Assembly (NCBI GenBank): GCA_963662465.1
Contig: OY759599.1
Span: 5,920,001 to 5,984,000, forward strand
Direction: 5' to 3'
Origin: Desulfatiglandales bacterium
GTDB taxonomy: Bacteria; Desulfobacterota; DSM-4660; Desulfatiglandales; Desulfatiglandaceae
Length of the DNA stretch: 64,000 nt
Within the stretch, counting starts at the first letter, position 1. Each line of letters starts with the position of its first letter. A model generated the notes under the pieces. The model was not told the DNA's origin and did no database searches. It was given only the letters and a program-made list of their open reading frames with translations. Of the stretch, positions 1-64,000 are shown piece after piece. The position numbers and the translations under genes are program-made.

Positions 1-90
1 TTCGCCGGCCCAGGTGGTTGTGGGTTTGAAAAGGCCGCAGAATATGCAGACCATGCAGAATATCGTGACGTTTCTAATGAATGACTTCAT
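1..90 (-). CDS. 5' end of a secreted protein (signal peptide), runs off the window
   Basis: ATG at 90 with GAGGA RBS (96-100); translates MKSFIRNVTIFCMVCIFCGLFKPTTTWAGE, a Sec-type signal peptide. Confidence 0.6.
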   Translation of the reverse strand, partial: MKSFIRNVTIFCMVCIFCGLFKPTTTWAGE

Positions 91-322
91 TTTGATCCTC
101 GCGGCTTATCGATGTAAGATCCTTTGACAGGATGAGCAAGATAAGAATTACGAATATTCGGGCTGAAAAACTTGAACTTAAATTCGGACAAATATAAGGG
201 ACGACGCGGGCATCCTCCTCCATGACCTGTATAAACGGGCCCACCTGCATGAGTAGGATGCAATCAACCGCCTGATGCTTCAGCTCACGGTAGTGGGATA
301 CCAGTTTTTGGGAAAATACCAT
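74..322 (-). pseudogene. Truncated MutS N-terminal-domain-like (MSL) protein
   Basis: First ~41 aa (YRELKHQAVDCILLMQVGPFIQVMEEDARVV) match the MutS domain I pattern; the rest is unrelated sequence; lies directly downstream of a DUF1566 gene. Confidence 0.6.
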
Positions 323-401
323 GTTTCACCTTAAAAAAAATCGCGTACAGTGTCATAAATTCCCCTGTACCCCCTGCAAAAAACCCAAGGAATCAAAGCT
401 T

Positions 402-2030
402 CTATTGTCCGGTGCGGACCGGCCACACGTAATGGCTGTAGAACTTATCGTTGTAGTTATTAACGCTGCCATTGTACAGATCTACATTCCACGCGGAGGT
501 CGTCTGCTCCGCGTTCGAAGTACTCGACCAGTAGAAGCCCGAATTGACGTCCGTGAAGGGATGATTGGAAGGAAGGGCAGGGTTAAATTGAGACATATCC
601 AACAAGCTTTCCAGTTCGAAACGGTTGGGTAGGCGCCAGTCGTTATATGTCCCCAGCATCAGGGTATTGCAATAGGTCAAAGCCTCTGTCCAGCTGGCTG
701 TTTTTACTCCTGTTCCACCAGCCTCCGGGCTGGCGTTTTTGGACCACATTAACCCTGTCAGATTATCCGTTACCGTCTCGTTTCCGTTATCTGTAAATCG
801 CGGGTTCGGCCAAGCGACACCCTTTTTCAGATCACCATCATCCCCTGTTTGATCCGACGTGATTTGCCCGGTCTTGGCAACTTCGGCACACCCCGTTCCC
901 GTTATTTCGCCACCGCCCACCCAGGCTTTTTTGCCTGTTCGGATATCCCCAACCGCTGCATTGCCGCTGCTGGTATTCACCACGTTGCTGTTGCCTAGAA
1001 AACCAAAAATGGTTTTTCCTGACATTATATTGGCAGAGGCCAGATCCGAGTCCACAGCGCTGAGGGTCGTTGCCGCATAATAACCTGCTGAGACCGTATC
1101 GTTAGCAGGCGACAGGGTATTGGTAGGTATCGTTCCGGTCAGACCCGCCGAACTCGAATTGCTGAAGGTCTTGGTCGCTAAAACATCACCGACAACGGCA
1201 GTCCCGGTTGCCGCAATGGCTGAACCCGCTTTTCCGAATATGGTCTTGCCTGAAACAATGTTTGCCCCGGTCAGATCCGAATCCACAGCGCTGAGGGTCG
1301 TTGCCGCATAATAACCTGCTGAGACCGTATCGTTAGCAGGCGACAGGGTATTGGTAGGTATCGTTCCGGTCAGACCCGCCGAACTCGAATTGCTGAAGGT
1401 CTTGGTCGCCAAAACATCACCGACAACGGCAGTCCCGGTTGCCGCAATGGCTGAACCCGCTTTTCCGAATATGGTCTTGCCTGAAACAATGTTTGCCCCG
1501 GTCAGATCCGAATCCACAGCGCTGAGGGTCGTTGCCGCATAATAACCTGCTGAGACCGTATCGTTAGCAGGCGACAGGGTATTGGTAGGTATCGTTCCGG
1601 TCAGACCCGCCGAACTCGAATTGCTGAAGGTCTTGGTTGCCAAAACATCACCGACAACGGCAGTCCCGGAAGATATCAGCCCACTGCCTGTCTCCACTCC
1701 CCAGTTCCCTGACGCCGGGTTAAAGAACTTTTTGCCTGTTGCGACATCGGATGCTTGTGCATCGCACTGGTCGAATTTAGCCTTAGTGTCGTCATAGATA
1801 TTTTTTGTTGTTTTCATGGTGGAGCCGGGTCCGCCCGAAGGCTCCTGGAATGACGTGATAATTGAGGGCACGGTTCCGGAATTTAAATAGTTGTAAAGCT
1901 GCAGAAGCGTATACATTCCGCTGCCTGCTGAAGGATTGCCCGGCGAATCAATATTGCCCGCAAAACCCAGGGCAGGGATGCATACTATCATTATTAAAAA
2001 AGCTACAAGGGCCAATTTTCTCATCTTCAT
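402..2030 (-). CDS. Secreted DUF1566/Lcl C-terminal (CLec-fold) protein with internal 77-aa repeats; candidate DGR target
   Basis: Signal peptide; motifs RFTDNGNETVTDNLTGLMW, DWRLPNRFELESLLD, YWSSTS and VWPVR. Confidence 0.85.
   Translation of the reverse strand: MKMRKLALVAFLIMIVCIPALGFAGNIDSPGNPSAGSGMYTLLQLYNYLNSGTVPSIITSFQEPSGGPGSTMKTTKNIYDDTKAKFDQCDAQASDVATGKKFFNPASGNWGVETGSGLISSGTAVVGDVLATKTFSNSSSAGLTGTIPTNTLSPANDTVSAGYYAATTLSAVDSDLTGANIVSGKTIFGKAGSAIAATGTAVVGDVLATKTFSNSSSAGLTGTIPTNTLSPANDTVSAGYYAATTLSAVDSDLTGANIVSGKTIFGKAGSAIAATGTAVVGDVLATKTFSNSSSAGLTGTIPTNTLSPANDTVSAGYYAATTLSAVDSDLASANIMSGKTIFGFLGNSNVVNTSSGNAAVGDIRTGKKAWVGGGEITGTGCAEVAKTGQITSDQTGDDGDLKKGVAWPNPRFTDNGNETVTDNLTGLMWSKNASPEAGGTGVKTASWTEALTYCNTLMLGTYNDWRLPNRFELESLLDMSQFNPALPSNHPFTDVNSGFYWSSTSNAEQTTSAWNVDLYNGSVNNYNDKFYSHYVWPVRTGQ
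1041..1668. repeat. About 2.7 near-identical 231-bp tandem repeats inside the DUF1566 gene
   Basis: CAGATCCGA.TCCACAGCGCTGAGG recurs at 1041, 1272 and 1503; shadow ORFs recur at 1120/1351/1582. Confidence 0.95.
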
Positions 2031-2202
2031 TTCCTCCTATAGCAAAGACGCATTTTTTAAGAGAACAATAAGAACACCTGATCCCAGTTTCGTTTCTCTG
2101 TACCCTGCTTTTTATTCGGGTTTTATCAAAGGCAGGAAAATTTTGAAAGATGAAACAGTCAATGGGGATGGTTACAGGGAATCCAAAAATAAACATCATC
2201 GA

Positions 2203-2232
2203 ATTGTCCTACATCAAACTCTATGCTGTCAA
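2203..2232 (-). promoter_or_regulatory. Possible sigma70 promoter of the DUF1566 gene
   Basis: Minus strand TTGACA-N18-GACAAT. Confidence 0.35.
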
Positions 2233-2287
2233 GCAGCTTTTTGGGGTCGAGAAATGCTTGCCGCCCAAAAGGAGGGGCCATTCTTTT

Positions 2288-2300
2288 GGGGGGGGGGGGG
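2288..2300. repeat. G13 homopolymer upstream of the DUF1566 gene
   Basis: 13 consecutive G. Confidence 0.9.
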
Positions 2301-2367
2301 TAGCCCCAATACACTTTTTCGCAAATAAACCTGACGTTTCGTTTTTCTAAAAGATGCTAGGATTTAT

Positions 2368-2537
2368 CTTTAAAGGTTCATCGCGGATTAACGTGAAATC
2401 GCGCTTTGAGATTGTTTCGGTTCGGGCTGTAGGTGCGACTTCAGTCGCACAGGGTCGGCTTAATGTGCGACTGAAGTCGCACCTACAATCGGCTCAGAAG
2501 CCAAATCTCACGCGAATCCACGATGAGCCTCTTTAAA
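2368..2537. repeat. GTAG-type REP doublet nested in a larger imperfect inverted repeat (REPIN/MITE-like)
   Basis: TGTAGGTGCGACTTCAGTCGCACA (2428-2451) and its exact reverse complement (2464-2487); outer arms TTTAAAGGTTCATCGCGGATTAACGTGA and TCACGCGAATCCACGATGAGCCTCTTTAAA. Confidence 0.8.
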
Positions 2538-2666
2538 TTCTTCAGCTTGGAGAGGGACTCCGGTACCGGATGATTCCCCGGCTTATTCTGGAAGCACCTG
2601 GGATAACGTCTTTGTGATTATCCAGGTGGTTTATGTGCTTGAATCGGACCATTAATGCCACCAAAA

Positions 2667-4040
2667 TTAAGGCGGAGATGGTGGCCCGGGAAGGGGAGGC
2701 ATAGTCGTTGACGTCGTAGGCGCAAAAGTCGTGCTGGTGGTCGTTGTAGTCGTCGTGGTGGTTGTGGGTGCTGTAGTTGTTGTGGTGCTGGTAGGCCTGG
2801 TGGTGCTGGTAGGCCTGGTGGTGCTGGTAGGCCTGGTGGTGCTGGTAGGCCTGGTGGTGCTGGTAGGCCTGGTGGTAGTTGTAGTGGTTGTAGTGGTGGA
2901 AGCTCTGGTAGTGGTAGTTGTAGTGGTTGTAGTGGTGGAAGCTCTGGTGGTAGTCGTAGTTGTAGTGGTTGTAGTGGTGGAAGCTTTGGTGGTAGTCGTA
3001 GTTGTAGTGGTGGAAGCTTTGGTGGTAGTTGTAGTTGTAGTGGTGGTGGTAGTTGTGGTTGTTGTAGTGGTAGTAGTTGTAGTGGTCGTAGTGGTCGTAG
3101 TGGTCGTGGTCGTGGAAGGCGTTGTGGCTGTTGAGGATGTTGATGTGGTGGTCGTGCTGGAAAGCGTTCCCATAACCTTCAGCGGTGCCTGAGTTGTGGT
3201 GGTTGTTTCCGGTATCGTCGTGCTCGACAGCGTTGTCGTTGAAGGAACTGTTGTGGTGGTTGTTTCCGGTATCGTTGTGCTCGACAGCGTTGTCGTTGAA
3301 GGAACCGTTGTGGTGGCTTCAGTTGTTGTGGTGGTTTCCTGGATGCTCTCGGTGGTTTGGGTTTCCCCAAGCGATTCCAGGAGTTCCTGCATCTGTTCCT
3401 CATTCAGAAGGACGGGTGTTGAAGGTGGCAGGTTATTTATCACATCAGTAGCCAAGCCATTGGTCAGATTCACATATTGAGATGGATCAAACTGATTGCC
3501 GACTTCAACCATGCCTTCAAAGCAAACAACCTTTGTAATGGCTTGGTCCACCACCCAGACCATATAGATGGTGCCGCGAACACCGATAACAGCAGTGGGG
3601 GTTTTTACCTGAAAGCCTCGCTCCTTGAACTTCATCAGGTCTTTTGCAAAGACCTTGAATTTACCCACCATTATCCTGAATTCAGCGTTTCGTTTCTTTT
3701 TCCCGACGTCAAATTCAAATTTGTCCAGATGAAGATTCGCTTTTTCACCCATGGCCATGAAGCTGCCGTCCTTGAACGTCAACCGCAGTCTCGAATTTGT
3801 CTCGGTTTTGAGCTGGTCATGGAGATAGAGTGCCATGCCCAGGGTTACCTTGATGGGTTTCGTTATCCCTTTTCTGGAAACAGTGGCCGATCCTTTCACC
3901 CGGGTGATTTCTCCGATCACATCTGCCCCATGGGCGCCCAACGGCGAAAGGATAAACAGCATCGCCACGATCAGAAGAAACCAACCCCTGTGTTTATCCC
4001 GTGTCGGGTTTGACCCCGGTATCAAATTGTTTTTCTCCAT
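2667..4040 (-). CDS. FecR-domain exported protein with a long Thr-rich low-complexity tail
   Basis: Signal peptide; FecR-like motifs (DQLKTETNSRLRLTFKDGS, VKTPTAVIGVRGT); ~230-aa Thr/Ser/Pro tail. Confidence 0.85.
   Translation of the reverse strand: MEKNNLIPGSNPTRDKHRGWFLLIVAMLFILSPLGAHGADVIGEITRVKGSATVSRKGITKPIKVTLGMALYLHDQLKTETNSRLRLTFKDGSFMAMGEKANLHLDKFEFDVGKKKRNAEFRIMVGKFKVFAKDLMKFKERGFQVKTPTAVIGVRGTIYMVWVVDQAITKVVCFEGMVEVGNQFDPSQYVNLTNGLATDVINNLPPSTPVLLNEEQMQELLESLGETQTTESIQETTTTTEATTTVPSTTTLSSTTIPETTTTTVPSTTTLSSTTIPETTTTTQAPLKVMGTLSSTTTTSTSSTATTPSTTTTTTTTTTTTTTTTTTTTTTTTTTTTTTTKASTTTTTTTTKASTTTTTTTTTTTRASTTTTTTTTTTRASTTTTTTTTTRPTSTTRPTSTTRPTSTTRPTSTTRPTSTTTTTAPTTTTTTTTTTSTTFAPTTSTTMPPLPGPPSPP
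2725..3345. repeat. Poly-Thr coding microsatellite, 18-bp (RPTSTT) and 60-bp tandem repeats
   Basis: GTGCTGGTAGGCCTGGTG repeated ~5 times; TTTVPSTTTLSSTTIPETT repeated twice; long (GTG/GTT/GTA)n runs. Confidence 0.9.
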
Positions 4041-4110
4041 GGTGACTCACCTGTGTGGTAAAGGTTTTTAATGCCTTATTTCCAAAGAACTTGAACTTGC
4101 AATTTGTAGC

Positions 4111-5889
4111 TCAGAAGGAATAGGTCAATTCCAGCATATAAACGTTTTTCTTGAAAGAATAGAGGTTGGCGCCATTCGCCAAATAATCGGAATCATTTTT
4201 AATGTGCAGGTATGAAAACGAAAGCAGAAGCCGCTCCAGAAAATTACGCTTGAGGGAAAATGTGGTGGTGTAGGTACTATCCCTGCGGCCGCCGCTGGTA
4301 GTGAAATCGGGATAATGCGTTCGCATGTAGGAAAAAGAGAGATCTCCCCATATGCCCCAATAGATGGAAGACGCAACCCCGGCCATTAATTCGTGGTAGC
4401 TGTAAGTGGAAGGATTATCGCCCGACTTCTCGTAAGCGGTTCGGTATCCAATTCTGGGAAGAATTTGGGTATCGGGAATTTTGTAGGATTGGGTAATATC
4501 CGCGCCATAGCGGGAAGAATCCCCGGTGACGCCATCCAGGTAATCCTTGAGCTGGTATATCAGGTTAATATCGGTCCTCAGATCATAGGGCTCGAGGATG
4601 CTGATGGTGGGCATAAAGCTGTGCATGCGGAGCCGGGCATAAGAATTGTTGGCAAAGGTTATGTAAACAGGAGGATTGATGCCCTGTTTTTTTCCGCCGG
4701 AATAAAAATAGCTGAAATCATACTGAAAACGAAAAAAAACAGGATCCCAGTTTGCCTGAACATACACATGGGGGCTGTGGGATGTCACATTGCTGTCTGT
4801 CCAGTCCCGGTAGCCGAGGGAAAAAAGGGTGTAGCCCACACCCGCTTCCAGGTCTTTCAGATTCAGGAATTTATATCCGCCCCTCAAGAAAAAGGTTTGG
4901 TATTGATCCCCTTGCCCTGTGCCGCCGGTGACAGGGCCCCCTGTAACTTCTTCCAGGGGATCACGGGCCACATTGTCGTCATAGCCCCAGTTGAAGGAGG
5001 TGATCAAATACCACGGCTTGCGGGCCCAGGCAGCGTCCTCAACCCGGGGAATGGTTTGCCGCGCGCTTTCAGCCAATGGGTTTTTTGGATCCAGTTTAAC
5101 CGCTTTTTTAAACATCAGGGCTGCCTGATCAAATTTTTCTTCCTCAAGGTAGGTGGCGCCGGTCATGTAAACGGATATCTGGTTCAACTGAGGTTCCAGT
5201 TTCCTTGCACGGCTGAAGCATTTTACGGCATCAACGTAATTCCCGGAATCCTTATAGGCATAGCCCAAATCGAGAAATACGCGACCGCTGCCGGGATCTA
5301 TTTTTTCAGCCGTGCGCAGGGTTTCAATGGCTTTGTCATATTTTTTTTGGCTGCTGTAAATGGCGGCGACATCAAAATAGGCCTTGAAAAAAAGCTTCGG
5401 TTCCTTCACTATCAGAGATTCAAATATTTCAAGGGCTTCATGGCTTTTTTTGATTCGCACATAAGCCACCGCAAGGTAGTATTGATATTCCAGGTTCCCG
5501 GGTTCCAGGGCGACCGCTTTTTTAAAGAGCCTGGCAGCTTCCTCGAAGTTTTCCATATCCAGCGCATCAACCCCATCCATGAAAAAATCCATGGCCCCGG
5601 ATTTGGTTTCAGATGTCGTGATCGTCGGGGGTTGGGACGTGACTGCAGGAGGGGGCTCTGCCTTGGCGATAGCATTAGAGATTATCAATGATTTTTTCAA
5701 CTCGATATGTCCGCCTTTGTCCGGCTGCAGAGACGTCTGGGTTCCGGTGTCAGCGCCAAAAACCTGAGGAATTATGCCAAAAAAGGCAAGAATCGCAACA
5801 GACAAAAAGATTCGAAAGCTGCGACGAGGTCGGACATGGGGTCTCCACGTGCAAGACAAACCCACATTCCAGAGCTTAGAAATTTTCAC
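4111..5889 (-). CDS. TPR-repeat protein with C-terminal outer-membrane beta-barrel (Slam/DUF560-like)
   Basis: Several TPR-like helices, then GYDDNV and amphipathic beta-strands ending in C-terminal Phe (ELTYSF). Confidence 0.7.
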   Translation of the reverse strand: MKISKLWNVGLSCTWRPHVRPRRSFRIFLSVAILAFFGIIPQVFGADTGTQTSLQPDKGGHIELKKSLIISNAIAKAEPPPAVTSQPPTITTSETKSGAMDFFMDGVDALDMENFEEAARLFKKAVALEPGNLEYQYYLAVAYVRIKKSHEALEIFESLIVKEPKLFFKAYFDVAAIYSSQKKYDKAIETLRTAEKIDPGSGRVFLDLGYAYKDSGNYVDAVKCFSRARKLEPQLNQISVYMTGATYLEEEKFDQAALMFKKAVKLDPKNPLAESARQTIPRVEDAAWARKPWYLITSFNWGYDDNVARDPLEEVTGGPVTGGTGQGDQYQTFFLRGGYKFLNLKDLEAGVGYTLFSLGYRDWTDSNVTSHSPHVYVQANWDPVFFRFQYDFSYFYSGGKKQGINPPVYITFANNSYARLRMHSFMPTISILEPYDLRTDINLIYQLKDYLDGVTGDSSRYGADITQSYKIPDTQILPRIGYRTAYEKSGDNPSTYSYHELMAGVASSIYWGIWGDLSFSYMRTHYPDFTTSGGRRDSTYTTTFSLKRNFLERLLLSFSYLHIKNDSDYLANGANLYSFKKNVYMLELTYSF

Positions 5890-6202
5890 ATTTTCACCTT
5901 AAAAATCATTACCATACAATTGGGCAATGAGGTTTTTTTATGTGTTTGAAGAACCGAAAAACGGAAAAAAATAAGCAATCATACTTAAAAAGCATATTAG
6001 ATGGTAATGGGGTAGTTCGTGTCAAGATTTTTTTAAAAAATCTTGAAAGCCATACGGCGCCATTTTCCGCCTGAATGGGTGTGCCTTGATTCAGAAAATG
6101 ATGAATCTTAGAACGATTTTATGGTATAGAACGCTGTGAGGATCTCCAAAGGATAAAGAAGCTGCCGATTTTTATAAAATTTCAATAACCATACCGGAGA
6201 TA

Positions 6203-7318
6203 TTGAATATGAAAGTGGATGGAAAAGAGATGCGGCCCATTTGGTTTGATACGACTTCAAAAACCGTCCGGGTCATTGACCAGCGCTTCCTTCCCCATGA
6301 ACTGATCATTGAAACGCTCGACACTGTGGATGACGTGATTTGCGCCATTAAAGAGATGTGGGTTCGGGGCGCCCCCCTCATCGGGGCCGCCGGCGCTCTG
6401 GGCGTTTATGTCAGTCTGGTCCGGGAAACCGGTAAGGACGCGGACAATGAATACCTCGAGGCTGAATGCAACCGACTCAAGGATGCGCGGCCCACGGCCA
6501 TGAACCTGTTCTGGGGCGTGGACCGGGTTCGGGATGCGGCTCTGAAAGAGAGCGCCCGCGGCGATCGCGTAAACGCCGCTCTGGCTGAGGCCCTGGCAGT
6601 GTTGGAAGAAGAAGCGGTCAATTGTCAAAAGATCGGCCGACACGGCCTCCCCATCATCGAAGAAATCAGCCGAAAGAAAAACGGAAAGTCGGTCAATATT
6701 CTGACCCACTGTAATGCCGGCTGGCTGGCCTGCATAGAATACGGCACTGCCACCGCCCCTATCTATACCGCCTTTGACCATCATATTGACGTCCATGTCT
6801 GGGTGGACGAAACAAGACCCTTGAACCAGGGCGCCCGCTTGACTGCCTGGGAACTGGGCAAACACGGGATCCCTCACACCGTGATTACGGACAATGCCGG
6901 CGGTCATCTCATGCAGCACGGTATGGTGGATCTGGTCATTGTGGGCACGGACCGAACCACGCGGGCCGGAGATGTGGCCAATAAGATCGGCACCTATTTG
7001 AAGGCCCTGGCCGCCAGGGACAACAACATTCCCTTTTATGTGGCTCTGCCCTCCTCCACCTTTGACTGGGGGATCACCGACGGCATCAAAGATATTCCCA
7101 TTGAGGAACGGGACCCCGATGAAGTCCGATATGTTCGGGGGCTTTGCCATGGTAAAACCGAAACCGTGCTGGTGCCGCCTGAAGACAGCCCTGCCGCCAA
7201 TTACGCCTTTGACGTGACCCCCTCACGCCTGGTGACGGGTTTTATTACGGAAAGGGGCTTCTGTAACGCCGCAGAAGCGGATATTATGGACCTGTTCCCG
7301 GAAAAAAAGACCGTCTAA
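6203..7318 (+). CDS. mtnA: S-methyl-5-thioribose-1-phosphate isomerase
   Basis: VRGAPLIG, RPTAMNL, LTHCNAG, DETRP, GDVANKIGTY and FDVTP motifs. Confidence 0.95.
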   Translation: MNMKVDGKEMRPIWFDTTSKTVRVIDQRFLPHELIIETLDTVDDVICAIKEMWVRGAPLIGAAGALGVYVSLVRETGKDADNEYLEAECNRLKDARPTAMNLFWGVDRVRDAALKESARGDRVNAALAEALAVLEEEAVNCQKIGRHGLPIIEEISRKKNGKSVNILTHCNAGWLACIEYGTATAPIYTAFDHHIDVHVWVDETRPLNQGARLTAWELGKHGIPHTVITDNAGGHLMQHGMVDLVIVGTDRTTRAGDVANKIGTYLKALAARDNNIPFYVALPSSTFDWGITDGIKDIPIEERDPDEVRYVRGLCHGKTETVLVPPEDSPAANYAFDVTPSRLVTGFITERGFCNAAEADIMDLFPEKKTV

Positions 7319-7336
7319 AGGCTTTGGGGTTGCGCC

Positions 7337-8860
7337 GTGAAAAACATCATCCGGAAAATTGAAAGGACCATTGCCCGACACAACATGCTCGACCATGGGG
7401 CCCGGGTTCTGGTGGCTGTATCGGGCGGACCGGATTCCGTGGTGTTGCTGGATGTGCTGGATGGGTTGAAAGCGGCATTCTCGCTGAACCTGGTGGTGGC
7501 CCATTTTGACCACGGTCTCAGGCCGAAGGATGATGAAAGCGAAACCCGGTTTGTGGCATCTCTGGCGGCGTCAAAAAACCTGCTGTTTGTTACGGAAAAG
7601 GCGATATCGCCCATGGGGAAGAGCGGCATGTCCCTTGAAGAAGAAGCCCGAAACCGGCGGTATGAATTCCTCGAACATGCCAAAAAGAAGTCCGTCGCCC
7701 AAAAAATCGCACTGGGGCATACCCTTGACGATCAGGCGGAAACCGTCATTATGAGGCTTTTGCGCGGCAGCGGGTCCGCCGGCCTTTCCGGGATTCCGCC
7801 GGTTCGGGATCATACCATCATCCGGCCCCTCATTGAAATCACCCGCGAGGAAATCCTGAGAGTCCTTGCCCTCCGAAAGCTCCGGTATATCACCGATCCC
7901 TCCAACTTTGAAAAACACCATTTGAGAAACAGAATTCGCCTGGATCTTATGCCCCAGCTGAAGCGCTATCAACCCGAAATCGTTCAGCTGCTGGGTCAAA
8001 CCGCCGGCATTATGCGGGAGGAAAGCCGGTGGCTGGAAAAGGAAGCGGATCGCTGGATTAAAGGGACGGCGCAGGTCCGCGAAACGGGAGTCCATCTGAT
8101 TTCCATCCAAGGGTTTGCGGAACTTGAACCGGCGCTTCAAAGCCGGGTCATTCGACAAATTATCAAGCGTGTCCAAGGAGACCTTCGCCGCATCAGCCTG
8201 CGGCACATCGAGGCGGTAAAAGGATTGGTGCGGGGACGACCCCAGGGGAGGCTAAACCTTCCCAACGGTATTTTCGTCAAAAAAACATATAAAACACTGA
8301 TTATTGGCAAAAAAGAAGAAAAAACGGCCAACGAAAACATTGAGGGATTTCACTATGTGCTGGATGGACCGGGCGCATTCCATCTGGATGCCATCGCCTG
8401 CACCATTGCCATCGAGGAAATCAAAGGGAAAGGGGTTTTTCCAGGGGGCAACCCGTCGCCATGGGTTGCCTACCTGAACCGAGACCATATCCAGTACCCA
8501 TTGATTGTTCGAAGTTTTCTGCCCGGCGACCGGTTTGTTCCCCTGGGCATGCGGGGCCACAAAAAGCTCAAGGATTTCTTCGTGGATAAGAAAGTGCCGA
8601 CCGACATCAGAAGACGTCTTCCCCTGTTGTGCCGGGGAGACGATCTTATCTGGGTATGCGGCCTGAGACTGGACGATCGTTTCAAGGTTCTTCCGGAAAC
8701 AGAGAGGGTCCTGCGGGTTTCCTTTATTTATGGCGAAATTACGGCAGCTTTTCCCCTATGGCCTCATGGACGTCATCCATCAAACGCTGAATGTCCCGCT
8801 TGCCATAGCCCGAAAGGGCAATGGGTTCTCCAATGTGAAGGCTGTAAGAACCCCTATTGA
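7337..8860 (+). CDS. tilS: tRNA(Ile)-lysidine synthetase
   Basis: PP-loop VAVSGGPDS, GHTLDDQAET, RNRIR, C-terminal KKLKDFFVDKKVP. Confidence 0.95.
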   Translation: MKNIIRKIERTIARHNMLDHGARVLVAVSGGPDSVVLLDVLDGLKAAFSLNLVVAHFDHGLRPKDDESETRFVASLAASKNLLFVTEKAISPMGKSGMSLEEEARNRRYEFLEHAKKKSVAQKIALGHTLDDQAETVIMRLLRGSGSAGLSGIPPVRDHTIIRPLIEITREEILRVLALRKLRYITDPSNFEKHHLRNRIRLDLMPQLKRYQPEIVQLLGQTAGIMREESRWLEKEADRWIKGTAQVRETGVHLISIQGFAELEPALQSRVIRQIIKRVQGDLRRISLRHIEAVKGLVRGRPQGRLNLPNGIFVKKTYKTLIIGKKEEKTANENIEGFHYVLDGPGAFHLDAIACTIAIEEIKGKGVFPGGNPSPWVAYLNRDHIQYPLIVRSFLPGDRFVPLGMRGHKKLKDFFVDKKVPTDIRRRLPLLCRGDDLIWVCGLRLDDRFKVLPETERVLRVSFIYGEITAAFPLWPHGRHPSNAECPACHSPKGQWVLQCEGCKNPY

Positions 8861-9449
8861 TGCGAAGACTCCCCTTTTTGGCAATCCGATGGCTGCCGTT
8901 GATGGCAACCGGCACGATATCGCAACCGGATTTGAAGGCCAGGTTAAACCCGCCCCGTTTGAAAGATTGCAGCCGACCGTCCGGACTTCGGGTGCCTTCC
9001 GGGAAAATCAGCACCGAGGCCCCCTCCCTGATCCGTTTCGCCGCCAGGGCGATACTTTTGACCGCTTTCCTGGGGTCTTTTCTTTCAACCCCGATATAAC
9101 CCGCGCCCCTCATGGCGGGTCCGAGGAGCGGAATATTCATGAGTTCCTGTTTTAAAATGAACTTGAAGTCTACCGGCAGAAAGGCCAGCAGGGTCCAGAT
9201 GTCAAAAAAGCTCTGATGGTTGCACATGTAGATACGCGGAATATTCGGGTTTACATTTTCCCTGCCCCGAACCGTTACCCGAATGCCGCAGACGCGCAAA
9301 ATGACTTTGGCCCAGGGCACGGCGCAACGAAAGTGAACCGCCCGACCCGACCCCCAAAAGATGGGGATCACCAATGCCCATAGACACATGATAACGGAAA
9401 AAAGACCAATAAAAGCGTTTAACGCAATATATCTCAACATGTTTAGCAT
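8739..9449 (-). CDS. plsC: 1-acyl-sn-glycerol-3-phosphate acyltransferase
   Basis: NHQSFFD and FPEGTRS motifs. Confidence 0.9.
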   Translation of the reverse strand: MLNMLRYIALNAFIGLFSVIMCLWALVIPIFWGSGRAVHFRCAVPWAKVILRVCGIRVTVRGRENVNPNIPRIYMCNHQSFFDIWTLLAFLPVDFKFILKQELMNIPLLGPAMRGAGYIGVERKDPRKAVKSIALAAKRIREGASVLIFPEGTRSPDGRLQSFKRGGFNLAFKSGCDIVPVAINGSHRIAKKGSLRINRGSYSLHIGEPIALSGYGKRDIQRLMDDVHEAIGEKLP

Positions 9450-9466
9450 CCTCTCCCTGATTCAAA

Positions 9467-11676
9467 TCAAACCGGCTGTGTTGTCGGCAGCTCAATCCTC
9501 AAAACAACATCCTCCCCGTCCCGAAAAACATCCACTTTTCCCCCATGCCGGTTGATGACCACCTTGGCCAGGGGCAAATCGTGAATGGTGGTTTCCGCCT
9601 TGCCGGTAAAACGGGGGAAAAAAAACTGGCTCAGATCATCTTCGGCCAGACCTTTTGCATTATGCCGGATGGTGACCGCCACATTTTCGGCTTCCATGGC
9701 CGTTTGAAGGAAAAGTTTTTCCCCTTCCGGCATGTTAATGACTTCATTTTTTAAGATACCGCCAAAGGCCCGTTTCAGGAAAGCGCCGTCACCCTGAATC
9801 CGTGGGATGGACGGGGAAAGCAGGGTTTCAAGGGCGATTTTTTTGACGGCGATTCGTTCGGCCTCTTCATCGAGGGAACTCAGGAGGATCTCATTGATGT
9901 CCACGGTGACGATGTTGAGTGAAAAAGGCTTTATGGACGCCAGGATGCTTTTCAGGATATCTTCCAGTTTGCTCACTTCGTCAACGATGATTTTGGCAAA
10001 CATTTTCTCCCGTTCATTTTCCGTAAGGGCATCCTGCAGCCGACGGGCAAAACCGCCCACAGTGGCCAGAGGATTTCTCATTTCGTGAGCGAAACGTGCG
10101 GATATTTCCCCCAGAAGCCGAACTTCTTCCGTACGCAATGCCTTTTCCTGAAGCTGTTTAAGCTCGGTGATATCCACCATGATGCCCTCGAACCAGCGGA
10201 GGTTGCCGGAGTCGTCCCAGGAGGGAATGGCGTCATCCATAAACACGTGTTTGCGGTCCTGCCGGTCTTTGACCACCCGTTCCACGCGGAACCCTTTGGC
10301 ATCTTTTTTCATGGCCGCCATGAGCGTTTCACTTTGATCCCTGTCGCATCCCCAGACCCTTTTCTGCCAGAAAAACCGGCGCCCCACCATATCATCGGGA
10401 TCAAACCCCAAGGTATTGATCAGGTAGGGATTGATAAACTCGATGGTGCCGTCACTCAAAATCCGATATACTCCCAAGGGCAGATTATCCACCAGGGTTC
10501 GGTATTTCTCTTCTGAAGAAACCAGGTCCGCGGTCCGCTCCTGAACCCGTCTCTCAAGGGTTTTGGCATAATTTTCAACCTGCAATCGCCGTGCCTTGAG
10601 AGAGTTGAGCATGGTGTTGAGCGAATGGCCCAGGACCCCGATCTCATCATTGGGACCGGGCTTCAGCCGGGTTTCCCTTTTTCCCTGGGCAATCTCCTGA
10701 GCGCCGGCCACCATTTTCTTAATGGGGCGGATAAAGAGAACCGCCACAACCCATACCAGAAAGAAAGAGATACAAATGCCGATAAGCCCCATAACGATCA
10801 TCAGGGTTCTTGTTCGGGACAACCGGGCCATAATGGCCGAACGATTATTTCGATCTCCACCATGGCCACTACCTCTCCCCGGTAATCTCTGATGGGGCCC
10901 ACCAGCAGGGCGATGTTTGGAAATTGAGACGGCGCAATCAAAATCCGGATTTGTTTTATGGCGCCGGGAACGAGGGATTTTGTTAAAGAAAAGGTCTTTC
11001 CCGGACCATTGGTGGATGCCAGCAGGGGATAAGCGGTTGGACTCTTTTTTTCGTAAACGGCAAAATCGGGCCCCCAACGCTCCTTGAGATGTTGCAAGAA
11101 AAGGCGGCCAAAGGGATACCCGATTTCCAGGCTTCCCACCAGTTCGTTGTTCAGGGATACCGGCGCGACCCCCCGAATGCCCAGGCCCGTCATCCCCCAT
11201 TCAAGGCCCATTTTGCCCTTGCCGCTTTTCAATGCGTCCATGATGCTGGTTCGGTAGGCAATCATTTCACCCCATTGCTCCGGCATGTGAACCCGTAGAT
11301 AGGATTTCCCGGGCAAAACGTGAAAATGCAGTTGGCGAATGCCGAAATCTTTTTTGAGTTCCTCATACAAGGGGGATGCATAATCCAGAAGCCCTTTTCG
11401 GTCTTGTTCCGACAACAGCTTTTGAATCATGGGATTTTCAGAAATAATGGTCGCCATGGAAAGCGCCTGCTCTCCTTTCTGGCGAACCGACGCCAGAAAA
11501 AGCTGATAAATACGAAACAGCTCTTTTTTTTCCTCTTCCTTGATAATTTCCTGCTGTGAATGCAGACTGATGTAAACCAGGGAGGTCGTTCCGGCGAAAG
11601 AAAAAAACAGAAAGGGAATCAGAAGCTTCCACTTCAAACTGATACCCTGTACGCGATTTATGAAATCAGAAAACAT
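9467..11676 (-). pseudogene. Membrane sensor histidine kinase (Cache-HAMP-PAS-HisKA-HATPase) split by a 1-nt frameshift near 10845
   Basis: ORF 10801-11676 has TM plus Cache-like domain; the overlapping ORF continues with TM, HAMP, PAS and AHEMRNPL; the frames join if one base is restored in GAAATA[n]ATCGT. Confidence 0.8.
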
Positions 11677-11680
11677 AGGC

Positions 11681-11900
11681 TTATCGGTTTACGGTTGCCG
11701 GTTTACAGTTTACGGTTGCTTCCCGCTCCCACGCTCTAGCGTGGGAACCCGTTGGCATCTTGATATATTATCTAACAGCTGTCATTAGGCCTTATTCCCA
11801 GAAACCTGTCACAAAAAACAAGAAATTTATTCCTGGGAAAACTGGTAAGAAAACCCATAATTCATTGAAAAACCGTAAACCGGCAACCGTAAACGGTTAC
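11681..11900. mobile_element. MITE-like cassette with GTAACCGTTCAC-type ends and heptamer repeats; contains a REP-like hairpin
   Basis: Left GGTTTAC/GGTTGCC heptamers, right AACCGTAAACCGGCAACCGTAAACGGTTAC; internal CCCACGCTCTAGCGTGGG. Confidence 0.6.
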
Positions 11901-12637
11901 TTTTTTTCAGGCAAGGCCATTTGGTTCATATCGTTCAGTATCCTTTTCTGCCGTTTCAGCACCCGAACATTGGGTTTTATGGGGGACCAGCGATGGGGGC
12001 TGGGCAGTATGGCGGCTAGAAGCGCCGCCTGTGTTCGGGAGACGCGGCTTGCGGAAACATGGAAATATGCACTTGCCGCCGCTTCAATGCCCCTGATTCC
12101 TTTTCCCCAATCCACGGTGTTGAGATAAATTTCCAAAATCCGCTTTTTAGAGAGAAAAATCTCAAGCAATACCGTGTAATATGCCTCAAACCCTTTTCGT
12201 ATCCAGGTCCTGGAAGGCCAGAGGAATACCGTTCTGGCCACCTGCATGGTAAGGGTGCTGGCCCCCCTGAAACCCTTTCCCATGGCGAGGTCTTTGATGG
12301 CTTCGTTAAGCTCAATAAGATCGAAGCCGTTGTGGGTTAAAAACCGCTGATCTTCAGCCGCAAGGACCGCTTTTTTGACGGACGACGATATTTGTTCCGA
12401 TGAAAGCCAGCGTAAGGATGGTCCTGTCGACCGGATGTGAAATCCTTCGATCATGGATTTTAACGGCGTTATCAGGAACGAAGGAGGATTAATGTATCGC
12501 AAAAAGACCACCTGGAGGATGCTGATGCAAACCACCACCGCGACAAAACCACATCCCCACTTTATGGCCCAATGAAAGCGCTTTCTTTCCTTTTTTTTGA
12601 CCGTTTTTCCTACGCCTGCTTTTTTACCGCTTCCCAT
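11897..12637 (-). CDS. mtgA: Monofunctional biosynthetic peptidoglycan transglycosylase
   Basis: AAEDQRF..HNGFD, RGASTLTMQVAR, RKGFE and ILEIYLN motifs. Confidence 0.92.
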   Translation of the reverse strand: MGSGKKAGVGKTVKKKERKRFHWAIKWGCGFVAVVVCISILQVVFLRYINPPSFLITPLKSMIEGFHIRSTGPSLRWLSSEQISSSVKKAVLAAEDQRFLTHNGFDLIELNEAIKDLAMGKGFRGASTLTMQVARTVFLWPSRTWIRKGFEAYYTVLLEIFLSKKRILEIYLNTVDWGKGIRGIEAAASAYFHVSASRVSRTQAALLAAILPSPHRWSPIKPNVRVLKRQKRILNDMNQMALPEKK

Positions 12638-13413
12638 GCCCTATTCATTTGATCGACGGTTGCCTCTTCCATGGAGACGCCCCTTTGATCTAAAAGTTTT
12701 TCCATTTGCTCAAAACGGTTCAGAAATTTTCGGTTTGCCGATCTTAAAAGATCCTCCGCGTTTCTCCCCCAGTGTCTGCTCATATTGACCAGGCTGAACA
12801 AAAGGTCCCCCATTTCCTCGATAACCGCCGTTTCATCGTCGTCGCTCACCGCCGTTTTCAGTTCCGCCACTTCCTCCAGAACCTTTTCCCAGACCTCTTC
12901 TCTGCCGGCCCAGTCGAAACCTGTTTTGGCGGCCCTTTCACTTAATCGGTGGGCTCTCAAAAGGGCGGGCAGTCCATCCGGCACATTTTTCAATGAAAAA
13001 GAAACCGGCTCGACCGCACCCGCTTCTTCCCGTTTGATCCTGGCCCAGTTGACGGCCACTTGTTCGGCTGAGGTTACCTTTTCATCCGAAAAAACATGGG
13101 GATGTCGGTGAATCATTTTCGCCGTAATTTTTTCTACCACTTCGGCAAAATCAAACTCCCCCTTTTCCGCTGCCAGCTCAGCCAGGAAAACAATTTGAAA
13201 CAGCAGGTCTCCCAGTTCCCCGCGGGTTTCCGCGGGCGATCCATTTTCGATGGCGTCCAACACCTCATAGGCTTCTTCAATGAGATAGATTTTAATGGTG
13301 GCATCGGTCTGTTTGGCATCCCAGGGACAGCCTCCCGGTCCGCGAAGTCGCCTCACCAGCGTCAACAGATCGCCCATGGCTTTACCCAGCTTATCAGTGT
13401 CGATTTTTTTCAT
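12610..13413 (-). CDS. mazG: Nucleoside triphosphate pyrophosphohydrolase
   Basis: LRGPGGCPWD, EEAYEVLDAI, ELGDLL, RHPHVF and EEMGDLLF motifs. Confidence 0.95.
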   Translation of the reverse strand: MKKIDTDKLGKAMGDLLTLVRRLRGPGGCPWDAKQTDATIKIYLIEEAYEVLDAIENGSPAETRGELGDLLFQIVFLAELAAEKGEFDFAEVVEKITAKMIHRHPHVFSDEKVTSAEQVAVNWARIKREEAGAVEPVSFSLKNVPDGLPALLRAHRLSERAAKTGFDWAGREEVWEKVLEEVAELKTAVSDDDETAVIEEMGDLLFSLVNMSRHWGRNAEDLLRSANRKFLNRFEQMEKLLDQRGVSMEEATVDQMNRAWEAVKKQA

Positions 13414-13420
13414 TTAAAGC

Positions 13421-13960
13421 TCAAATCTTTCCTTTAAAAACCTCTTGGAGATTCTTTTTTTGTTGATCAAATGACTTTTTCAGCTTTTGGTGGGAATCCG
13501 AAGGGATGAACCCGACCATGGTCTGATAAGCGGCGACAACGACCGGCGTGAGCCGTGATTGTGCCATAAGGGGCGACGTTGCCGGCACAAAAAATGTCGC
13601 CACAACAATGATGACATAGCTTAGAATAACGCCTTTCACCAGCGCCAGGCCGGCTCCCAGCATCCGGTCCACCCATCCCAGGAATATTTTTTGAAACAGC
13701 TTCTTTAAAGCCCAGCCGGCCAGGTTACACAACACCAGGACCATCAGGAAAATAAGGGCAAATGCCATCAAAGACAGAAATTTTTCCGAAACAATAAATC
13801 TTTTTAGAAAATCCGTCATCTGCACATGGTAAACATTGGCCAGCCAAATCCCCAGAACAACGCCTGCCAGGGAAGCGATTTCTCGAATAAACCCCCGAAA
13901 AACACCTCGAATGAGAAAAAAAATCGTTGCCGCAATGATGATAATATCCAGAATGTTCAT
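13421..13960 (-). CDS. cvpA: CvpA (colicin V production) family membrane protein
   Basis: MNILDIII..RGVFRGFIREI and DRMLGA motifs; ATG at 13960. Confidence 0.85.
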   Translation of the reverse strand: MNILDIIIIAATIFFLIRGVFRGFIREIASLAGVVLGIWLANVYHVQMTDFLKRFIVSEKFLSLMAFALIFLMVLVLCNLAGWALKKLFQKIFLGWVDRMLGAGLALVKGVILSYVIIVVATFFVPATSPLMAQSRLTPVVVAAYQTMVGFIPSDSHQKLKKSFDQQKKNLQEVFKGKI

Positions 13961-13966
13961 GGTCTC

Positions 13967-14173
13967 GTAACCGTTCACAGGGTGCAGTTGTCAGGGTGCA
14001 GAAAAATCAGCTTCGATTCAGATTTAAACAAATTGCCTTGATCTAATGACGCCAAATAGCATAATTGGCAAATCCTTTTCAATATTGATGCTTAATCATG
14101 CATCCCTTTTCCAATCACCTAAGTCTTCGAATTTTATCCTGCCCCCTGTCCCCTGTCCCCTGTGAACGGCTGA
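13967..14173. mobile_element. MITE-like cassette with GTAACCGTTCAC ends and heptamer repeats
   Basis: GTAACCGTTCACAGGG (13967) versus CCCTGTGAACGGCTGA (ending 14173), the latter arm formed from (CCCCTGT)x3. Confidence 0.65.
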
Positions 14174-15807
14174 TGTTCTTTCCTGAGCAGGTCATTGACG
14201 GTTTTTACGGGATTAAACGTCATAATCGGCACTTCAACAAAAAGTGTAATCCAGTGCGCCATGCTGCCATTCCAGAGTCCCGGATGTTCCAAGGCCTTGA
14301 GTTCTTTTCCGTCCTTGGATTTCAGGGAAATAAAAACCGTATCCGGGTCCACAAAATCCCTTAAATCAAATGGGTTACCCCGCCAGTCCCGAACCCCGCA
14401 TACCAGGTCCACGGGATTGAAATGGGTGGCGCCGGCCAGAATGGCCTGCTGGGCCTCGTCATCCGGGTCGATCTGGGCCGTCTCAACAATCTGGCGTGAT
14501 TTTCCGCTCGATGTCTCTTTTACCCAGAAAGGTCCGCCGCCTGGCTCCCCCGTATTTTTGACCATGCCGCAGACACGGACTGGCCGGTCGAGTCGCTCCA
14601 TGAGATAACGCCTTCTTTCTTCTGAATTTGCGTTTTTCATGGCAGAGGGCATTGCAATCAAAAGATCTTTTTCCAAAAATTCCGCTGTTTCATCCAAAAG
14701 TCGGCCTGATGCTGATCCAGAGGTCAGTTCTTCCATGTAGCGGGCGATTCGATTTTGGATGGAGATCAGATACCCTCCCATGACTTTTTTCCATAGGATG
14801 GTCACTCCCTTGAGATAATCGGGAACCACATTGTCAATATTTTTGACGAAAACAATATCGCCCTGAAGGTCGTTTATATTTTCAAGCAGTGCCCCATGCC
14901 CTCCCGGCCGAAACAGCAACTGACCGTTTCCCAAACGAAAAGGCCGATTTTCCAAATCCACCGCAAGGGTATCTGTGGCGGCTTTCTGTGTGGAAAAAGC
15001 CACATGGTAATGCACCTGGTATCTTTTTTCAAGGATAGGTTCAATTCCATGAAAATAGGCTTCAAACCGTTTTAGATGTTCAGGGGAAACAGTAAAATGC
15101 ATGGGACAACGGCCCGCGGCGTCACAGGTGTAAGTTACCGCCTCCACCAGGTGCTCCTCAAAGGCGGTACGATTCCCTTCCGGATACCCATGGAACATGA
15201 GCAGTCCTTTGGGTAACCCGGCATAATTCAGGCCCTCTTCCTTCAACAACAACCGGATAATGTCCCTGAACCTGCCCTGATTCAAGAATTCTCCCATGGA
15301 CAGCCCTTTTTCGGAAAGCGCCGAAGATAAGTCCTGAAAAAAAGCAAACCTGGAAATGCCTTCCATGAAAACCAACAACTGTTCGGCATCGGCCTTACCG
15401 GCAGCGGCTTCCCTGGAAACCGCATCCCGTTCAATTTCCCCGGCCTGATTCAAATACGCCGACAGGACCTTGAACATTCTGGAAGCCGCTCCCGAAGCGG
15501 GAACAAACTTGAGGCAGAAACGCTTGTGCCTTTCCCTTTCGTAAAGCGCCGTCAATGCTTTTTGCTCTTCACGGCTGAAAACAGCGATCCCTTCCCCGGG
15601 AACGCATGGGCCCACAAGTTTGAGATAGGGTCTGGCTGTTTTAAACAAGTCAACTTGTCGTTCCGCCTCCTTCGAGGTAATTCCGTGTGCGGTCATCTGG
15701 GCCGTATCATCGTCATTGAACATTTCTCCGTCCATACCATCTCCCTCCTGCTTGTCATTTGCATCAAAATGCTGTGGGATGAGGCCGAATGTCAACAAAA
15801 AAAACAA
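14134..15807 (-). CDS. DUF4301 family protein (true start probably ~15735 or 15723)
   Basis: KFVPASGAASRMFK, FRPGGHGALLENIN, GEPGGGPFWV and PGLWNGSMA..FNPVKTVNDLLR motifs. Confidence 0.88.
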   Translation of the reverse strand: MFFLLTFGLIPQHFDANDKQEGDGMDGEMFNDDDTAQMTAHGITSKEAERQVDLFKTARPYLKLVGPCVPGEGIAVFSREEQKALTALYERERHKRFCLKFVPASGAASRMFKVLSAYLNQAGEIERDAVSREAAAGKADAEQLLVFMEGISRFAFFQDLSSALSEKGLSMGEFLNQGRFRDIIRLLLKEEGLNYAGLPKGLLMFHGYPEGNRTAFEEHLVEAVTYTCDAAGRCPMHFTVSPEHLKRFEAYFHGIEPILEKRYQVHYHVAFSTQKAATDTLAVDLENRPFRLGNGQLLFRPGGHGALLENINDLQGDIVFVKNIDNVVPDYLKGVTILWKKVMGGYLISIQNRIARYMEELTSGSASGRLLDETAEFLEKDLLIAMPSAMKNANSEERRRYLMERLDRPVRVCGMVKNTGEPGGGPFWVKETSSGKSRQIVETAQIDPDDEAQQAILAGATHFNPVDLVCGVRDWRGNPFDLRDFVDPDTVFISLKSKDGKELKALEHPGLWNGSMAHWITLFVEVPIMTFNPVKTVNDLLRKEHQPFTGDRGQGAG

Positions 15808-16044
15808 GGCCCGGACACCCGGTAATCAAGGCAAAGAGACCCTTTTACGAAATGGATTTACAAATTTCTATGGAATTTGGGAAAATTGTAACTATAATGT
15901 TAAGATTGTGCATCCAGGGCGCAGGTTTTTCCTTGTGGAAACATTTCAGAAACCCTGCGCTGTGTTCAAAAAGGCGATCATGACCGGCGCTTTGGATGGA
16001 AATTTTCAAATGACCGACAGTCTCTTCATGGAGGTGACAGACCG

Positions 16045-17901
16045 TTGAACCCTTTCTATAAAAATCTCGCCCTGTGGCTCGTCATCAGTTTAATGATGGT
16101 CATGCTGTTTCAAATGTTTAAACACCCTGACAGGAGCAATGTCAAGATCAGTTACAGCGATTTCCTGAACATGGTGGAAAGCGGCGGCGTCAATCAGGTA
16201 ATCATTCAAGGGGAAAACATTTCGGGCATGTCCGGCCAGGGGCCATTTCGGACCTATGCCCCGAAAGATCCTGAACTTATCGGCATGCTCAGAAGCAAGG
16301 GCGTTGCCATCACCGCCAAACCCATGGAAGAATCACCCTGGTTCCAGGTATTTTTATCCTGGGTTCCCATGCTGCTGCTCATCGGCGTATGGATATTTTT
16401 CATGAAACAGATGCAGGCGGGCGGCGGAAAAGCCATGTCGTTTGGAAAAAGTCGCGCCAGGCTCATGACGGATGCTCAGGAGAAGGTCACTTTTGAAGAT
16501 GTGGCGGGCATTGACGAAGCCAAGGATGAGCTGGGGGAAATCGTGGACTTTCTCAGCGATCCCAAGAAATTTACCCGACTGGGAGGCCGAATCCCCAAGG
16601 GCGTCCTTCTGGTGGGAAGCCCGGGCACGGGAAAAACCCTTCTGGCCCGCGCCATTGCGGGAGAAGCGGGGGTTCCCTTTTTTACCATCAGCGGTTCCGA
16701 TTTCGTGGAAATGTTTGTGGGCGTCGGCGCAAGCCGGGTCAGGGATCTTTTCAACCAGGGGAAAAAGAACGCGCCCTGCATTATTTTCATCGATGAAATT
16801 GACGCCGTGGGACGGCATCGGGGCGCGGGATTGGGCGGCGGCCACGACGAACGGGAACAGACCCTGAATCAACTCCTGGTGGAAATGGACGGTTTTGAGT
16901 CCAATGAGGGGGTCATTCTCATCTCGGCCACAAACAGGCCGGACGTGTTGGACCCGGCCCTTTTGAGACCGGGCCGTTTTGACCGGCAGGTGGTGGTTCC
17001 GGTGCCGGATCTGACGGGGCGCGAGGGTATTTTGAAAGTACACCTCAGAAAAAAAATGGTCGCTGAAAATCTGGATACGTCCATCCTGGCCAGGGGAACC
17101 CCGGGGTTTACCGGCGCCGACATCGAAAATATGGTCAACGAAGCCGCGCTCATGGCCGCAAGGCGCGGCAAAGATAAAATTGAAATGGCCGATTTTGAGG
17201 ATGCCAAAGACAAGGTCCTCATGGGAACCGAGCGGAAAAGCATGATTATCAGCGAAAGCGAAAAAAAGATCACCGCCTACCATGAGTCCGGGCACACCCT
17301 GGTGGCCCGGTTGCTTCCCGGTACGGACCCCATTCACAAGGTAACGATTATCCCCAGGGGGAGGGCACTGGGCTTGACCCTGCAACTGCCGACCGATGAA
17401 AAACACACCTATCCGAAGGAACACCTGCTCAGTAATATTGCCATATTGATGGGGGGGCGTGCCGCCGAAAAAATTGTTTTGAATACGGAAACCACCGGCG
17501 CGGGAAACGATATTGAGCGAGCCTCGGACCTGGCCCGAAAAATGGTCTGTTCTTTCGGCATGAGCGAAGAACTGGGTCCCTTGAGTTTTGGAAAGAAAGA
17601 CGAACAGATTTTTCTGGGCAGAGAGCTTTCACAACATAGGGATTATGGTGAAGATACCGCTAAAAAGATTGATGAGGAAGTCAGGAGAATTGTTACAAAC
17701 GCCTATGACGACTCCTGTCAGCTTATCAAAGACCATCTGAACACCATACACAACATGGCCAACGCGCTGCTGGAAAAGGAAACCTTAAACAACAAGGATA
17801 TTGAGGAAATCATGGCCGGAGATAAGAAATGGGACCGGAAAAGCACTCCTGACCCGAAATCCGCTGATGACCCGGAAGCATCAACAATCTCACAGGGCTA
17901 G
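16045..17901 (+). CDS. ftsH: ATP-dependent zinc metalloprotease
   Basis: [16 protein letters not shown], second region of homology, HESGH zinc motif. Confidence 0.98.
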
Positions 17902-17909
17902 AATTTTAC

Positions 17910-18800
17910 ATGAACTACCATCTGAACTGGAATAACCATCACCTGAAACTGGGAACCAGAACCCACCTCATGGGCGTTCTGAATGTGACTCCCGATTCAT
18001 TTTCAGACGGCGGCATGCATTTTTCCGTGACCGACGCCGTGGATCACGGTATCGCTATGGCGCGAGACGGCGCTGACATTATCGACATCGGGGGCGAATC
18101 GACCCGCCCCTATTCCAGGAGAGTCCCCGCGGATGAGGAAATGGCGCGCGTCATACCGATCATTCGCCAATTGAGCCGGGAGGTTTCCATTCCCATCAGT
18201 ATCGATACTTACAAGGCGGCGGTAGCCGAGGCAGCGCTGAATGCCGGTGCTTCCATTATTAACGATATCAGCGCCCTGCGGTTGGATCCGGATATGGGGA
18301 GGGTGGCCGCTGAAGCCGGCGTCCCCCTGATCCTGATGCACATGAAGGGCACGCCCGAGAGCATGCAGCGCCACCCCGAATATGATGATCTGATCCGGGA
18401 AATCCTGGATTTTCTGAAAGAGGCTGTACAACGTTCTGAATCCGCCGGGATTAAAAAGGATATGATGATTCTGGATCCCGGGATCGGATTTGGGAAAACC
18501 TTTGAGCACAATCTGAAGGTCATCCATCATCTTGCAGAATTTCAAACCCTTGAAATGCCGCTTTTGCTGGGACCTTCGAATAAAGCCTTTATCGGTCATA
18601 TCCTGGGTAAAGAGGCCCATGAGAGAGATACGGGTACCATGGCCGCGGTGGCGGCCTGCGTCATGAACGGTGCCCATATCATCAGGGCGCACAACGTCAA
18701 AATGGCCGTGGAAACCATCAAAATCATTGACGCCATCAGAAGAGAGCGAATAGACGATGAAAACCACACCGAGGCAACATCACATGCTGTTCTGCATTGA
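17910..18800 (+). CDS. folP: Dihydropteroate synthase
   Basis: [22 protein letters not shown] and DPGIGFGK motifs; follows ftsH. Confidence 0.96.
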
Positions 18801-19554
18801 CATCGGAAATACCAACATCGTCCTGGGGGTAACCCGGGATAATAAGATTCTTCATCACTGGAGAATTCGCACTGAAAAAGAGATCACGGCCGATGAATTG
18901 GGCATCCTGGTGGGAAATTTTTTCCAGTGGGAAGGCTTTGGCTTCAAGGATATCAAAAATACCATTGTCTCTTGCGTGGTTCCCCCTTTGCTGAATACGG
19001 TGGTGGATTTTTCACGCCGGTATTTTGGCGTGGAACCGGTCATTGTGGGGCCGGGCCTTAAAACCGGCATGCCCATCAAATACGATAATCCCAGAGAGGT
19101 CGGCGCCGACAGAATCGTAAATGCGGTTGCCGCTTACGAAAAATATAAGACCGCCTTGATTGTAGTGGACTTTGGAACCGCCACCACCTTTGACTATATT
19201 TCCGGCGGCGGGGACTATATGGGCGGCGCCATCGCCCCGGGCATCATCATCTCCTGCGAAGCGCTCTTCCAGGAGGCCTCGAAGCTGCCAAGGGTTGAAA
19301 TTTTTTCACGGCCGACCTCCGTCATTGCCAAAGATACCATCAGCAGCATGAATGCCGGCATTATTTACGGTTATGCCGGATTGGTGGACGGTATCGTAAA
19401 CCGCATGGTAAAAGAGTCAGGCGAAGATCCCCAAATCATCGCCACAGGAGGCCTGGCGCCCCTGATCTCCGAGGTTTCCGAGACGATCCAGGGTGTTGAA
19501 GAATTTTTAACCCTGCATGGCTTGATCCTCCTCTTCAACAAAAACGCCAAATAA
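18784..19554 (+). CDS. coaX: Type III pantothenate kinase
   Basis: [23 protein letters not shown] and ATGGLA motifs. Confidence 0.95.
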
Positions 19555-19599
19555 GCCCTGTTGCGCCAAAGCAAAAGGCCTTGCCGAGATGTTCATTTG

Positions 19600-20496
19600 A
19601 TGCTTAAACCATCAAAATTAAACCGCGGCGATTTTGTGGGAGTTGTTTCCCCGGCGGGTCCCGTCGATGAATCCGACCTGGAAGCGGACCTTCATTTGCT
19701 GAAAACCAAAGGGTTTTCCGTCCATGTGGCGCCCCATGCCCATGATCGGCTGGGATACCTGGCCGGGAAAGATGAAGACCGCCTTGCGGATCTTCACTAC
19801 ATGTTCCGAAATACCGATATCAAAGCCGTTTTCTGTACGCGCGGTGGGTATGGCAGCCTGAGATTACTGGAGCGAATCGATTACGATCTCATCCGGAAAA
19901 ACCCGAAAATCATTGTGGGGTACAGCGACATCACGGCCCTTTTGATGGCCATCTTCAAAAAAACCGGTCTGATGACGTTTCACGGTCCCATGGTGAGGGG
20001 GCTTTCATCCCTTCCCGAAAAGGTCCTGGAAAACCTGTTTGAAATCCTTTCTTCCGAACAACCGGCTTCATTTAGCTCCTTGGAAGGCCGGCCCCTTTGC
20101 CGGGGCAAAGCCACAGGCCCCCTCATGGGCGGCAATCTGTCCCTCATCTGTCATCTGCTGGGCACCCCTTTCATGCCAAGTCTCGACGGTTGCATCCTGT
20201 TTCTGGAAGACAGGGGGGAAGCGCCCTATCGGGTGGATCGAATGCTCACCCACCTGAAACTCACGGGCAGCCTGAAAGGGATTGCGGGCCTGATCACGGG
20301 CCAATTTGTGGACTGTGGAGATCCCACTGCCATCGATCGCCTGGTAAGAGAGCAGTTTGCGCCCATGAATATTCCCATTTTAACCGGTTTTCCCCTGGGA
20401 CACGGTCCGGATAATACGACCCTCCCCTTAGGGATCCCGGCCGAACTGGATACCGACGCCATGACATTGACTCGTTTGGAATCAGCCGTTGTTTGA
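19600..20496 (+). CDS. LD-carboxypeptidase (peptidase S66)
   Basis: RGGYG, GYSDIT, GGNLS, LFLED and GHG motifs. Confidence 0.9.
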   Translation: MLKPSKLNRGDFVGVVSPAGPVDESDLEADLHLLKTKGFSVHVAPHAHDRLGYLAGKDEDRLADLHYMFRNTDIKAVFCTRGGYGSLRLLERIDYDLIRKNPKIIVGYSDITALLMAIFKKTGLMTFHGPMVRGLSSLPEKVLENLFEILSSEQPASFSSLEGRPLCRGKATGPLMGGNLSLICHLLGTPFMPSLDGCILFLEDRGEAPYRVDRMLTHLKLTGSLKGIAGLITGQFVDCGDPTAIDRLVREQFAPMNIPILTGFPLGHGPDNTTLPLGIPAELDTDAMTLTRLESAVV

Positions 20497-20507
20497 TTAG
20501 CTTTCAC

Positions 20508-20536
20508 TTGACAATGTAATGCAATTGCATTACTTC
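20508..20536 (+). promoter_or_regulatory. TA operon promoter with a perfect 18-bp palindromic operator
   Basis: TTGACA (20508-13), then GTAATGCAATTGCATTAC (20516-20533), which is its own reverse complement. Confidence 0.7.
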
Positions 20537-20569
20537 ATGGTGAATAAAGAGTACTCCCGTTTTGGAGGT

Positions 20570-20902
20570 ATGGTGATGTCCCCATTATTAACCATCGATT
20601 CTACGCTGACAAACCGATATCAAACAACGATCCCAAATATGATCAGAAAAGCGCTGGGGTTAGAAAAACAAGACAAGATACGGTATACCGTTCAGCCGGA
20701 TGGAAGCGTCATGATGTCGCGTGCAAACCGGACTGAAGAAGATCCTGTATTGGCTAAATTCTTAACTTTTTTAGCGAATGACATGGATCAAAACCCTCAG
20801 AATGTTCGTGCCATAGATTCTAACTTACTTGACCGTGTCCGGCCACTGGTGATGAATGTTGAAATTGATTTGGATCGCCCACTTTCCGATGAGGACGAGT
20901 AA
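20570..20902 (+). CDS. prlF: PrlF/SohA antitoxin (start 20570 or 20576)
   Basis: STLTNRYQTTIP..IRKALGL AbrB-like N-terminus; DPVLAKFLTFLAND; acidic tail IDLDRPLSDEDE. Confidence 0.88.
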   Translation: MVMSPLLTIDSTLTNRYQTTIPNMIRKALGLEKQDKIRYTVQPDGSVMMSRANRTEEDPVLAKFLTFLANDMDQNPQNVRAIDSNLLDRVRPLVMNVEIDLDRPLSDEDE

Positions 20903-20904
20903 GG

Positions 20905-21405
20905 TTGTCAAAATCAACGTTTTTAATCATTAACGGATGGAAAATATTCGGTCATTCTTTATTCTTGGACCAGGTTGAAGCGCTAATCACACAGGTTGAG
21001 TTTCTGCGCCGGAATACCGCTGATTACACAAAAAAGAATGCGGCAAAACGATTAGCGGCAATTGTGAAACTCTCTTTTGAAATTATTCCACAAGATCCGA
21101 CACTTGCTGTTTATCGTCAAGGGTCGACCCTCGGCGACCATCGCAAACACTGGTTTCGCGCGAAGTTTTTCCAACAATATCGTCTGTTCTTTCGATATCA
21201 CTTGGAAAGTAAGATAATCGTTTTTGCCTGGGTCAATGATAAGGGCACAAAACGTGCCTATAAGAGCAAAACGGATGCTTATCAGGTATTTAAAAAAATG
21301 TTGAAGAGTGGGCATTCTCCTGATGATTGGGATGAACTGCTCAAACAATCAAAATCAGACGCAGACCGTCTCAAAAAAATATTTTCCGATCACGCCCAAG
21401 GCTAA
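20905..21405 (+). CDS. yhaV: YhaV toxin (RelE-superfamily RNase)
   Basis: YRQGSTLG..KHWFRAKFFQQYRLFFRY, WVND..TKRAY and PDDWDEL motifs. Confidence 0.92.
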   Translation: MSKSTFLIINGWKIFGHSLFLDQVEALITQVEFLRRNTADYTKKNAAKRLAAIVKLSFEIIPQDPTLAVYRQGSTLGDHRKHWFRAKFFQQYRLFFRYHLESKIIVFAWVNDKGTKRAYKSKTDAYQVFKKMLKSGHSPDDWDELLKQSKSDADRLKKIFSDHAQG

Positions 21406-21466
21406 CCCATTAGGGACTTGTTTCCTTAAAACTTAAATCTTAAAACTTAAAACTAAAAAAAACCCA

Positions 21467-24400
21467 TTGGAATCAAAAAACTATCAAAACAGCCCCCTGG
21501 CACAGCTAAACCACTGGATCGAGGACGGGTGTGAAACCATGCGGGTCGTGGGCCTTTCCGGCCCTGCCCGCGCCTATTTTCTGGCCCGCGTTCTGGACCC
21601 CCTCAATACTCCCTGTCTGATCATTCTCCCGGAAAAAAAAAGCGCCGAACGGTTTTTCCGTGAACTCCGGTTTTTCATGGGGTCTTCGAAAAACGGAAAG
21701 GACGGCGCTGCCACACGGCTGCACCAATTCCCTCCCTATGACATGTCGCCCCTGACCGGCCTCAGTCCCCACCGGCAACTGATCACGGAGCGAATCAACG
21801 CGCTTTACGCACTGATCACGGACCCGAATCCGGTGGTGGTCACCTGTCCGGAAGCGCTTTGTTTCAGGGTTTTGCCCAAGGCATCGCTCATTGACGCCCT
21901 GGAATATCTGGAAGAGGGAGAGGCCGTTGACCGGGAAGACCTCATTAAAACCCTTGAAACGAATGGGTACCAGCGCAGTTCCATGGTGGAAGAGAGAGGC
22001 GACTATTCAGTCAGGGGGGGCGTTATCGATATCTTTTCCCCCCTGTATCCGTTGCCGGTGCGTCTTGAGTTCTGGGGAGACCAGTTGGAATCCATCCGTC
22101 AATTTGACCCTCTCAGCCAACGGTCGGAAAAAAGCCTGCATGAGTTGATCCTCCTGCCCGCCTGCGAGATCATCATGGGCCAAAATAACGTCAAGCGGGC
22201 CAGGTCCATGGGGCGGCTCCCGGGGGGGTCCGATGCACGCACCGGTTTTCCCGGACAGGAAGCCTGGCTTAACCACTTCTATGCCCACCCGGACACCTTA
22301 ATTCACTATTTGCCGAAACAGAGCCTGCTGACCCTGGTGGACCCCATCTCGGCTGCACCTAACGGCCGAAAAATTGAAAAAAAATTCCAAAAAGACATGG
22401 AAAAATATCGGGAGGAATCGGCCGCCAGGGCTGAACCCTTTCCGGATATTGAAGGTGTTTTTGTCCCGTTCATGAAAATTGAAGCGTACATGGAAACGCA
22501 TCGGCAACTCCTGTTCTCCGCGCTGAATGTGGGCCATGAAAACACCGACGAGAAAACCCTGGAAATCGCGGGGCGCTTTGAAATTGAAGAGGACCTGGAA
22601 CTCCGGCGACTGGCCAAAGGCAGGGTTTCCATGGCGCCTTTTGCTCAGAAAATAGATGCCTGGATCTCTTCGGGCGCACAGGTCGTGATGACTTGCAGCA
22701 CCCTGCAGCAGGCCAACCGGTTGAAGGAGATCCTCGGCAACTATGATGTCGTTGTGGACGCTGTGGTGCATCATTGGCATGAAGTGGAAAAGCACCGGGG
22801 GCTCATTGTATGTCTGGATCGTCTGGCAAGGGGCTTTGCCTGGCCGGATCTGGGCCTTTATGTGGTGAGCGAAGACGAGATTTTCGGTACAAGACGCGCC
22901 GGTTTGCGACACAACCGGAAAAAACGCCGGCGGGGACTGTCCTGGTCAGCTTTCAGCCAACTGAAGGCAGGGGATCTGGTGGTTCACGAGGAACACGGCA
23001 TTGGTCGCTATATGGGCCTTTCCACCCTGGAGATTGCGCAGCGTATCCATGATTTTGTGATTGTGGAATACGCAGGGCAATCCAAGCTGTATCTTCCGGC
23101 CGACCGGGTCAGCATTTTACAGAAATACGCGGGGAGTGAGGAAAAGAGCCCGAAACTGGACCAGTTGGGGGGACACGCGTGGGCCCTGACCAAGCAAAAA
23201 ACCAGGAATTCCGTCAAAAAAATTGCTAAACAACTGGTAGAATTGTACGCCCTCAGAAAATACCGGAAAGGATTTCGGTTTTCGCCGCCCGACCCCTATT
23301 TCCGAGAATTCGAAGCGACCTTTGAACATGAGGAAACCGATGATCAGAGCAAGGCCATCGATGATGTTTTAGCGGATCTTGCCTCCGACAAAACCATGGA
23401 CCGCCTCATCTGCGGCGACGTGGGCTTCGGCAAAACGGAAATCGCCATTCGGGCCGCCTTCAAGGCCGTATCCGATGGAAAACAGGTGGCTTTTCTGGTG
23501 CCCACCACGGTTCTGGCGGAGCAGCATTTTGAAACCTTTAAAAAGCGCATGGCGCCCCATGCGGTCAGCTTGGGCGTTCTCAGCCGGTTTAAAACCAAGT
23601 CGGAACAAACCCGGATTGTCGGCGAAGCAAGGTCCGGCAAGATCAATATTCTTATCGGTACCCACCGAATGCTTCAGAAGGATGTGGGGTTCGCCGATCT
23701 GGGACTGGTGATCATCGATGAAGAGCAGCGCTTCGGCGTCAAACAGAAAGAAGCGCTCAAAAAATATCGCGCCCTGGTGGATGTGCTGGCCATTACCGCC
23801 ACCCCGGTTCCCAGAACCCTCCAGATGTCCATGATGGGCGTGAGAGACCTGAGCATCATCGAAACGCCGCCCGTAGACCGGTTGTCCATCGAAACCTATC
23901 TCTCTCCCTATGACGACGCCACCATTAAAAGAGCGATCGATAATGAATTGAAAAGGGGGGGGCAAACTTTTTTTGTTCACAACAAAGTTAAAAGCATCGA
24001 CCACATGGCAACCCAGTTGCAAAAGCTGGTCCCGAACGCGAAGCTTGAAATAGCCCACGGCCAGATGAAGCCCAAGGAACTCGAAGACGCCATGATGCGA
24101 TTCCTTAAAAAAGAAATTGATGTTCTGGTCTGCACCACCATCATCGAATCGGGCCTCGACATCCCTTCCGCCAATACCATTATCATCAATGAAGCGGACC
24201 GTCTGGGTCTGGCTCAGATTTACCAGCTGCGGGGCCGGGTGGGACGCGCCAAAGAAAAGGCTTACGCCTATTTGTTGATCTCCAAGGATTCCACGCTCTC
24301 AAGAGATGCGGAAAAACGCCTGAAGGCCCTCATGGATTTTTCCAACCTTGGCGCCGGTCTGCACCTTGCCATGCATGACCTGAAAATCAGGGGGGGCGGC

Positions 24401-24952
24401 AATATCCTCGGGTTTTCCCAGTCAGGGCATATTTCGGCGGTGGGATACGAACTCTATCTGAAACTGATTGAACGAACCGTCACGGAACTCAAAGGTGAAC
24501 AATGGCAGGACGAGGTAAATCCGGAAATCAATATCGATATCCCCGCATTTCTGCCCGGCGACTATATGATGGACACGGATGTGAGGCTAAATCTGTATCG
24601 CCGGCTTTCTTCCCTCATCGATCAGTCCGAGCTTTCTGAAATGATTGAGGAAATCCGCGATCGTTTTGGAAGTCCGCCTCCGGAGGTGCAAAACCTGCTG
24701 GCGTTGATGTCCATCCGTTTGCGCCTGAAGCAGCTTTGCATTACCAAGTTGGATATGGGAAAAAACCAACTGACGCTCACGTTCCTGGAGGGGAGGATCC
24801 GGAACCGGGACCATCTGGTAAAGCTGGCGCATGCGCGACCCAAGCGGTTTCGATTTCTCCCCAACAATAAGCTCAGCATTTACACGGGATTGATGGCCCT
24901 TCCGAAAGATCTCCAAAAAATTGAACAAATTCTGGACCAGCTCAATCCTTGA
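21467..24952 (+). CDS. mfd: Transcription-repair coupling factor
   Basis: UvrB-like N-terminus, GDLVVHEEHGIGRY, CGDVGFGKTE, DEEQRFG, QLRGRVGR, TRCF C-terminus. Confidence 0.97.
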   Translation: MESKNYQNSPLAQLNHWIEDGCETMRVVGLSGPARAYFLARVLDPLNTPCLIILPEKKSAERFFRELRFFMGSSKNGKDGAATRLHQFPPYDMSPLTGLSPHRQLITERINALYALITDPNPVVVTCPEALCFRVLPKASLIDALEYLEEGEAVDREDLIKTLETNGYQRSSMVEERGDYSVRGGVIDIFSPLYPLPVRLEFWGDQLESIRQFDPLSQRSEKSLHELILLPACEIIMGQNNVKRARSMGRLPGGSDARTGFPGQEAWLNHFYAHPDTLIHYLPKQSLLTLVDPISAAPNGRKIEKKFQKDMEKYREESAARAEPFPDIEGVFVPFMKIEAYMETHRQLLFSALNVGHENTDEKTLEIAGRFEIEEDLELRRLAKGRVSMAPFAQKIDAWISSGAQVVMTCSTLQQANRLKEILGNYDVVVDAVVHHWHEVEKHRGLIVCLDRLARGFAWPDLGLYVVSEDEIFGTRRAGLRHNRKKRRRGLSWSAFSQLKAGDLVVHEEHGIGRYMGLSTLEIAQRIHDFVIVEYAGQSKLYLPADRVSILQKYAGSEEKSPKLDQLGGHAWALTKQKTRNSVKKIAKQLVELYALRKYRKGFRFSPPDPYFREFEATFEHEETDDQSKAIDDVLADLASDKTMDRLICGDVGFGKTEIAIRAAFKAVSDGKQVAFLVPTTVLAEQHFETFKKRMAPHAVSLGVLSRFKTKSEQTRIVGEARSGKINILIGTHRMLQKDVGFADLGLVIIDEEQRFGVKQKEALKKYRALVDVLAITATPVPRTLQMSMMGVRDLSIIETPPVDRLSIETYLSPYDDATIKRAIDNELKRGGQTFFVHNKVKSIDHMATQLQKLVPNAKLEIAHGQMKPKELEDAMMRFLKKEIDVLVCTTIIESGLDIPSANTIIINEADRLGLAQIYQLRGRVGRAKEKAYAYLLISKDSTLSRDAEKRLKALMDFSNLGAGLHLAMHDLKIRGGGNILGFSQSGHISAVGYELYLKLIERTVTELKGEQWQDEVNPEINIDIPAFLPGDYMMDTDVRLNLYRRLSSLIDQSELSEMIEEIRDRFGSPPPEVQNLLALMSIRLRLKQLCITKLDMGKNQLTLTFLEGRIRNRDHLVKLAHARPKRFRFLPNNKLSIYTGLMALPKDLQKIEQILDQLNP

Positions 24953-25037
24953 CGGCCGCGGCCGGTAAAATCGTTGCTATTCTACTTTACTCATGAGTAA
25001 AGTCGTGCTATCGCTATTAGGGAAGCTTTCAGAAACT

Positions 25038-25279
25038 GTAGCCGTTCACGGTTGCCGGTTTACAGTTGCCGGTTCACGGTTTTTCAATGAATTATGGGTT
25101 TCCTTCATACAGATTTACACTTTCTTGATGAATTGTTTTTTCAATTTTAATGAAGGATGCCGAATTATGTTGGGATTGATAACCGTGATTTTTTAAATCT
25201 TCACAAGAGGACCCCATAATCTTCCGTTATCCTCTGTTTTTCAACCGAAAACCGGCAACCGTAAACCGTGAACGGTTAC
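25038..25279. mobile_element. MITE-like cassette with GTA(G/A)CCGTTCAC...GTGAACGGTTAC ends and heptamer repeats
   Basis: GTAGCCGTTCACGGTTGCCGGTTTACAGTTGCCGGTTCACGGTT versus AACCGAAAACCGGCAACCGTAAACCGTGAACGGTTAC. Confidence 0.7.
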
Positions 25280-25308
25280 CAGCAACTATACCTGGAGTTT
25301 TTTAACCG

Positions 25309-27573
25309 ATGAATTCGAAATATGTGCAAAAGATTGCGAAGGAAATGGACCTTCGCCCAAAACAGGTGGAGGCCGTACTGGACCTTCTGTCGCAAAGTGC
25401 GACCATCCCCTTTATTGCCCGGTACCGAAAGGAAGCAACCGATTCCCTGGATGAGGTTGTCATCTCCGATATCCGTGACCGGTCCGCTCAGCTGGAAGAA
25501 TTGGATCGAAGGCGAGAGGCCATCCTTAAGTCTTTGCGTGACCAGGAAAAACTGACCGATGATCTGGCAGCCAAAATTCAGGGCGCCGAAACCCTTGCGG
25601 TCCTTGAAGACATTTACCTGCCTTTTAAACCCAAACGGCGAACCCGGGCGAGTATCGCCAGGGAACGGGGACTTGAGCCCCTGGCCCATGTTTTATTTCA
25701 GCAGGAAGATCTCGATCCGTTTGGGGTTGCGGCCCCTTTTGTGGATCTTGAAAAAGAGATTGAAACCATTGAAGAGGCACTGGCCGGCGCAAGGGACATC
25801 ATCGCTGAATGGATTACGGAAAACCAGGAAGCTCGGGCATTGGTACGGTCTCTTTTTTTACAAAAAGGCGTTGTTATTTCAAAAGTCGATGCCTCAAAAG
25901 AAGAAGAAGGGGCAAAATATAGAGATTATTTTGATTGGGAAGAACCGCTTACAAAAGCGCCGTCACACCGGATATTAGCCATGCGACGGGGTGAAAACGA
26001 GGGCATCCTGACCCTCCGCATTGCGCCGGAAGAGACCGAGGTCCTTGCCCTGCTTGAATCTCTGTTCATCACCGGTCGTTTTTCCACATCCGAGCAGGTG
26101 CGGATGGCCATTTACGATAGCTATAAAAGGCTCCTGAGCCATTCCATGGAAACCGAGGTCCGGATGACCTCAAAAAAAGCGGCGGATGAAGAGGCCATTC
26201 GAATATTTGCCGGCAACCTTCGTCAACTGCTTCTGGCAGCCCCTCTTGGGCAGAGAAATATTCTGGCCATTGACCCCGGATTTCGCACCGGTTGTAAAGT
26301 GGTCTGTTTGGATTCCCAGGGAAAACTGCTGCACGCAGATGCCATTTTTCCTCATTTTGGAGATTCAAAAGCCGTGCAGGCCGGACAAAAAATACGGGAT
26401 TTTTGTGATCGTTTTCATGTGGATGCCATTGCCATTGGAAACGGCACCGCCGGAAGGGAAACCGAGACCTTCATAAGAGGGCTATCCCTTGAAAAAAAGA
26501 TTCAGGTGATCATGGTCAACGAAAGCGGCGCCTCCATTTACTCCGCCTCCGAAGTGGGCCGCGAAGAATTTCCGGATCAGGACATTACCGTGAGAGGGGC
26601 CGTCTCCATCGGAAGGAGACTCATGGATCCCCTTGCCGAGCTGGTCAAGATTGACCCGAAATCCATAGGGGTCGGACAGTACCAGCACGACGTGGATCAG
26701 AAAGCATTACGACAAAGTCTTGACGACGTGGTCATGAGCTGTGTCAACAGGGTTGGCGTGGAGGTCAACACCGCAAGCCGACAGTTATTGACCTATGTGT
26801 CGGGGTTGGGGCCTCAACTGGCCAAAAATATTGTCCGCCACCGTGAGGAGAACGGGCCCTTTGCCTCTCGAAAAGCGCTCATGGACGTTCGCCGCCTTGG
26901 CGCCAAAGCCTTTGAACAGGCCGGCGGATTTTTGCGTATCCGGGGTGCTTTACACCCGTTGGATGCAAGTGCCGTCCACCCTGAAAGCTACCCCATTGTA
27001 GAAGCCATGGCCAAAGACCTTCATTGTTCCATCCAGGATCTCATGGAAAATGAGACCCTTCGCAAACAAATTAAAAAGGAGGCATATGTCACCGAAACCG
27101 TAGGTCTGCCCACTTTAAATGATATCCTGGAGGAGCTGGCCAAACCCGGGCGCGACCCGCGTAAACAATTTGAAAATATCGCGTTTAAAGAAGGGGTTGA
27201 AAAAATGGAAGACCTCGAGCCGGGGATGAATCTGCCCGGGGTGGTCACCAATATTACGGCCTTTGGCGCTTTTGTGGATATCGGCGTTCATCAGGACGGC
27301 CTTATCCATGTGAGCCAGATGGCAGATCGCTTTGTAAAAGATCCCAACGAGGTGGTCAAGGTGCAGCAGAAGGTCAATGTCCGGGTTTTGGATGTGGATA
27401 TTAAGAGAAAGCGGATTTCCCTTTCATTAAAAGCCAAAGGGAACGGTTCCGACAAAATCGTCCCGCCAACCGTTCATCAAAAACCTAAACCAAAGGCAAA
27501 AAGTCATTCGAAGCAAGCTGAAAAAAGCCCTTTTAATAACCCGTTCTCCGATGCTTTGGGAAAAATCTCCTGA
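25309..27573 (+). CDS. tex: Tex family RNA-binding transcriptional accessory protein
   Basis: TIPFIARYRKEAT, IDPGFRTGCK, SIGVGQYQHDV, C-terminal S1 domain. Confidence 0.95.
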   Translation: MNSKYVQKIAKEMDLRPKQVEAVLDLLSQSATIPFIARYRKEATDSLDEVVISDIRDRSAQLEELDRRREAILKSLRDQEKLTDDLAAKIQGAETLAVLEDIYLPFKPKRRTRASIARERGLEPLAHVLFQQEDLDPFGVAAPFVDLEKEIETIEEALAGARDIIAEWITENQEARALVRSLFLQKGVVISKVDASKEEEGAKYRDYFDWEEPLTKAPSHRILAMRRGENEGILTLRIAPEETEVLALLESLFITGRFSTSEQVRMAIYDSYKRLLSHSMETEVRMTSKKAADEEAIRIFAGNLRQLLLAAPLGQRNILAIDPGFRTGCKVVCLDSQGKLLHADAIFPHFGDSKAVQAGQKIRDFCDRFHVDAIAIGNGTAGRETETFIRGLSLEKKIQVIMVNESGASIYSASEVGREEFPDQDITVRGAVSIGRRLMDPLAELVKIDPKSIGVGQYQHDVDQKALRQSLDDVVMSCVNRVGVEVNTASRQLLTYVSGLGPQLAKNIVRHREENGPFASRKALMDVRRLGAKAFEQAGGFLRIRGALHPLDASAVHPESYPIVEAMAKDLHCSIQDLMENETLRKQIKKEAYVTETVGLPTLNDILEELAKPGRDPRKQFENIAFKEGVEKMEDLEPGMNLPGVVTNITAFGAFVDIGVHQDGLIHVSQMADRFVKDPNEVVKVQQKVNVRVLDVDIKRKRISLSLKAKGNGSDKIVPPTVHQKPKPKAKSHSKQAEKSPFNNPFSDALGKIS

Positions 27574-27638
27574 AAACGGAATTTTTAGCAGCAATTTTCT
27601 TGAGCAAAGCCAACCCTCTTACTGAATAGGAGAAAACC

Positions 27639-29252
27639 ATGCCCATCACCACTGATTACCTCGTCATCGGCAGCGGCATCGCCGGACTGCGATTTGCCCT
27701 TGATGCCGCCAAAACCGGTAGCGTGGCCATTGTGACCAAAAAAGAAAAAACGGAAGGCTCAACCAACTATGCACAGGGCGGCATTGCTTCGGTTCTGGAT
27801 CCCGATGACAGTTTTGATCTCCATATCAAGGATACCCTGACTTCGGGCGACGGCATCTGCCATGAAGATATCGTCAGGATTGTGGTAGAGGAAGGTCCCC
27901 AGCGGATTCACGAACTGGTGTCCATGGGCGTTCAGTTTTCTCAGCAGGATGGGCATAAAAACACATTTGATCTGGGTCGTGAAGGTGGACACTCCAAACG
28001 CCGAATCGTCCATACCAGGGATTTGACCGGTCGGGAGGTTGAAAAGCGTCTTCTCGAAAGAGCGGCGGATGCCGAGAACATTCAGATTTATGAAAACCAC
28101 ATGGCCATTGATTTGATCACCAAATCCACCCTGGTTCGCCGTGGCATCGTTTCAAAGCAAACGGATCAAAGCTGCTGGGGGGCCTACGTTCTGGATGTGG
28201 AAACAGGCGATATCCTGACATTCCTTTCAAGGATTACGGTCCTGTGTTCCGGCGGCGCTGGCAAGGTATACCGCTATACCAGCAACCCTGATATCGCTAC
28301 CGGGGACGGGGTCGCCATCGGGTACCGCGCCGGCGTAAAAGTGGCCAACATGGAATTCGTTCAGTTTCACCCCACTTCCCTTTATCATCCTCTGGCAAAG
28401 AATTTTCTCATCTCCGAAGCCGTGAGGGGAGAGGGGGGAATCCTTTTGGACAAAAAAGGGAAACGCTTCATGGAAGCCTACCATTCCCTAAAGGATCTGG
28501 CTTTCAGAGATGTCGTGGCCCGCTCCATTGACATGGAGCTTAAAAAAAGCGGCGATCACTGCGTTTATCTGGATATCAGCCACAAAGACAAAGATTTTAT
28601 CATCCATCGTTTTCCCCACATTTATAAAACCTGCCTGGCCTATCACATCGATATCACGGAGGAGGCGATTCCCGTAGTTCCCGCCGCCCACTATATGTGC
28701 GGCGGCCTTTTGACCGATGAACACGGGCGGACCAATATGGAGAACCTCTTTGCCATCGGTGAAGTGGCCTGCACCGGATTGCACGGCGCAAACCGGCTCG
28801 CCAGCAATTCACTCATCGAGGCCCTTGTCTTTGCCAGGCGCGCGGCTTTAAAATCCGCACGGGAATTAGCCGACAAAAAGCAGGAAGCATTTCCACGGGC
28901 CCCCGAATGGGACCCCGGCACCGCAACGGACAGCGAAGAGCTGGTGGTGGTATCCCACAACTGGGATGAGATCAGAAGGTTTATGTGGAATTATGTGGGC
29001 ATTGTAAGGACCAACAAACGTCTGGCCCGGGCTAAAAGACGAGTGGACATTATTCAGGAAGAAATTAAGGAATACTATTGGGACTTCCTCATCAGTCAGG
29101 ATCTTCTTGAGCTCCGAAATCTCGCCCTTGTAGCGGAACTCATTATCACCTGCGCCTCCCTCAGGAAAGAGAGCCGCGGGCTTCATTTCAACCTCGATTA
29201 TCCCTCCAAGGATAATAAGTTCTGGCAACAGGATACGGTTATCTGGAAATAG
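27639..29252 (+). CDS. nadB: L-aspartate oxidase
   Basis: GSGIAGL, TNYAQGGIA, REGGHS, QFHPT, LISEAVRGEG, GLHGANRLASNS and ESRGLH motifs. Confidence 0.96.
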   Translation: MPITTDYLVIGSGIAGLRFALDAAKTGSVAIVTKKEKTEGSTNYAQGGIASVLDPDDSFDLHIKDTLTSGDGICHEDIVRIVVEEGPQRIHELVSMGVQFSQQDGHKNTFDLGREGGHSKRRIVHTRDLTGREVEKRLLERAADAENIQIYENHMAIDLITKSTLVRRGIVSKQTDQSCWGAYVLDVETGDILTFLSRITVLCSGGAGKVYRYTSNPDIATGDGVAIGYRAGVKVANMEFVQFHPTSLYHPLAKNFLISEAVRGEGGILLDKKGKRFMEAYHSLKDLAFRDVVARSIDMELKKSGDHCVYLDISHKDKDFIIHRFPHIYKTCLAYHIDITEEAIPVVPAAHYMCGGLLTDEHGRTNMENLFAIGEVACTGLHGANRLASNSLIEALVFARRAALKSARELADKKQEAFPRAPEWDPGTATDSEELVVVSHNWDEIRRFMWNYVGIVRTNKRLARAKRRVDIIQEEIKEYYWDFLISQDLLELRNLALVAELIITCASLRKESRGLHFNLDYPSKDNKFWQQDTVIWK

Positions 29253-29337
29253 AACGGCAGGTCAAGACGGCAACGCTTATGGTCGTTGTTCACACAAGGC
29301 TTTTGTGTAGGTGTATACCCGTTCCCATTTATCAGAA

Positions 29338-29505
29338 CCTGAGGCGGGATTTAACGTCAGGGGCGAGGTTTTCGAGGGCAAGGAAGGGATAAAAATGGGG
29401 CTGAAAGCGTAGTCAAGCTACGGTGAAGAACCCATTTTTGTCGCTGACGCAGCCATCGGAAGCCGCAGCCGACCGCAGCAGGGATAATTTTTAAACAAGC
29501 TCTAA
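29338..29505. repeat. Long imperfect palindrome (MITE-like) at the core/island junction
   Basis: Nested arms CCTGAGGCGG/CCGCAGCAGG, GGTTTTCGAGGGC/GCCATCGGAAGCC, GATAAAAATGGG/CCCATTTTTGTC around CGTAG-TCAAG-CTACG. Confidence 0.55.
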
Positions 29506-30040
29506 GGTCGCAAGCCAGTTCAAATGGGTCGCAAATAGGTCGCAAATGATCCACCACGCATTTTTCCAGGAAGATCGTCAGCCAAACGTCAAAATTAGTC
29601 TTTCCAAGGGACCACCACGGCACGTTCAGTCTTGAAACGGGGCAAGGTCGCGAGGGGAAAAATCCTGTCCAAGTTTCAGATTACGCTTCAAACCATTTCA
29701 TATCTTCGGGGGAATTCCGATCTGACCAGAGCGCTATATGGGATGGCATCGCTGAAAAAGCGACCAGGATGAGCGCTTCGTCTCCCACCGCTTCAACGCT
29801 AATCAAAACTGAACCAAGTTTGCTAATGGAAATTGAACCATTGGCTGTCACCGCCGGTGAGTACGGCCCTCAGGTATAGCGGACGATGAGGGATCCATAA
29901 GTGGCGGCAAAGGAGTCGTTGATGTAGATTTACTTTTCAATAAATTTTTATAAAATCTATTTTCTTTGGATTTGGTTTTCTTCTTCCAAGACAGAGGCTT
30001 GGTTAAGTGGAAATGCGATTTACTTTGTAGAATGGATGGT

Positions 30041-30076
30041 GAAGGCCCGAAGTAGCCGCTTCGGGCCTTCTTTTTT
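30041..30076 (+). terminator. Intrinsic terminator-like hairpin in the leader of element A (also at 54866-54901)
   Basis: GAAGGCCCGAAG-TAGCCG-CTTCGGGCCTTC-TTTTTT: perfect 12-bp stem plus T6. Confidence 0.75.
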
Positions 30077-30152
30077 GACCACCGGATAGAGCCGGAAGCC
30101 ACACACACGCCAATTTTATATAAGTGTGTTTCCGGCCAATTGCAAGGCTGGA

Positions 30153-30569
30153 ATGATGGGAGATGTCCTTTTAAGAGTGGTTCAATGCCGATGTTGTGGT
30201 TGCTTTTTTCACGTCTGTCGGTCGTGTTGGCGTGGCCAGGCCTATTGTGGGGAACGATGTCGCAGGATACGCCAAAGACAGCTGCACCGGAAAGCTCAGG
30301 GGAAATACCGCAATTCGAAAAAAGGGAAAGAGCGCCGTCGTTTGTACGAAAAAACAAAAAAATCCAAAAAAAATGGACTGAACCCTGGTGATGATAGTTC
30401 AACACCTCAAAAAGACTGTGATATTGAACCCAAAAAGCGGTCGGGGAACCGACCCAGCTGTCTTTTTTGCGGGTCGATCGGGGTTGTTGTGGACCATTTT
30501 CCTCGCCGTGCTTATGCAGGGAGGGTTTTTTCAGATGTAACAGGCTTTGAGAAAACCCCATATCCATGA
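30153..30569 (+). CDS. Cys-rich, basic putative Zn-finger protein (element A orf1)
   Basis: CRCCGC..CRSC..YCGERC, Lys/Arg-rich helix, C-terminal CLFCG; first gene of a tightly spaced operon. Confidence 0.7.
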   Translation: MMGDVLLRVVQCRCCGCFFHVCRSCWRGQAYCGERCRRIRQRQLHRKAQGKYRNSKKGKERRRLYEKTKKSKKNGLNPGDDSSTPQKDCDIEPKKRSGNRPSCLFCGSIGVVVDHFPRRAYAGRVFSDVTGFEKTPYP

Positions 30570-30581
30570 CAGGAGAAAAAA

Positions 30582-31001
30582 ATGATCAAAAAAAGAGTCC
30601 TTTTTCCCGAAAGAGTGCGTGTCATCAATGGAAGCTTCGGCTTTCTGGAGCATCGTTTTTTGAGAAACGGCTTTTGGGAGAGCCTGAATCATCATGAGCT
30701 GCTGCTCTACATTTTTCTGGTGTTGGTATCTGACAAAAACGGGCTCTCTTATTATGGTTACGACAGAATCTGCCGGATTTTAAAGGTGCATTTGGATCAA
30801 TATATCGATGCCCGCGATGGCTTGTTGGACAAGGATCTGATTGGGTTTGATGGCCGTCTGTTTCAGGTTCTTTCGCTTCCCAGACGTCCTGTGATTGTGA
30901 AACAGGTAAAGGAGATCCGGCAAGGAAATTGGGTCAGTCTTGGAGAAACCATAGAGGAAATCTTTCGGGAGACTGGGTATGGAATCCATCCGAACCGTTG
31001 A
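30582..31001 (+). CDS. Putative winged-helix DNA-binding protein (element A orf2)
   Basis: AGGAG RBS; LLLYIFLVLVSDKNGLSYYGYDRICRILK..ARDGLLDKDLIGF resembles replication-protein wHTH domains. Confidence 0.65.
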   Translation: MIKKRVLFPERVRVINGSFGFLEHRFLRNGFWESLNHHELLLYIFLVLVSDKNGLSYYGYDRICRILKVHLDQYIDARDGLLDKDLIGFDGRLFQVLSLPRRPVIVKQVKEIRQGNWVSLGETIEEIFRETGYGIHPNR

Positions 31002-31863
31002 TATTCATTTGCTGGAGTTGCGTTACGCTCATTGCCGGATAATGAATCACCAGGCTTTAAAGCGATTGAGGGATTCCATCGAAACTTACGGGCAGATCGT
31101 TCCGGCCCTGGCTATTGAAGAAAAAGACAAACTGATTCTGATTGATGGCTACCTGCGTGTTCGAGCGCTTTGTGCTTGTGGAAAGGACCGGATATGTGTC
31201 CAATTCTCAAAAGAAAACGAACAAAATGCCATGTTTTCGCTTTTAACCAAGGCCAATGAACGGCAATGGGAAGTCATTGAGCAGTCTGTTTTACTTCAGG
31301 AATTACATCGGCGTTTTGGGTGCAGCCTCTCCCATATTGCAACCCGAATAGGGCGCGACAAGAGTTTTGTAAAACGGCGGCTGGACCTGGTTGAAGCCCT
31401 GCCGGAAAATATTTTGAGAACCGTGATTGCAGGCTCACTTTCAACCTGGGCTGCCAGCCGTGTCATGGCGCCGTTGGCGCGCGCCAACGGTGAAGACGCA
31501 CAAAAACTGTTGGCCCACCTGGAAAAAGAACCTCTATCCACAAGGGAACTGGCCCGTTTCTACGCACATTACCAGAAAAGCAACCGGTCTGTTCGAGACC
31601 ACATGCTGGAAAATCCATCCCTTTTCATAAAAGTTCTCGAACAAAGAACCCAGTCTAAACAAGCCAAAGAAGTTCATGATGGACCGGAAGGCAAATGGTT
31701 CAAGGATATTGAAATGGCATATGCGGTTCTCAAACGTCTGGTGAAAACCGTTTCGCATGTCCATTACCCAAAAAGCGATCAGTTGAAGAAACAAACGCTC
31801 AAAACCTGGGTGAAAAAGATAGAAAAACAAGCACTGGAACTCAAGAAAGCGACCCAATTATGA
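30979..31863 (+). CDS. ParB/Srx N-terminal domain protein with HTH (element A orf3)
   Basis: LRDSIETYGQIVP..LIDGYLRVRAL ParB-like box; SLSHIATRIGRDKSFVKRRL HTH. Confidence 0.85.
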   Translation: MESIRTVDIHLLELRYAHCRIMNHQALKRLRDSIETYGQIVPALAIEEKDKLILIDGYLRVRALCACGKDRICVQFSKENEQNAMFSLLTKANERQWEVIEQSVLLQELHRRFGCSLSHIATRIGRDKSFVKRRLDLVEALPENILRTVIAGSLSTWAASRVMAPLARANGEDAQKLLAHLEKEPLSTRELARFYAHYQKSNRSVRDHMLENPSLFIKVLEQRTQSKQAKEVHDGPEGKWFKDIEMAYAVLKRLVKTVSHVHYPKSDQLKKQTLKTWVKKIEKQALELKKATQL

Positions 31864-33242
31864 TCCGACAATCCAAAAAAGATGCCATTGTGGAATTGAA
31901 AAAAACCGGCATGAGTTTGCGCGACATCGCCAAAACCCTGAAGGCCGGTCGCAATACCGTCACGAAGGTTTTAGATGATCATGACGAAGAGGCGGTACCC
32001 CAAAGGAACTCCCGGTATGAAGAACATGTCCCGTTGATCCGCGAGCTTTTCAAGGAATGTAAAGGAAATGCCGTGCGAGTAGCCGAGGAACTGGAAAGCC
32101 GCCAACAGATCAAAATCCCTTATCAGAGTCTGACCTGGATTATGAGAAAGTACGAGATCCGGGAACGTAAAAAAAGACGGGCGGGCCAATACCATTTTAA
32201 ACCCGGTCAGGAGATGCAGCATGATACGTCACCCCATCTGGTTGTCATTAATGGGAAAAAAATGTCGACCCAGTGCGCGTCCCTGACCCTGGCCTTTTGC
32301 CGAAGGATTTTTATTCAGTATTACCCCTGTTTTACCCGGTTTGAGTGCAAGGTTTTCCTAAAAAAAGCATTCGAGTTTATGGACGGGGTGTGTTCCCGGT
32401 GCATGGTTGACAACACCAATGTTATTGTGGCCGGCGGCACCGGGCCTGATGCATTGATTGCGCCTGAAATGAAATACTTCGGCGATATGTATGGAACCCG
32501 GTTTGAGGCCCATGCTGTAGGAGACGCCAATCGAAGTGCCCGTGTGGAAAGGCCTTTTCATTTTGTGGAAAACAATTTTCTTCCCGGTAGAACATTTGTT
32601 AGCTGGCAGGATTTGAACCGGCAGGCAATCGACTGGTGCCGGAATACAAGCGATAAAAAGTTTAAACGGGCTTTAGGGATGACGCCGGATGAGGCCTATG
32701 TCATTGAAAAGCCATATCTCATTGATTTACCGGCATACCAGCCGCCAGTCTATGTGGCAGAACACAGGGTAGCCGATGTTCAGGGATATGTGCACTTGGA
32801 CACCAACCGCTATTCAGTCCCTGAAGCGCTGATTGGGAACTCCCTGGAAGTACAGAAACATTGGCTCAAGGTCATCGTTTACGACAAAAACACAAAAGTG
32901 GCGGAACATGACCGCATACTGGATAAACGCAACACCCGAACAACCCTGCCCGGTCACCATGTTCCCATTCGAAGAAAAAAAGATCCCCGAATCCCTTCAA
33001 AAGAAGAACAGCTGTTGACGGGAGAGGATGCCATCCTGGATGAGTATGTGGCTGAACTGAAGAAAAGAAGTCACGGTCGCGGTGTGGTCAAGTTACGTCG
33101 GTTGCTTCATCTGAAACGCACTTATCCCGGGGAACCTTTTTTGAAAGCCATAACACAGGCGCTTAAATATGGACTTTTTGATTTGTCGCGTCTGGAAAAC
33201 ATTATTCTCGATTATATCGCGGGAGACTTTTTTGATCTATGA
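31860..33242 (+). CDS. istA: IS21-family transposase
   Basis: N-terminal HTH; DDE triad MQHDTS / MVDNT / ARVER; NRYSVP; ATGA overlap with istB. Confidence 0.93.
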   Translation: MIRQSKKDAIVELKKTGMSLRDIAKTLKAGRNTVTKVLDDHDEEAVPQRNSRYEEHVPLIRELFKECKGNAVRVAEELESRQQIKIPYQSLTWIMRKYEIRERKKRRAGQYHFKPGQEMQHDTSPHLVVINGKKMSTQCASLTLAFCRRIFIQYYPCFTRFECKVFLKKAFEFMDGVCSRCMVDNTNVIVAGGTGPDALIAPEMKYFGDMYGTRFEAHAVGDANRSARVERPFHFVENNFLPGRTFVSWQDLNRQAIDWCRNTSDKKFKRALGMTPDEAYVIEKPYLIDLPAYQPPVYVAEHRVADVQGYVHLDTNRYSVPEALIGNSLEVQKHWLKVIVYDKNTKVAEHDRILDKRNTRTTLPGHHVPIRRKKDPRIPSKEEQLLTGEDAILDEYVAELKKRSHGRGVVKLRRLLHLKRTYPGEPFLKAITQALKYGLFDLSRLENIILDYIAGDFFDL

Positions 33243-33958
33243 AAAAGAAAATTGAACAGTTACTCATTGATTTGAAGTTTAAAGGCATGCTGAAGGCTCT
33301 CGAAGAACAGTTGGCTTCGGCTGAAAAGAACGGTTTTTCCATTCACGAGGTCATCTACAATCTCCTGGCTGAGGAATTACGTTTCCGGCAGGAGCGCAGC
33401 ATGATCTATCGGGTCCAGATTGCAAAGCTTCCATGGGAATGGACCCTCAACTCCTTTCCGTTTGATCTTCAGCCGGGAATACAGAAGAGCCGGATCATGA
33501 CGTTGTCCGGCCTTGACTTTATCAGCCGAAGAGAAAACATCGTGTTCCATGGAAAAACCGGCGTCGGCAAAACGGGATTGGCCGTGGGGATCCTTCGTCA
33601 AGCCATTATTGCCGGGTACCGGGGGCGTTTTTATAATGTTCAGGATTTGCTGGATCAGCTCTATGCGTCTTTGGCAGATCGGTCCACCCCGAAACTCCTC
33701 AATGCCCTTTGCAGATATGACCTGCTTCTGCTCGATGAACTGGGATACCTGACCCTCAAAAAAGAGCAGATGAACGCCTTTTTTAAACTCATGAAAGATC
33801 GCTATGAAGCCGGTCGGTCCACAATTATTACGACCAATCTTCAACCTGAACAATGGTATTCGCTGCTTGAACCAAAGGACATGGTCGATGCCTTGCTGGA
33901 TCGTCTCAACCATCGCTGCATCAACATTCATATTGATGGTCCTTCCCTCAGAAAATGA
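33239..33958 (+). CDS. istB: IS21-family AAA+ helper ATPase
   Basis: GKTGVGKT, LLLDELGY, STIITTN, ALLDRL and GPSLR motifs. Confidence 0.95.
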   Translation: MKKKIEQLLIDLKFKGMLKALEEQLASAEKNGFSIHEVIYNLLAEELRFRQERSMIYRVQIAKLPWEWTLNSFPFDLQPGIQKSRIMTLSGLDFISRRENIVFHGKTGVGKTGLAVGILRQAIIAGYRGRFYNVQDLLDQLYASLADRSTPKLLNALCRYDLLLLDELGYLTLKKEQMNAFFKLMKDRYEAGRSTIITTNLQPEQWYSLLEPKDMVDALLDRLNHRCINIHIDGPSLRK

Positions 33959-34056
33959 GATGTTCGCCAAAGGGCCGGTTTTGAGGTCTGAATATCACCG
34001 GTCTGTTTGAATCTCGTTACACGAATATCAGAAATTACCTTGTCTTGGAGCTTGAA

Positions 34057-34254
34057 ATGAGAGGTGGAAAACGGGTAGGCGCCGGCCGAAGAAAGAAACC
34101 GGAACATTTGAGACGTGAACTGCTCACCATTCGTCTCCCCAAATGGATGATTCTACAGCTGAAAAAAAACGGGGAAATTGGATATTTGATTGAGGATCAA
34201 TTGGCGAAGGGAGGCCTCCTGAATTTACCGGACGACTATGACATAGACAAATAG
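34057..34254 (+). CDS. Small AT-hook/RHH-like DNA-binding protein (element A orf6)
   Basis: GGAG RBS; MRGGKRVGAGRRKK followed by LLTIRLPKWMI; homologue in element B. Confidence 0.75.
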   Translation: MRGGKRVGAGRRKKPEHLRRELLTIRLPKWMILQLKKNGEIGYLIEDQLAKGGLLNLPDDYDIDK

Positions 34255-35127
34255 TTCCTCAATAAGCATTGCCCTTAACCGAAAAATCTAATCCCCTCTT
34301 CTCTGCCATCACCATATTGATGGTATCCTCATCACTGATTCTTCAACCAGAACGCTACGTGTCTCACCAGCATTTTTAAAATACCATCTGATATACTCTT
34401 TCATGCAACCTCTAACAAATTTACAAGAAAACCCTTCTAAAAGGAAAAGACCAGTGCGCAATATCTGGTTCCGTTTGGAGTAGCAAAACTGGTTCCATTT
34501 TGGTTAGCGCCCAAGCCCACCGGCGCCATGGCGGCCATGTATGACAAAGAGAGACCTTCCAGAAAGCAGCCCTAGCAGCCAGCACTGAAGGGCGAGCGTT
34601 TGTGGGGTTGGGAACAGACTTCCGTATGGAATCCAAAAAAGTCACCGGCTTTGCCTTGGCCCTTGATGATCGGCTTTTCCACATCTCCATTTTTGCCAAG
34701 GCGGACAGCCAAAGCCGAGATACAGCTGATTCAAAAATTGAGAGGTTTTCGAGAAGAAGACGGAATCGAAGAGCATAGGGAAAATGGTTCAGCAAATAAG
34801 CGCGGAATAAGAAAGCTGGATTCCGGAATCAATGGGAAAGTAGTCAACAAAAAGCCCGAATAGCGGTCTTTGTATCAGTTTTACATTGACTTATACAGTA
34901 GCTGGGTGTAGGCAACATTATAAAGAATTCGTGAGCCAAATTTCTTCTTTGATTCAATGAAAAAAAGAGGATTAAGGATGGTTTATATCGAGCCAAGAGC
35001 CCCGTTACTCCCGAACAGATGGAGAGCGGGGTTTTGTATTTTGTGGGATGGGAAGAATTGTTGGGTATAGATCAGGTTTTCAGGGCTGGGGAGACCCAGG
35101 CTTGGCTACCAAACAAAAGGGAATTGA

Positions 35128-35970
35128 ATGGACGAGATAGAAAGGTTCATTGAGCTGCCGGCAGACGACAAAAACCGACATATTCGGGCCCTGGGAATAG
35201 ATTTGGGTGCCACGAATTCAACTGTTTCAGAGGTGGTTTGGGGTCCTGGAAAACCCCCTTTGTGCAATGTCCTCGAATTAAAACAACCCACCCAGGCCGG
35301 TGAATATACAAGCCCCTTGGTTCCTTCGGTTCTTGTTGAACTCCCAGATAAAGAAGTCTGGATTGGTGAAGGCGCCAAACGTTTGCGTGCGTTCTTACAG
35401 AAAGCAAACCTGTTCCATGAGAAAAACCTGTTTTATGAAACCAAGAGCGACATGGGGCTTCGGAAAACATATTTTCGCGCGCCTGAACGCTTTAACCATG
35501 CCTCTAAAATTGCGGGCGCTATCCTTACCTTTCTAAAAGAGAGCGCAGAGAGCGCTTCCAACAGCAGCTACAACCATATTTCGGTCACGGTTCCCGCATC
35601 GTTCCAGTTAAATCAGCGACAAGATACTTTACTGGCCTGCCAATACGCAGGGCTGGAGTTACAAGATGATGATTTGTTGGATGAGCCGACAGCCGCTCTT
35701 ATCGATTACATCATCATCAAAGGTAATGAAAGCGTGGTTCGTTCAGGCGAAACGAGCCAATGTGTTGTCTTCGATTTTGGTGGAGGCACATGTGATGTAT
35801 CGGTCGTGGAAATTACAGGTGATCTGAACAGCTGAAAAATCATGATGAGTGAGCTGTCCGTATCCCGTTACCATCGACTCGGTGGCGGGGACATCGATGT
35901 TGCCATTGTCCATGAAATTCTGATTCCGAGCCTTTTAAAAGAGAATAATTTCTCGCCTCTCACTCCATAA
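35128..35970 (+). pseudogene. Truncated Hsp70-like (actin-fold ATPase) gene
   Basis: LGIDLGATNS, VTVPASF, DEPTAA, FDFGGGTCDVS; in-frame TGA at 35833; the frame continues through LGGGDID and stops at 35970. Confidence 0.8.
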
Positions 35971-36157
35971 TAGGATTTATCCATGAGGCGGAAAAGAACG
36001 GACATTTGACGCTGCAACACACTTACGATTTCAATCAAAAAAGCGCGGAAATGCCCCAGAGTCAGGATTCGGAAGATGAGTTTTCTTTATTGTAAGTAAA
36101 TTAAAACTGTTCTACTTAACACCAGGAGAATCAATTCACGCAAACATTTCATTGATA

Positions 36158-36637
36158 ATGGAAATTCAAGAACAGATACTGACAAACATTCAGGATGCTA
36201 AGCATCTCTACCAGAAGCTGATTCTTCTGGTCGGCAAATCCGGTTCCGGTAAGACGGGAATTCTCAAAAAATTTTCCAGCGAGTTTGCTGTCCCCATGAT
36301 CAATGTGAATCTGGAAATGTCTTCCCGTCTTCTGGATATACCCTTGGGGAAGCGAGCATCTAACTTATCCAGGCTGTTTTCAAGCCTCTTTAGCGATACC
36401 GGGAGCGATATGGTGCTCCTGGACAACATGGAGATTCTTTTTGATAAATCTCTTCAGCAAAACCCCCTGTCTCTCCTTCAGAACAATGCAAAGAACCGGG
36501 TCGTAATCGCTGCATGGAATGGAGCCATAGAGAACAGGCGCTTAACCTACGCAAGGCCGGAACACCATGAATTTCAGGCCTACCCGATCGAAGAAGTGGG
36601 TATCACAATCGAACTCAACCCATCGCCGGATGAATAA
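36158..36637 (+). CDS. brxF: BREX type 3 P-loop protein
   Basis: ~160 aa; LVGKSGSGKT, VLLDNMEILFD..L..NPL..L, LTYA.P.H.E; first gene ahead of brxC-pglXI-helicase-pglZ. Confidence 0.85.
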   Translation: MEIQEQILTNIQDAKHLYQKLILLVGKSGSGKTGILKKFSSEFAVPMINVNLEMSSRLLDIPLGKRASNLSRLFSSLFSDTGSDMVLLDNMEILFDKSLQQNPLSLLQNNAKNRVVIAAWNGAIENRRLTYARPEHHEFQAYPIEEVGITIELNPSPDE

Positions 36638-37385
36638 TCCGATCCTGGCTGAAACGGAGGCAACATCATGTATTACCATGAACTCATTCAGTTCGACCCC
36701 ATTGAAACTACCGTCCAGCTCATTGAATCGGATGATAAGGCAAAGGCCCAAGAATTGGTTTCAACGTTTGTTATCTCCGATGACATGGCCCTGAACATTA
36801 CGAAGATCGCTTTTGAACAGCTTCAATTTGATCACCCCATGGATAACAAGGGGCTTTTAATCGTTGGAAACTATGGTACTGGAAAATCCCATCTGATGTC
36901 CGTCATCTCCAGCATTGCGGAATATGAGGACATGGTCGAAAACGTCAAGAATGAATTGGTCGGAAAAGAGGCCCGGAAAATTGCAGGCAAATTCAAGGTG
37001 ATTCGGATTGAAATCGGGTCCAGCACCATGGATTTCAGGGAGATGATCTGTTCTGAGTTAAGCGATGGTCTTGCGAAATGGGGTATTGAATACCGCTTTC
37101 CGAATAGAGATAAAATCACTAATCACAAACAGGCTTTTGAAGAAATGATGGCGGTGTTTCAATCCGTTTATCCTGAAAAAGGTTTACTGCTGGTGCTTGA
37201 CGAATTGCTTGACTATCTCCGTCCCCGGGCGGCCACCCAAAATCCCCCACCTGTGGCCACTTGAAAATCCCCCACCTAAAGAGGTTCAAAATGTAGATTT
37301 TTGATCTTCGGCTCAATTCACAAAATGGTGACAGGACGTTATACCATCTCCCAATGCAATTTAATTGAATTGGGAGGAAGAAAGG

Positions 37386-40070
37386 ATGAACGTTTTGAAG
37401 CCGGACAAGAAATCTACCATCATTACCCTACTTAAAAATGGCGTTGGTCAGCGTGAAGTACATCGTAAGACCAATATTGACAGGAAAACGATCCGAAAAT
37501 ACGCAAAAGAAAGTGGCTTTTTACCCGAAGATTCCGACTTAAATTCAAGATCCCCCACCCTGGCCACCGGGGCTGATTGCATCATCAGTGAAAATCCCCC
37601 ACCCCGGCCACCGGTAAACAGCACATTCAAGGGAGAAAAACGGGCGATTCCACTCCATGCCAGATCAGCATGTGAGCCTCACCGAGAATGGATTGAAAAG
37701 CAGGTGAAGCTCGGGAGGAATGCCGTAGCGATTTACCAAGATTTGGTCGAGCGATTTGCCTTTACCCACAAATACAACAGCGTAAAGCGGTTTGTAAGGG
37801 GACTGAGAAAAGAGGACCCCAAGCAATTCGATCGATTGGAGTTTTTACCAGGGGAAGAGGCTCAGGTAGACTATGGCACGGGAGCCAAAACGCTTCATTC
37901 GACAGGGAAATACCGTAAAACTCGTCTCTTTATAATGACGTTGAAATACTCCAGGCGCTCATTCCGGAAAGTAGTTTGGCAATCAAGCAAAGAAACATGG
38001 GCAAAACTTCATGAGGAGTCATTTCGATATTTCGGAGGTTGCCCCCAATATGTGGTTCTGGACAATTTGAAAGAGGGCGTCATCAAACCGGATCTTTACG
38101 AACCTGAATTGAACACCGTCTATGCGGCCATGCTGGAGCATTACGGGGTTGTTGCAGATCCGGCAAGAGTTAGAGACCCAAACCGGAAAGGGACTGTTGA
38201 AAATGCCGTACAGCATACCCAAGACACAGCTTTAAAAGGTCGCACATTTGAATCGATTGAACGACAGAATGAATGGCTTATGCACTGGGAGGAACAATGG
38301 GCTGCTCAGCGGATACACGGGAGAACCAAGCGACAGGTTGAAGAAATGTTTCAAGAAGAAAAACCGTACCTTAAACAACTTCCCTTAACTGCATTCAGCT
38401 ATTTCAGCCAAGAAATCCGTACGGTCTGGGATGACGGCGCCATTCAGGTGGGGAAATCCTATTATTCAGCCTTGCCGGCGCCCCTTTATACAAAGGTTAT
38501 TGTCAGGATTTATGACAGAGAGATTGAGATTATCAATCCTGTAACAATGGAGATTTTCCGCAGGCACGCCAAGAACAGCAGGCCGGGATCTGTCAATATA
38601 CCGCCGGAAGATAGGATTTTTAATCCTTCACGTCAAACAACGTATCTCTTTGCCAAAGCAGAGAGCATTGGTCCCGCAACTTTAAAATTATGCAAGGTCT
38701 TGTTTGAGGAAGAAGGCAGAACCGGTCAAAGACGAATACAGGGGATTGTCAACCTGGTCCGACATTATGAGGCCCGTTACGTGGAACAGGCCTGCATCAA
38801 AGCCAATAATGTGGGGCTGCGCAATTACAAATCCATCCGCAACCTTGTCAAAACGTTAGCCGAAAAAAACCAGGAAGAAAAGGATTCTGAGGGGCTGATT
38901 CAGGAACATAAATTAATACGCCCTCCGGAAGATTATGCTGCATTCTGGGAGCAGCACGCCGCACAGACACCGGTTTCGGAGGAAGGAGCAAACCGTTTTG
39001 TCATGCCCAAAGAGCAACTACCCGCAGTTTGGAAAAATGCAAGCTGGGAGAGAGTGATTGATGTTTTTGGCCTGGAAGTTGATGGAAACCGCCGCTGTAA
39101 GGCCAACGAGACATGGATCAAATCGCCTTTTACAGGCGAAAAAACTGCTTCGCTGCATTTGAACCTGACGGAGAATATCTTCAAGGATTTCAGCAGTGGC
39201 CTGGGGGCGAAAGTCGGTGTACTCAATTTCTGCCAGGATCTTTTAGCGCTGCGAGGCCAGGCAATGAATTGCTATGAAGTTGCCTCCTGGATGGTGGAAA
39301 ATGGAATTTCAAATTTGGATATACGTTCACGCGAGGTTAAAAACCATGTTCCTGAACTCAAAAAACCGAAAGAAAACAAACCGATTCAAGTGGATTTAAG
39401 GCGTTTTGTACAGCCGCAACATCCAGAATTAAAACATCGACAGGTTTCAGAGGCGACATGTCGCTATCTGGGATGTGGTTTTCTCCCGGAAAGGCCGAAT
39501 GGAAACAAACAGTCACCTCTCAATGGCCGGTTGGTGTTTCAAGTGCGGGGAATGTCCGGCGCTATACTGACACATGTCGGTCGTGCATTGACACTGCAGC
39601 AAGAAAAAACGAATGGGAAATACTGGAGCTTTCCGTTCTTCAAAAAACTGGAAATATACAACCAGGACAAACTGTTATCAGATGCTTCAGCAAAGGATCA
39701 AGTTCAGCGGCTTGGCTTGGTGCTGGTAGAAGGTTTTTTTGATGTGGCAGTTTTGGTCGAATCGGGTTGTTTGAACGTCGGAGCACTGATGGGGTCGCAC
39801 ATGACCGAACAACAGGCAGCCCGAATAAAGTTAATCAGCTCACACATTGAGATTCCCAAAATTACCGTTTTTTTGGACAGGGATGAAGCTGGGAGGATTG
39901 GCGCACAAAAAGCAGTTACTGTGCTGCGGAAAAATGGGTTTTCAGCCGAGGCCTTTGACTGGAACCAGACCCTTGGGTCGTCATTTGTGAAAATCCCAAT
40001 GGCCGTTATGGATCCAGGCGATATGTCGTTAAGGCAGCTAAAGTGGTTGAGAAAAAAGGGAAACATTTGA
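37386..40070 (+). CDS. istA: IstA transposase fused to a DnaG-type primase (ZBD-like, catalytic core and TOPRIM)
   Basis: AQVDYG / VVLDNLK / KGTVEN DDE triad; then SPFTGEKTAS..FKDFSSG, GRLVFQV..VGRAL, LVEGFFDV, ALMG, FLDRDEAG and DPGDM in one frame. Confidence 0.9.
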   Translation: MNVLKPDKKSTIITLLKNGVGQREVHRKTNIDRKTIRKYAKESGFLPEDSDLNSRSPTLATGADCIISENPPPRPPVNSTFKGEKRAIPLHARSACEPHREWIEKQVKLGRNAVAIYQDLVERFAFTHKYNSVKRFVRGLRKEDPKQFDRLEFLPGEEAQVDYGTGAKTLHSTGKYRKTRLFIMTLKYSRRSFRKVVWQSSKETWAKLHEESFRYFGGCPQYVVLDNLKEGVIKPDLYEPELNTVYAAMLEHYGVVADPARVRDPNRKGTVENAVQHTQDTALKGRTFESIERQNEWLMHWEEQWAAQRIHGRTKRQVEEMFQEEKPYLKQLPLTAFSYFSQEIRTVWDDGAIQVGKSYYSALPAPLYTKVIVRIYDREIEIINPVTMEIFRRHAKNSRPGSVNIPPEDRIFNPSRQTTYLFAKAESIGPATLKLCKVLFEEEGRTGQRRIQGIVNLVRHYEARYVEQACIKANNVGLRNYKSIRNLVKTLAEKNQEEKDSEGLIQEHKLIRPPEDYAAFWEQHAAQTPVSEEGANRFVMPKEQLPAVWKNASWERVIDVFGLEVDGNRRCKANETWIKSPFTGEKTASLHLNLTENIFKDFSSGLGAKVGVLNFCQDLLALRGQAMNCYEVASWMVENGISNLDIRSREVKNHVPELKKPKENKPIQVDLRRFVQPQHPELKHRQVSEATCRYLGCGFLPERPNGNKQSPLNGRLVFQVRGMSGAILTHVGRALTLQQEKTNGKYWSFPFFKKLEIYNQDKLLSDASAKDQVQRLGLVLVEGFFDVAVLVESGCLNVGALMGSHMTEQQAARIKLISSHIEIPKITVFLDRDEAGRIGAQKAVTVLRKNGFSAEAFDWNQTLGSSFVKIPMAVMDPGDMSLRQLKWLRKKGNI

Positions 40071-40127
40071 TTTCCATCGCCACGTTCTCGGTGGCGCGGA
40101 AATTTGTTTAACCTAAACGGCCATCCG

Positions 40128-40603
40128 AAGGAATCGGGCTTATGTATAAGCGAATATGGTCGGACTTTTTGAATCTCGTTACACGATAATCATAGGGCTT
40201 GATTGTTTTGGAGGTGAAAATGGGAGGCGGAAAACGTATGGGAGCCAGTCGAAAAAAGAAATCAGATCATTTGAGACGTGAACTGCTGACAATTCGATTG
40301 CCGAAGTGGATGATTTCACAGCTCAAAAACAAATGTGAAATTGGCTATTTGATCGAGGATCAATTAAGGAATCGGGCTTATGTATAGGCGAATATGGTCG
40401 GACTTTTTGAATCTCGTTACACGATAATCATAGGGCTTGATTGTTTTGGAGGTGAAAATGCGAGGCGGAAAACGTACGGGAGCCGGTCGAAAAAAGAAAT
40501 CAGATCATTTGAGACGTGAACTGCTGACAATTCGATTGCCGAAGTGGATGATTTCACAGCTCAAAAACAAATGTGAAATTGGCTATTTGATCGAGGATCA
40601 ATT
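40128..40603. repeat. 238-bp tandem duplication of the small-gene cassette
   Basis: AAGGAATCGGGCTTATGTATA at 40128 and 40366; about four substitutions between the copies. Confidence 0.95.
40220..40387 (+). pseudogene. C-terminally truncated duplicate of the small AT-hook/RHH-like gene
   Basis: MGGGKRMGASRKKK..EDQLRNRAYV; the GAGR motif is mutated and the tail is replaced. Confidence 0.7.
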
Positions 40604-40655
40604 GAGGAAGATAGATTTTTTGGATATCCCGGATGACTATGACATTGATAACTGA
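40458..40655 (+). CDS. Small AT-hook/RHH-like DNA-binding protein (element B)
   Basis: GGAGG RBS; 50/65 aa identical to 34057-34254 by manual alignment. Confidence 0.78.
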   Translation: MRGGKRTGAGRKKKSDHLRRELLTIRLPKWMISQLKNKCEIGYLIEDQLRKIDFLDIPDDYDIDN

Positions 40656-40678
40656 AATCGAGAAAGGAGAAACTGAAT

Positions 40679-41452
40679 ATGCCGATGTCAATGCAGGAAA
40701 TAGAGAAAAGTCTAGGAACGCTACGTTTAAGCGGTATGCGAGCAACATTAGAAACCCGAGTGATACAGGCAAATCAAGGAGAATCTTCTTTCCTGGAAGT
40801 CTTTTCATGCCTGCTTCAGGATGAGTTAGATTACAGGCGGTCGTGCCTGATAGAACGTAGATTTAATGCTTCCGGTCTTCGTGAGAGAAAAACATTGACT
40901 GAGTTTGATTGGGGCTTTAATCCAAGACTTCCAAAAAAGGAAATTTTTGAACTGGTGACCATCAAATTTATACACAACGGTGAAGACGCACTCCTGATCG
41001 GTTCTCCCGGGACTGGGAAAAGCCATATCGTTAAAACAATTGCTCATGCTGCAACACAGGCATGCCATCAGGTTGTTTATCGTGAGGCCCATACTTTCTT
41101 TGAAGATGTCTTCGAAGCAGCCCAAACAGGGAAGACAAAAAAAATAACAAAGCTTTTTTCAGAAGCAGACTTGCTAATAATAGATGATCTTTTCCTGAGA
41201 AAAAGGGTCCCTGAACATGCGGCAGATGATCTTCTTGATATCATACTGAATCGTTATTCCAAAAGAAAAAGTACACTCATAACATCAAACCGTCCGGTGG
41301 AGGACTGGGGTAAACTGCTCAGAGACAATGCCGCATCCTCTGCGATCCTTGACAGGTTGCTCCACCGAGGCCATTTGCTCAAATTTGAAGGAAAAAGCTA
41401 CAGGCTAAAGGAGGCTGCAGAAAAACTTGCCATAGGGAAGAAAAAAGAATAA
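40679..41452 (+). CDS. istB: IS21-family helper ATPase
   Basis: GSPGTGKSH, LLIIDDL, TLITSNR, AILDRLLH and GKSYRL motifs. Confidence 0.95.
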   Translation: MPMSMQEIEKSLGTLRLSGMRATLETRVIQANQGESSFLEVFSCLLQDELDYRRSCLIERRFNASGLRERKTLTEFDWGFNPRLPKKEIFELVTIKFIHNGEDALLIGSPGTGKSHIVKTIAHAATQACHQVVYREAHTFFEDVFEAAQTGKTKKITKLFSEADLLIIDDLFLRKRVPEHAADDLLDIILNRYSKRKSTLITSNRPVEDWGKLLRDNAASSAILDRLLHRGHLLKFEGKSYRLKEAAEKLAIGKKKE

Positions 41453-44400
41453 AGTGTAACCGTTCTGTCGCTGAAGATCTTTCCAATGCCACGGTCAAGA
41501 TCCTACATGGCCACCTTCACAGGTGGGGGATTTTGGGGTGGCCACAAGTGGGGGATTTTGAAGTGGCCATCCGGGCCGTCAAAGGAAAATGCAGGAATTG
41601 GTCCGGGACCTTGGGTTTTTGAGGGAAATCGGGGAGGTCTGCAAGAACCTTCGCTTTCGTTTCATGGCAGGCGTCCAGGAAGCCATCTTTGATACAGATT
41701 CGTTCGAATTTGTTTCTGGCAGCATCAAAAGGGTTAAAGATAGATTTGAACAGGTATTGATTGCCAAGAAGGACGTGAAGTTTGTGGTCTCTCAAAGACT
41801 CCTTCAAAAGACGCCCGAGCAAAAAGCCCGGATTGCAGCCTATTTGGCTCCTTTTTCGAAATTTTATGAGCAGATGAATGAAAGGATGGATGATTATGTG
41901 GAGCTTTTCCCCATTCATCCTGAATATATTGATACATTTGAAAAAATAAGAGCGGTCGAAAAGCGAGAAGTGTTGAGGACCTTTTCCCGTGCCATGAAAG
42001 AGGTCTTAAACGATCCGGTGCCGACCGATTATCCAGGCGTCATTGCTTACGATGGTTATTGGAAACAATTGAAGGAAAACGCTGCCTTTCGATCCATACC
42101 GGATATTCGAACGGTCATGGAATGCAGCGATGTTCTGGAATCAAAAGTGAATCAGTCGTTCAGCAGACCGCCCTATAAAAAGATGGCATTAAGGATTATT
42201 CAGGGCCTTTCCATAAACAGGCTGGCTACAGGGAATATTTATCAGCCGATCGGGCTGACGGCCAGATCGCTCAGGGATGAACTATGCCTCTATCAACCCG
42301 GCATAGAAGAAATGGGGGGTGAACCGAATGAGGATCTTCAAACCCTTGTGGAAACTGTTCTGCGCGAGATTATCAAGACTGTAAACGGACAATTCATTTC
42401 CATGGCCCAGGATTCCGGACAATACTATTTGGATCTCAAAAAGGACGTAGACTATGACGCCTTGATCGAAAAGCGCGCAGAACTTCTCGAAAATGATAAG
42501 CTTGACATGGCTTATTTCGATGCTCTCTCCAGGATACTTGAACGATCCGACATCTATCATCCGGGAACCCACCTGGCATGGGAATATGAGCTCCAATGGT
42601 TGAATCGGAAGTCGGCCCGGATCGGCTATATGTTTTTCGGTACGCCCAATGAACGATCTACCGCCCAGCCGCCCAGGGATTTTTATCTCTATTTCACTCA
42701 GATTTTTGAAGCCCCGTCGTTTAAAGATGAACTTCGATCGGATGAGGCGTTCATCAAATTGACCCATCTGGATGATGAGATCAAGAAACTCATCCGATAC
42801 TATGCTGCCGCTCAAGCACTGGGATCTACTTCTTCCGGCCAGTCGAAAACCATCTATCTCGAAAAAGCAAGCGGGTTTCTCAAGGAAATTGTTCAATGGC
42901 TCAGGAAGAATCTGTTGACGGCTTTAGAACTGAAATACCAGGGAAAATCAAAAGCCATGCTTGAATGGCTAAAAGGGCGTATGAGCCCCTCAGAAATGGA
43001 GCAGAGTACGGTCCGGGATCTGTTAAATACAGCTGCTTCCATTTGCCTTGCAGAATATTTCAAAGAACTGGCGCCCGAATATCCTTCATTTTCTATCAAG
43101 ATCACCGGCGACAACCGTCAGCAGGCAGCAGTGGATGCGCTCCGTGGTATTGGGGGTTCCACCAGGACCAAGCAGGGCACAGCCGTGTTGGATGCTCTTG
43201 AACTGTTTGATGGGGATAACATAGATCCACGGCATTCCAGGTACGCCTTGTTCATTCTGGATTTGTTGAGTAAAAAGGGGGCGGGCCAGGTTCTGAATCG
43301 TTCGGAGCTAATCCAGGATATAATGGGAGTTGAGTACCTGTTGCCGGAACGATTTCGACTGGAACCGGATTGGGTGGTGGCTATACTGGCAGCCCTGGTC
43401 TACGCGGGAGATCTCGTCCTTAATATTCCGGGAAAAGAATTCAGCGCCATCAATATTGCCGCCCTTTCCGCAACGCCTCTCCAGGATCTAATTGATTTCA
43501 AGCATGTCAAAAAGCCCAAAGGTGTGCCCACTGGACCATTGAAAGCACTATTTGAGCTTCTGGGCCTTGCGCCCGGACTTGCCATTGAAATTTCTCAAGG
43601 GAAAAGCGGGCCGGTGGAGCAGCTCCAGACCACCATCGCGGTTTTCGTGGAAAAACTTGTCATGGCCGTTCAGAAGATTCAAACGGGCATCCCATTCTGG
43701 GGGAAGAATCTTCTGTCGGATGATGAGGTCATCTCTTGCCGGAAAAAGATGGAGGAAACCAAGACGTTCCTTGAATCGATCCAGGCCTTCAATACGCCGG
43801 GCAAGATGACAAATTTCAAGTATTCTGAAATCGAAATCCGGAACCATGGTGGAGGGCTTGCCGTACTCAAAGAGGTCAATGCGTTGCAGGAAATCGTCGG
43901 GGATCTCGGAAGCCTCGCCTCCTATCTGGCTCAGGCTGAAGCATATCTTCCGGATACGGATTCATGGATCAGCAAAATGAAAACAACGCGTGATGCCATC
44001 CTTTCCAGCTTTTACGATCCGGAAAAACGCACCAAACCGGAATTCAGGCAGAAAACCCTTCAGCAATTAAATGAATTACAGCAAAGTTACATGGATACTT
44101 ACACATCCATGCACCAGAAAGCCAGGCTGGGTGTGAATGATGACAATCGGAAAAAGGCACTTTCAAGAGATGACAGACTCGAAAAGCTCAAAAAACTAGC
44201 CACCATCGGCACCATGCATGCCAGCCAGCTGGTGGATTTCCAGAACCGCCTGGCCAATCTTACGCCCTGTTACAGCTTTCTAAAAAAAGATCTGAATACC
44301 ACGCCCTTATGTCCTCATTGCACATTTAAACCCTCGCAAGAAAGTATTGTAGTTCCAGTCGACAATCGGATTTCAAAACTGGAAGATGATCTTGACAGGC

Positions 44401-44745
44401 TCTACGATGAATGGACCAACACCCTTCTAAACAACCTTGAGGATCCGATTACCCAGGAAAGAATTGACCTGCTAACACCTGAGATGAAAAATCATATTGA
44501 GGCGTTTCTGAAAACCAGAGTCCTGCCGGATCCGCTCAGCGATGAATTCATCCAGGCAATTCGTGAAGCACTGTCGGATCTCAAGAAAATTACCATAAAG
44601 GTTCCGGATCTGAAGGATGCTCTACTTGCGGGGGGCTCACCATTTAATCCTAATGAAATGAAAACCAGGCTGGATACCTATCTCAGCCGGCTTACCGCAG
44701 GGAAGGACCCCAGCAAGGTCAGAATTGTACTGGAGTAAAATTCGG

Positions 44746-45888
44746 ATGAATGCGAATAAGCATCAATGGAATTTTGAAAAACTGGTTCTGTCTATCCGGC
44801 AGGCTCATGAGGAATTGGCTGCACAGGCAGGACGGGCGGTAAATCTCAGTCTGACGCTGCGCAACTGGCTAATGGGATACTATATTGCCGAATATGAACA
44901 GAACGGAGCGGATCGGGCAGAATATGGCATTCGGCTTCTTGAAAACCTTTCCTCTCGCTTGAATGAAGGCGGTATGGATGGCGTAGCGGCTCGATCGTTG
45001 CGTCAATACAGGCAATTCTACTTAATTTATCCCGGAATTTGGCGGACAACGTCTGCCAAATCATGGCAAAGCCTGATTCCTTCCGCAATTTGGCAGACAG
45101 CGTCTGCCAAATCAGAAACAACAACCGCGATCCCCTCACAATCGGCAATAGCCTCTTCAATGCTGATTCAAAGGCTCTCTTTTAGCCACTTTGCCGAATT
45201 GATTGGCATATCCGATGTCACAAAACGTACTTTCTATGAGATTGAGTGCATCCGGGGAAATTGGTCAGTACGCGAGCTCAAACGCCAAATCAATAGTCTG
45301 TATTATGAGCGATCCGGCTTATCAAAAGATAAGAAGAAACTTTCGGCAATGGCACAAGAAAGTGCAGAAGTTGCAGAACCTCGACTGGCGATACGGGATC
45401 CGTATGTATTCGAGTTTCTTGGCCTGAATTCCAAAGAAGTAATGAGCGAATCCCACCTGGAAGACCGGCTTATCAACAGGCTTCAAGAATTCCTGTTGGA
45501 ACTGGGCCATGGGTTTTGCTTTGAAGCCAGACAAAAGCGCATTCTTATTGGAAGTGAGCATTTCTTCGTTGATCTTGTGTTTTATCACCGAATCCTCAAG
45601 TGCCATGTTCTGGTGGAACTGAAGCTGGAAAAATTCAACCATGAAAACATAGGACAGCTCAACACGTATGTCACTTGGTATAGAAAAAACATGATGACGG
45701 AGGGGGACAACCCACCGGTTGGAATTTTGCTTTGTACGGACAAAAACCATGCCCTGGTCGAATATGCCCTGGCGGGCATGGACAACGGGCTTTTCGTTTC
45801 CAAATACCAGCTTGAACTTCCAAAGAAAGAGGAAATGATGCGTTTTATTGAGGAACAGATTCGGGAAGCAGTCGATAAGCAGAGCTAA
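44746..45888 (+). CDS. YhcG/DUF1016 PD-(D/E)XK nuclease
   Basis: LSFSHF, WSVRELKRQI, IRDPYVFEFLGL, FLLELGHGFCF..RQKR, VDLVFYHR..VLVELK and GQLNTY motifs. Confidence 0.9.
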   Translation: MNANKHQWNFEKLVLSIRQAHEELAAQAGRAVNLSLTLRNWLMGYYIAEYEQNGADRAEYGIRLLENLSSRLNEGGMDGVAARSLRQYRQFYLIYPGIWRTTSAKSWQSLIPSAIWQTASAKSETTTAIPSQSAIASSMLIQRLSFSHFAELIGISDVTKRTFYEIECIRGNWSVRELKRQINSLYYERSGLSKDKKKLSAMAQESAEVAEPRLAIRDPYVFEFLGLNSKEVMSESHLEDRLINRLQEFLLELGHGFCFEARQKRILIGSEHFFVDLVFYHRILKCHVLVELKLEKFNHENIGQLNTYVTWYRKNMMTEGDNPPVGILLCTDKNHALVEYALAGMDNGLFVSKYQLELPKKEEMMRFIEEQIREAVDKQS

Positions 45889-45991
45889 CGGCGGAAAGGA
45901 GAGGAATTCCGGCTTGCTTCGGGTATCAAATAAGGGGCTCATCACAAATGCAAGCCACCAATCTACGGGATCGGCCCCGGACTGAACGTTG

Positions 45992-46023
45992 CGTTGGGTT
46001 TTGCTCCGATCTTCCCAACCTAC
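45992..46023 (-). repeat. Single GTAG-type REP-like hairpin
   Basis: Minus strand GTAGGTTGGG-AAGATCGGAGCAAAA-CCCAACG. Confidence 0.45.
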
Positions 46024-46245
46024 TGACGGAATCCTCCAACCGGCTCGAAGGCATTACCGCACCCCCGGGGCGAATCAAGGAATTGGTTGTCAAAAAAACG
46101 ATGCCTCGAAATCGATCTGAGCACAGAGAAACACGGAAAAACTTGAATGCCTGGGTCGAGGGCCTACCGCCGCATGGCGAAATAGGCAGAGTACCTAATT
46201 TATAGGTACTCAAACACGAGTCAGTACCTATATACAGCAGGAGAT

Positions 46246-46789
46246 ATGATGGAGATTTCCGAGCTTAAAAAACTGCTCAAAGCGGGGGAATGGAATGACA
46301 TCGAGTTCAAGGAGGCTCGCAACGCCCTTCCAAAGTCCAGTTTCGAAACCGTCTCCGCCTTTGCCAATACCCACGGTGGTTGGCTGGTGTTTGGCATTTC
46401 CCAGCAAGGCGAAGCGTTTAACGTCTCGGGTGTTCTGAAGGAAGGCCTTCGAGTTTTTTATCCCGGAACTGGACAGGGAAGTGGATATGGCGTCGGACTT
46501 GATGAAGGCTATGTTTGGCCGCACCGACCAAGTCACCGACCAAGTCACCGACCAAGTCGAAAAACTTCTTGCTCTGTTCAGTAAGGATTCTTTGGACACG
46601 GTGAAACTGATGAAAAAATTGGGTCTATCGCATCGTCCAACTTTCAGGGAAAATTACCTCCACCCCTCTCTCAAAGCAGGATTTATCGAAATGACCATCC
46701 CGGATAAGCCCCGCAGCAGCAAGCAGAAATATCGACTCACCCGGAAAGGGCAAGAAACGATTCAAAACGCAAACCCGAAGCTGAAATGA
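46246..46789 (+). pseudogene. Internally deleted Schlafen/AlbA_2-domain gene with C-terminal HTH
   Basis: GEWNDIEFKEA..TVSAFANTHGGWLVFGI breaks off; another frame gives (TDQV)x3, LGLSHRPTFRENYL.P..AGFIEMTIPDKPRSSKQKYRLT. Confidence 0.75.
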
Positions 46790-48417
46790 TGGATTTTCAC
46801 AAAAATGAAGATGAAACCGTTGAATAAGTGCAACAGTCACTAACGACAAAAAAGGAAAAACCTATGTCACCAAAAAACGTGGATCATCAAACCCGGAAGA
46901 TGTTCAGGACTGAACAAGCGGACATGTTCGAGAAATCCTATGAGGAGGAGCTTGAGGAGCGGCGAAAAAAGAAGGTGGAATTCCTCGGCATGACCTTTGA
47001 AAATGATGATGCGCGCAGGGAGCATTTTTTAGGGATTCTTCGTGGAAAGCTTAAAGATCCGGAGTTTCGCAAGATCGAGGGATTTCCCATTGGAGAGGAT
47101 GAGGATATTCTGGCGCTTTCAGATCCACCCTTTTATACTGCCTGCCCGAATCCATGGCTTGGAGATTTTGTGAGGCTTTGTGGAAAGCCTTATGATCCGA
47201 ATAAACCTTACAATCGTAAGCCTTTTGCCGTGGATGTGAGCGTTGGGAAAACCGACCCTATATACCGAGCGCATTCTTATCATACCAAGGTGCCGCACCT
47301 GGCCATTGTTCCCTCCATCCTCCATTATACGGAACCGGGAGATGTGGTTTTGGATGGCTTTTGCGGGTCGGGCATGACCGGTGTGGCTGCCCAGTGGTGC
47401 GGTTCGGCACCTGAAGCCTACCGGAAAGAACTTGAAGCCGCTTGGAAAGCGGAAGGAAGGGACCAACCTCAATGGGGTGCCCGCCGCGTGGTGTTGGGGG
47501 ACCTCTCACCGGCTGCTACCTTCATAGCTGCAAATTACAACCTGCCCTTTGATGTAAATGCTTTTGCAAAGGCCGCCAGACAGATTCTCGATGAAGTGGA
47601 AGAAGAGCTGGGCTGGATGTATGAGACGCTGCATGTGGATGGTAAAAGGAAAGGGCGGATTGAATACACTGTATGGAGCGAAATCTTTTCCTGTCCGGAT
47701 TGCACAGGAGATGTGGTTTTTCTCGAGGAAGCCTTGGATCCTCAGACCAAGCGGGTCAAGGATATGTTTTTGTGCCCCCATTGCGGGGGTGAATTGACGA
47801 AAAAGCGTCTCGTTCGCCTCTACGAAACAAGACATGATAAGGCTTTGAATTCTGTCATAAAGTCCCCGAAGCGGAAACCCGTTCTGATTGTCTATAAACT
47901 GGACAAAGACCGATATGAAAAAGAACCCGACTCCCAGGATCTCGAAATAATTTCAAAAATTGGGGCCCTTGAATGGTCGTCAGGGATACCAACTGACGCT
48001 TTGCCGTACATGCATATGACCCATGAACGTGCGCGAATGGACAGGGTAGGCATTACCCATTTGCACCATTTCTTTTTTCCCAGAGCAGCCCACGCACTTG
48101 CTGCTCTTTGGCAGAAGGCGAAGGCGCACTCAAAGGTTCGGATTCGTCATATGCTCTTGTTTTTCGTGGAACAGGCAATTTGGACAGCATCAATGTTGAA
48201 TCGTTATAGACCAACAGGGTTTTCTCAGTCAATCAATACATGACCGGTGTGTATTACATCGCCTCTCAACATTCGGAATGCAGCCCATGGTATATACTTG
48301 GAGGGAAACTCTCGCGCCTGGTAAAGTCATTTTCTGAGTATCAAACTGTTTCGCAAATGGTAATGGTAAATACTGGTTCCGCTGCACGACTTAACCTTTT
48401 CGATCAAAGTATTGACT

Positions 48418-50215
48418 CAGCAATTCCCGGTCAAGAATTTACTCACAGAGTTTGAAAAACATATTTCAAAAACAAACCCTGAGATCAGATCCTTTTCAGA
48501 AAAATTGTATTAAATCCACTATTACCTCCCTCGATTTCTTGCAGGTTGAGCTTCTTTGACAAGAGTAAGAGCATAAAAGCACGAGTTAGGGCAGAGATAT
48601 CCATTTCCGGAATCTCCAGTTTTTTATTAATGAGAGCATTTTTGTATGCGAACTTGGGCATGACAAATTTAACCACTGTTATATAGAATAACTGGCGCTT
48701 GAAACTTTACGCCATAATAGAGGGCTTCATAGAGCATCCTCATCGATTTGAATTCAAAATCTCTAAACAAAGCTCTCATCCGTTCCCACAATTCCCTTTT
48801 TGAGCCGAGTTTATGCCATGCGGCTATAAATAGAGGGCAACAAAGCTGTTGAGTTTGATCCACCAAGAATGCCAGCATCATGAGCATCGCAAAAACAACA
48901 CTCAGATTCTTCTTGCCGAGCCCGTAGTTGTGTTCAAAATGATATCCTTGGTTCTTAAGAGTATTGAAGGTTTCATTTTCGATCTTCCATCTCGCACGGC
49001 CGCCTCGCATTAGCTGGTATGCATTGTCCTTTCCTATTAAAAAATCTGTCACCCAACTAAAATGTTTTGTTTTTTTCGGTATAATTTCCCAATATTCCAG
49101 AAAGTTAACCAGCATATTCTTGTTAGAGGCATTGAGAGGTACCTGGTTAATAAATCGGAAACGATGTATTTTTTCCGGATCCTCTTTATCGACCAATTCG
49201 AATTCAGTGACGTCACCATTTATCCGCGCTTGTTCGACGTGATTAAACAAGAAATGGTGATCTCCTTTTTTAACTCCCAGAATATAATGAAAATTTTGCT
49301 TTTGTATTTCTTCAATGTGGGGTGCATTCGAACTTAACGCGTCCTCTGTTATAATGATAGGCAGATGGGGATGCTCCTCTTTTAGCTTTTGCAAGAAACG
49401 TTTCGCGGCATTACGCTCACAGTCGTTCTTGCTTTGGCCATCCTGCTTGACTATGAATTCCGGAGCAAGCGGAATGACCTCTTTGAAATCCGGATGGACA
49501 ATTGCTGCCCCCAACATCTGCTGATAATAGGTTTTTTCGCCGGTTTTTTTCGATACTTTTACCAAACAACTATCAGAGGAAAGTTTCTTCGATGAGAAGA
49601 AACCCGTTCCATCCAAAGATAGAAGATAACAACCTTCGAAAAATACCATACGTTCAAGCACCTTTCCCCTTTGCAGTTCCCAGAAGATATTCCTATACGG
49701 TTTCCGAAGTTCTTCTGCGAGCACTTCATCAAGAATGGTGCGCATCGTACTGTCACATGGGATCTTTCCAATATGGTATATGTTCCCAAGATTACTATCG
49801 GTTTTTCTTCTTTCATCAAAGGCAAGCAACGATGGCTCCTTGAGCGAAAACATTGCAAACCCGGACATCAAGGCATCCGCAATAGTAATATCGGGATCCT
49901 CACGGCAGTCAGAGACTTCAGAAAAATCTTTATGCAGACGCTTGAAAATTGCATCTGCATTAAGATGCTTGCGAACTCCAATCTTGCCTCTCTCTTTTCT
50001 TCCTTTTTGGCTTCTGATTCCCATAGGCAGTAATCATCGGCCAAGTTGATCTGAAAGTCCAGCTTTTTCTGAGAATTGCCAAAAAAATTCCTGTTTTATT
50101 TTAAAAATTGGAGAAAAAAGCCTTTTCAGGCTATTCATTCAACGTAAAGCTTTACGAAAAGGAAATGCCAAAAGGTACTGTCCTAGCGCCTTTAGAATCT
50201 AAGCGGGAATTGCTG
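48418..50215 (-). mobile_element. DDE insertion sequence (ISNCY/ISAs1-like), 1798 bp
   Basis: Perfect 12-bp IR CAGCAATTCCCG/CGGGAATTGCTG; 9-bp TSD GTATTGACT (48409-17, 50216-24). Confidence 0.93.
48669..50024 (-). CDS. DDE transposase
   Basis: LSLDGTG, KNDCERNAAKR, TEDALSS and GRARWKIENETFNTLKNQGYHFEHNYG motifs. Confidence 0.92.
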   Translation of the reverse strand: MGIRSQKGRKERGKIGVRKHLNADAIFKRLHKDFSEVSDCREDPDITIADALMSGFAMFSLKEPSLLAFDERRKTDSNLGNIYHIGKIPCDSTMRTILDEVLAEELRKPYRNIFWELQRGKVLERMVFFEGCYLLSLDGTGFFSSKKLSSDSCLVKVSKKTGEKTYYQQMLGAAIVHPDFKEVIPLAPEFIVKQDGQSKNDCERNAAKRFLQKLKEEHPHLPIIITEDALSSNAPHIEEIQKQNFHYILGVKKGDHHFLFNHVEQARINGDVTEFELVDKEDPEKIHRFRFINQVPLNASNKNMLVNFLEYWEIIPKKTKHFSWVTDFLIGKDNAYQLMRGGRARWKIENETFNTLKNQGYHFEHNYGLGKKNLSVVFAMLMMLAFLVDQTQQLCCPLFIAAWHKLGSKRELWERMRALFRDFEFKSMRMLYEALYYGVKFQAPVILYNSG

Positions 50216-51494
50216 GTATTGACTATATCTTTACAGACCCCCCCTTCGGCGAAAACATCTATTACGCTGACCTCAACTTTCTCGTAGAAAGCTGGCATAA
50301 TGTTCTTACCAATGCGACAAGTGAAGCCATTGTAGACAAGGCTAAAAAAAAGGGTATGCCAGAATATCAACGTCTAATGCAAAAATGCTTTGAGGAGTAC
50401 TACCGAGTACTCAAACCGGGCAGATGGATGACGGTAGTTTTTCACAATTCCCGAAACGCCGTTTGGAATGCAATCCAGGAGGCCATGCTGGCAGCAGGTT
50501 TCGTGGTGGCGGATGTTCGCACCATGGACAAGAAGCAAGGGTCCTACCGTCAGGTAACCAGTTCTGCCGTTAAACAGGACCTGGTGATTTCCGCCTACAA
50601 GCCCAATGGCGGACTTGAAGAGCGTTTCAAGCTCACAGCGGGAACCGAAGAGGGCGTCTGGGATTTTGTACGTACACACCTGAAACAACTTCCTGTTTTC
50701 GTAATGAAATACGGCCGATGCGAAGTTATTGCCGAACGGCAAAGTTACCTTCTCTATGATCGAATGGTGGCCTTCCATGTGCAGCGGGGCGTCATGGTTC
50801 CAATGTCTGGAGCCGATTTTCACGCAGGGCTTGAGCATCGTTTTCGACCCATCGATGGCATGTATTTTCTGGCGGATCAGGCCGCTGAGTACGAAAAGAA
50901 GCGCATGACGGCCAAAGAGATCTTGCAGTTGGAACTCTTTGTCAAAGATGAGTCTTCCGCAATTCTTTGGCTTCGGCAACAATTCACTCGAAAACCGCAG
51001 ACGTTTCAGGATATCCATTCGCAGTTCATGAGGGAGATCGCGGGGTGGCAGAAGCATGAAAAGGCCCTGGAACTCTCCGAATTGCTGGGGCAGAACTTCC
51101 TTTCCTATGACGGCAAGGGAGAAGTCCCCAGTCAGATTCACAGTTATCTTTCCTCCAACTTCAAAGACTTGCGAAAGCTTGGAAAGGATGATTCCCTGCT
51201 CCAATCCAAAGCCAAAGACAGATGGTATGTGCCTGACCCCAACAAAGCCGGCGACCTGGAAAAGCTACGGGAGCGAGCCCTGTTGAAGGAATTTCATGAA
51301 TATCTGGAATCCAAGGAGAAACGTCTGAAGGTGTTCCGTTTAGAGGCGGTCCGCGCCGGATTCAAGAAAGCCTGGCAGGAAAAGGATTACAACACCATCA
51401 TCGAAGTGGCCAAAAAGATCAAGGAAGAGGTACTCCAGGAAGACCCAAAACTCCTGATGTTTTACGACCAGGCTTTAACCCGAGCGACCCATTC

Positions 51495-54287
51495 ATGAAA
51501 ACAGGCGACTGGGCATATTGCAGCCATCACAGGGAAAACTGTCGCATTGTTGCGATGGAACCGCTTTGGGGAAAGACGTACTTTCGCGTGTGGCTGTCAA
51601 ACAGCGATACAGTGGTTCGGGTCCCGGAAGAGCAGGTTATCTCATTATATGAGGCAGAAAGAGTCGGCCAATCCCATCTCACCTACATCGCATCGGCTGC
51701 GCGTGTCGCAAATGCCCTGGCCCGTGATACGATCCTTGCGCCCATGGAGGCCACCGTCATCCCGCTTCCCCATCAGATCAATGCCCTTAAAAAAGCCGTT
51801 TCCCGCAACCGGATTCGATACCTTTTAGCCGATGAAGTGGGCCTGGGTAAAACCATCGAAGCCGGTTTGATCCTGCGTGAACTCAAATTGAGGGGGCTCG
51901 TCAAACGGGTAATTGTTCTGGCTCCCAAGGGATTGGTCACCCAATGGGTGGCGGAGATGAAAACCCATTTCAATGAAGATTTCACACTTCTGATCCCTGG
52001 AGACTTTTCAGCAATCCGGCAGATCTTTAAATCGGATAATATCTGGATGGAACATCACCAGGTGGTCTGTCCTGTCGATTCCGTGAAACCCATGGAAAAA
52101 CGTAAAGGCTGGAGTCCAAACAGAATCGCCGAATATAATCGGGATCGCTTCGAGGATTTGATCACGGCAGGGTGGGATCTGGTGATCGTGGATGAAGCCC
52201 ATCGGCTGGGGGGCGCAACGGAACAGGTGGCCCGTTATAAATTGGGAAAATCTCTCTCCCTGGCCTCCCCTTACCTACTTTTGCTGACCGCAACCCCGCA
52301 CCAGGGCAAAACTGAGGCATTTCATCGTCTCATCAATCTTTTAGACGACAGGGCTTTCCCTGATACTGCCGGCATAAGCCGGGAGCGGATCACCCCCTAT
52401 GTGATTCGCACGGAAAAAAGACGGGCCATTGACGCAAAGGGTCTTCCCCTGTTTCAGGCCAGGGAAACCAAGCTTATCTCCATTGCATGGGAAGAACGGC
52501 ATGAAAAGCAGAAGCTTCTGTATGAACAGGTCACGGATTATGTGCGCCGCGGATACAACCAGGCGCTCAAAGAAAAAAAGGGGTATATCGGCTTTTTGAT
52601 GATATTGATGCAACGGCTGGTATCCTCCTCAACACGGGCCATCCGCACCACCTTGGAACGCCGTCTTGACGCGTTGACAACATCCCAGGACCAGATCCCG
52701 CTGAACCAGGCATCCCTCTTTGAAGATCTGGAGGATCTGGATGCACAGGAACAACTGGAAACCCTTTTCAACACTCGGATCAGAGCGCTTAAAAACGAAA
52801 AGGCGGAAGTGAAAGCCTTGCTGGAAGAAGCCAGAGCCACAGAGGCAGGGGGAACCGATGCCAAGGCAGAAGCCCTGCTCGAAAATATTTACGCGTTAAT
52901 GCAGAAAGAAGGGGACCCCCATCTCAAGATATTGATTTTCACCGAATTCATTCCCACCCAGGAAATGCTCACGGAATTTCTGGTGGAAAGGGGATTCCCC
53001 TCCACCAGGCTGAACGGATCTATGAGCTTTCAAGAGCGCCAACAAGCCCAAACGGCGTTTGCCGGCGACAAACAAATCCTGATTTCAACGGATGCAGGCG
53101 GTGAGGGGCTGAACCTTCAGTTCTGTCATGTGGTGGTCAACTATGATCTGCCGTGGAACCCCATGCGGATTGAGCAGCGAATCGGGAGGGTGGATCGCAT
53201 CGGCCAGACCCACCCAGTGAAGGCGCTCAATTTTATTTTTGAAGATACCGTTGAATTCCGTGTCCGGGAAGTCCTGGAGGAAAAACTGGAGACCATCCTG
53301 TTGGAATTCGGGGTAGATAAGGCCGGCGATGTTCTGGACTCGGTTCAGGCGGGTGCGCTTTTTGACGACCTGTATATGGATACCCTGATCGAACCGGATG
53401 ATTGGGAAACGAAAATCGAAACCGTCGTGGAACAGGTGCGTCGGTCCGCTTCGGACGTCAGGGAAAGCATGGCCCTGTTTTCCCCCGAAGATCCATTGGA
53501 CCCTTCAGCCGCTGAAAAACTATTGTCTCATCCATTGCCCTTCTGGGTGGAAAAGATGACCCTCAGTTATCTAAATGCCTGCGGCGGCAAGTGCGAAGAA
53601 AGCAGGGGAGATTCCATTAGAACATGGAACCTGACATGGCCTGATGGAGAGACCATGGAAGGGGTGTTTTTTGCTCTGCGGGAAAATATGGCGCACACAA
53701 AGGGAAGATACCTTTCCCTTGAAAACAGCAAAATCCGGGGGCTGAGCATGAACCTGCCCCGTTTTGTCCCCGGCCAACCGATTCCCTACGTGAGTCAGCC
53801 CGGACTTTCTCCGGATATCAGGGGATTCTGGTCTCTGTGGTCCATCTCGCTTGAGACCGCCAAATGGGACCAACGAAAGTTCCTGGCGCTTTTTGTTCAT
53901 GAAGACGGCCGCAATCTGATCCCCACGGCAAACTACCTCTGGGATCTGATGATATCCGAATCCCCAACAATGGTTACGCATCTGGAAGGAGATGAAGCTG
54001 CATCCGTGTTTCATCGACTGCGGACAATCGCTGAAGAAAACGGAAAGCCGCTGTTTGAGGAACTGGTTCGCAGACATCAGGATCGCATGGCCGAGGAAAG
54101 GGAAAAAGCGAAGTATTCTTTTGCATCGAGGAGAAAGCTGATCCATAAATTGGGTCTTCCGGAGGTGAGAGCCTATCGACATTCGAAACTTGAACTGGAA
54201 GCCAGGCAGTTTCATACTGAAATGGAAAAAAGGGAACAGGTTCAACCTGATCTCACCCCATTGATCATCGTGCATGTACAGGGATGA
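51495..54287 (+). CDS. brxHII: SNF2-family helicase of BREX-3
   Basis: LLADEVGLGKT, VDEAH, LTATPHQG, STDAGGEGLNLQ and EQRIGRVDRIGQ; lies between pglXI and pglZ. Confidence 0.88.
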   Translation: MKTGDWAYCSHHRENCRIVAMEPLWGKTYFRVWLSNSDTVVRVPEEQVISLYEAERVGQSHLTYIASAARVANALARDTILAPMEATVIPLPHQINALKKAVSRNRIRYLLADEVGLGKTIEAGLILRELKLRGLVKRVIVLAPKGLVTQWVAEMKTHFNEDFTLLIPGDFSAIRQIFKSDNIWMEHHQVVCPVDSVKPMEKRKGWSPNRIAEYNRDRFEDLITAGWDLVIVDEAHRLGGATEQVARYKLGKSLSLASPYLLLLTATPHQGKTEAFHRLINLLDDRAFPDTAGISRERITPYVIRTEKRRAIDAKGLPLFQARETKLISIAWEERHEKQKLLYEQVTDYVRRGYNQALKEKKGYIGFLMILMQRLVSSSTRAIRTTLERRLDALTTSQDQIPLNQASLFEDLEDLDAQEQLETLFNTRIRALKNEKAEVKALLEEARATEAGGTDAKAEALLENIYALMQKEGDPHLKILIFTEFIPTQEMLTEFLVERGFPSTRLNGSMSFQERQQAQTAFAGDKQILISTDAGGEGLNLQFCHVVVNYDLPWNPMRIEQRIGRVDRIGQTHPVKALNFIFEDTVEFRVREVLEEKLETILLEFGVDKAGDVLDSVQAGALFDDLYMDTLIEPDDWETKIETVVEQVRRSASDVRESMALFSPEDPLDPSAAEKLLSHPLPFWVEKMTLSYLNACGGKCEESRGDSIRTWNLTWPDGETMEGVFFALRENMAHTKGRYLSLENSKIRGLSMNLPRFVPGQPIPYVSQPGLSPDIRGFWSLWSISLETAKWDQRKFLALFVHEDGRNLIPTANYLWDLMISESPTMVTHLEGDEAASVFHRLRTIAEENGKPLFEELVRRHQDRMAEEREKAKYSFASRRKLIHKLGLPEVRAYRHSKLELEARQFHTEMEKREQVQPDLTPLIIVHVQG

Positions 54288-54989
54288 ACTCATGATGCCC
54301 GACTGGCGAGCAAAAATATTAGAGCATTTCACCCCCCAGATCTCCAAGCTGACCCTGGTGGCTGATCCGGACGGTATTCTGCTCGAAGAAGGCATTCTGG
54401 CCGGCATCAGGACCAGGGGGTTTGAGCTGCTGACCTTTGACGACCACATTGCCTTTCGTTACGCCTACGAATCAAAGTACCGCTCCAGATGGGATCAGGG
54501 GGAACTGACGGAACTGGTGGTGGTTCTCCGGTCCGAGTCCCATGAACTGGGCCGGCTCCCCTACGATATCTTTGAAGCAGGTCGAAAACTCTCTTTCACC
54601 TTGATGGACCTGTTCCTTCAACGCTAATCAAAACTGAACCAAGTTTGCTAATGGAAATTGAACCATTGGCTGTCACCGCCAGTGAGTACGGCCCTCAGGT
54701 ATAGCGGACGATGAGGGATCCATAAGTGGCGGCAAAGGAGTCGTTGATGTAGATTTACTTTTCAATAAATTTTTATAAAATCTATTTTCTTTGGATTTGG
54801 TTTTCTTCTTCCAAGACAGAGGCTTGGTTAAGTGGAAATGCGATTTACTTTGTAGAATGGATGGTGAAGGCCCGAAGTAGCCGCTTCGGGCCTTCTTTTT
54901 TGACCACCGGATAGAGCCGGAAGCCACACACACGCCAATTTTATATAAGTGTGTTTCCGGCCAATTGCAAGGCCGGAATGATGGGAGAT

Positions 54990-56910
54990 CAGGGTGAATT
55001 TATTCTTCCGAATTATCCAAATAAAATATAAAAGTTGCGCTACATTATGGACAGAAACCCTCGGATGGTGTATATACTGTGACAGGCACCAAACCAATTC
55101 GGGGTTTAAATTCTTGAACGTTAAGCAAGTCCGCATTCAAATAGTCCGCCCGCTTGAAGAACAACGCTTTCAGCATCTGATGCAGTCGCATCATTATTTG
55201 GGCGCTCTTCCCAAGATCAGCGAAACCCTCTGGTATACAGCTAGACTAAATAGTGAGTGGATTGCGCTTGTCAGTTTTTCTGCTCCCGCTTTGAAATGTA
55301 CACCAAGGGACAGCTGGATCGGATGGAATTTTCGCCATCAATACGATCGACTGAAACTGGTAACCAATAACAGTCGTTTTCTAATTTTGCCCGAATGGCA
55401 TATTCCGAATCTCGCATCCCGTATCCTTTCATTATGTCGGAAGCGAATGCAGGCTGATTGGCAGGAGCGTTTCGGGCATCCGGTTGTACTCCTGGAAACC
55501 TTTGTGGACCCAAAGCAATTCCACGGAACCGTATATCGAGCGTCTAATTGGATATATGTTGGTAAAACAAAGGGTTTTCATCGAACTCGCCAAGGCTACA
55601 GCGATAAAGCGGATTCACCGAAAATGGTTTTTCTTAAACCATTGGTTTCCAATGTTCAAGCACTGTTATCCCGACCTGTTCTCAAAAAACCATATCTTAC
55701 AGGAGGTTACAAAATCATGCTCAGTGCGGAACATATGAAATCTCTACCCGACTTTTTTGCTCAAATTCCCGACCCGCGTCGATCCCAGGGACGACGTCAC
55801 AGGCTCTCCACTGTTCTGGCCATTGCCACCGCCGCAACACTGTGCGGAATGCGCGGTTATCTGGCGATATCCGATTGGGTAAATGGTCTTGGACAAAAAG
55901 CCCTTGAGCGTTTCCGTTGCCGATATGAAAATAAGCGCTATGTAGCTCCCAGTCAGTCTACTATCCGTGATGTTCTGGTTCGCGTTGACCCCACAGAACT
56001 CGACAAAGCTCTCCAGCGTTGGAATCTGCTTTACGGTGAACAGGACGAAAGCTTGGCCATCGATGGAAAAACCATGTGTAATGCCATCGATGAACAAGGT
56101 TATCAGACTCACATCATGAGTGCTGTCGGCCATCAAACTAAGACCTGTTACACCCAAAAAAAGTCGGTTCTCTCCCTGTAGAAGGCAAAGACGAACTCAA
56201 GCGAACCAATGAAATCAAAACGGCTGCCCCTTTACTGGACGCGATCGATATCGAAGGCAAAGTCATTTCAGCTGACGCACTGCTAACCCAAAGGACTTTT
56301 GCTAAATATTTGGTCGAGCAACGCAACGCCCATTACCATTTCATCGCCAAAAACAACCAGCCCACATTACTTCAAGACATTTCCCTGTATTTTGAGGGCT
56401 GCAACGATCCTGATTTCATACAACACGATGCTCCCGATCATGGTCGCATCGAAGTGCGCAAAATATGGACGACTACCGAACTTAACCTATACCTGGATTT
56501 CCCGTATGTCGGCCAGGCTTTTATGATCCAGAGAGAAGTTACAAACAAGAAAACCGGTAAATGCACAGTTGAGGTTGCTTACGGCATAACGAGTCAATCA
56601 CCTGATCAGGCGAATCCCGAACGTGTACTTTCTATCAATCGCGGTCACTGGAGCATTGAAAACGAGTGCCATTACATCATCGACTGGAACTACGACGAAG
56701 ATCGAAGCCGAATAAGAACCGGCAATGGTCCTGAAAACATGACCAGGCTGCGTAGATTCGCGGTGGGCGTCATTAAGGCGAAAGGCGTTCGCAGTGTAGC
56801 CCAGAAAATGCGCCAGCTCACGCAGAACGTAAGGGGTGTCTTCGACTATCTCAAGATGACCAAAAATTCAGTGCCCCAAGCGTGATACCTGTTAGAACAA
56901 ATTTACCGTG
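54990..56910 (+). mobile_element. ISAs1-family element (1921 bp)
   Basis: 10-bp TSD GATGGGAGAT (54980-89, 56911-20); IRs CAGGGTGAATTTATTC and CACGGTAAATTTGTTC (13/16). Confidence 0.93.
55114..56885 (+). CDS. DUF4338-ISAs1 transposase fusion, probably made by -1 frameshifting at 56156-56163 (start uncertain)
   Basis: HHYLG..NNSRFLILP..NLASRIL..LLETFVD..YRASNW; then IPDPRR..RH.L, AIDGKT; the -1 frame gives TNEIKT..ISADALLTQ..AKNNQ..HGRIE.R..RGHWSIEN..EDRSR. Confidence 0.85.
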
Positions 56911-56911
56911 G

Positions 56912-57325
56912 ATGGGAGATGTCCTTTTAAGAGTGGTTCAATGCCGATGTTGTGGTTGCTTTTTTCACGTCTGTCGGTCGTGTTGGCGTGGCCAGGCCTA
57001 TTGTGGGGAACGATGTCGCAGGATACGCCAAAGACAGCTGCACCGGAAAGCTCAGGGGAAATACCGCAATTCGAAAAAAGGGAAAGAGCGCCGTCGTTTG
57101 TACGAAAAAACAAAAAAATCCAAAAAAAATGGACTGAACCCTGGTGATGATAGTTCAACACCTCAAAAAGACTGTGATATTGAACCCAAAAAGCGGTCGG
57201 GGAACCGACCCAGCTGTCTTTTTTGCGGGTCGATCGGGGTTGTTGTGGACCATTTTCCTCGCCGTGCTTATGCAGGGAGGGTTTTTTCAGATGTAACAGG
57301 CTTTGAGAAAACCCCATATCCATGA
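56912..57325 (+). CDS. Zn-finger-like orf1 of element A copy 2, separated from its leader by ISAs1
   Basis: Same protein as 30156-30569; the ATG lies inside the duplicated target site. Confidence 0.65.
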   Translation: MGDVLLRVVQCRCCGCFFHVCRSCWRGQAYCGERCRRIRQRQLHRKAQGKYRNSKKGKERRRLYEKTKKSKKNGLNPGDDSSTPQKDCDIEPKKRSGNRPSCLFCGSIGVVVDHFPRRAYAGRVFSDVTGFEKTPYP

Positions 57326-57337
57326 CAGGAGAAAAAA

Positions 57338-57757
57338 ATGATCAAAAAAAGAGTCCTTTTTCCCGAAAGAGTGCGTGTCATCAATGGAAGCTTCGGCTTT
57401 CTGGAGCATCGTTTTTTGAGAAACGGCTTTTGGGAGAGCCTGAATCATCATGAGCTGCTGCTCTACATTTTTCTGGTGTTGGTATCTGACAAAAACGGGC
57501 TCTCTTATTATGGTTACGACAGAATCTGCCGGATTTTAAAGGTGCATTTGGATCAATATATCGATGCCCGCGATGGCTTGTTGGACAAGGATCTGATTGG
57601 GTTTGATGGCCGTCTGTTTCAGGTTCTTTCGCTTCCCAGACGTCCTGTGATTGTGAAACAGGTAAAGGAGATCCGGCAAGGAAATTGGGTCAGTCTTGGA
57701 GAAACCATAGAGGAAATCTTTCGGGAGACTGGGTATGGAATCCATCCGAACCGTTGA
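57338..57757 (+). CDS. wHTH-like orf2 of element A copy 2
   Basis: Same protein as 30582-31001. Confidence 0.65.
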   Translation: MIKKRVLFPERVRVINGSFGFLEHRFLRNGFWESLNHHELLLYIFLVLVSDKNGLSYYGYDRICRILKVHLDQYIDARDGLLDKDLIGFDGRLFQVLSLPRRPVIVKQVKEIRQGNWVSLGETIEEIFRETGYGIHPNR

Positions 57758-58619
57758 TATTCATTTGCTGGAGTTGCGTTACGCTCATTGCCGGATAATG
57801 AATCACCAGGCTTTAAAGCGATTGAGGGATTCCATCGAAACTTACGGGCAGATCGTTCCGGCCCTGGCTATTGAAGAAAAAGACAAACTGATTCTGATTG
57901 ATGGCTACCTGCGTGTTCGAGCGCTTTGTGCTTGTGGAAAGGACCGGATATGTGTCCAATTCTCAAAAGAAAACGAACAAAATGCCATGTTTTCGCTTTT
58001 AACCAAGGCCAATGAACGGCAATGGGAAGTCATTGAGCAGTCTGTTTTACTTCAGGAATTACATCGGCGTTTTGGGTGCAGCCTCTCCCATATTGCAACC
58101 CGAATAGGGCGCGACAAGAGTTTTGTAAAACGGCGGCTGGACCTGGTTGAAGCCCTGCCGGAAAATATTTTGAGAACCGTGATTGCAGGCTCACTTTCAA
58201 CCTGGGCTGCCAGCCGTGTCATGGCGCCGTTGGCGCGCGCCAACGGTGAAGACGCACAAAAACTGTTGGCCCACCTGGAAAAAGAACCTCTATCCACAAG
58301 GGAACTGGCCCGTTTCTACGCACATTACCAGAAAAGCAACCGGTCTGTTCGAGACCACATGCTGGAAAATCCATCCCTTTTCATAAAAGTTCTCGAACAA
58401 AGAACCCAGTCTAAACAAGCCAAAGAAGTTCATGATGGACCGGAAGGCAAATGGTTCAAGGATATTGAAATGGCATATGCGGTTCTCAAACGTCTGGTGA
58501 AAACCGTTTCGCATGTCCATTACCCAAAAAGCGATCAGTTGAAGAAACAAACGCTCAAAACCTGGGTGAAAAAGATAGAAAAACAAGCACTGGAACTCAA
58601 GAAAGCGACCCAATTATGA
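57735..58619 (+). CDS. ParB-like orf3 of element A copy 2
   Basis: Same protein as 30979-31863. Confidence 0.85.
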   Translation: MESIRTVDIHLLELRYAHCRIMNHQALKRLRDSIETYGQIVPALAIEEKDKLILIDGYLRVRALCACGKDRICVQFSKENEQNAMFSLLTKANERQWEVIEQSVLLQELHRRFGCSLSHIATRIGRDKSFVKRRLDLVEALPENILRTVIAGSLSTWAASRVMAPLARANGEDAQKLLAHLEKEPLSTRELARFYAHYQKSNRSVRDHMLENPSLFIKVLEQRTQSKQAKEVHDGPEGKWFKDIEMAYAVLKRLVKTVSHVHYPKSDQLKKQTLKTWVKKIEKQALELKKATQL

Positions 58620-59998
58620 TCCGACAATCCAAAAAAGATGCCATTGTGGAATTGAAAAAAACCGGCATGAGTTTGCGCGACATCGCCAAAACCCTGAAGG
58701 CCGGTCGCAATACCGTCACGAAGGTTTTAGATGATCATGACGAAGAGGCGGTACCCCAAAGGAACTCCCGGTATGAAGAACATGTCCCATTGATCCGCGA
58801 GCTTTTCAAGGAATGTAAAGGAAATGCCGTGCGAGTAGCCGAGGAACTGGAAAGCCGCCAACAGATCAAAATCCCTTATCAGAGTCTGACCTGGATTATG
58901 AGAAAGTACGAGATCCGGGAACGTAAAAAAAGACGGGCGGGCCAATACCATTTTAAACCCGGTCAGGAGATGCAGCATGATACGTCACCCCATCTGGTTG
59001 TCATTAATGGGAAAAAAATGTCGACCCAGTGCGCGTCCCTGACCCTGGCCTTTTGCCGAAGGATTTTTATTCAGTATTACCCCTGTTTTACCCGGTTTGA
59101 GTGCAAGGTTTTCCTAAAAAAAGCATTCGAGTTTATGGACGGGGTGTGTTCCCGGTGCATGGTTGACAACACCAATGTTATTGTGGCCGGCGGCACCGGG
59201 CCTGATGCATTGATTGCGCCTGAAATGAAATACTTCGGCGATATGTATGGAACCCGGTTTGAGGCCCATGCTGTAGGAGACGCCAATCGAAGTGCCCGTG
59301 TGGAAAGGCCTTTTCATTTTGTGGAAAACAATTTTCTTCCCGGTAGAACATTTGTTAGCTGGCAGGATTTGAACCGGCAGGCAATCGACTGGTGCCGGAA
59401 TACAAGCGATAAAAAGTTTAAACGGGCTTTAGGGATGACGCCGGATGAGGCCTATGTCATTGAAAAGCCATATCTCATTGATTTACCGGCATACCAGCCG
59501 CCAGTCTATGTGGCAGAACACAGGGTAGCCGATGTTCAGGGATATGTGCACTTGGACACCAACCGCTATTCAGTCCCTGAAGCGCTGATTGGGAACTCCC
59601 TGGAAGTACAGAAACATTGGCTCAAGGTCATCGTTTACGACAAAAACACAAAAGTGGCGGAACATGACCGCATACTGGATAAACGCAACACCCGAACAAC
59701 CCTGCCCGGTCACCATGTTCCCATTCGAAGAAAAAAAGATCCCCGAATCCCTTCAAAAGAAGAACAGCTGTTGACGGGAGAGGATGCCATCCTGGATGAG
59801 TATGTGGCTGAACTGAAGAAAAGAAGTCACGGTCGCGGTGTGGTCAAGTTACGTCGGTTGCTTCATCTGAAACGCACTTATCCCGGGGAACCTTTTTTGA
59901 AAGCCATAACACAGGCGCTTAAATATGGACTTTTTGATTTGTCGCGTCTGGAAAACATTATTCTCGATTATATCGCGGGAGACTTTTTTGATCTATGA
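58616..59998 (+). CDS. istA: IS21 transposase, copy 2
   Basis: Same protein as 31860-33242. Confidence 0.93.
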   Translation: MIRQSKKDAIVELKKTGMSLRDIAKTLKAGRNTVTKVLDDHDEEAVPQRNSRYEEHVPLIRELFKECKGNAVRVAEELESRQQIKIPYQSLTWIMRKYEIRERKKRRAGQYHFKPGQEMQHDTSPHLVVINGKKMSTQCASLTLAFCRRIFIQYYPCFTRFECKVFLKKAFEFMDGVCSRCMVDNTNVIVAGGTGPDALIAPEMKYFGDMYGTRFEAHAVGDANRSARVERPFHFVENNFLPGRTFVSWQDLNRQAIDWCRNTSDKKFKRALGMTPDEAYVIEKPYLIDLPAYQPPVYVAEHRVADVQGYVHLDTNRYSVPEALIGNSLEVQKHWLKVIVYDKNTKVAEHDRILDKRNTRTTLPGHHVPIRRKKDPRIPSKEEQLLTGEDAILDEYVAELKKRSHGRGVVKLRRLLHLKRTYPGEPFLKAITQALKYGLFDLSRLENIILDYIAGDFFDL

Positions 59999-60714
59999 AA
60001 AAGAAAATTGAACAGTTACTCATTGATTTGAAGTTTAAAGGCATGCTGAAGGCTCTCGAAGAACAGTTGGCTTCGGCTGAAAAGAACGGTTTTTCCATTC
60101 ACGAGGTCATCTACAATCTCCTGGCTGAGGAATTACGTTTCCGGCAGGAGCGCAGCATGATCTATCGGGTCCAGATTGCAAAGCTTCCATGGGAATGGAC
60201 CCTCAACTCCTTTCCGTTTGATCTTCAGCCGGGAATACAGAAGAGCCGGATCATGACGTTGTCCGGCCTTGACTTTATCAGCCGAAGAGAAAACATCGTG
60301 TTCCATGGAAAAACCGGCGTCGGCAAAACGGGATTGGCCGTGGGGATCCTTCGTCAAGCCATTATTGCCGGGTACCGGGGGCGTTTTTATAATGTTCAGG
60401 ATTTGCTGGATCAGCTCTATGCGTCTTTGGCAGATCGGTCCACCCCGAAACTCCTCAATGCCCTTTGCAGATATGACCTGCTTCTGCTCGATGAACTGGG
60501 ATACCTGACCCTCAAAAAAGAGCAGATGAACGCCTTTTTTAAACTCATGAAAGATCGCTATGAAGCCGGTCGGTCCACAATTATTACGACCAATCTTCAA
60601 CCTGAACAATGGTATTCGCTGCTTGAACCAAAGGACATGGTCGATGCCTTGCTGGATCGTCCCAACCATCGCTGCATCAACATTCATATTGATGGTCCTT
60701 CCCTCAGAAAATGA
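59995..60714 (+). CDS. istB: IS21 helper ATPase, copy 2 (DRL to DRP substitution)
   Basis: Same as 33239-33958 except CTC to CCC at 60661-63. Confidence 0.93.
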   Translation: MKKKIEQLLIDLKFKGMLKALEEQLASAEKNGFSIHEVIYNLLAEELRFRQERSMIYRVQIAKLPWEWTLNSFPFDLQPGIQKSRIMTLSGLDFISRRENIVFHGKTGVGKTGLAVGILRQAIIAGYRGRFYNVQDLLDQLYASLADRSTPKLLNALCRYDLLLLDELGYLTLKKEQMNAFFKLMKDRYEAGRSTIITTNLQPEQWYSLLEPKDMVDALLDRPNHRCINIHIDGPSLRK

Positions 60715-60812
60715 GATGTTCGCCAAAGGGCCGGTTTTGAGGTCTGAATATCACCGGTCTGTTTGAATCTCGTTACACGAATATCAGAAATTACCTTGTC
60801 TTGGAGCTTGAA

Positions 60813-61010
60813 ATGAGAGGTGGAAAACGGGTAGGCGCCGGCCGAAGAAAGAAACCGGAACATTTGAGACGTGAACTGCTCACCATTCGTCTCCCCAAAT
60901 GGATGATTCTACAGCTGAAAAAAAACGGGGAAATTGGATATTTGATTGAGGATCAATTGGCGAAGGGAGGCCTCCTGAATTTACCGGACGACTATGACAT
61001 AGACAAATAG
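60813..61010 (+). CDS. Small AT-hook/RHH-like protein, copy 2
   Basis: Same protein as 34057-34254. Confidence 0.75.
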   Translation: MRGGKRVGAGRRKKPEHLRRELLTIRLPKWMILQLKKNGEIGYLIEDQLAKGGLLNLPDDYDIDK

Positions 61011-62550
61011 TTCCTCAATAAGCATTGCCCTTAACCGAAAAATCTAATCCCCTCTTCTCTGCCATCACCATATTGATGGTATCCTCATCACTGATTCTTC
61101 AACCAGAACGCTACGTGTCTCACCAGCATTTTTAAAATACCATCTGATATACTCTTTCATGCAACCTCTAACAAATTTACAAGAAAACCCTTCTAAAAGG
61201 AAAAGACCAGTGCGCAATATCTGGTTCCGTTTGGAGTAGCAAAACTGGTTCCATTTTGGTTAGCGCCCAAGCCTGTTCTCCAATCTGAGCTATCCGATCC
61301 TGCGTTCTCTCGATATGAGCTGCCTCGATGCGCTCCATGACGCCCTGCAGAAATTTCCCCAACCTAACCTGGCTGACAAAGGGACCTGTGATTTCATCCT
61401 GCGCCATGTGTTTTATATGGCCCCTGAGATCCTCAATACCCCTTCCGAGCTGCTTCATGTCCTTTTGAAAAAGCATTATCAGCGATTGTTGATTCCCCGT
61501 TGTCTGGAGGAGCGATTCATTGAAGTCTTGTCTTTGAATGGAGACTTTCAGGATTGGCCATTGGAAGACATCATCCCGAACCGGGATCTGTTTTTCTCTT
61601 TCCTCCAGGAACGGTGGCCGGTCTATCTGGAGAGCCTCCAAATTCCGGAAGCCGAACGGATCAAAATGCCGATGGAAGCCTATGGTTTGCGTTTAGGAGG
61701 ACCCGCGCATCTTCCCTTCGGCCATGACGACATCCGCATCTATATGGACAATCTGTTCCTGGAAGGGATGCTGAAACCGGTGGAACTCTCAGGGGCTGAA
61801 AAACCGGCACAGCAATGGGTTTCGGTGGGAATCGTCATCAACGAAGCGCAGCGGAAAAGGGAGCAGGCGCAAAAGTTGGTCCGTTTGGTGGAAGCATCCG
61901 TCCCGAACGAGGAATCTTTCCACCAGGAATGGGTTTCATTTTCGCTGAAGTGGGCCAGCCTCGAAACGGCAATAGCAGCAGCCGACAATGCTGTCATAGA
62001 GAAGTTTTCAGAGGATGTAGCCCATTTGCAGACAACCGTGGACAAGACGTTTTCGGCCTGGCTTTTCAACCGATACGCAGGTCTTTACAATCAGCCGCCC
62101 AATCCGCCGGTGATGCTCCACCATATCCCCGGGTTTCTGTCCAATCAGCTGAATCAAACACCTCAAAAGCGCATTGCCTTTATTCTCATCGACGGGTTGT
62201 CCTTGGGACAGTGGTTTGTGCTGAAAGATGTGCTTAGGTGCAGGATTCGTGATATCCAGTTTAATGAGAATGGCGTATTTGCCTGGATCCCGACCATTAC
62301 AACGCTTTCAAGGCAGGCCGCTTTTTCAGGGAAAATCCCTATGTATTTGAGCAACAGCATCCATACTACGGACAAGGAATCGAAGCTGTGGGAACAGTTC
62401 TGGCTGAATCACGGTTTAATAACAAATCAGACAGGTTTTCTGAAAAATCTGGGAGCCGATGCATCATTTGTGCGGATTGAAGAACTCATGGACAGACCGC
62501 ATATAAGAGTCGCCGGCTTGGTGATTAATACAGTGGACAACATTATGCAC

Positions 62551-64000
62551 GGCGCATAAGTCTAAATGTTGTGGGGTTGTATAACCCATCAAAATTAAAA
62601 GGCGTTTTCGGTAAACAAGAATGCATTATGAACATTCATAACTTGAATCCAAGGTAAGTCAAATGTTTGGCCGTTGGCTAATTCAAAGGGACTTTTATGA
62701 GCATTTTTTGCGCCAGGTAAAAATGGGACAAAATTCCTGATAGTCGCATGTGCTCGAAAGAAAAGACTTGCCCATTTCTTATCTCGAAAACTCTCAATTT
62801 GTTTTAGTTTACGTTTGATTCCTTTTAAATAATTGTCAACAATGGAGGTTGTTTGTTTTATCCCATTTCTATTTTTATGAGAGGTATAATGAGTGGCATT
62901 TTCTTTTAATTCTACTACCCTCTTTTTTAGTAATGGATGAGAAAATGCATCGTCATCTAATGCCTTAATCTTTACTTCCAAGTTAACTTTAGATGTGGAT
63001 GTTTTCAAAACTTTCTTAAATTTTTTATAAAGCTTGTCCACTTCTTGGTCGGTACATTTTGATTCTTTTTGATATTTTGATAGTGCATCGTAGAAGTTTT
63101 TCAAACAATGACGATGGCAATATCCGACCCAAATGTTATGGAATACGGTCTTGATAGCATTGGTTGAGGCTTTCCACTTATCTTTTGTTACACCAAGGAT
63201 TTTGAAGTCGATTTTTTGCAAAAAATCCTCAAATGAACCGCACAGGTTTTCTTCATCAACATGATCAACATAATCGGAGTGCCATACTAATAAATTTTCA
63301 GGATCGACCATAACTACAGAATAAGTTCTTAAATTTGGTTCTTTTTCAAAGCCCTCATCTTCCTGTAGATATCCTGAGCCTTTCACTCCTGCTCTTGTTA
63401 GTATTGTTGCAGGATGAAGTGTTCCTGCCCATCGATTCCAGTTCAAGATGGTTTGTTTGCTTTTGACACTTTTTTTGCCAATAATTTTAAGGCTTTCGAT
63501 GGCTCCTTGAATGCTCGCATTAAAACGGTACATATTCCGAAATACGTGCCCAATAATCTCTATACCAAAATTCTTTTCCCTTGGGAGAAAGCTGGGAACA
63601 AGAGAGAACTTTTGTTTGCACTTCCGGCATTGTATCATGCGGATTGGGAATGTCTGTTGTTCTCCTCCATTCATTATTGTTTTTCGAGGATTCCCGCGGA
63701 AACCAGATAAAATATATTCTTTAGGTCCAGAACATGTTGAATTATGGCCTGTGTGGTGATCATATTTATCGAGTTTATCTAATACTTCAATGCGAAACTT
63801 CTTACTATCTTTTACGAGAGCATGATAGCTTTCGGTGTTATTATAAGGAAAGATATATGTTTGATTTCCTCGTTTAGAAACAAGGTCTTCCATTTTCTTT
63901 TTTACATTTTCGATTATGGATTTATCAAAAGATTTTAACATCCCTATCTCAAATGCAATACTTATTGTACTATCACGACTTTTTACATTATTCAATTTTT
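62551..64000 (-). mobile_element. AT-rich IS inserted in pglZ; the other end lies outside the window
   Basis: pglZ breaks off after IMHG with an abrupt drop in GC; contains a transposase; left boundary uncertain by a few bases. Confidence 0.75.
62595..63995 (-). CDS. Transposase, IS256/ISH6 (Mutator-like) DDE group
   Basis: CRKC knuckle; LQEDE, GVTKD, YCHRH (CxxH) and TTSIVDNY..IKRKLKQIESF motifs. Confidence 0.7.
   Translation of the reverse strand: MNNVKSRDSTISIAFEIGMLKSFDKSIIENVKKKMEDLVSKRGNQTYIFPYNNTESYHALVKDSKKFRIEVLDKLDKYDHHTGHNSTCSGPKEYILSGFRGNPRKTIMNGGEQQTFPIRMIQCRKCKQKFSLVPSFLPREKNFGIEIIGHVFRNMYRFNASIQGAIESLKIIGKKSVKSKQTILNWNRWAGTLHPATILTRAGVKGSGYLQEDEGFEKEPNLRTYSVVMVDPENLLVWHSDYVDHVDEENLCGSFEDFLQKIDFKILGVTKDKWKASTNAIKTVFHNIWVGYCHRHCLKNFYDALSKYQKESKCTDQEVDKLYKKFKKVLKTSTSKVNLEVKIKALDDDAFSHPLLKKRVVELKENATHYTSHKNRNGIKQTTSIVDNYLKGIKRKLKQIESFRDKKWASLFFRAHATIRNFVPFLPGAKNAHKSPFELANGQTFDLPWIQVMNVHNAFLFTENAF

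Follow-up and report, generated by a model that had tools for sequence, protein, structure and literature searches.

Within a 64,000-nucleotide stretch of a Desulfatiglandales bacterium genome (hereafter the window), an IS21-type insertion sequence encodes an IstA transposase that continues in frame into a DnaG-type primase. The element is mobile, the primase half has a primase fold, and the fusion is conserved and under purifying selection. We favour, with a probability of roughly 0.5, the reading that the fused module acts as a primase, tethered to the transposase and independent of a helicase, in the replicative (copy-out) step of IS21 transposition.

Comparison of the three copies of the element in the 8.16-Mb genome, which are 100% identical, placed its ends at 37224 and 41575 (4.35 kb; Table 1). 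The duplication around the window copy is a perfect 5-bp CCGTC; copy 3 is flanked by TCCAC (5 bp), copy 2 by a 6-of-7 match, and relatives by CTGAA (L056) and AATAA (L069). The earlier note on this DNA had set the ORF between intact inverted repeats and a perfect target-site duplication; both stand, with the ends corrected to the positions given here. A repeat search showed that each end is built of two ~25-nt repeats, in keeping with IS21 inverted ends, and these are presumably IstA binding sites; relatives share the family terminus CCCGGATGGCCAC. The outermost bases, CCCGG.../...CCGGG, are common to all copies, and the nearest CA at the right is 6 nt inward of the terminus. The element therefore lacks the terminal 5'-TG...CA-3' typical of many IS21 members, which we did not treat as defining; a 3' CA is described as a signature of IS21 termini in PMC10122671. 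The CCGGG beside each end was considered as a target duplication and rejected because it is present in all copies, making it part of the inverted repeat, and because it would put the interrupted DUF6079 gene out of frame. Deleting the element together with one CCGTC restores that frame (...DYLRQRKMQELV...). The element is a recently active IS21-family insertion sequence.

Table 1. Features of the IS21-type element and its insertion site (positions in the window).
Feature	Position	Strand	Details and basis
Host DUF6079 gene, split by the insertion	36668..44738	+	Pfam profile positions 1-189 before the element, 190-1238 after it
Target-site duplication, left copy CCGTC	37219..37223	.	Flanks of three genomic copies compared
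Left inverted repeat	37224..37277	+	Terminus CCCGGGCGGCCAC, then two ~25-nt direct repeats GGCCAC-N-AAAATCCCCCACC; repeat search and copy comparison
Fusion ORF: IstA transposase, linker, DnaG-type primase	37386..40070	+	894 aa + stop; ORF list, profile searches
IstA part, residues 1-525: HTH region, DDE core, beta-barrel, helical C-terminal region	37386..38960	+	NF033546, rve, Mu-transpos_C_2, alignment to 8q4d/8b4h
Two further copies of the terminal-repeat motif within the istA coding region	37545..37614	+	AAAATCCCCCACC..GGCCACCGG; repeat search
Linker, residues about 526-560	38961..39065	+	Highest dN/dS of the ORF (0.27), partly low model confidence
Zinc-less domain with zinc-binding-domain fold, residues about 561-640	39066..39305	+	Profile against 1d0q (E 6e-15) and the 2au3 zinc-binding stretch; Foldseek 1d0q; dN/dS 0.135
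Primase RNA-polymerase domain with TOPRIM, residues about 660-894	39363..40067	+	Profile, Foldseek and residue conservation
Tandem duplication of a 238-bp unit, 98% alike	40128..40603	+	Repeat search
IstB AAA+ helper ATPase, 257 aa	40679..41452	+	PF01695 E 7e-51; NF038214 212.5 bits against a cut-off of 200
Right inverted repeat	41518..41575	-	Two repeats, terminus ...GTGGCCATCCGGG; repeat search and copy comparison
Target-site duplication, right copy CCGTC	41576..41580	.	Flanks of three genomic copies compared

The longest ORF call for the fusion starts at a TTG (37365..40070, + strand, 901 aa). Because GGAGG lies 8 nt upstream of the ATG at 37386 and homologues begin with MNVLKP, we take the product to be 894 aa. 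An internal ATG at 39003, with GGAGGAAGGAG ending 14 nt upstream, was considered as a possible start for a free primase, but methionine occupies this position in only 28 of 41 aligned family members. Residues 14-333 match NCBIfam NF033546 ('IS21 family transposase') with 261.6 bits against a cut-off of 160, and the isolated IstA half matches Pfam rve and also Mu-transpos_C_2. D162, D226 and E272 align with D124, D187 and E233 of the solved IS5376 IstA (8q4d/8b4h), the residue numbers of the latter being those of PMC10122671. Among 120 listed representatives of the 566 relatives found, the triad shows no substitution wherever the position is present. The unfused IstA of relatives aligns over its whole length to residues 1-526. 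The second internal copy of the terminal-repeat motif (37591-37614), read in the ORF frame, encodes ENPPPRPP (residues 69-76), and in L019, L069 and L078 motif matches likewise fall within the transposase ORF, close to its 5' end. The linker region has pLDDT values below 50 at residues 1-11 of the primase model and 497-538 of a full-length AlphaFold2 model. The latter, built from a 41-sequence alignment, reached pLDDT 61 and pTM 0.27; being too poor for the placement of the primase relative to IstA to be read from it, it was used only for that low-confidence stretch.

The primase half (residues about 545-894) combines a zinc-less domain of zinc-binding-domain fold with an RNA-polymerase/TOPRIM core, and its AlphaFold2 model has a pLDDT of 91.7. 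The best Foldseek match of this model is to the zinc-binding and polymerase domains of the Aquifex primase (2au3, E 8e-16), with further matches to DnaG polymerase domains (5guj, 4e2k, 3b39 and 1dd9, 7e-12 to 2e-8), T7 gp4, T4 gp61 and 1d0q; the top matches are all true primases. A family profile extends over both domains of 2au3 (E 3e-41) and also matches 1d0q (E 6e-15). In Pfam, Toprim_2 and Toprim_4 score above their cut-offs at residues 778-858, and DNAG_N and Zn_ribbon_DnaG match weakly. The key residues are R715, R721, R733, K745 and K753 together with E782/D786 (EGFFD), D831/D833 (DRD) and D876/D879 (DPGD), the acidic ones belonging to what we take to be the TOPRIM motifs E, DxD and D..D. 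The fold of the CHC2 zinc ribbon is kept, and its four metal ligands are absent in the whole fusion family: S580, T583, D601 and S604 stand at the ligand positions (S/T/D/S), and positions 580 and 601 are replaced in all 120 listed representatives of the 566.

The protein is not an orthologue of chromosomal DnaG. TIGR01391 (dnaG) aligns to residues 698-861 at E 5e-21 with 74.9 bits, below the equivalog cut-off of 283.6, and the DnaB-binding C-terminus is lacking: Pfam searches of the ORF returned no helicase-binding domain, and the ORF ends 15 residues after D879 of DPGD. The host's own DnaG (632 aa) is encoded elsewhere in the genome. What the earlier note had read from the letters alone was borne out for the protein, namely an uninterrupted ORF of about 894 aa, an IstA with a full DDE triad in the first ~520 aa, a Cys-less motif resembling a zinc-binding domain (SPFTGEKTAS..FKDFSSG), the primase motifs GRLVFQV, VGRAL, KY, EGFFD, DRDEAG and DPGD, and no helicase-binding tail. 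The HMMER searches and structure prediction that it proposed gave an rve match, Toprim families above cut-off and the primase fold.

Between the fusion gene and istB, each 238-bp unit carries a small ORF (40199-40387, 62 aa; 40437-40655, 72 aa). These are read as ribbon-helix-helix-like, with a weak match to the BrnA antitoxin. This accessory unit is lineage-specific, being single in the closest relatives (L011 and L056) and absent from most relatives, and a contig of run X4 passes over a stretch of exactly 238 nt.

The fusion is no singleton. A protein search returned the 566 relatives, of which 120 were listed, 95 of them with lengths of 845 aa or more; 35 intact fusion genes, the window's included, were recovered. 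Over the 240 of 595 pairs of these genes with 0.03<dS<1.2, a set of mutually dependent comparisons, IstA had a median dN/dS of 0.127, the zinc-binding-like domain one of 0.135, the polymerase/TOPRIM domain one of 0.186 and the whole primase one of 0.199, values that indicate purifying selection on the primase half. In the 120 listed representatives of the 566, a census that reached sequences as low as 59% identical, E782, D786, D831 and D833 are each kept in 118, D876 in 117 and D879 in 115; R715 and R721 are kept in all 120, R733 in 119, and K745 as K or R in 119.

Five other genomes carry 1-3 copies each, with open frames of 886-959 aa; one of the three copies in G401 has a TAA within the matched stretch. 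Short reads reproduce the junction: a 2933-nt contig of run X1, possibly from the same sample as the window, covers 37247-40179 without difference, and a 1076-nt contig of run X4, from another organism, bridges 38355-39430. Two metatranscriptome libraries contain contigs with pieces of both halves of related variants (for example, in X8, 38708-38998, 39039-39225 and 39370-39837). Such libraries can contain DNA, and none of the listed RNA contigs covers the whole junction region, so that these pieces are not evidence of transcription. The earlier note would have abandoned its reading for a singleton, a decaying primase half, or a stop or frameshift between the halves. None of these was found; the fusion is conserved, selected and intact in multiple genomes. 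Some relatives do without the module. In L020 most of the primase is lost and L079 has an internal deletion, IstA and IstB being kept in both, and the nearest unfused relatives, multi-copy elements of Syntrophus and Smithella with IstA 64-67% identical, have no primase at all.

A second arrangement links this type of primase to IS21. In the divergent element L116, whose IstA and IstB are 24% and 26% identical to those of the window, a separate 381-aa primase (54% identical) retains the catalytic acidic and basic residues; its gene overlaps the istB stop, and all three genes lie inside 46-nt inverted repeats. The primase tree groups the 22 fusion primases, without exception, with L116 and P0122 in a single clade (SH-aLRT 100). 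In the IstA tree, a single origin of the primase-bearing rows was not rejected (constrained log-likelihood 18.85 higher, p-AU 0.73). The data are compatible with a single capture of the primase by one IS21 lineage.

Standalone relatives (L124, L152/P0160, P0131 and others) are about 340-400 aa long, 24-59% identical, and fall outside the IS21-associated clade. Two could be placed in context: the L124 primase is on a mobilizable plasmid and that of L152 adjoins a type IV secretion pilin (conjugation) gene, with no IS21 genes linked in either. Searches of PLSDB plasmids (6 records) and INPHARED phages (14 records) yielded no close relative, all being at most 31% identical. CHCC is kept in 5 of the 49 relatives aligned with the window's primase as the 50th row (alignment A2). 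The fused module is thus one member of a larger DnaG-like clade in which most proteins are zinc-less.

How might such a module act? Cellular DnaG is recruited by the replicative helicase. In the mechanism that we favour, the primase would instead reach its template through its covalent tie to the transposase, or, in an element of the L116 type, via co-expression with IstA and IstB. There the primase would synthesise RNA primers on the strand that becomes single-stranded or displaced during the replicative step proposed for IS21, in which the 3'-OH produced by cleavage of the first strand may serve to copy out a circle or tandem ends. The copied element would in this way be converted to duplex DNA with no need for the host primosome to arrive. 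For an IS21-type element, a replicative route is plausible. We infer that the primase is catalytically active and, because of its fold, its residue conservation, the absent helicase-binding domain and the repeated association of primases of this clade with IS21 genes, that the element would be self-priming. The full form of this proposal, in which the tethered primase is catalytically required and primes second-strand synthesis at the transpososome with no part played by the host DnaB-DnaG primosome, is offered tentatively. As a bolder extension, IstB, which we take to be a paralogue of the helicase loader DnaC, and the primase could together form a transposon-encoded mini-primosome. Characterised DnaG and T7 primases rely on their zinc-binding domain to recognise the template and to initiate; with the metal site lost, the priming function could therefore be changed or lost. 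Nor does the element encode a helicase that could supply a single-stranded template. The unfused, multi-copy Syntrophus and Smithella relatives, and L020 and L079 with part of the primase lost, would also count against a priming role.

The primase-like module might instead be kept for a non-catalytic job, binding single-stranded DNA, forks or a part of the host replisome and so steering target choice, timing or transpososome assembly, its acidic residues serving metal-dependent DNA binding. Within the primase half, constraint is strongest on the zinc-less domain (dN/dS 0.135) even though all its metal ligands are gone, which would suit such a job, and PMC11208146 describes the role of the IstA C-terminal region as undefined. 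However, the acidic and basic catalytic residue classes are near-invariant down to 59% identity, more than DNA binding by itself usually demands, and the separate L116 primase retains them as well; we regard a purely non-catalytic job as unlikely. TOPRIM domains act as nucleases in other proteins, and DDE transposases of this group cleave at 3' ends only. A TOPRIM nuclease that cut the non-transferred (5') strand would turn the reaction into cut-and-paste, as TnsA does for Tn7, and the TOPRIM protein RNase M5 does appear among the weak fold matches (6z2b, E 0.027). This seems improbable, given that the strong matches are all primases, that nuclease-type TOPRIM proteins score at least six orders of magnitude worse, and that the whole primase architecture is kept, including the fold of the zinc-binding domain and an N-terminal polymerase subdomain that still has its basic residues.

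The earlier note had also suggested replication of an excised circle. That such a circle would replicate for a time as a plasmid-like replicon through the primase is improbable: the plasmid and conjugation contexts of L124 and L152 would fit, but the element, whose other genes are IstB and the small accessory ORF only, encodes neither a replication initiator nor a helicase and lacks origin-like iterons, leaving this suggestion without support. Least credible of all is that the primase half is carried along as a passenger, whether neutral or decaying, or that the fusion arose in assembly. Derivatives with a part lost do exist (L020 and L079), but a dN/dS of 0.20, 35 independent intact ORFs, near-invariant catalytic residues, the identical X1 contig and the bridging X4 contig all speak against this. 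As far as sequence data can do so, they refute both.

To our knowledge, DDE insertion sequences are regarded as depending on the host for all DNA synthesis, and the fusion would bear on how the replicative (copy-out) step is primed and completed in IS21 and similar families. Finding a conserved, selected primase within a transposase, and again as a gene of its own in another IS21 lineage, would give the first indication that elements this small supply the enzyme for their own priming. The single polypeptide offers a simple experimental handle, in that point mutants can test priming in transposition. The finding also marks out zinc-less DnaG-like primases as a clade that is widespread and relevant to the real job of the zinc-binding domain.

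Our literature search found no description of an IS21 transposase-primase architecture, in line with the earlier note, which knew of no such subgroup. The element resembles canonical IS21 and IS5376 (istA + istB) in its DDE triad, domain order, downstream IstB, multi-repeat ends and short duplication. Unlike them, it adds a DnaG-type primase of ~370 residues in frame at the IstA C-terminus, has CCCGG.../...CCGGG outermost with the usual CA displaced inward at the right end, and in its lineage carries a small extra ORF before istB. With DnaG (2au3, 4e2k, 1dd9) the fusion primase shares the zinc-binding plus RNA-polymerase/TOPRIM fold and the EGxxD, DxD and D..D motifs; it differs in lacking zinc ligands and a C-terminal helicase-binding domain and in being joined to a transposase. 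The standalone zinc-less DnaG-like primases have the same two domains and no helicase-binding tail, but are separate genes. Casposons and Polintons are self-synthesizing transposons, large elements with family-B DNA polymerases and other integrases; they too carry their own DNA-synthesis enzyme, whereas the element described here, a DDE insertion sequence of 4.35 kb, has only a primase. A further comparison is with the IS-excision enhancer IEE, a PrimPol-helicase that acts on copy-out-paste-in insertion sequences (bioRxiv 10.1101/2023.06.07.543989) and likewise ties a primase-type enzyme to a replicative IS step. However, IEE is a member of the archaeo-eukaryotic primase superfamily, has its gene outside the insertion sequence and promotes excision and loss, whereas the fusion primase is of the DnaG type and lies inside the transposase itself.

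The fusion protein joins a complete IS21 transposase to a DnaG-type primase. Because GGAGG lies 8 nt upstream of the ATG at 37386 and homologues begin with MNVLKP, the product of the single open frame is an 894-residue protein, and the uninterrupted IstA–primase frame described in the earlier note is thus borne out. The NCBIfam ‘IS21 family transposase’ model (NF033546) matches residues 14–333 with 261.6 bits (cut-off 160), and the N-terminal half taken alone also matches Pfam rve. Alignment to the solved IS5376 IstA (8q4d/8b4h, E 4e-24) places D162, D226 and E272 in register with D124, D187 and E233, its DDE motif according to PMC10122671, and this register upholds the claim of a full triad. 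Unfused IstA proteins of relatives align to residues 1 to about 526; thus the transposase is complete and the primase is a C-terminal addition. By every defining test the element is an IS21 family member.

Within the istA coding region the terminal-repeat motif appears twice more, and since the second of these occurrences encodes ENPPPRPP in frame (residues 69–76), a putative transposase-binding site inside the gene may serve as coding sequence too. At three relatives’ loci (L019, L069 and L078) the motif occurs just inside the 5' end of the transposase ORF. Farther along the gene, GGAGGAAGGAG ends 14 nt 5' of an in-frame ATG (residue 540), which coincides with the start point of standalone relatives and is a possible internal start for a free primase; of the 41 family members aligned, 28 have Met at this position.

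Coordinates of the fusion gene, its element and neighbouring features in the window
Feature	Position	Remarks
Open frame of the fusion	37365..40070	+ strand
IS21-family element	37224-41575	
Extra terminal-repeat motif copies	37545-37614	second copy 37591-37614
GGAGGAAGGAG	38978-39005 (stretch up to and including the in-frame ATG)	
Tandem duplication, small ORF per unit	40128-40603	238 bp; 3' of fusion gene
IstB		3' of fusion gene; NF038214, 212.5 bits vs cut-off 200
Small AAA ATPase ORF	36152-36637	upstream of DUF6079
HSP70-like fragment	35128-35835	235 aa; upstream of DUF6079
Possible broken defence-type locus	35128-44738	
Second IS21-like element	30582-34254, 57338-61010	
Small ORF ending the second element	34045-34254	76% DNA identity to the fusion element’s small ORF

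The host genome, a single 8.16-Mb contig, holds three copies of the element, 100% identical over 4346 nt, and three end fragments. Alignment of the copies showed CCCGGG on the left and TCCGGG on the right in all three, which fixes the ends of the element and leaves a 5-bp duplication outside them. The target duplication is CCGTC here, TCCAC at the second copy and a 6-of-7 match at the third. Relatives’ termini have the same 13 bases, CCCGGATGGCCAC, forming a perfect inverted repeat at loci L019, L101 and L102, and each element end carries two repeats of ~25 nt. Removal of the element with one CCGTC brings the DUF6079 gene back into frame, and Pfam profile positions 1–189 and 190–1238 flank the insertion. 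The disrupted gene is a 1238-position P-loop gene with a weak BrxC/BrxD match and, with its upstream neighbours, may belong to a broken defence-type locus.

The small ORF between the fusion gene and IstB, ribbon-helix-helix-like on our own reading of its sequence, occurs as a tandem pair in each of the three copies, once only at the loci L011 and L056 (97% identity) and not at all in more distant fusion elements; a contig from sequencing run X4, which skips exactly 238 nt, also has it once. The same small ORF ends the genome’s other IS21-like element, which suggests module exchange between the two. This second element, present twice in the window and with ~30 genomic copies as judged by a 260-nt piece, codes for an HTH_36 protein of 139 aa, a 294-aa ParB-HTH protein, a 460-aa IstA-like transposase (Mu-transpos_C_2) and a 239-aa IstB, and has a small ORF of 69 aa.

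In the primase half, Pfam Toprim_2 and Toprim_4 exceed their cut-offs at residues 778–858, while TIGR01391 (dnaG) matches residues 698–861 (E 5e-21) with 74.9 bits, far under its equivalog cut-off of 283.6; DNAG_N and Zn_ribbon_DnaG match the isolated half weakly. Sequence searches of solved structures found DnaG polymerase domains (4e2k, E 2.5e-7; 2au3, E 3e-7). An AlphaFold2 model of residues 526–894, built from a 50-row alignment, has a mean pLDDT of 91.7. Its top Foldseek match is the zinc-binding and polymerase domains of Aquifex primase (2au3, E 8e-16), followed by DnaG polymerase domains from five other species and then by T4 and T7 primases and the isolated zinc-binding domain 1d0q. 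Two stretches of 2au3, its zinc-binding and its polymerase domain, align with the family profile (E 3e-41), as does 1d0q (E 6e-15). The zinc-ligand positions are S580, T583, D601 and S604, and none of the 120 cluster representatives listed has a cysteine at any of them. Pfam profile searches detected no helicase-binding domain in the fusion protein, and its frame stops 15 residues past the DPGD motif. The earlier note’s description of a Cys-less zinc-binding-like motif, primase core and TOPRIM motifs lacking a helicase-binding tail was therefore correct, and the HMMER searches and structure prediction that it proposed recovered rve, Toprim and a DnaG-type fold.

Selection was measured on 35 intact fusion genes, the window’s and those of 34 loci, after L058 (spurious frame) and L013 (missed by the start pattern) were dropped. 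Of 595 pairs, 240 had a dS between 0.03 and 1.2 and were used for Nei–Gojobori dN/dS; the pairs share branches and are not independent. Medians were 0.127 for IstA, 0.272 for the linker, 0.135 for the zinc-binding-like domain, 0.256 for the stretch between domains, 0.186 for the polymerase/TOPRIM part and 0.199 for the whole primase half. Among the 120 representatives listed, E782 is present in 118 (R in the other two), D786, D831 and D833 each in 118 (gaps in the other two), D876 in 117 and D879 in 115; R715 and R721 are invariant, R733 occurs in 119, and position 745 is K or R in 119. The low dN/dS and these residues indicate that the primase half is maintained, and the decay that had been contemplated for it is not seen. 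Judged from the alignments, the zinc-less state is likewise a fixed, conserved feature rather than decay.

Nor is the fusion a lone case. With the primase half as seed, 4653 candidates yielded 566 proteins at E ≤ 0.001; 95 of the 120 matches listed have at least 845 residues, and the shorter ones come mostly from 2–4 kb contigs. Five other genomes hold one to three fusion copies each (open frames of 886–959 aa), one of the three in genome G401 with a TAA inside the matched stretch. By record titles, carriers are mostly Desulfobacterota-type metagenome-assembled genomes. Among 401 sampled genomes of the host’s phylum, the fusion occurs in two, the host’s included, and standalone relatives in two more; in the remaining 77 matching genomes the match is the ~600-aa host DnaG, which the host genome also has (C1:5165172). 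The best 80 of 512 IstA relatives in one-genome-per-species contigs comprise 16 with a full primase, 61 with none and three with a partial one: at L012 the contig end cuts it, L020 has lost most of it (~60 primase residues are left) and L079 has an internal deletion, the latter two keeping IstA and IstB.

When 1.84 billion representatives were searched exhaustively and without a profile, 2744 matched, and the best include many standalone proteins of ~340–400 aa, aligned over the full query length at 24–59% identity. The zinc site is missing from most standalone relatives; among the 49 relatives aligned with the window primase (the 50th row), five keep CHCC, three keep CPC(H/C) and the others have one zinc-site cysteine or none. 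Two standalone zinc-less primases were placed in context. One (L124, 3492–4616) shares a plasmid-like, mobilizable contig with genes for a relaxase, ParA, toxin–antitoxin pairs and a replication initiator. The other (L152, 6223–7242; genome G279) is found three times, in diverged form, within a repeated region, and has a type IV secretion pilin gene as its neighbour. PLSDB and INPHARED hold no close member of the standalone clade.

A metagenome contig (L116:465-4107) carries a different IS21 element with the gene order IstA–IstB–primase, all enclosed by 46-nt inverted repeats. Its IstA (499 aa, NF033546 167.8 bits) and IstB (265 aa, 235.8 bits) are only 24% and 26% identical to the window’s, and its separate 381-aa primase, whose start overlaps the IstB stop, is 54% identical to the window primase half and retains EGFFD, DRD and DAGD. 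In a tree of 64 primases (16 near-duplicate loci left out), 22 fusion primases, L116 and protein P0122 form one clade (support 100) apart from other standalone proteins. The IstA tree (95 sequences) splits primase-bearing rows into groups of 36 and 7, and places an unfused Syntrophus/Smithella clade, with weak support, as sister to the larger; constraining all 43 together gave a log-likelihood 18.85 higher and p-AU 0.73, so a single capture is compatible with the data. That one primase clade accompanies IS21 genes in two arrangements, with very divergent IstA and IstB, speaks for a functional partnership and against chance.

We place at about 0.9 the probability that the primase half works as a DnaG-type module under selection in an active insertion sequence; that it is an active primase used in transposition has an even chance. 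IS21 is among the families with circular intermediates, and the 3'-OH from first-strand cleavage serves as primer for element copying, according to bioRxiv 10.1101/2023.06.07.543989. The complementary strand would need its own primer. Cellular DnaG is recruited by the helicase through its C-terminal domain; the window primase, having no such domain, is instead tied to the transposase through the linker, which is poorly conserved and modelled at low confidence. Given the primer need and this tether, the primase’s most likely role is to prime synthesis at the transpososome in the replicative step. The missing zinc site, an element without a helicase, multi-copy relatives without the fusion and the deletion derivatives L020 and L079 count against this role. 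Of the self-priming transposon proposed in the earlier note, the fusion stands as intact, mobile, conserved and selected, and the priming itself is inferred.

A non-catalytic role, in which the primase half would bind DNA or the replisome, is unlikely. A TOPRIM nuclease cutting the second strand is improbable, since the full primase architecture and basic residues are kept and every strong Foldseek match is a primase, nuclease-type TOPRIM (RNase M5) reaching an E of only 0.027. Slightly less probable still is plasmid-like replication of an excised circle, also raised previously: the element has no initiator, origin or helicase gene. The selection data exclude a neutral passenger or artefact, as do independent contigs that span fusion regions: a 2933-nt contig from run X1, possibly from the source sample, covers 37247–40179 without difference, and a 1076-nt contig from X4, of another organism, bridges 38355–39430.

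The full-text literature searched, which takes in few subscription journals and neither the ISfinder nor the TnPedia pages, describes no fusion of IstA with a primase and no IS21 element that contains a primase gene, in agreement with the earlier note. Among the matches listed, public records name the fusion protein only ‘IS21 family transposase’ (three NCBI records) and do not mention the primase. We rate the added primase as an enzyme without counterpart in any described IS21 member.
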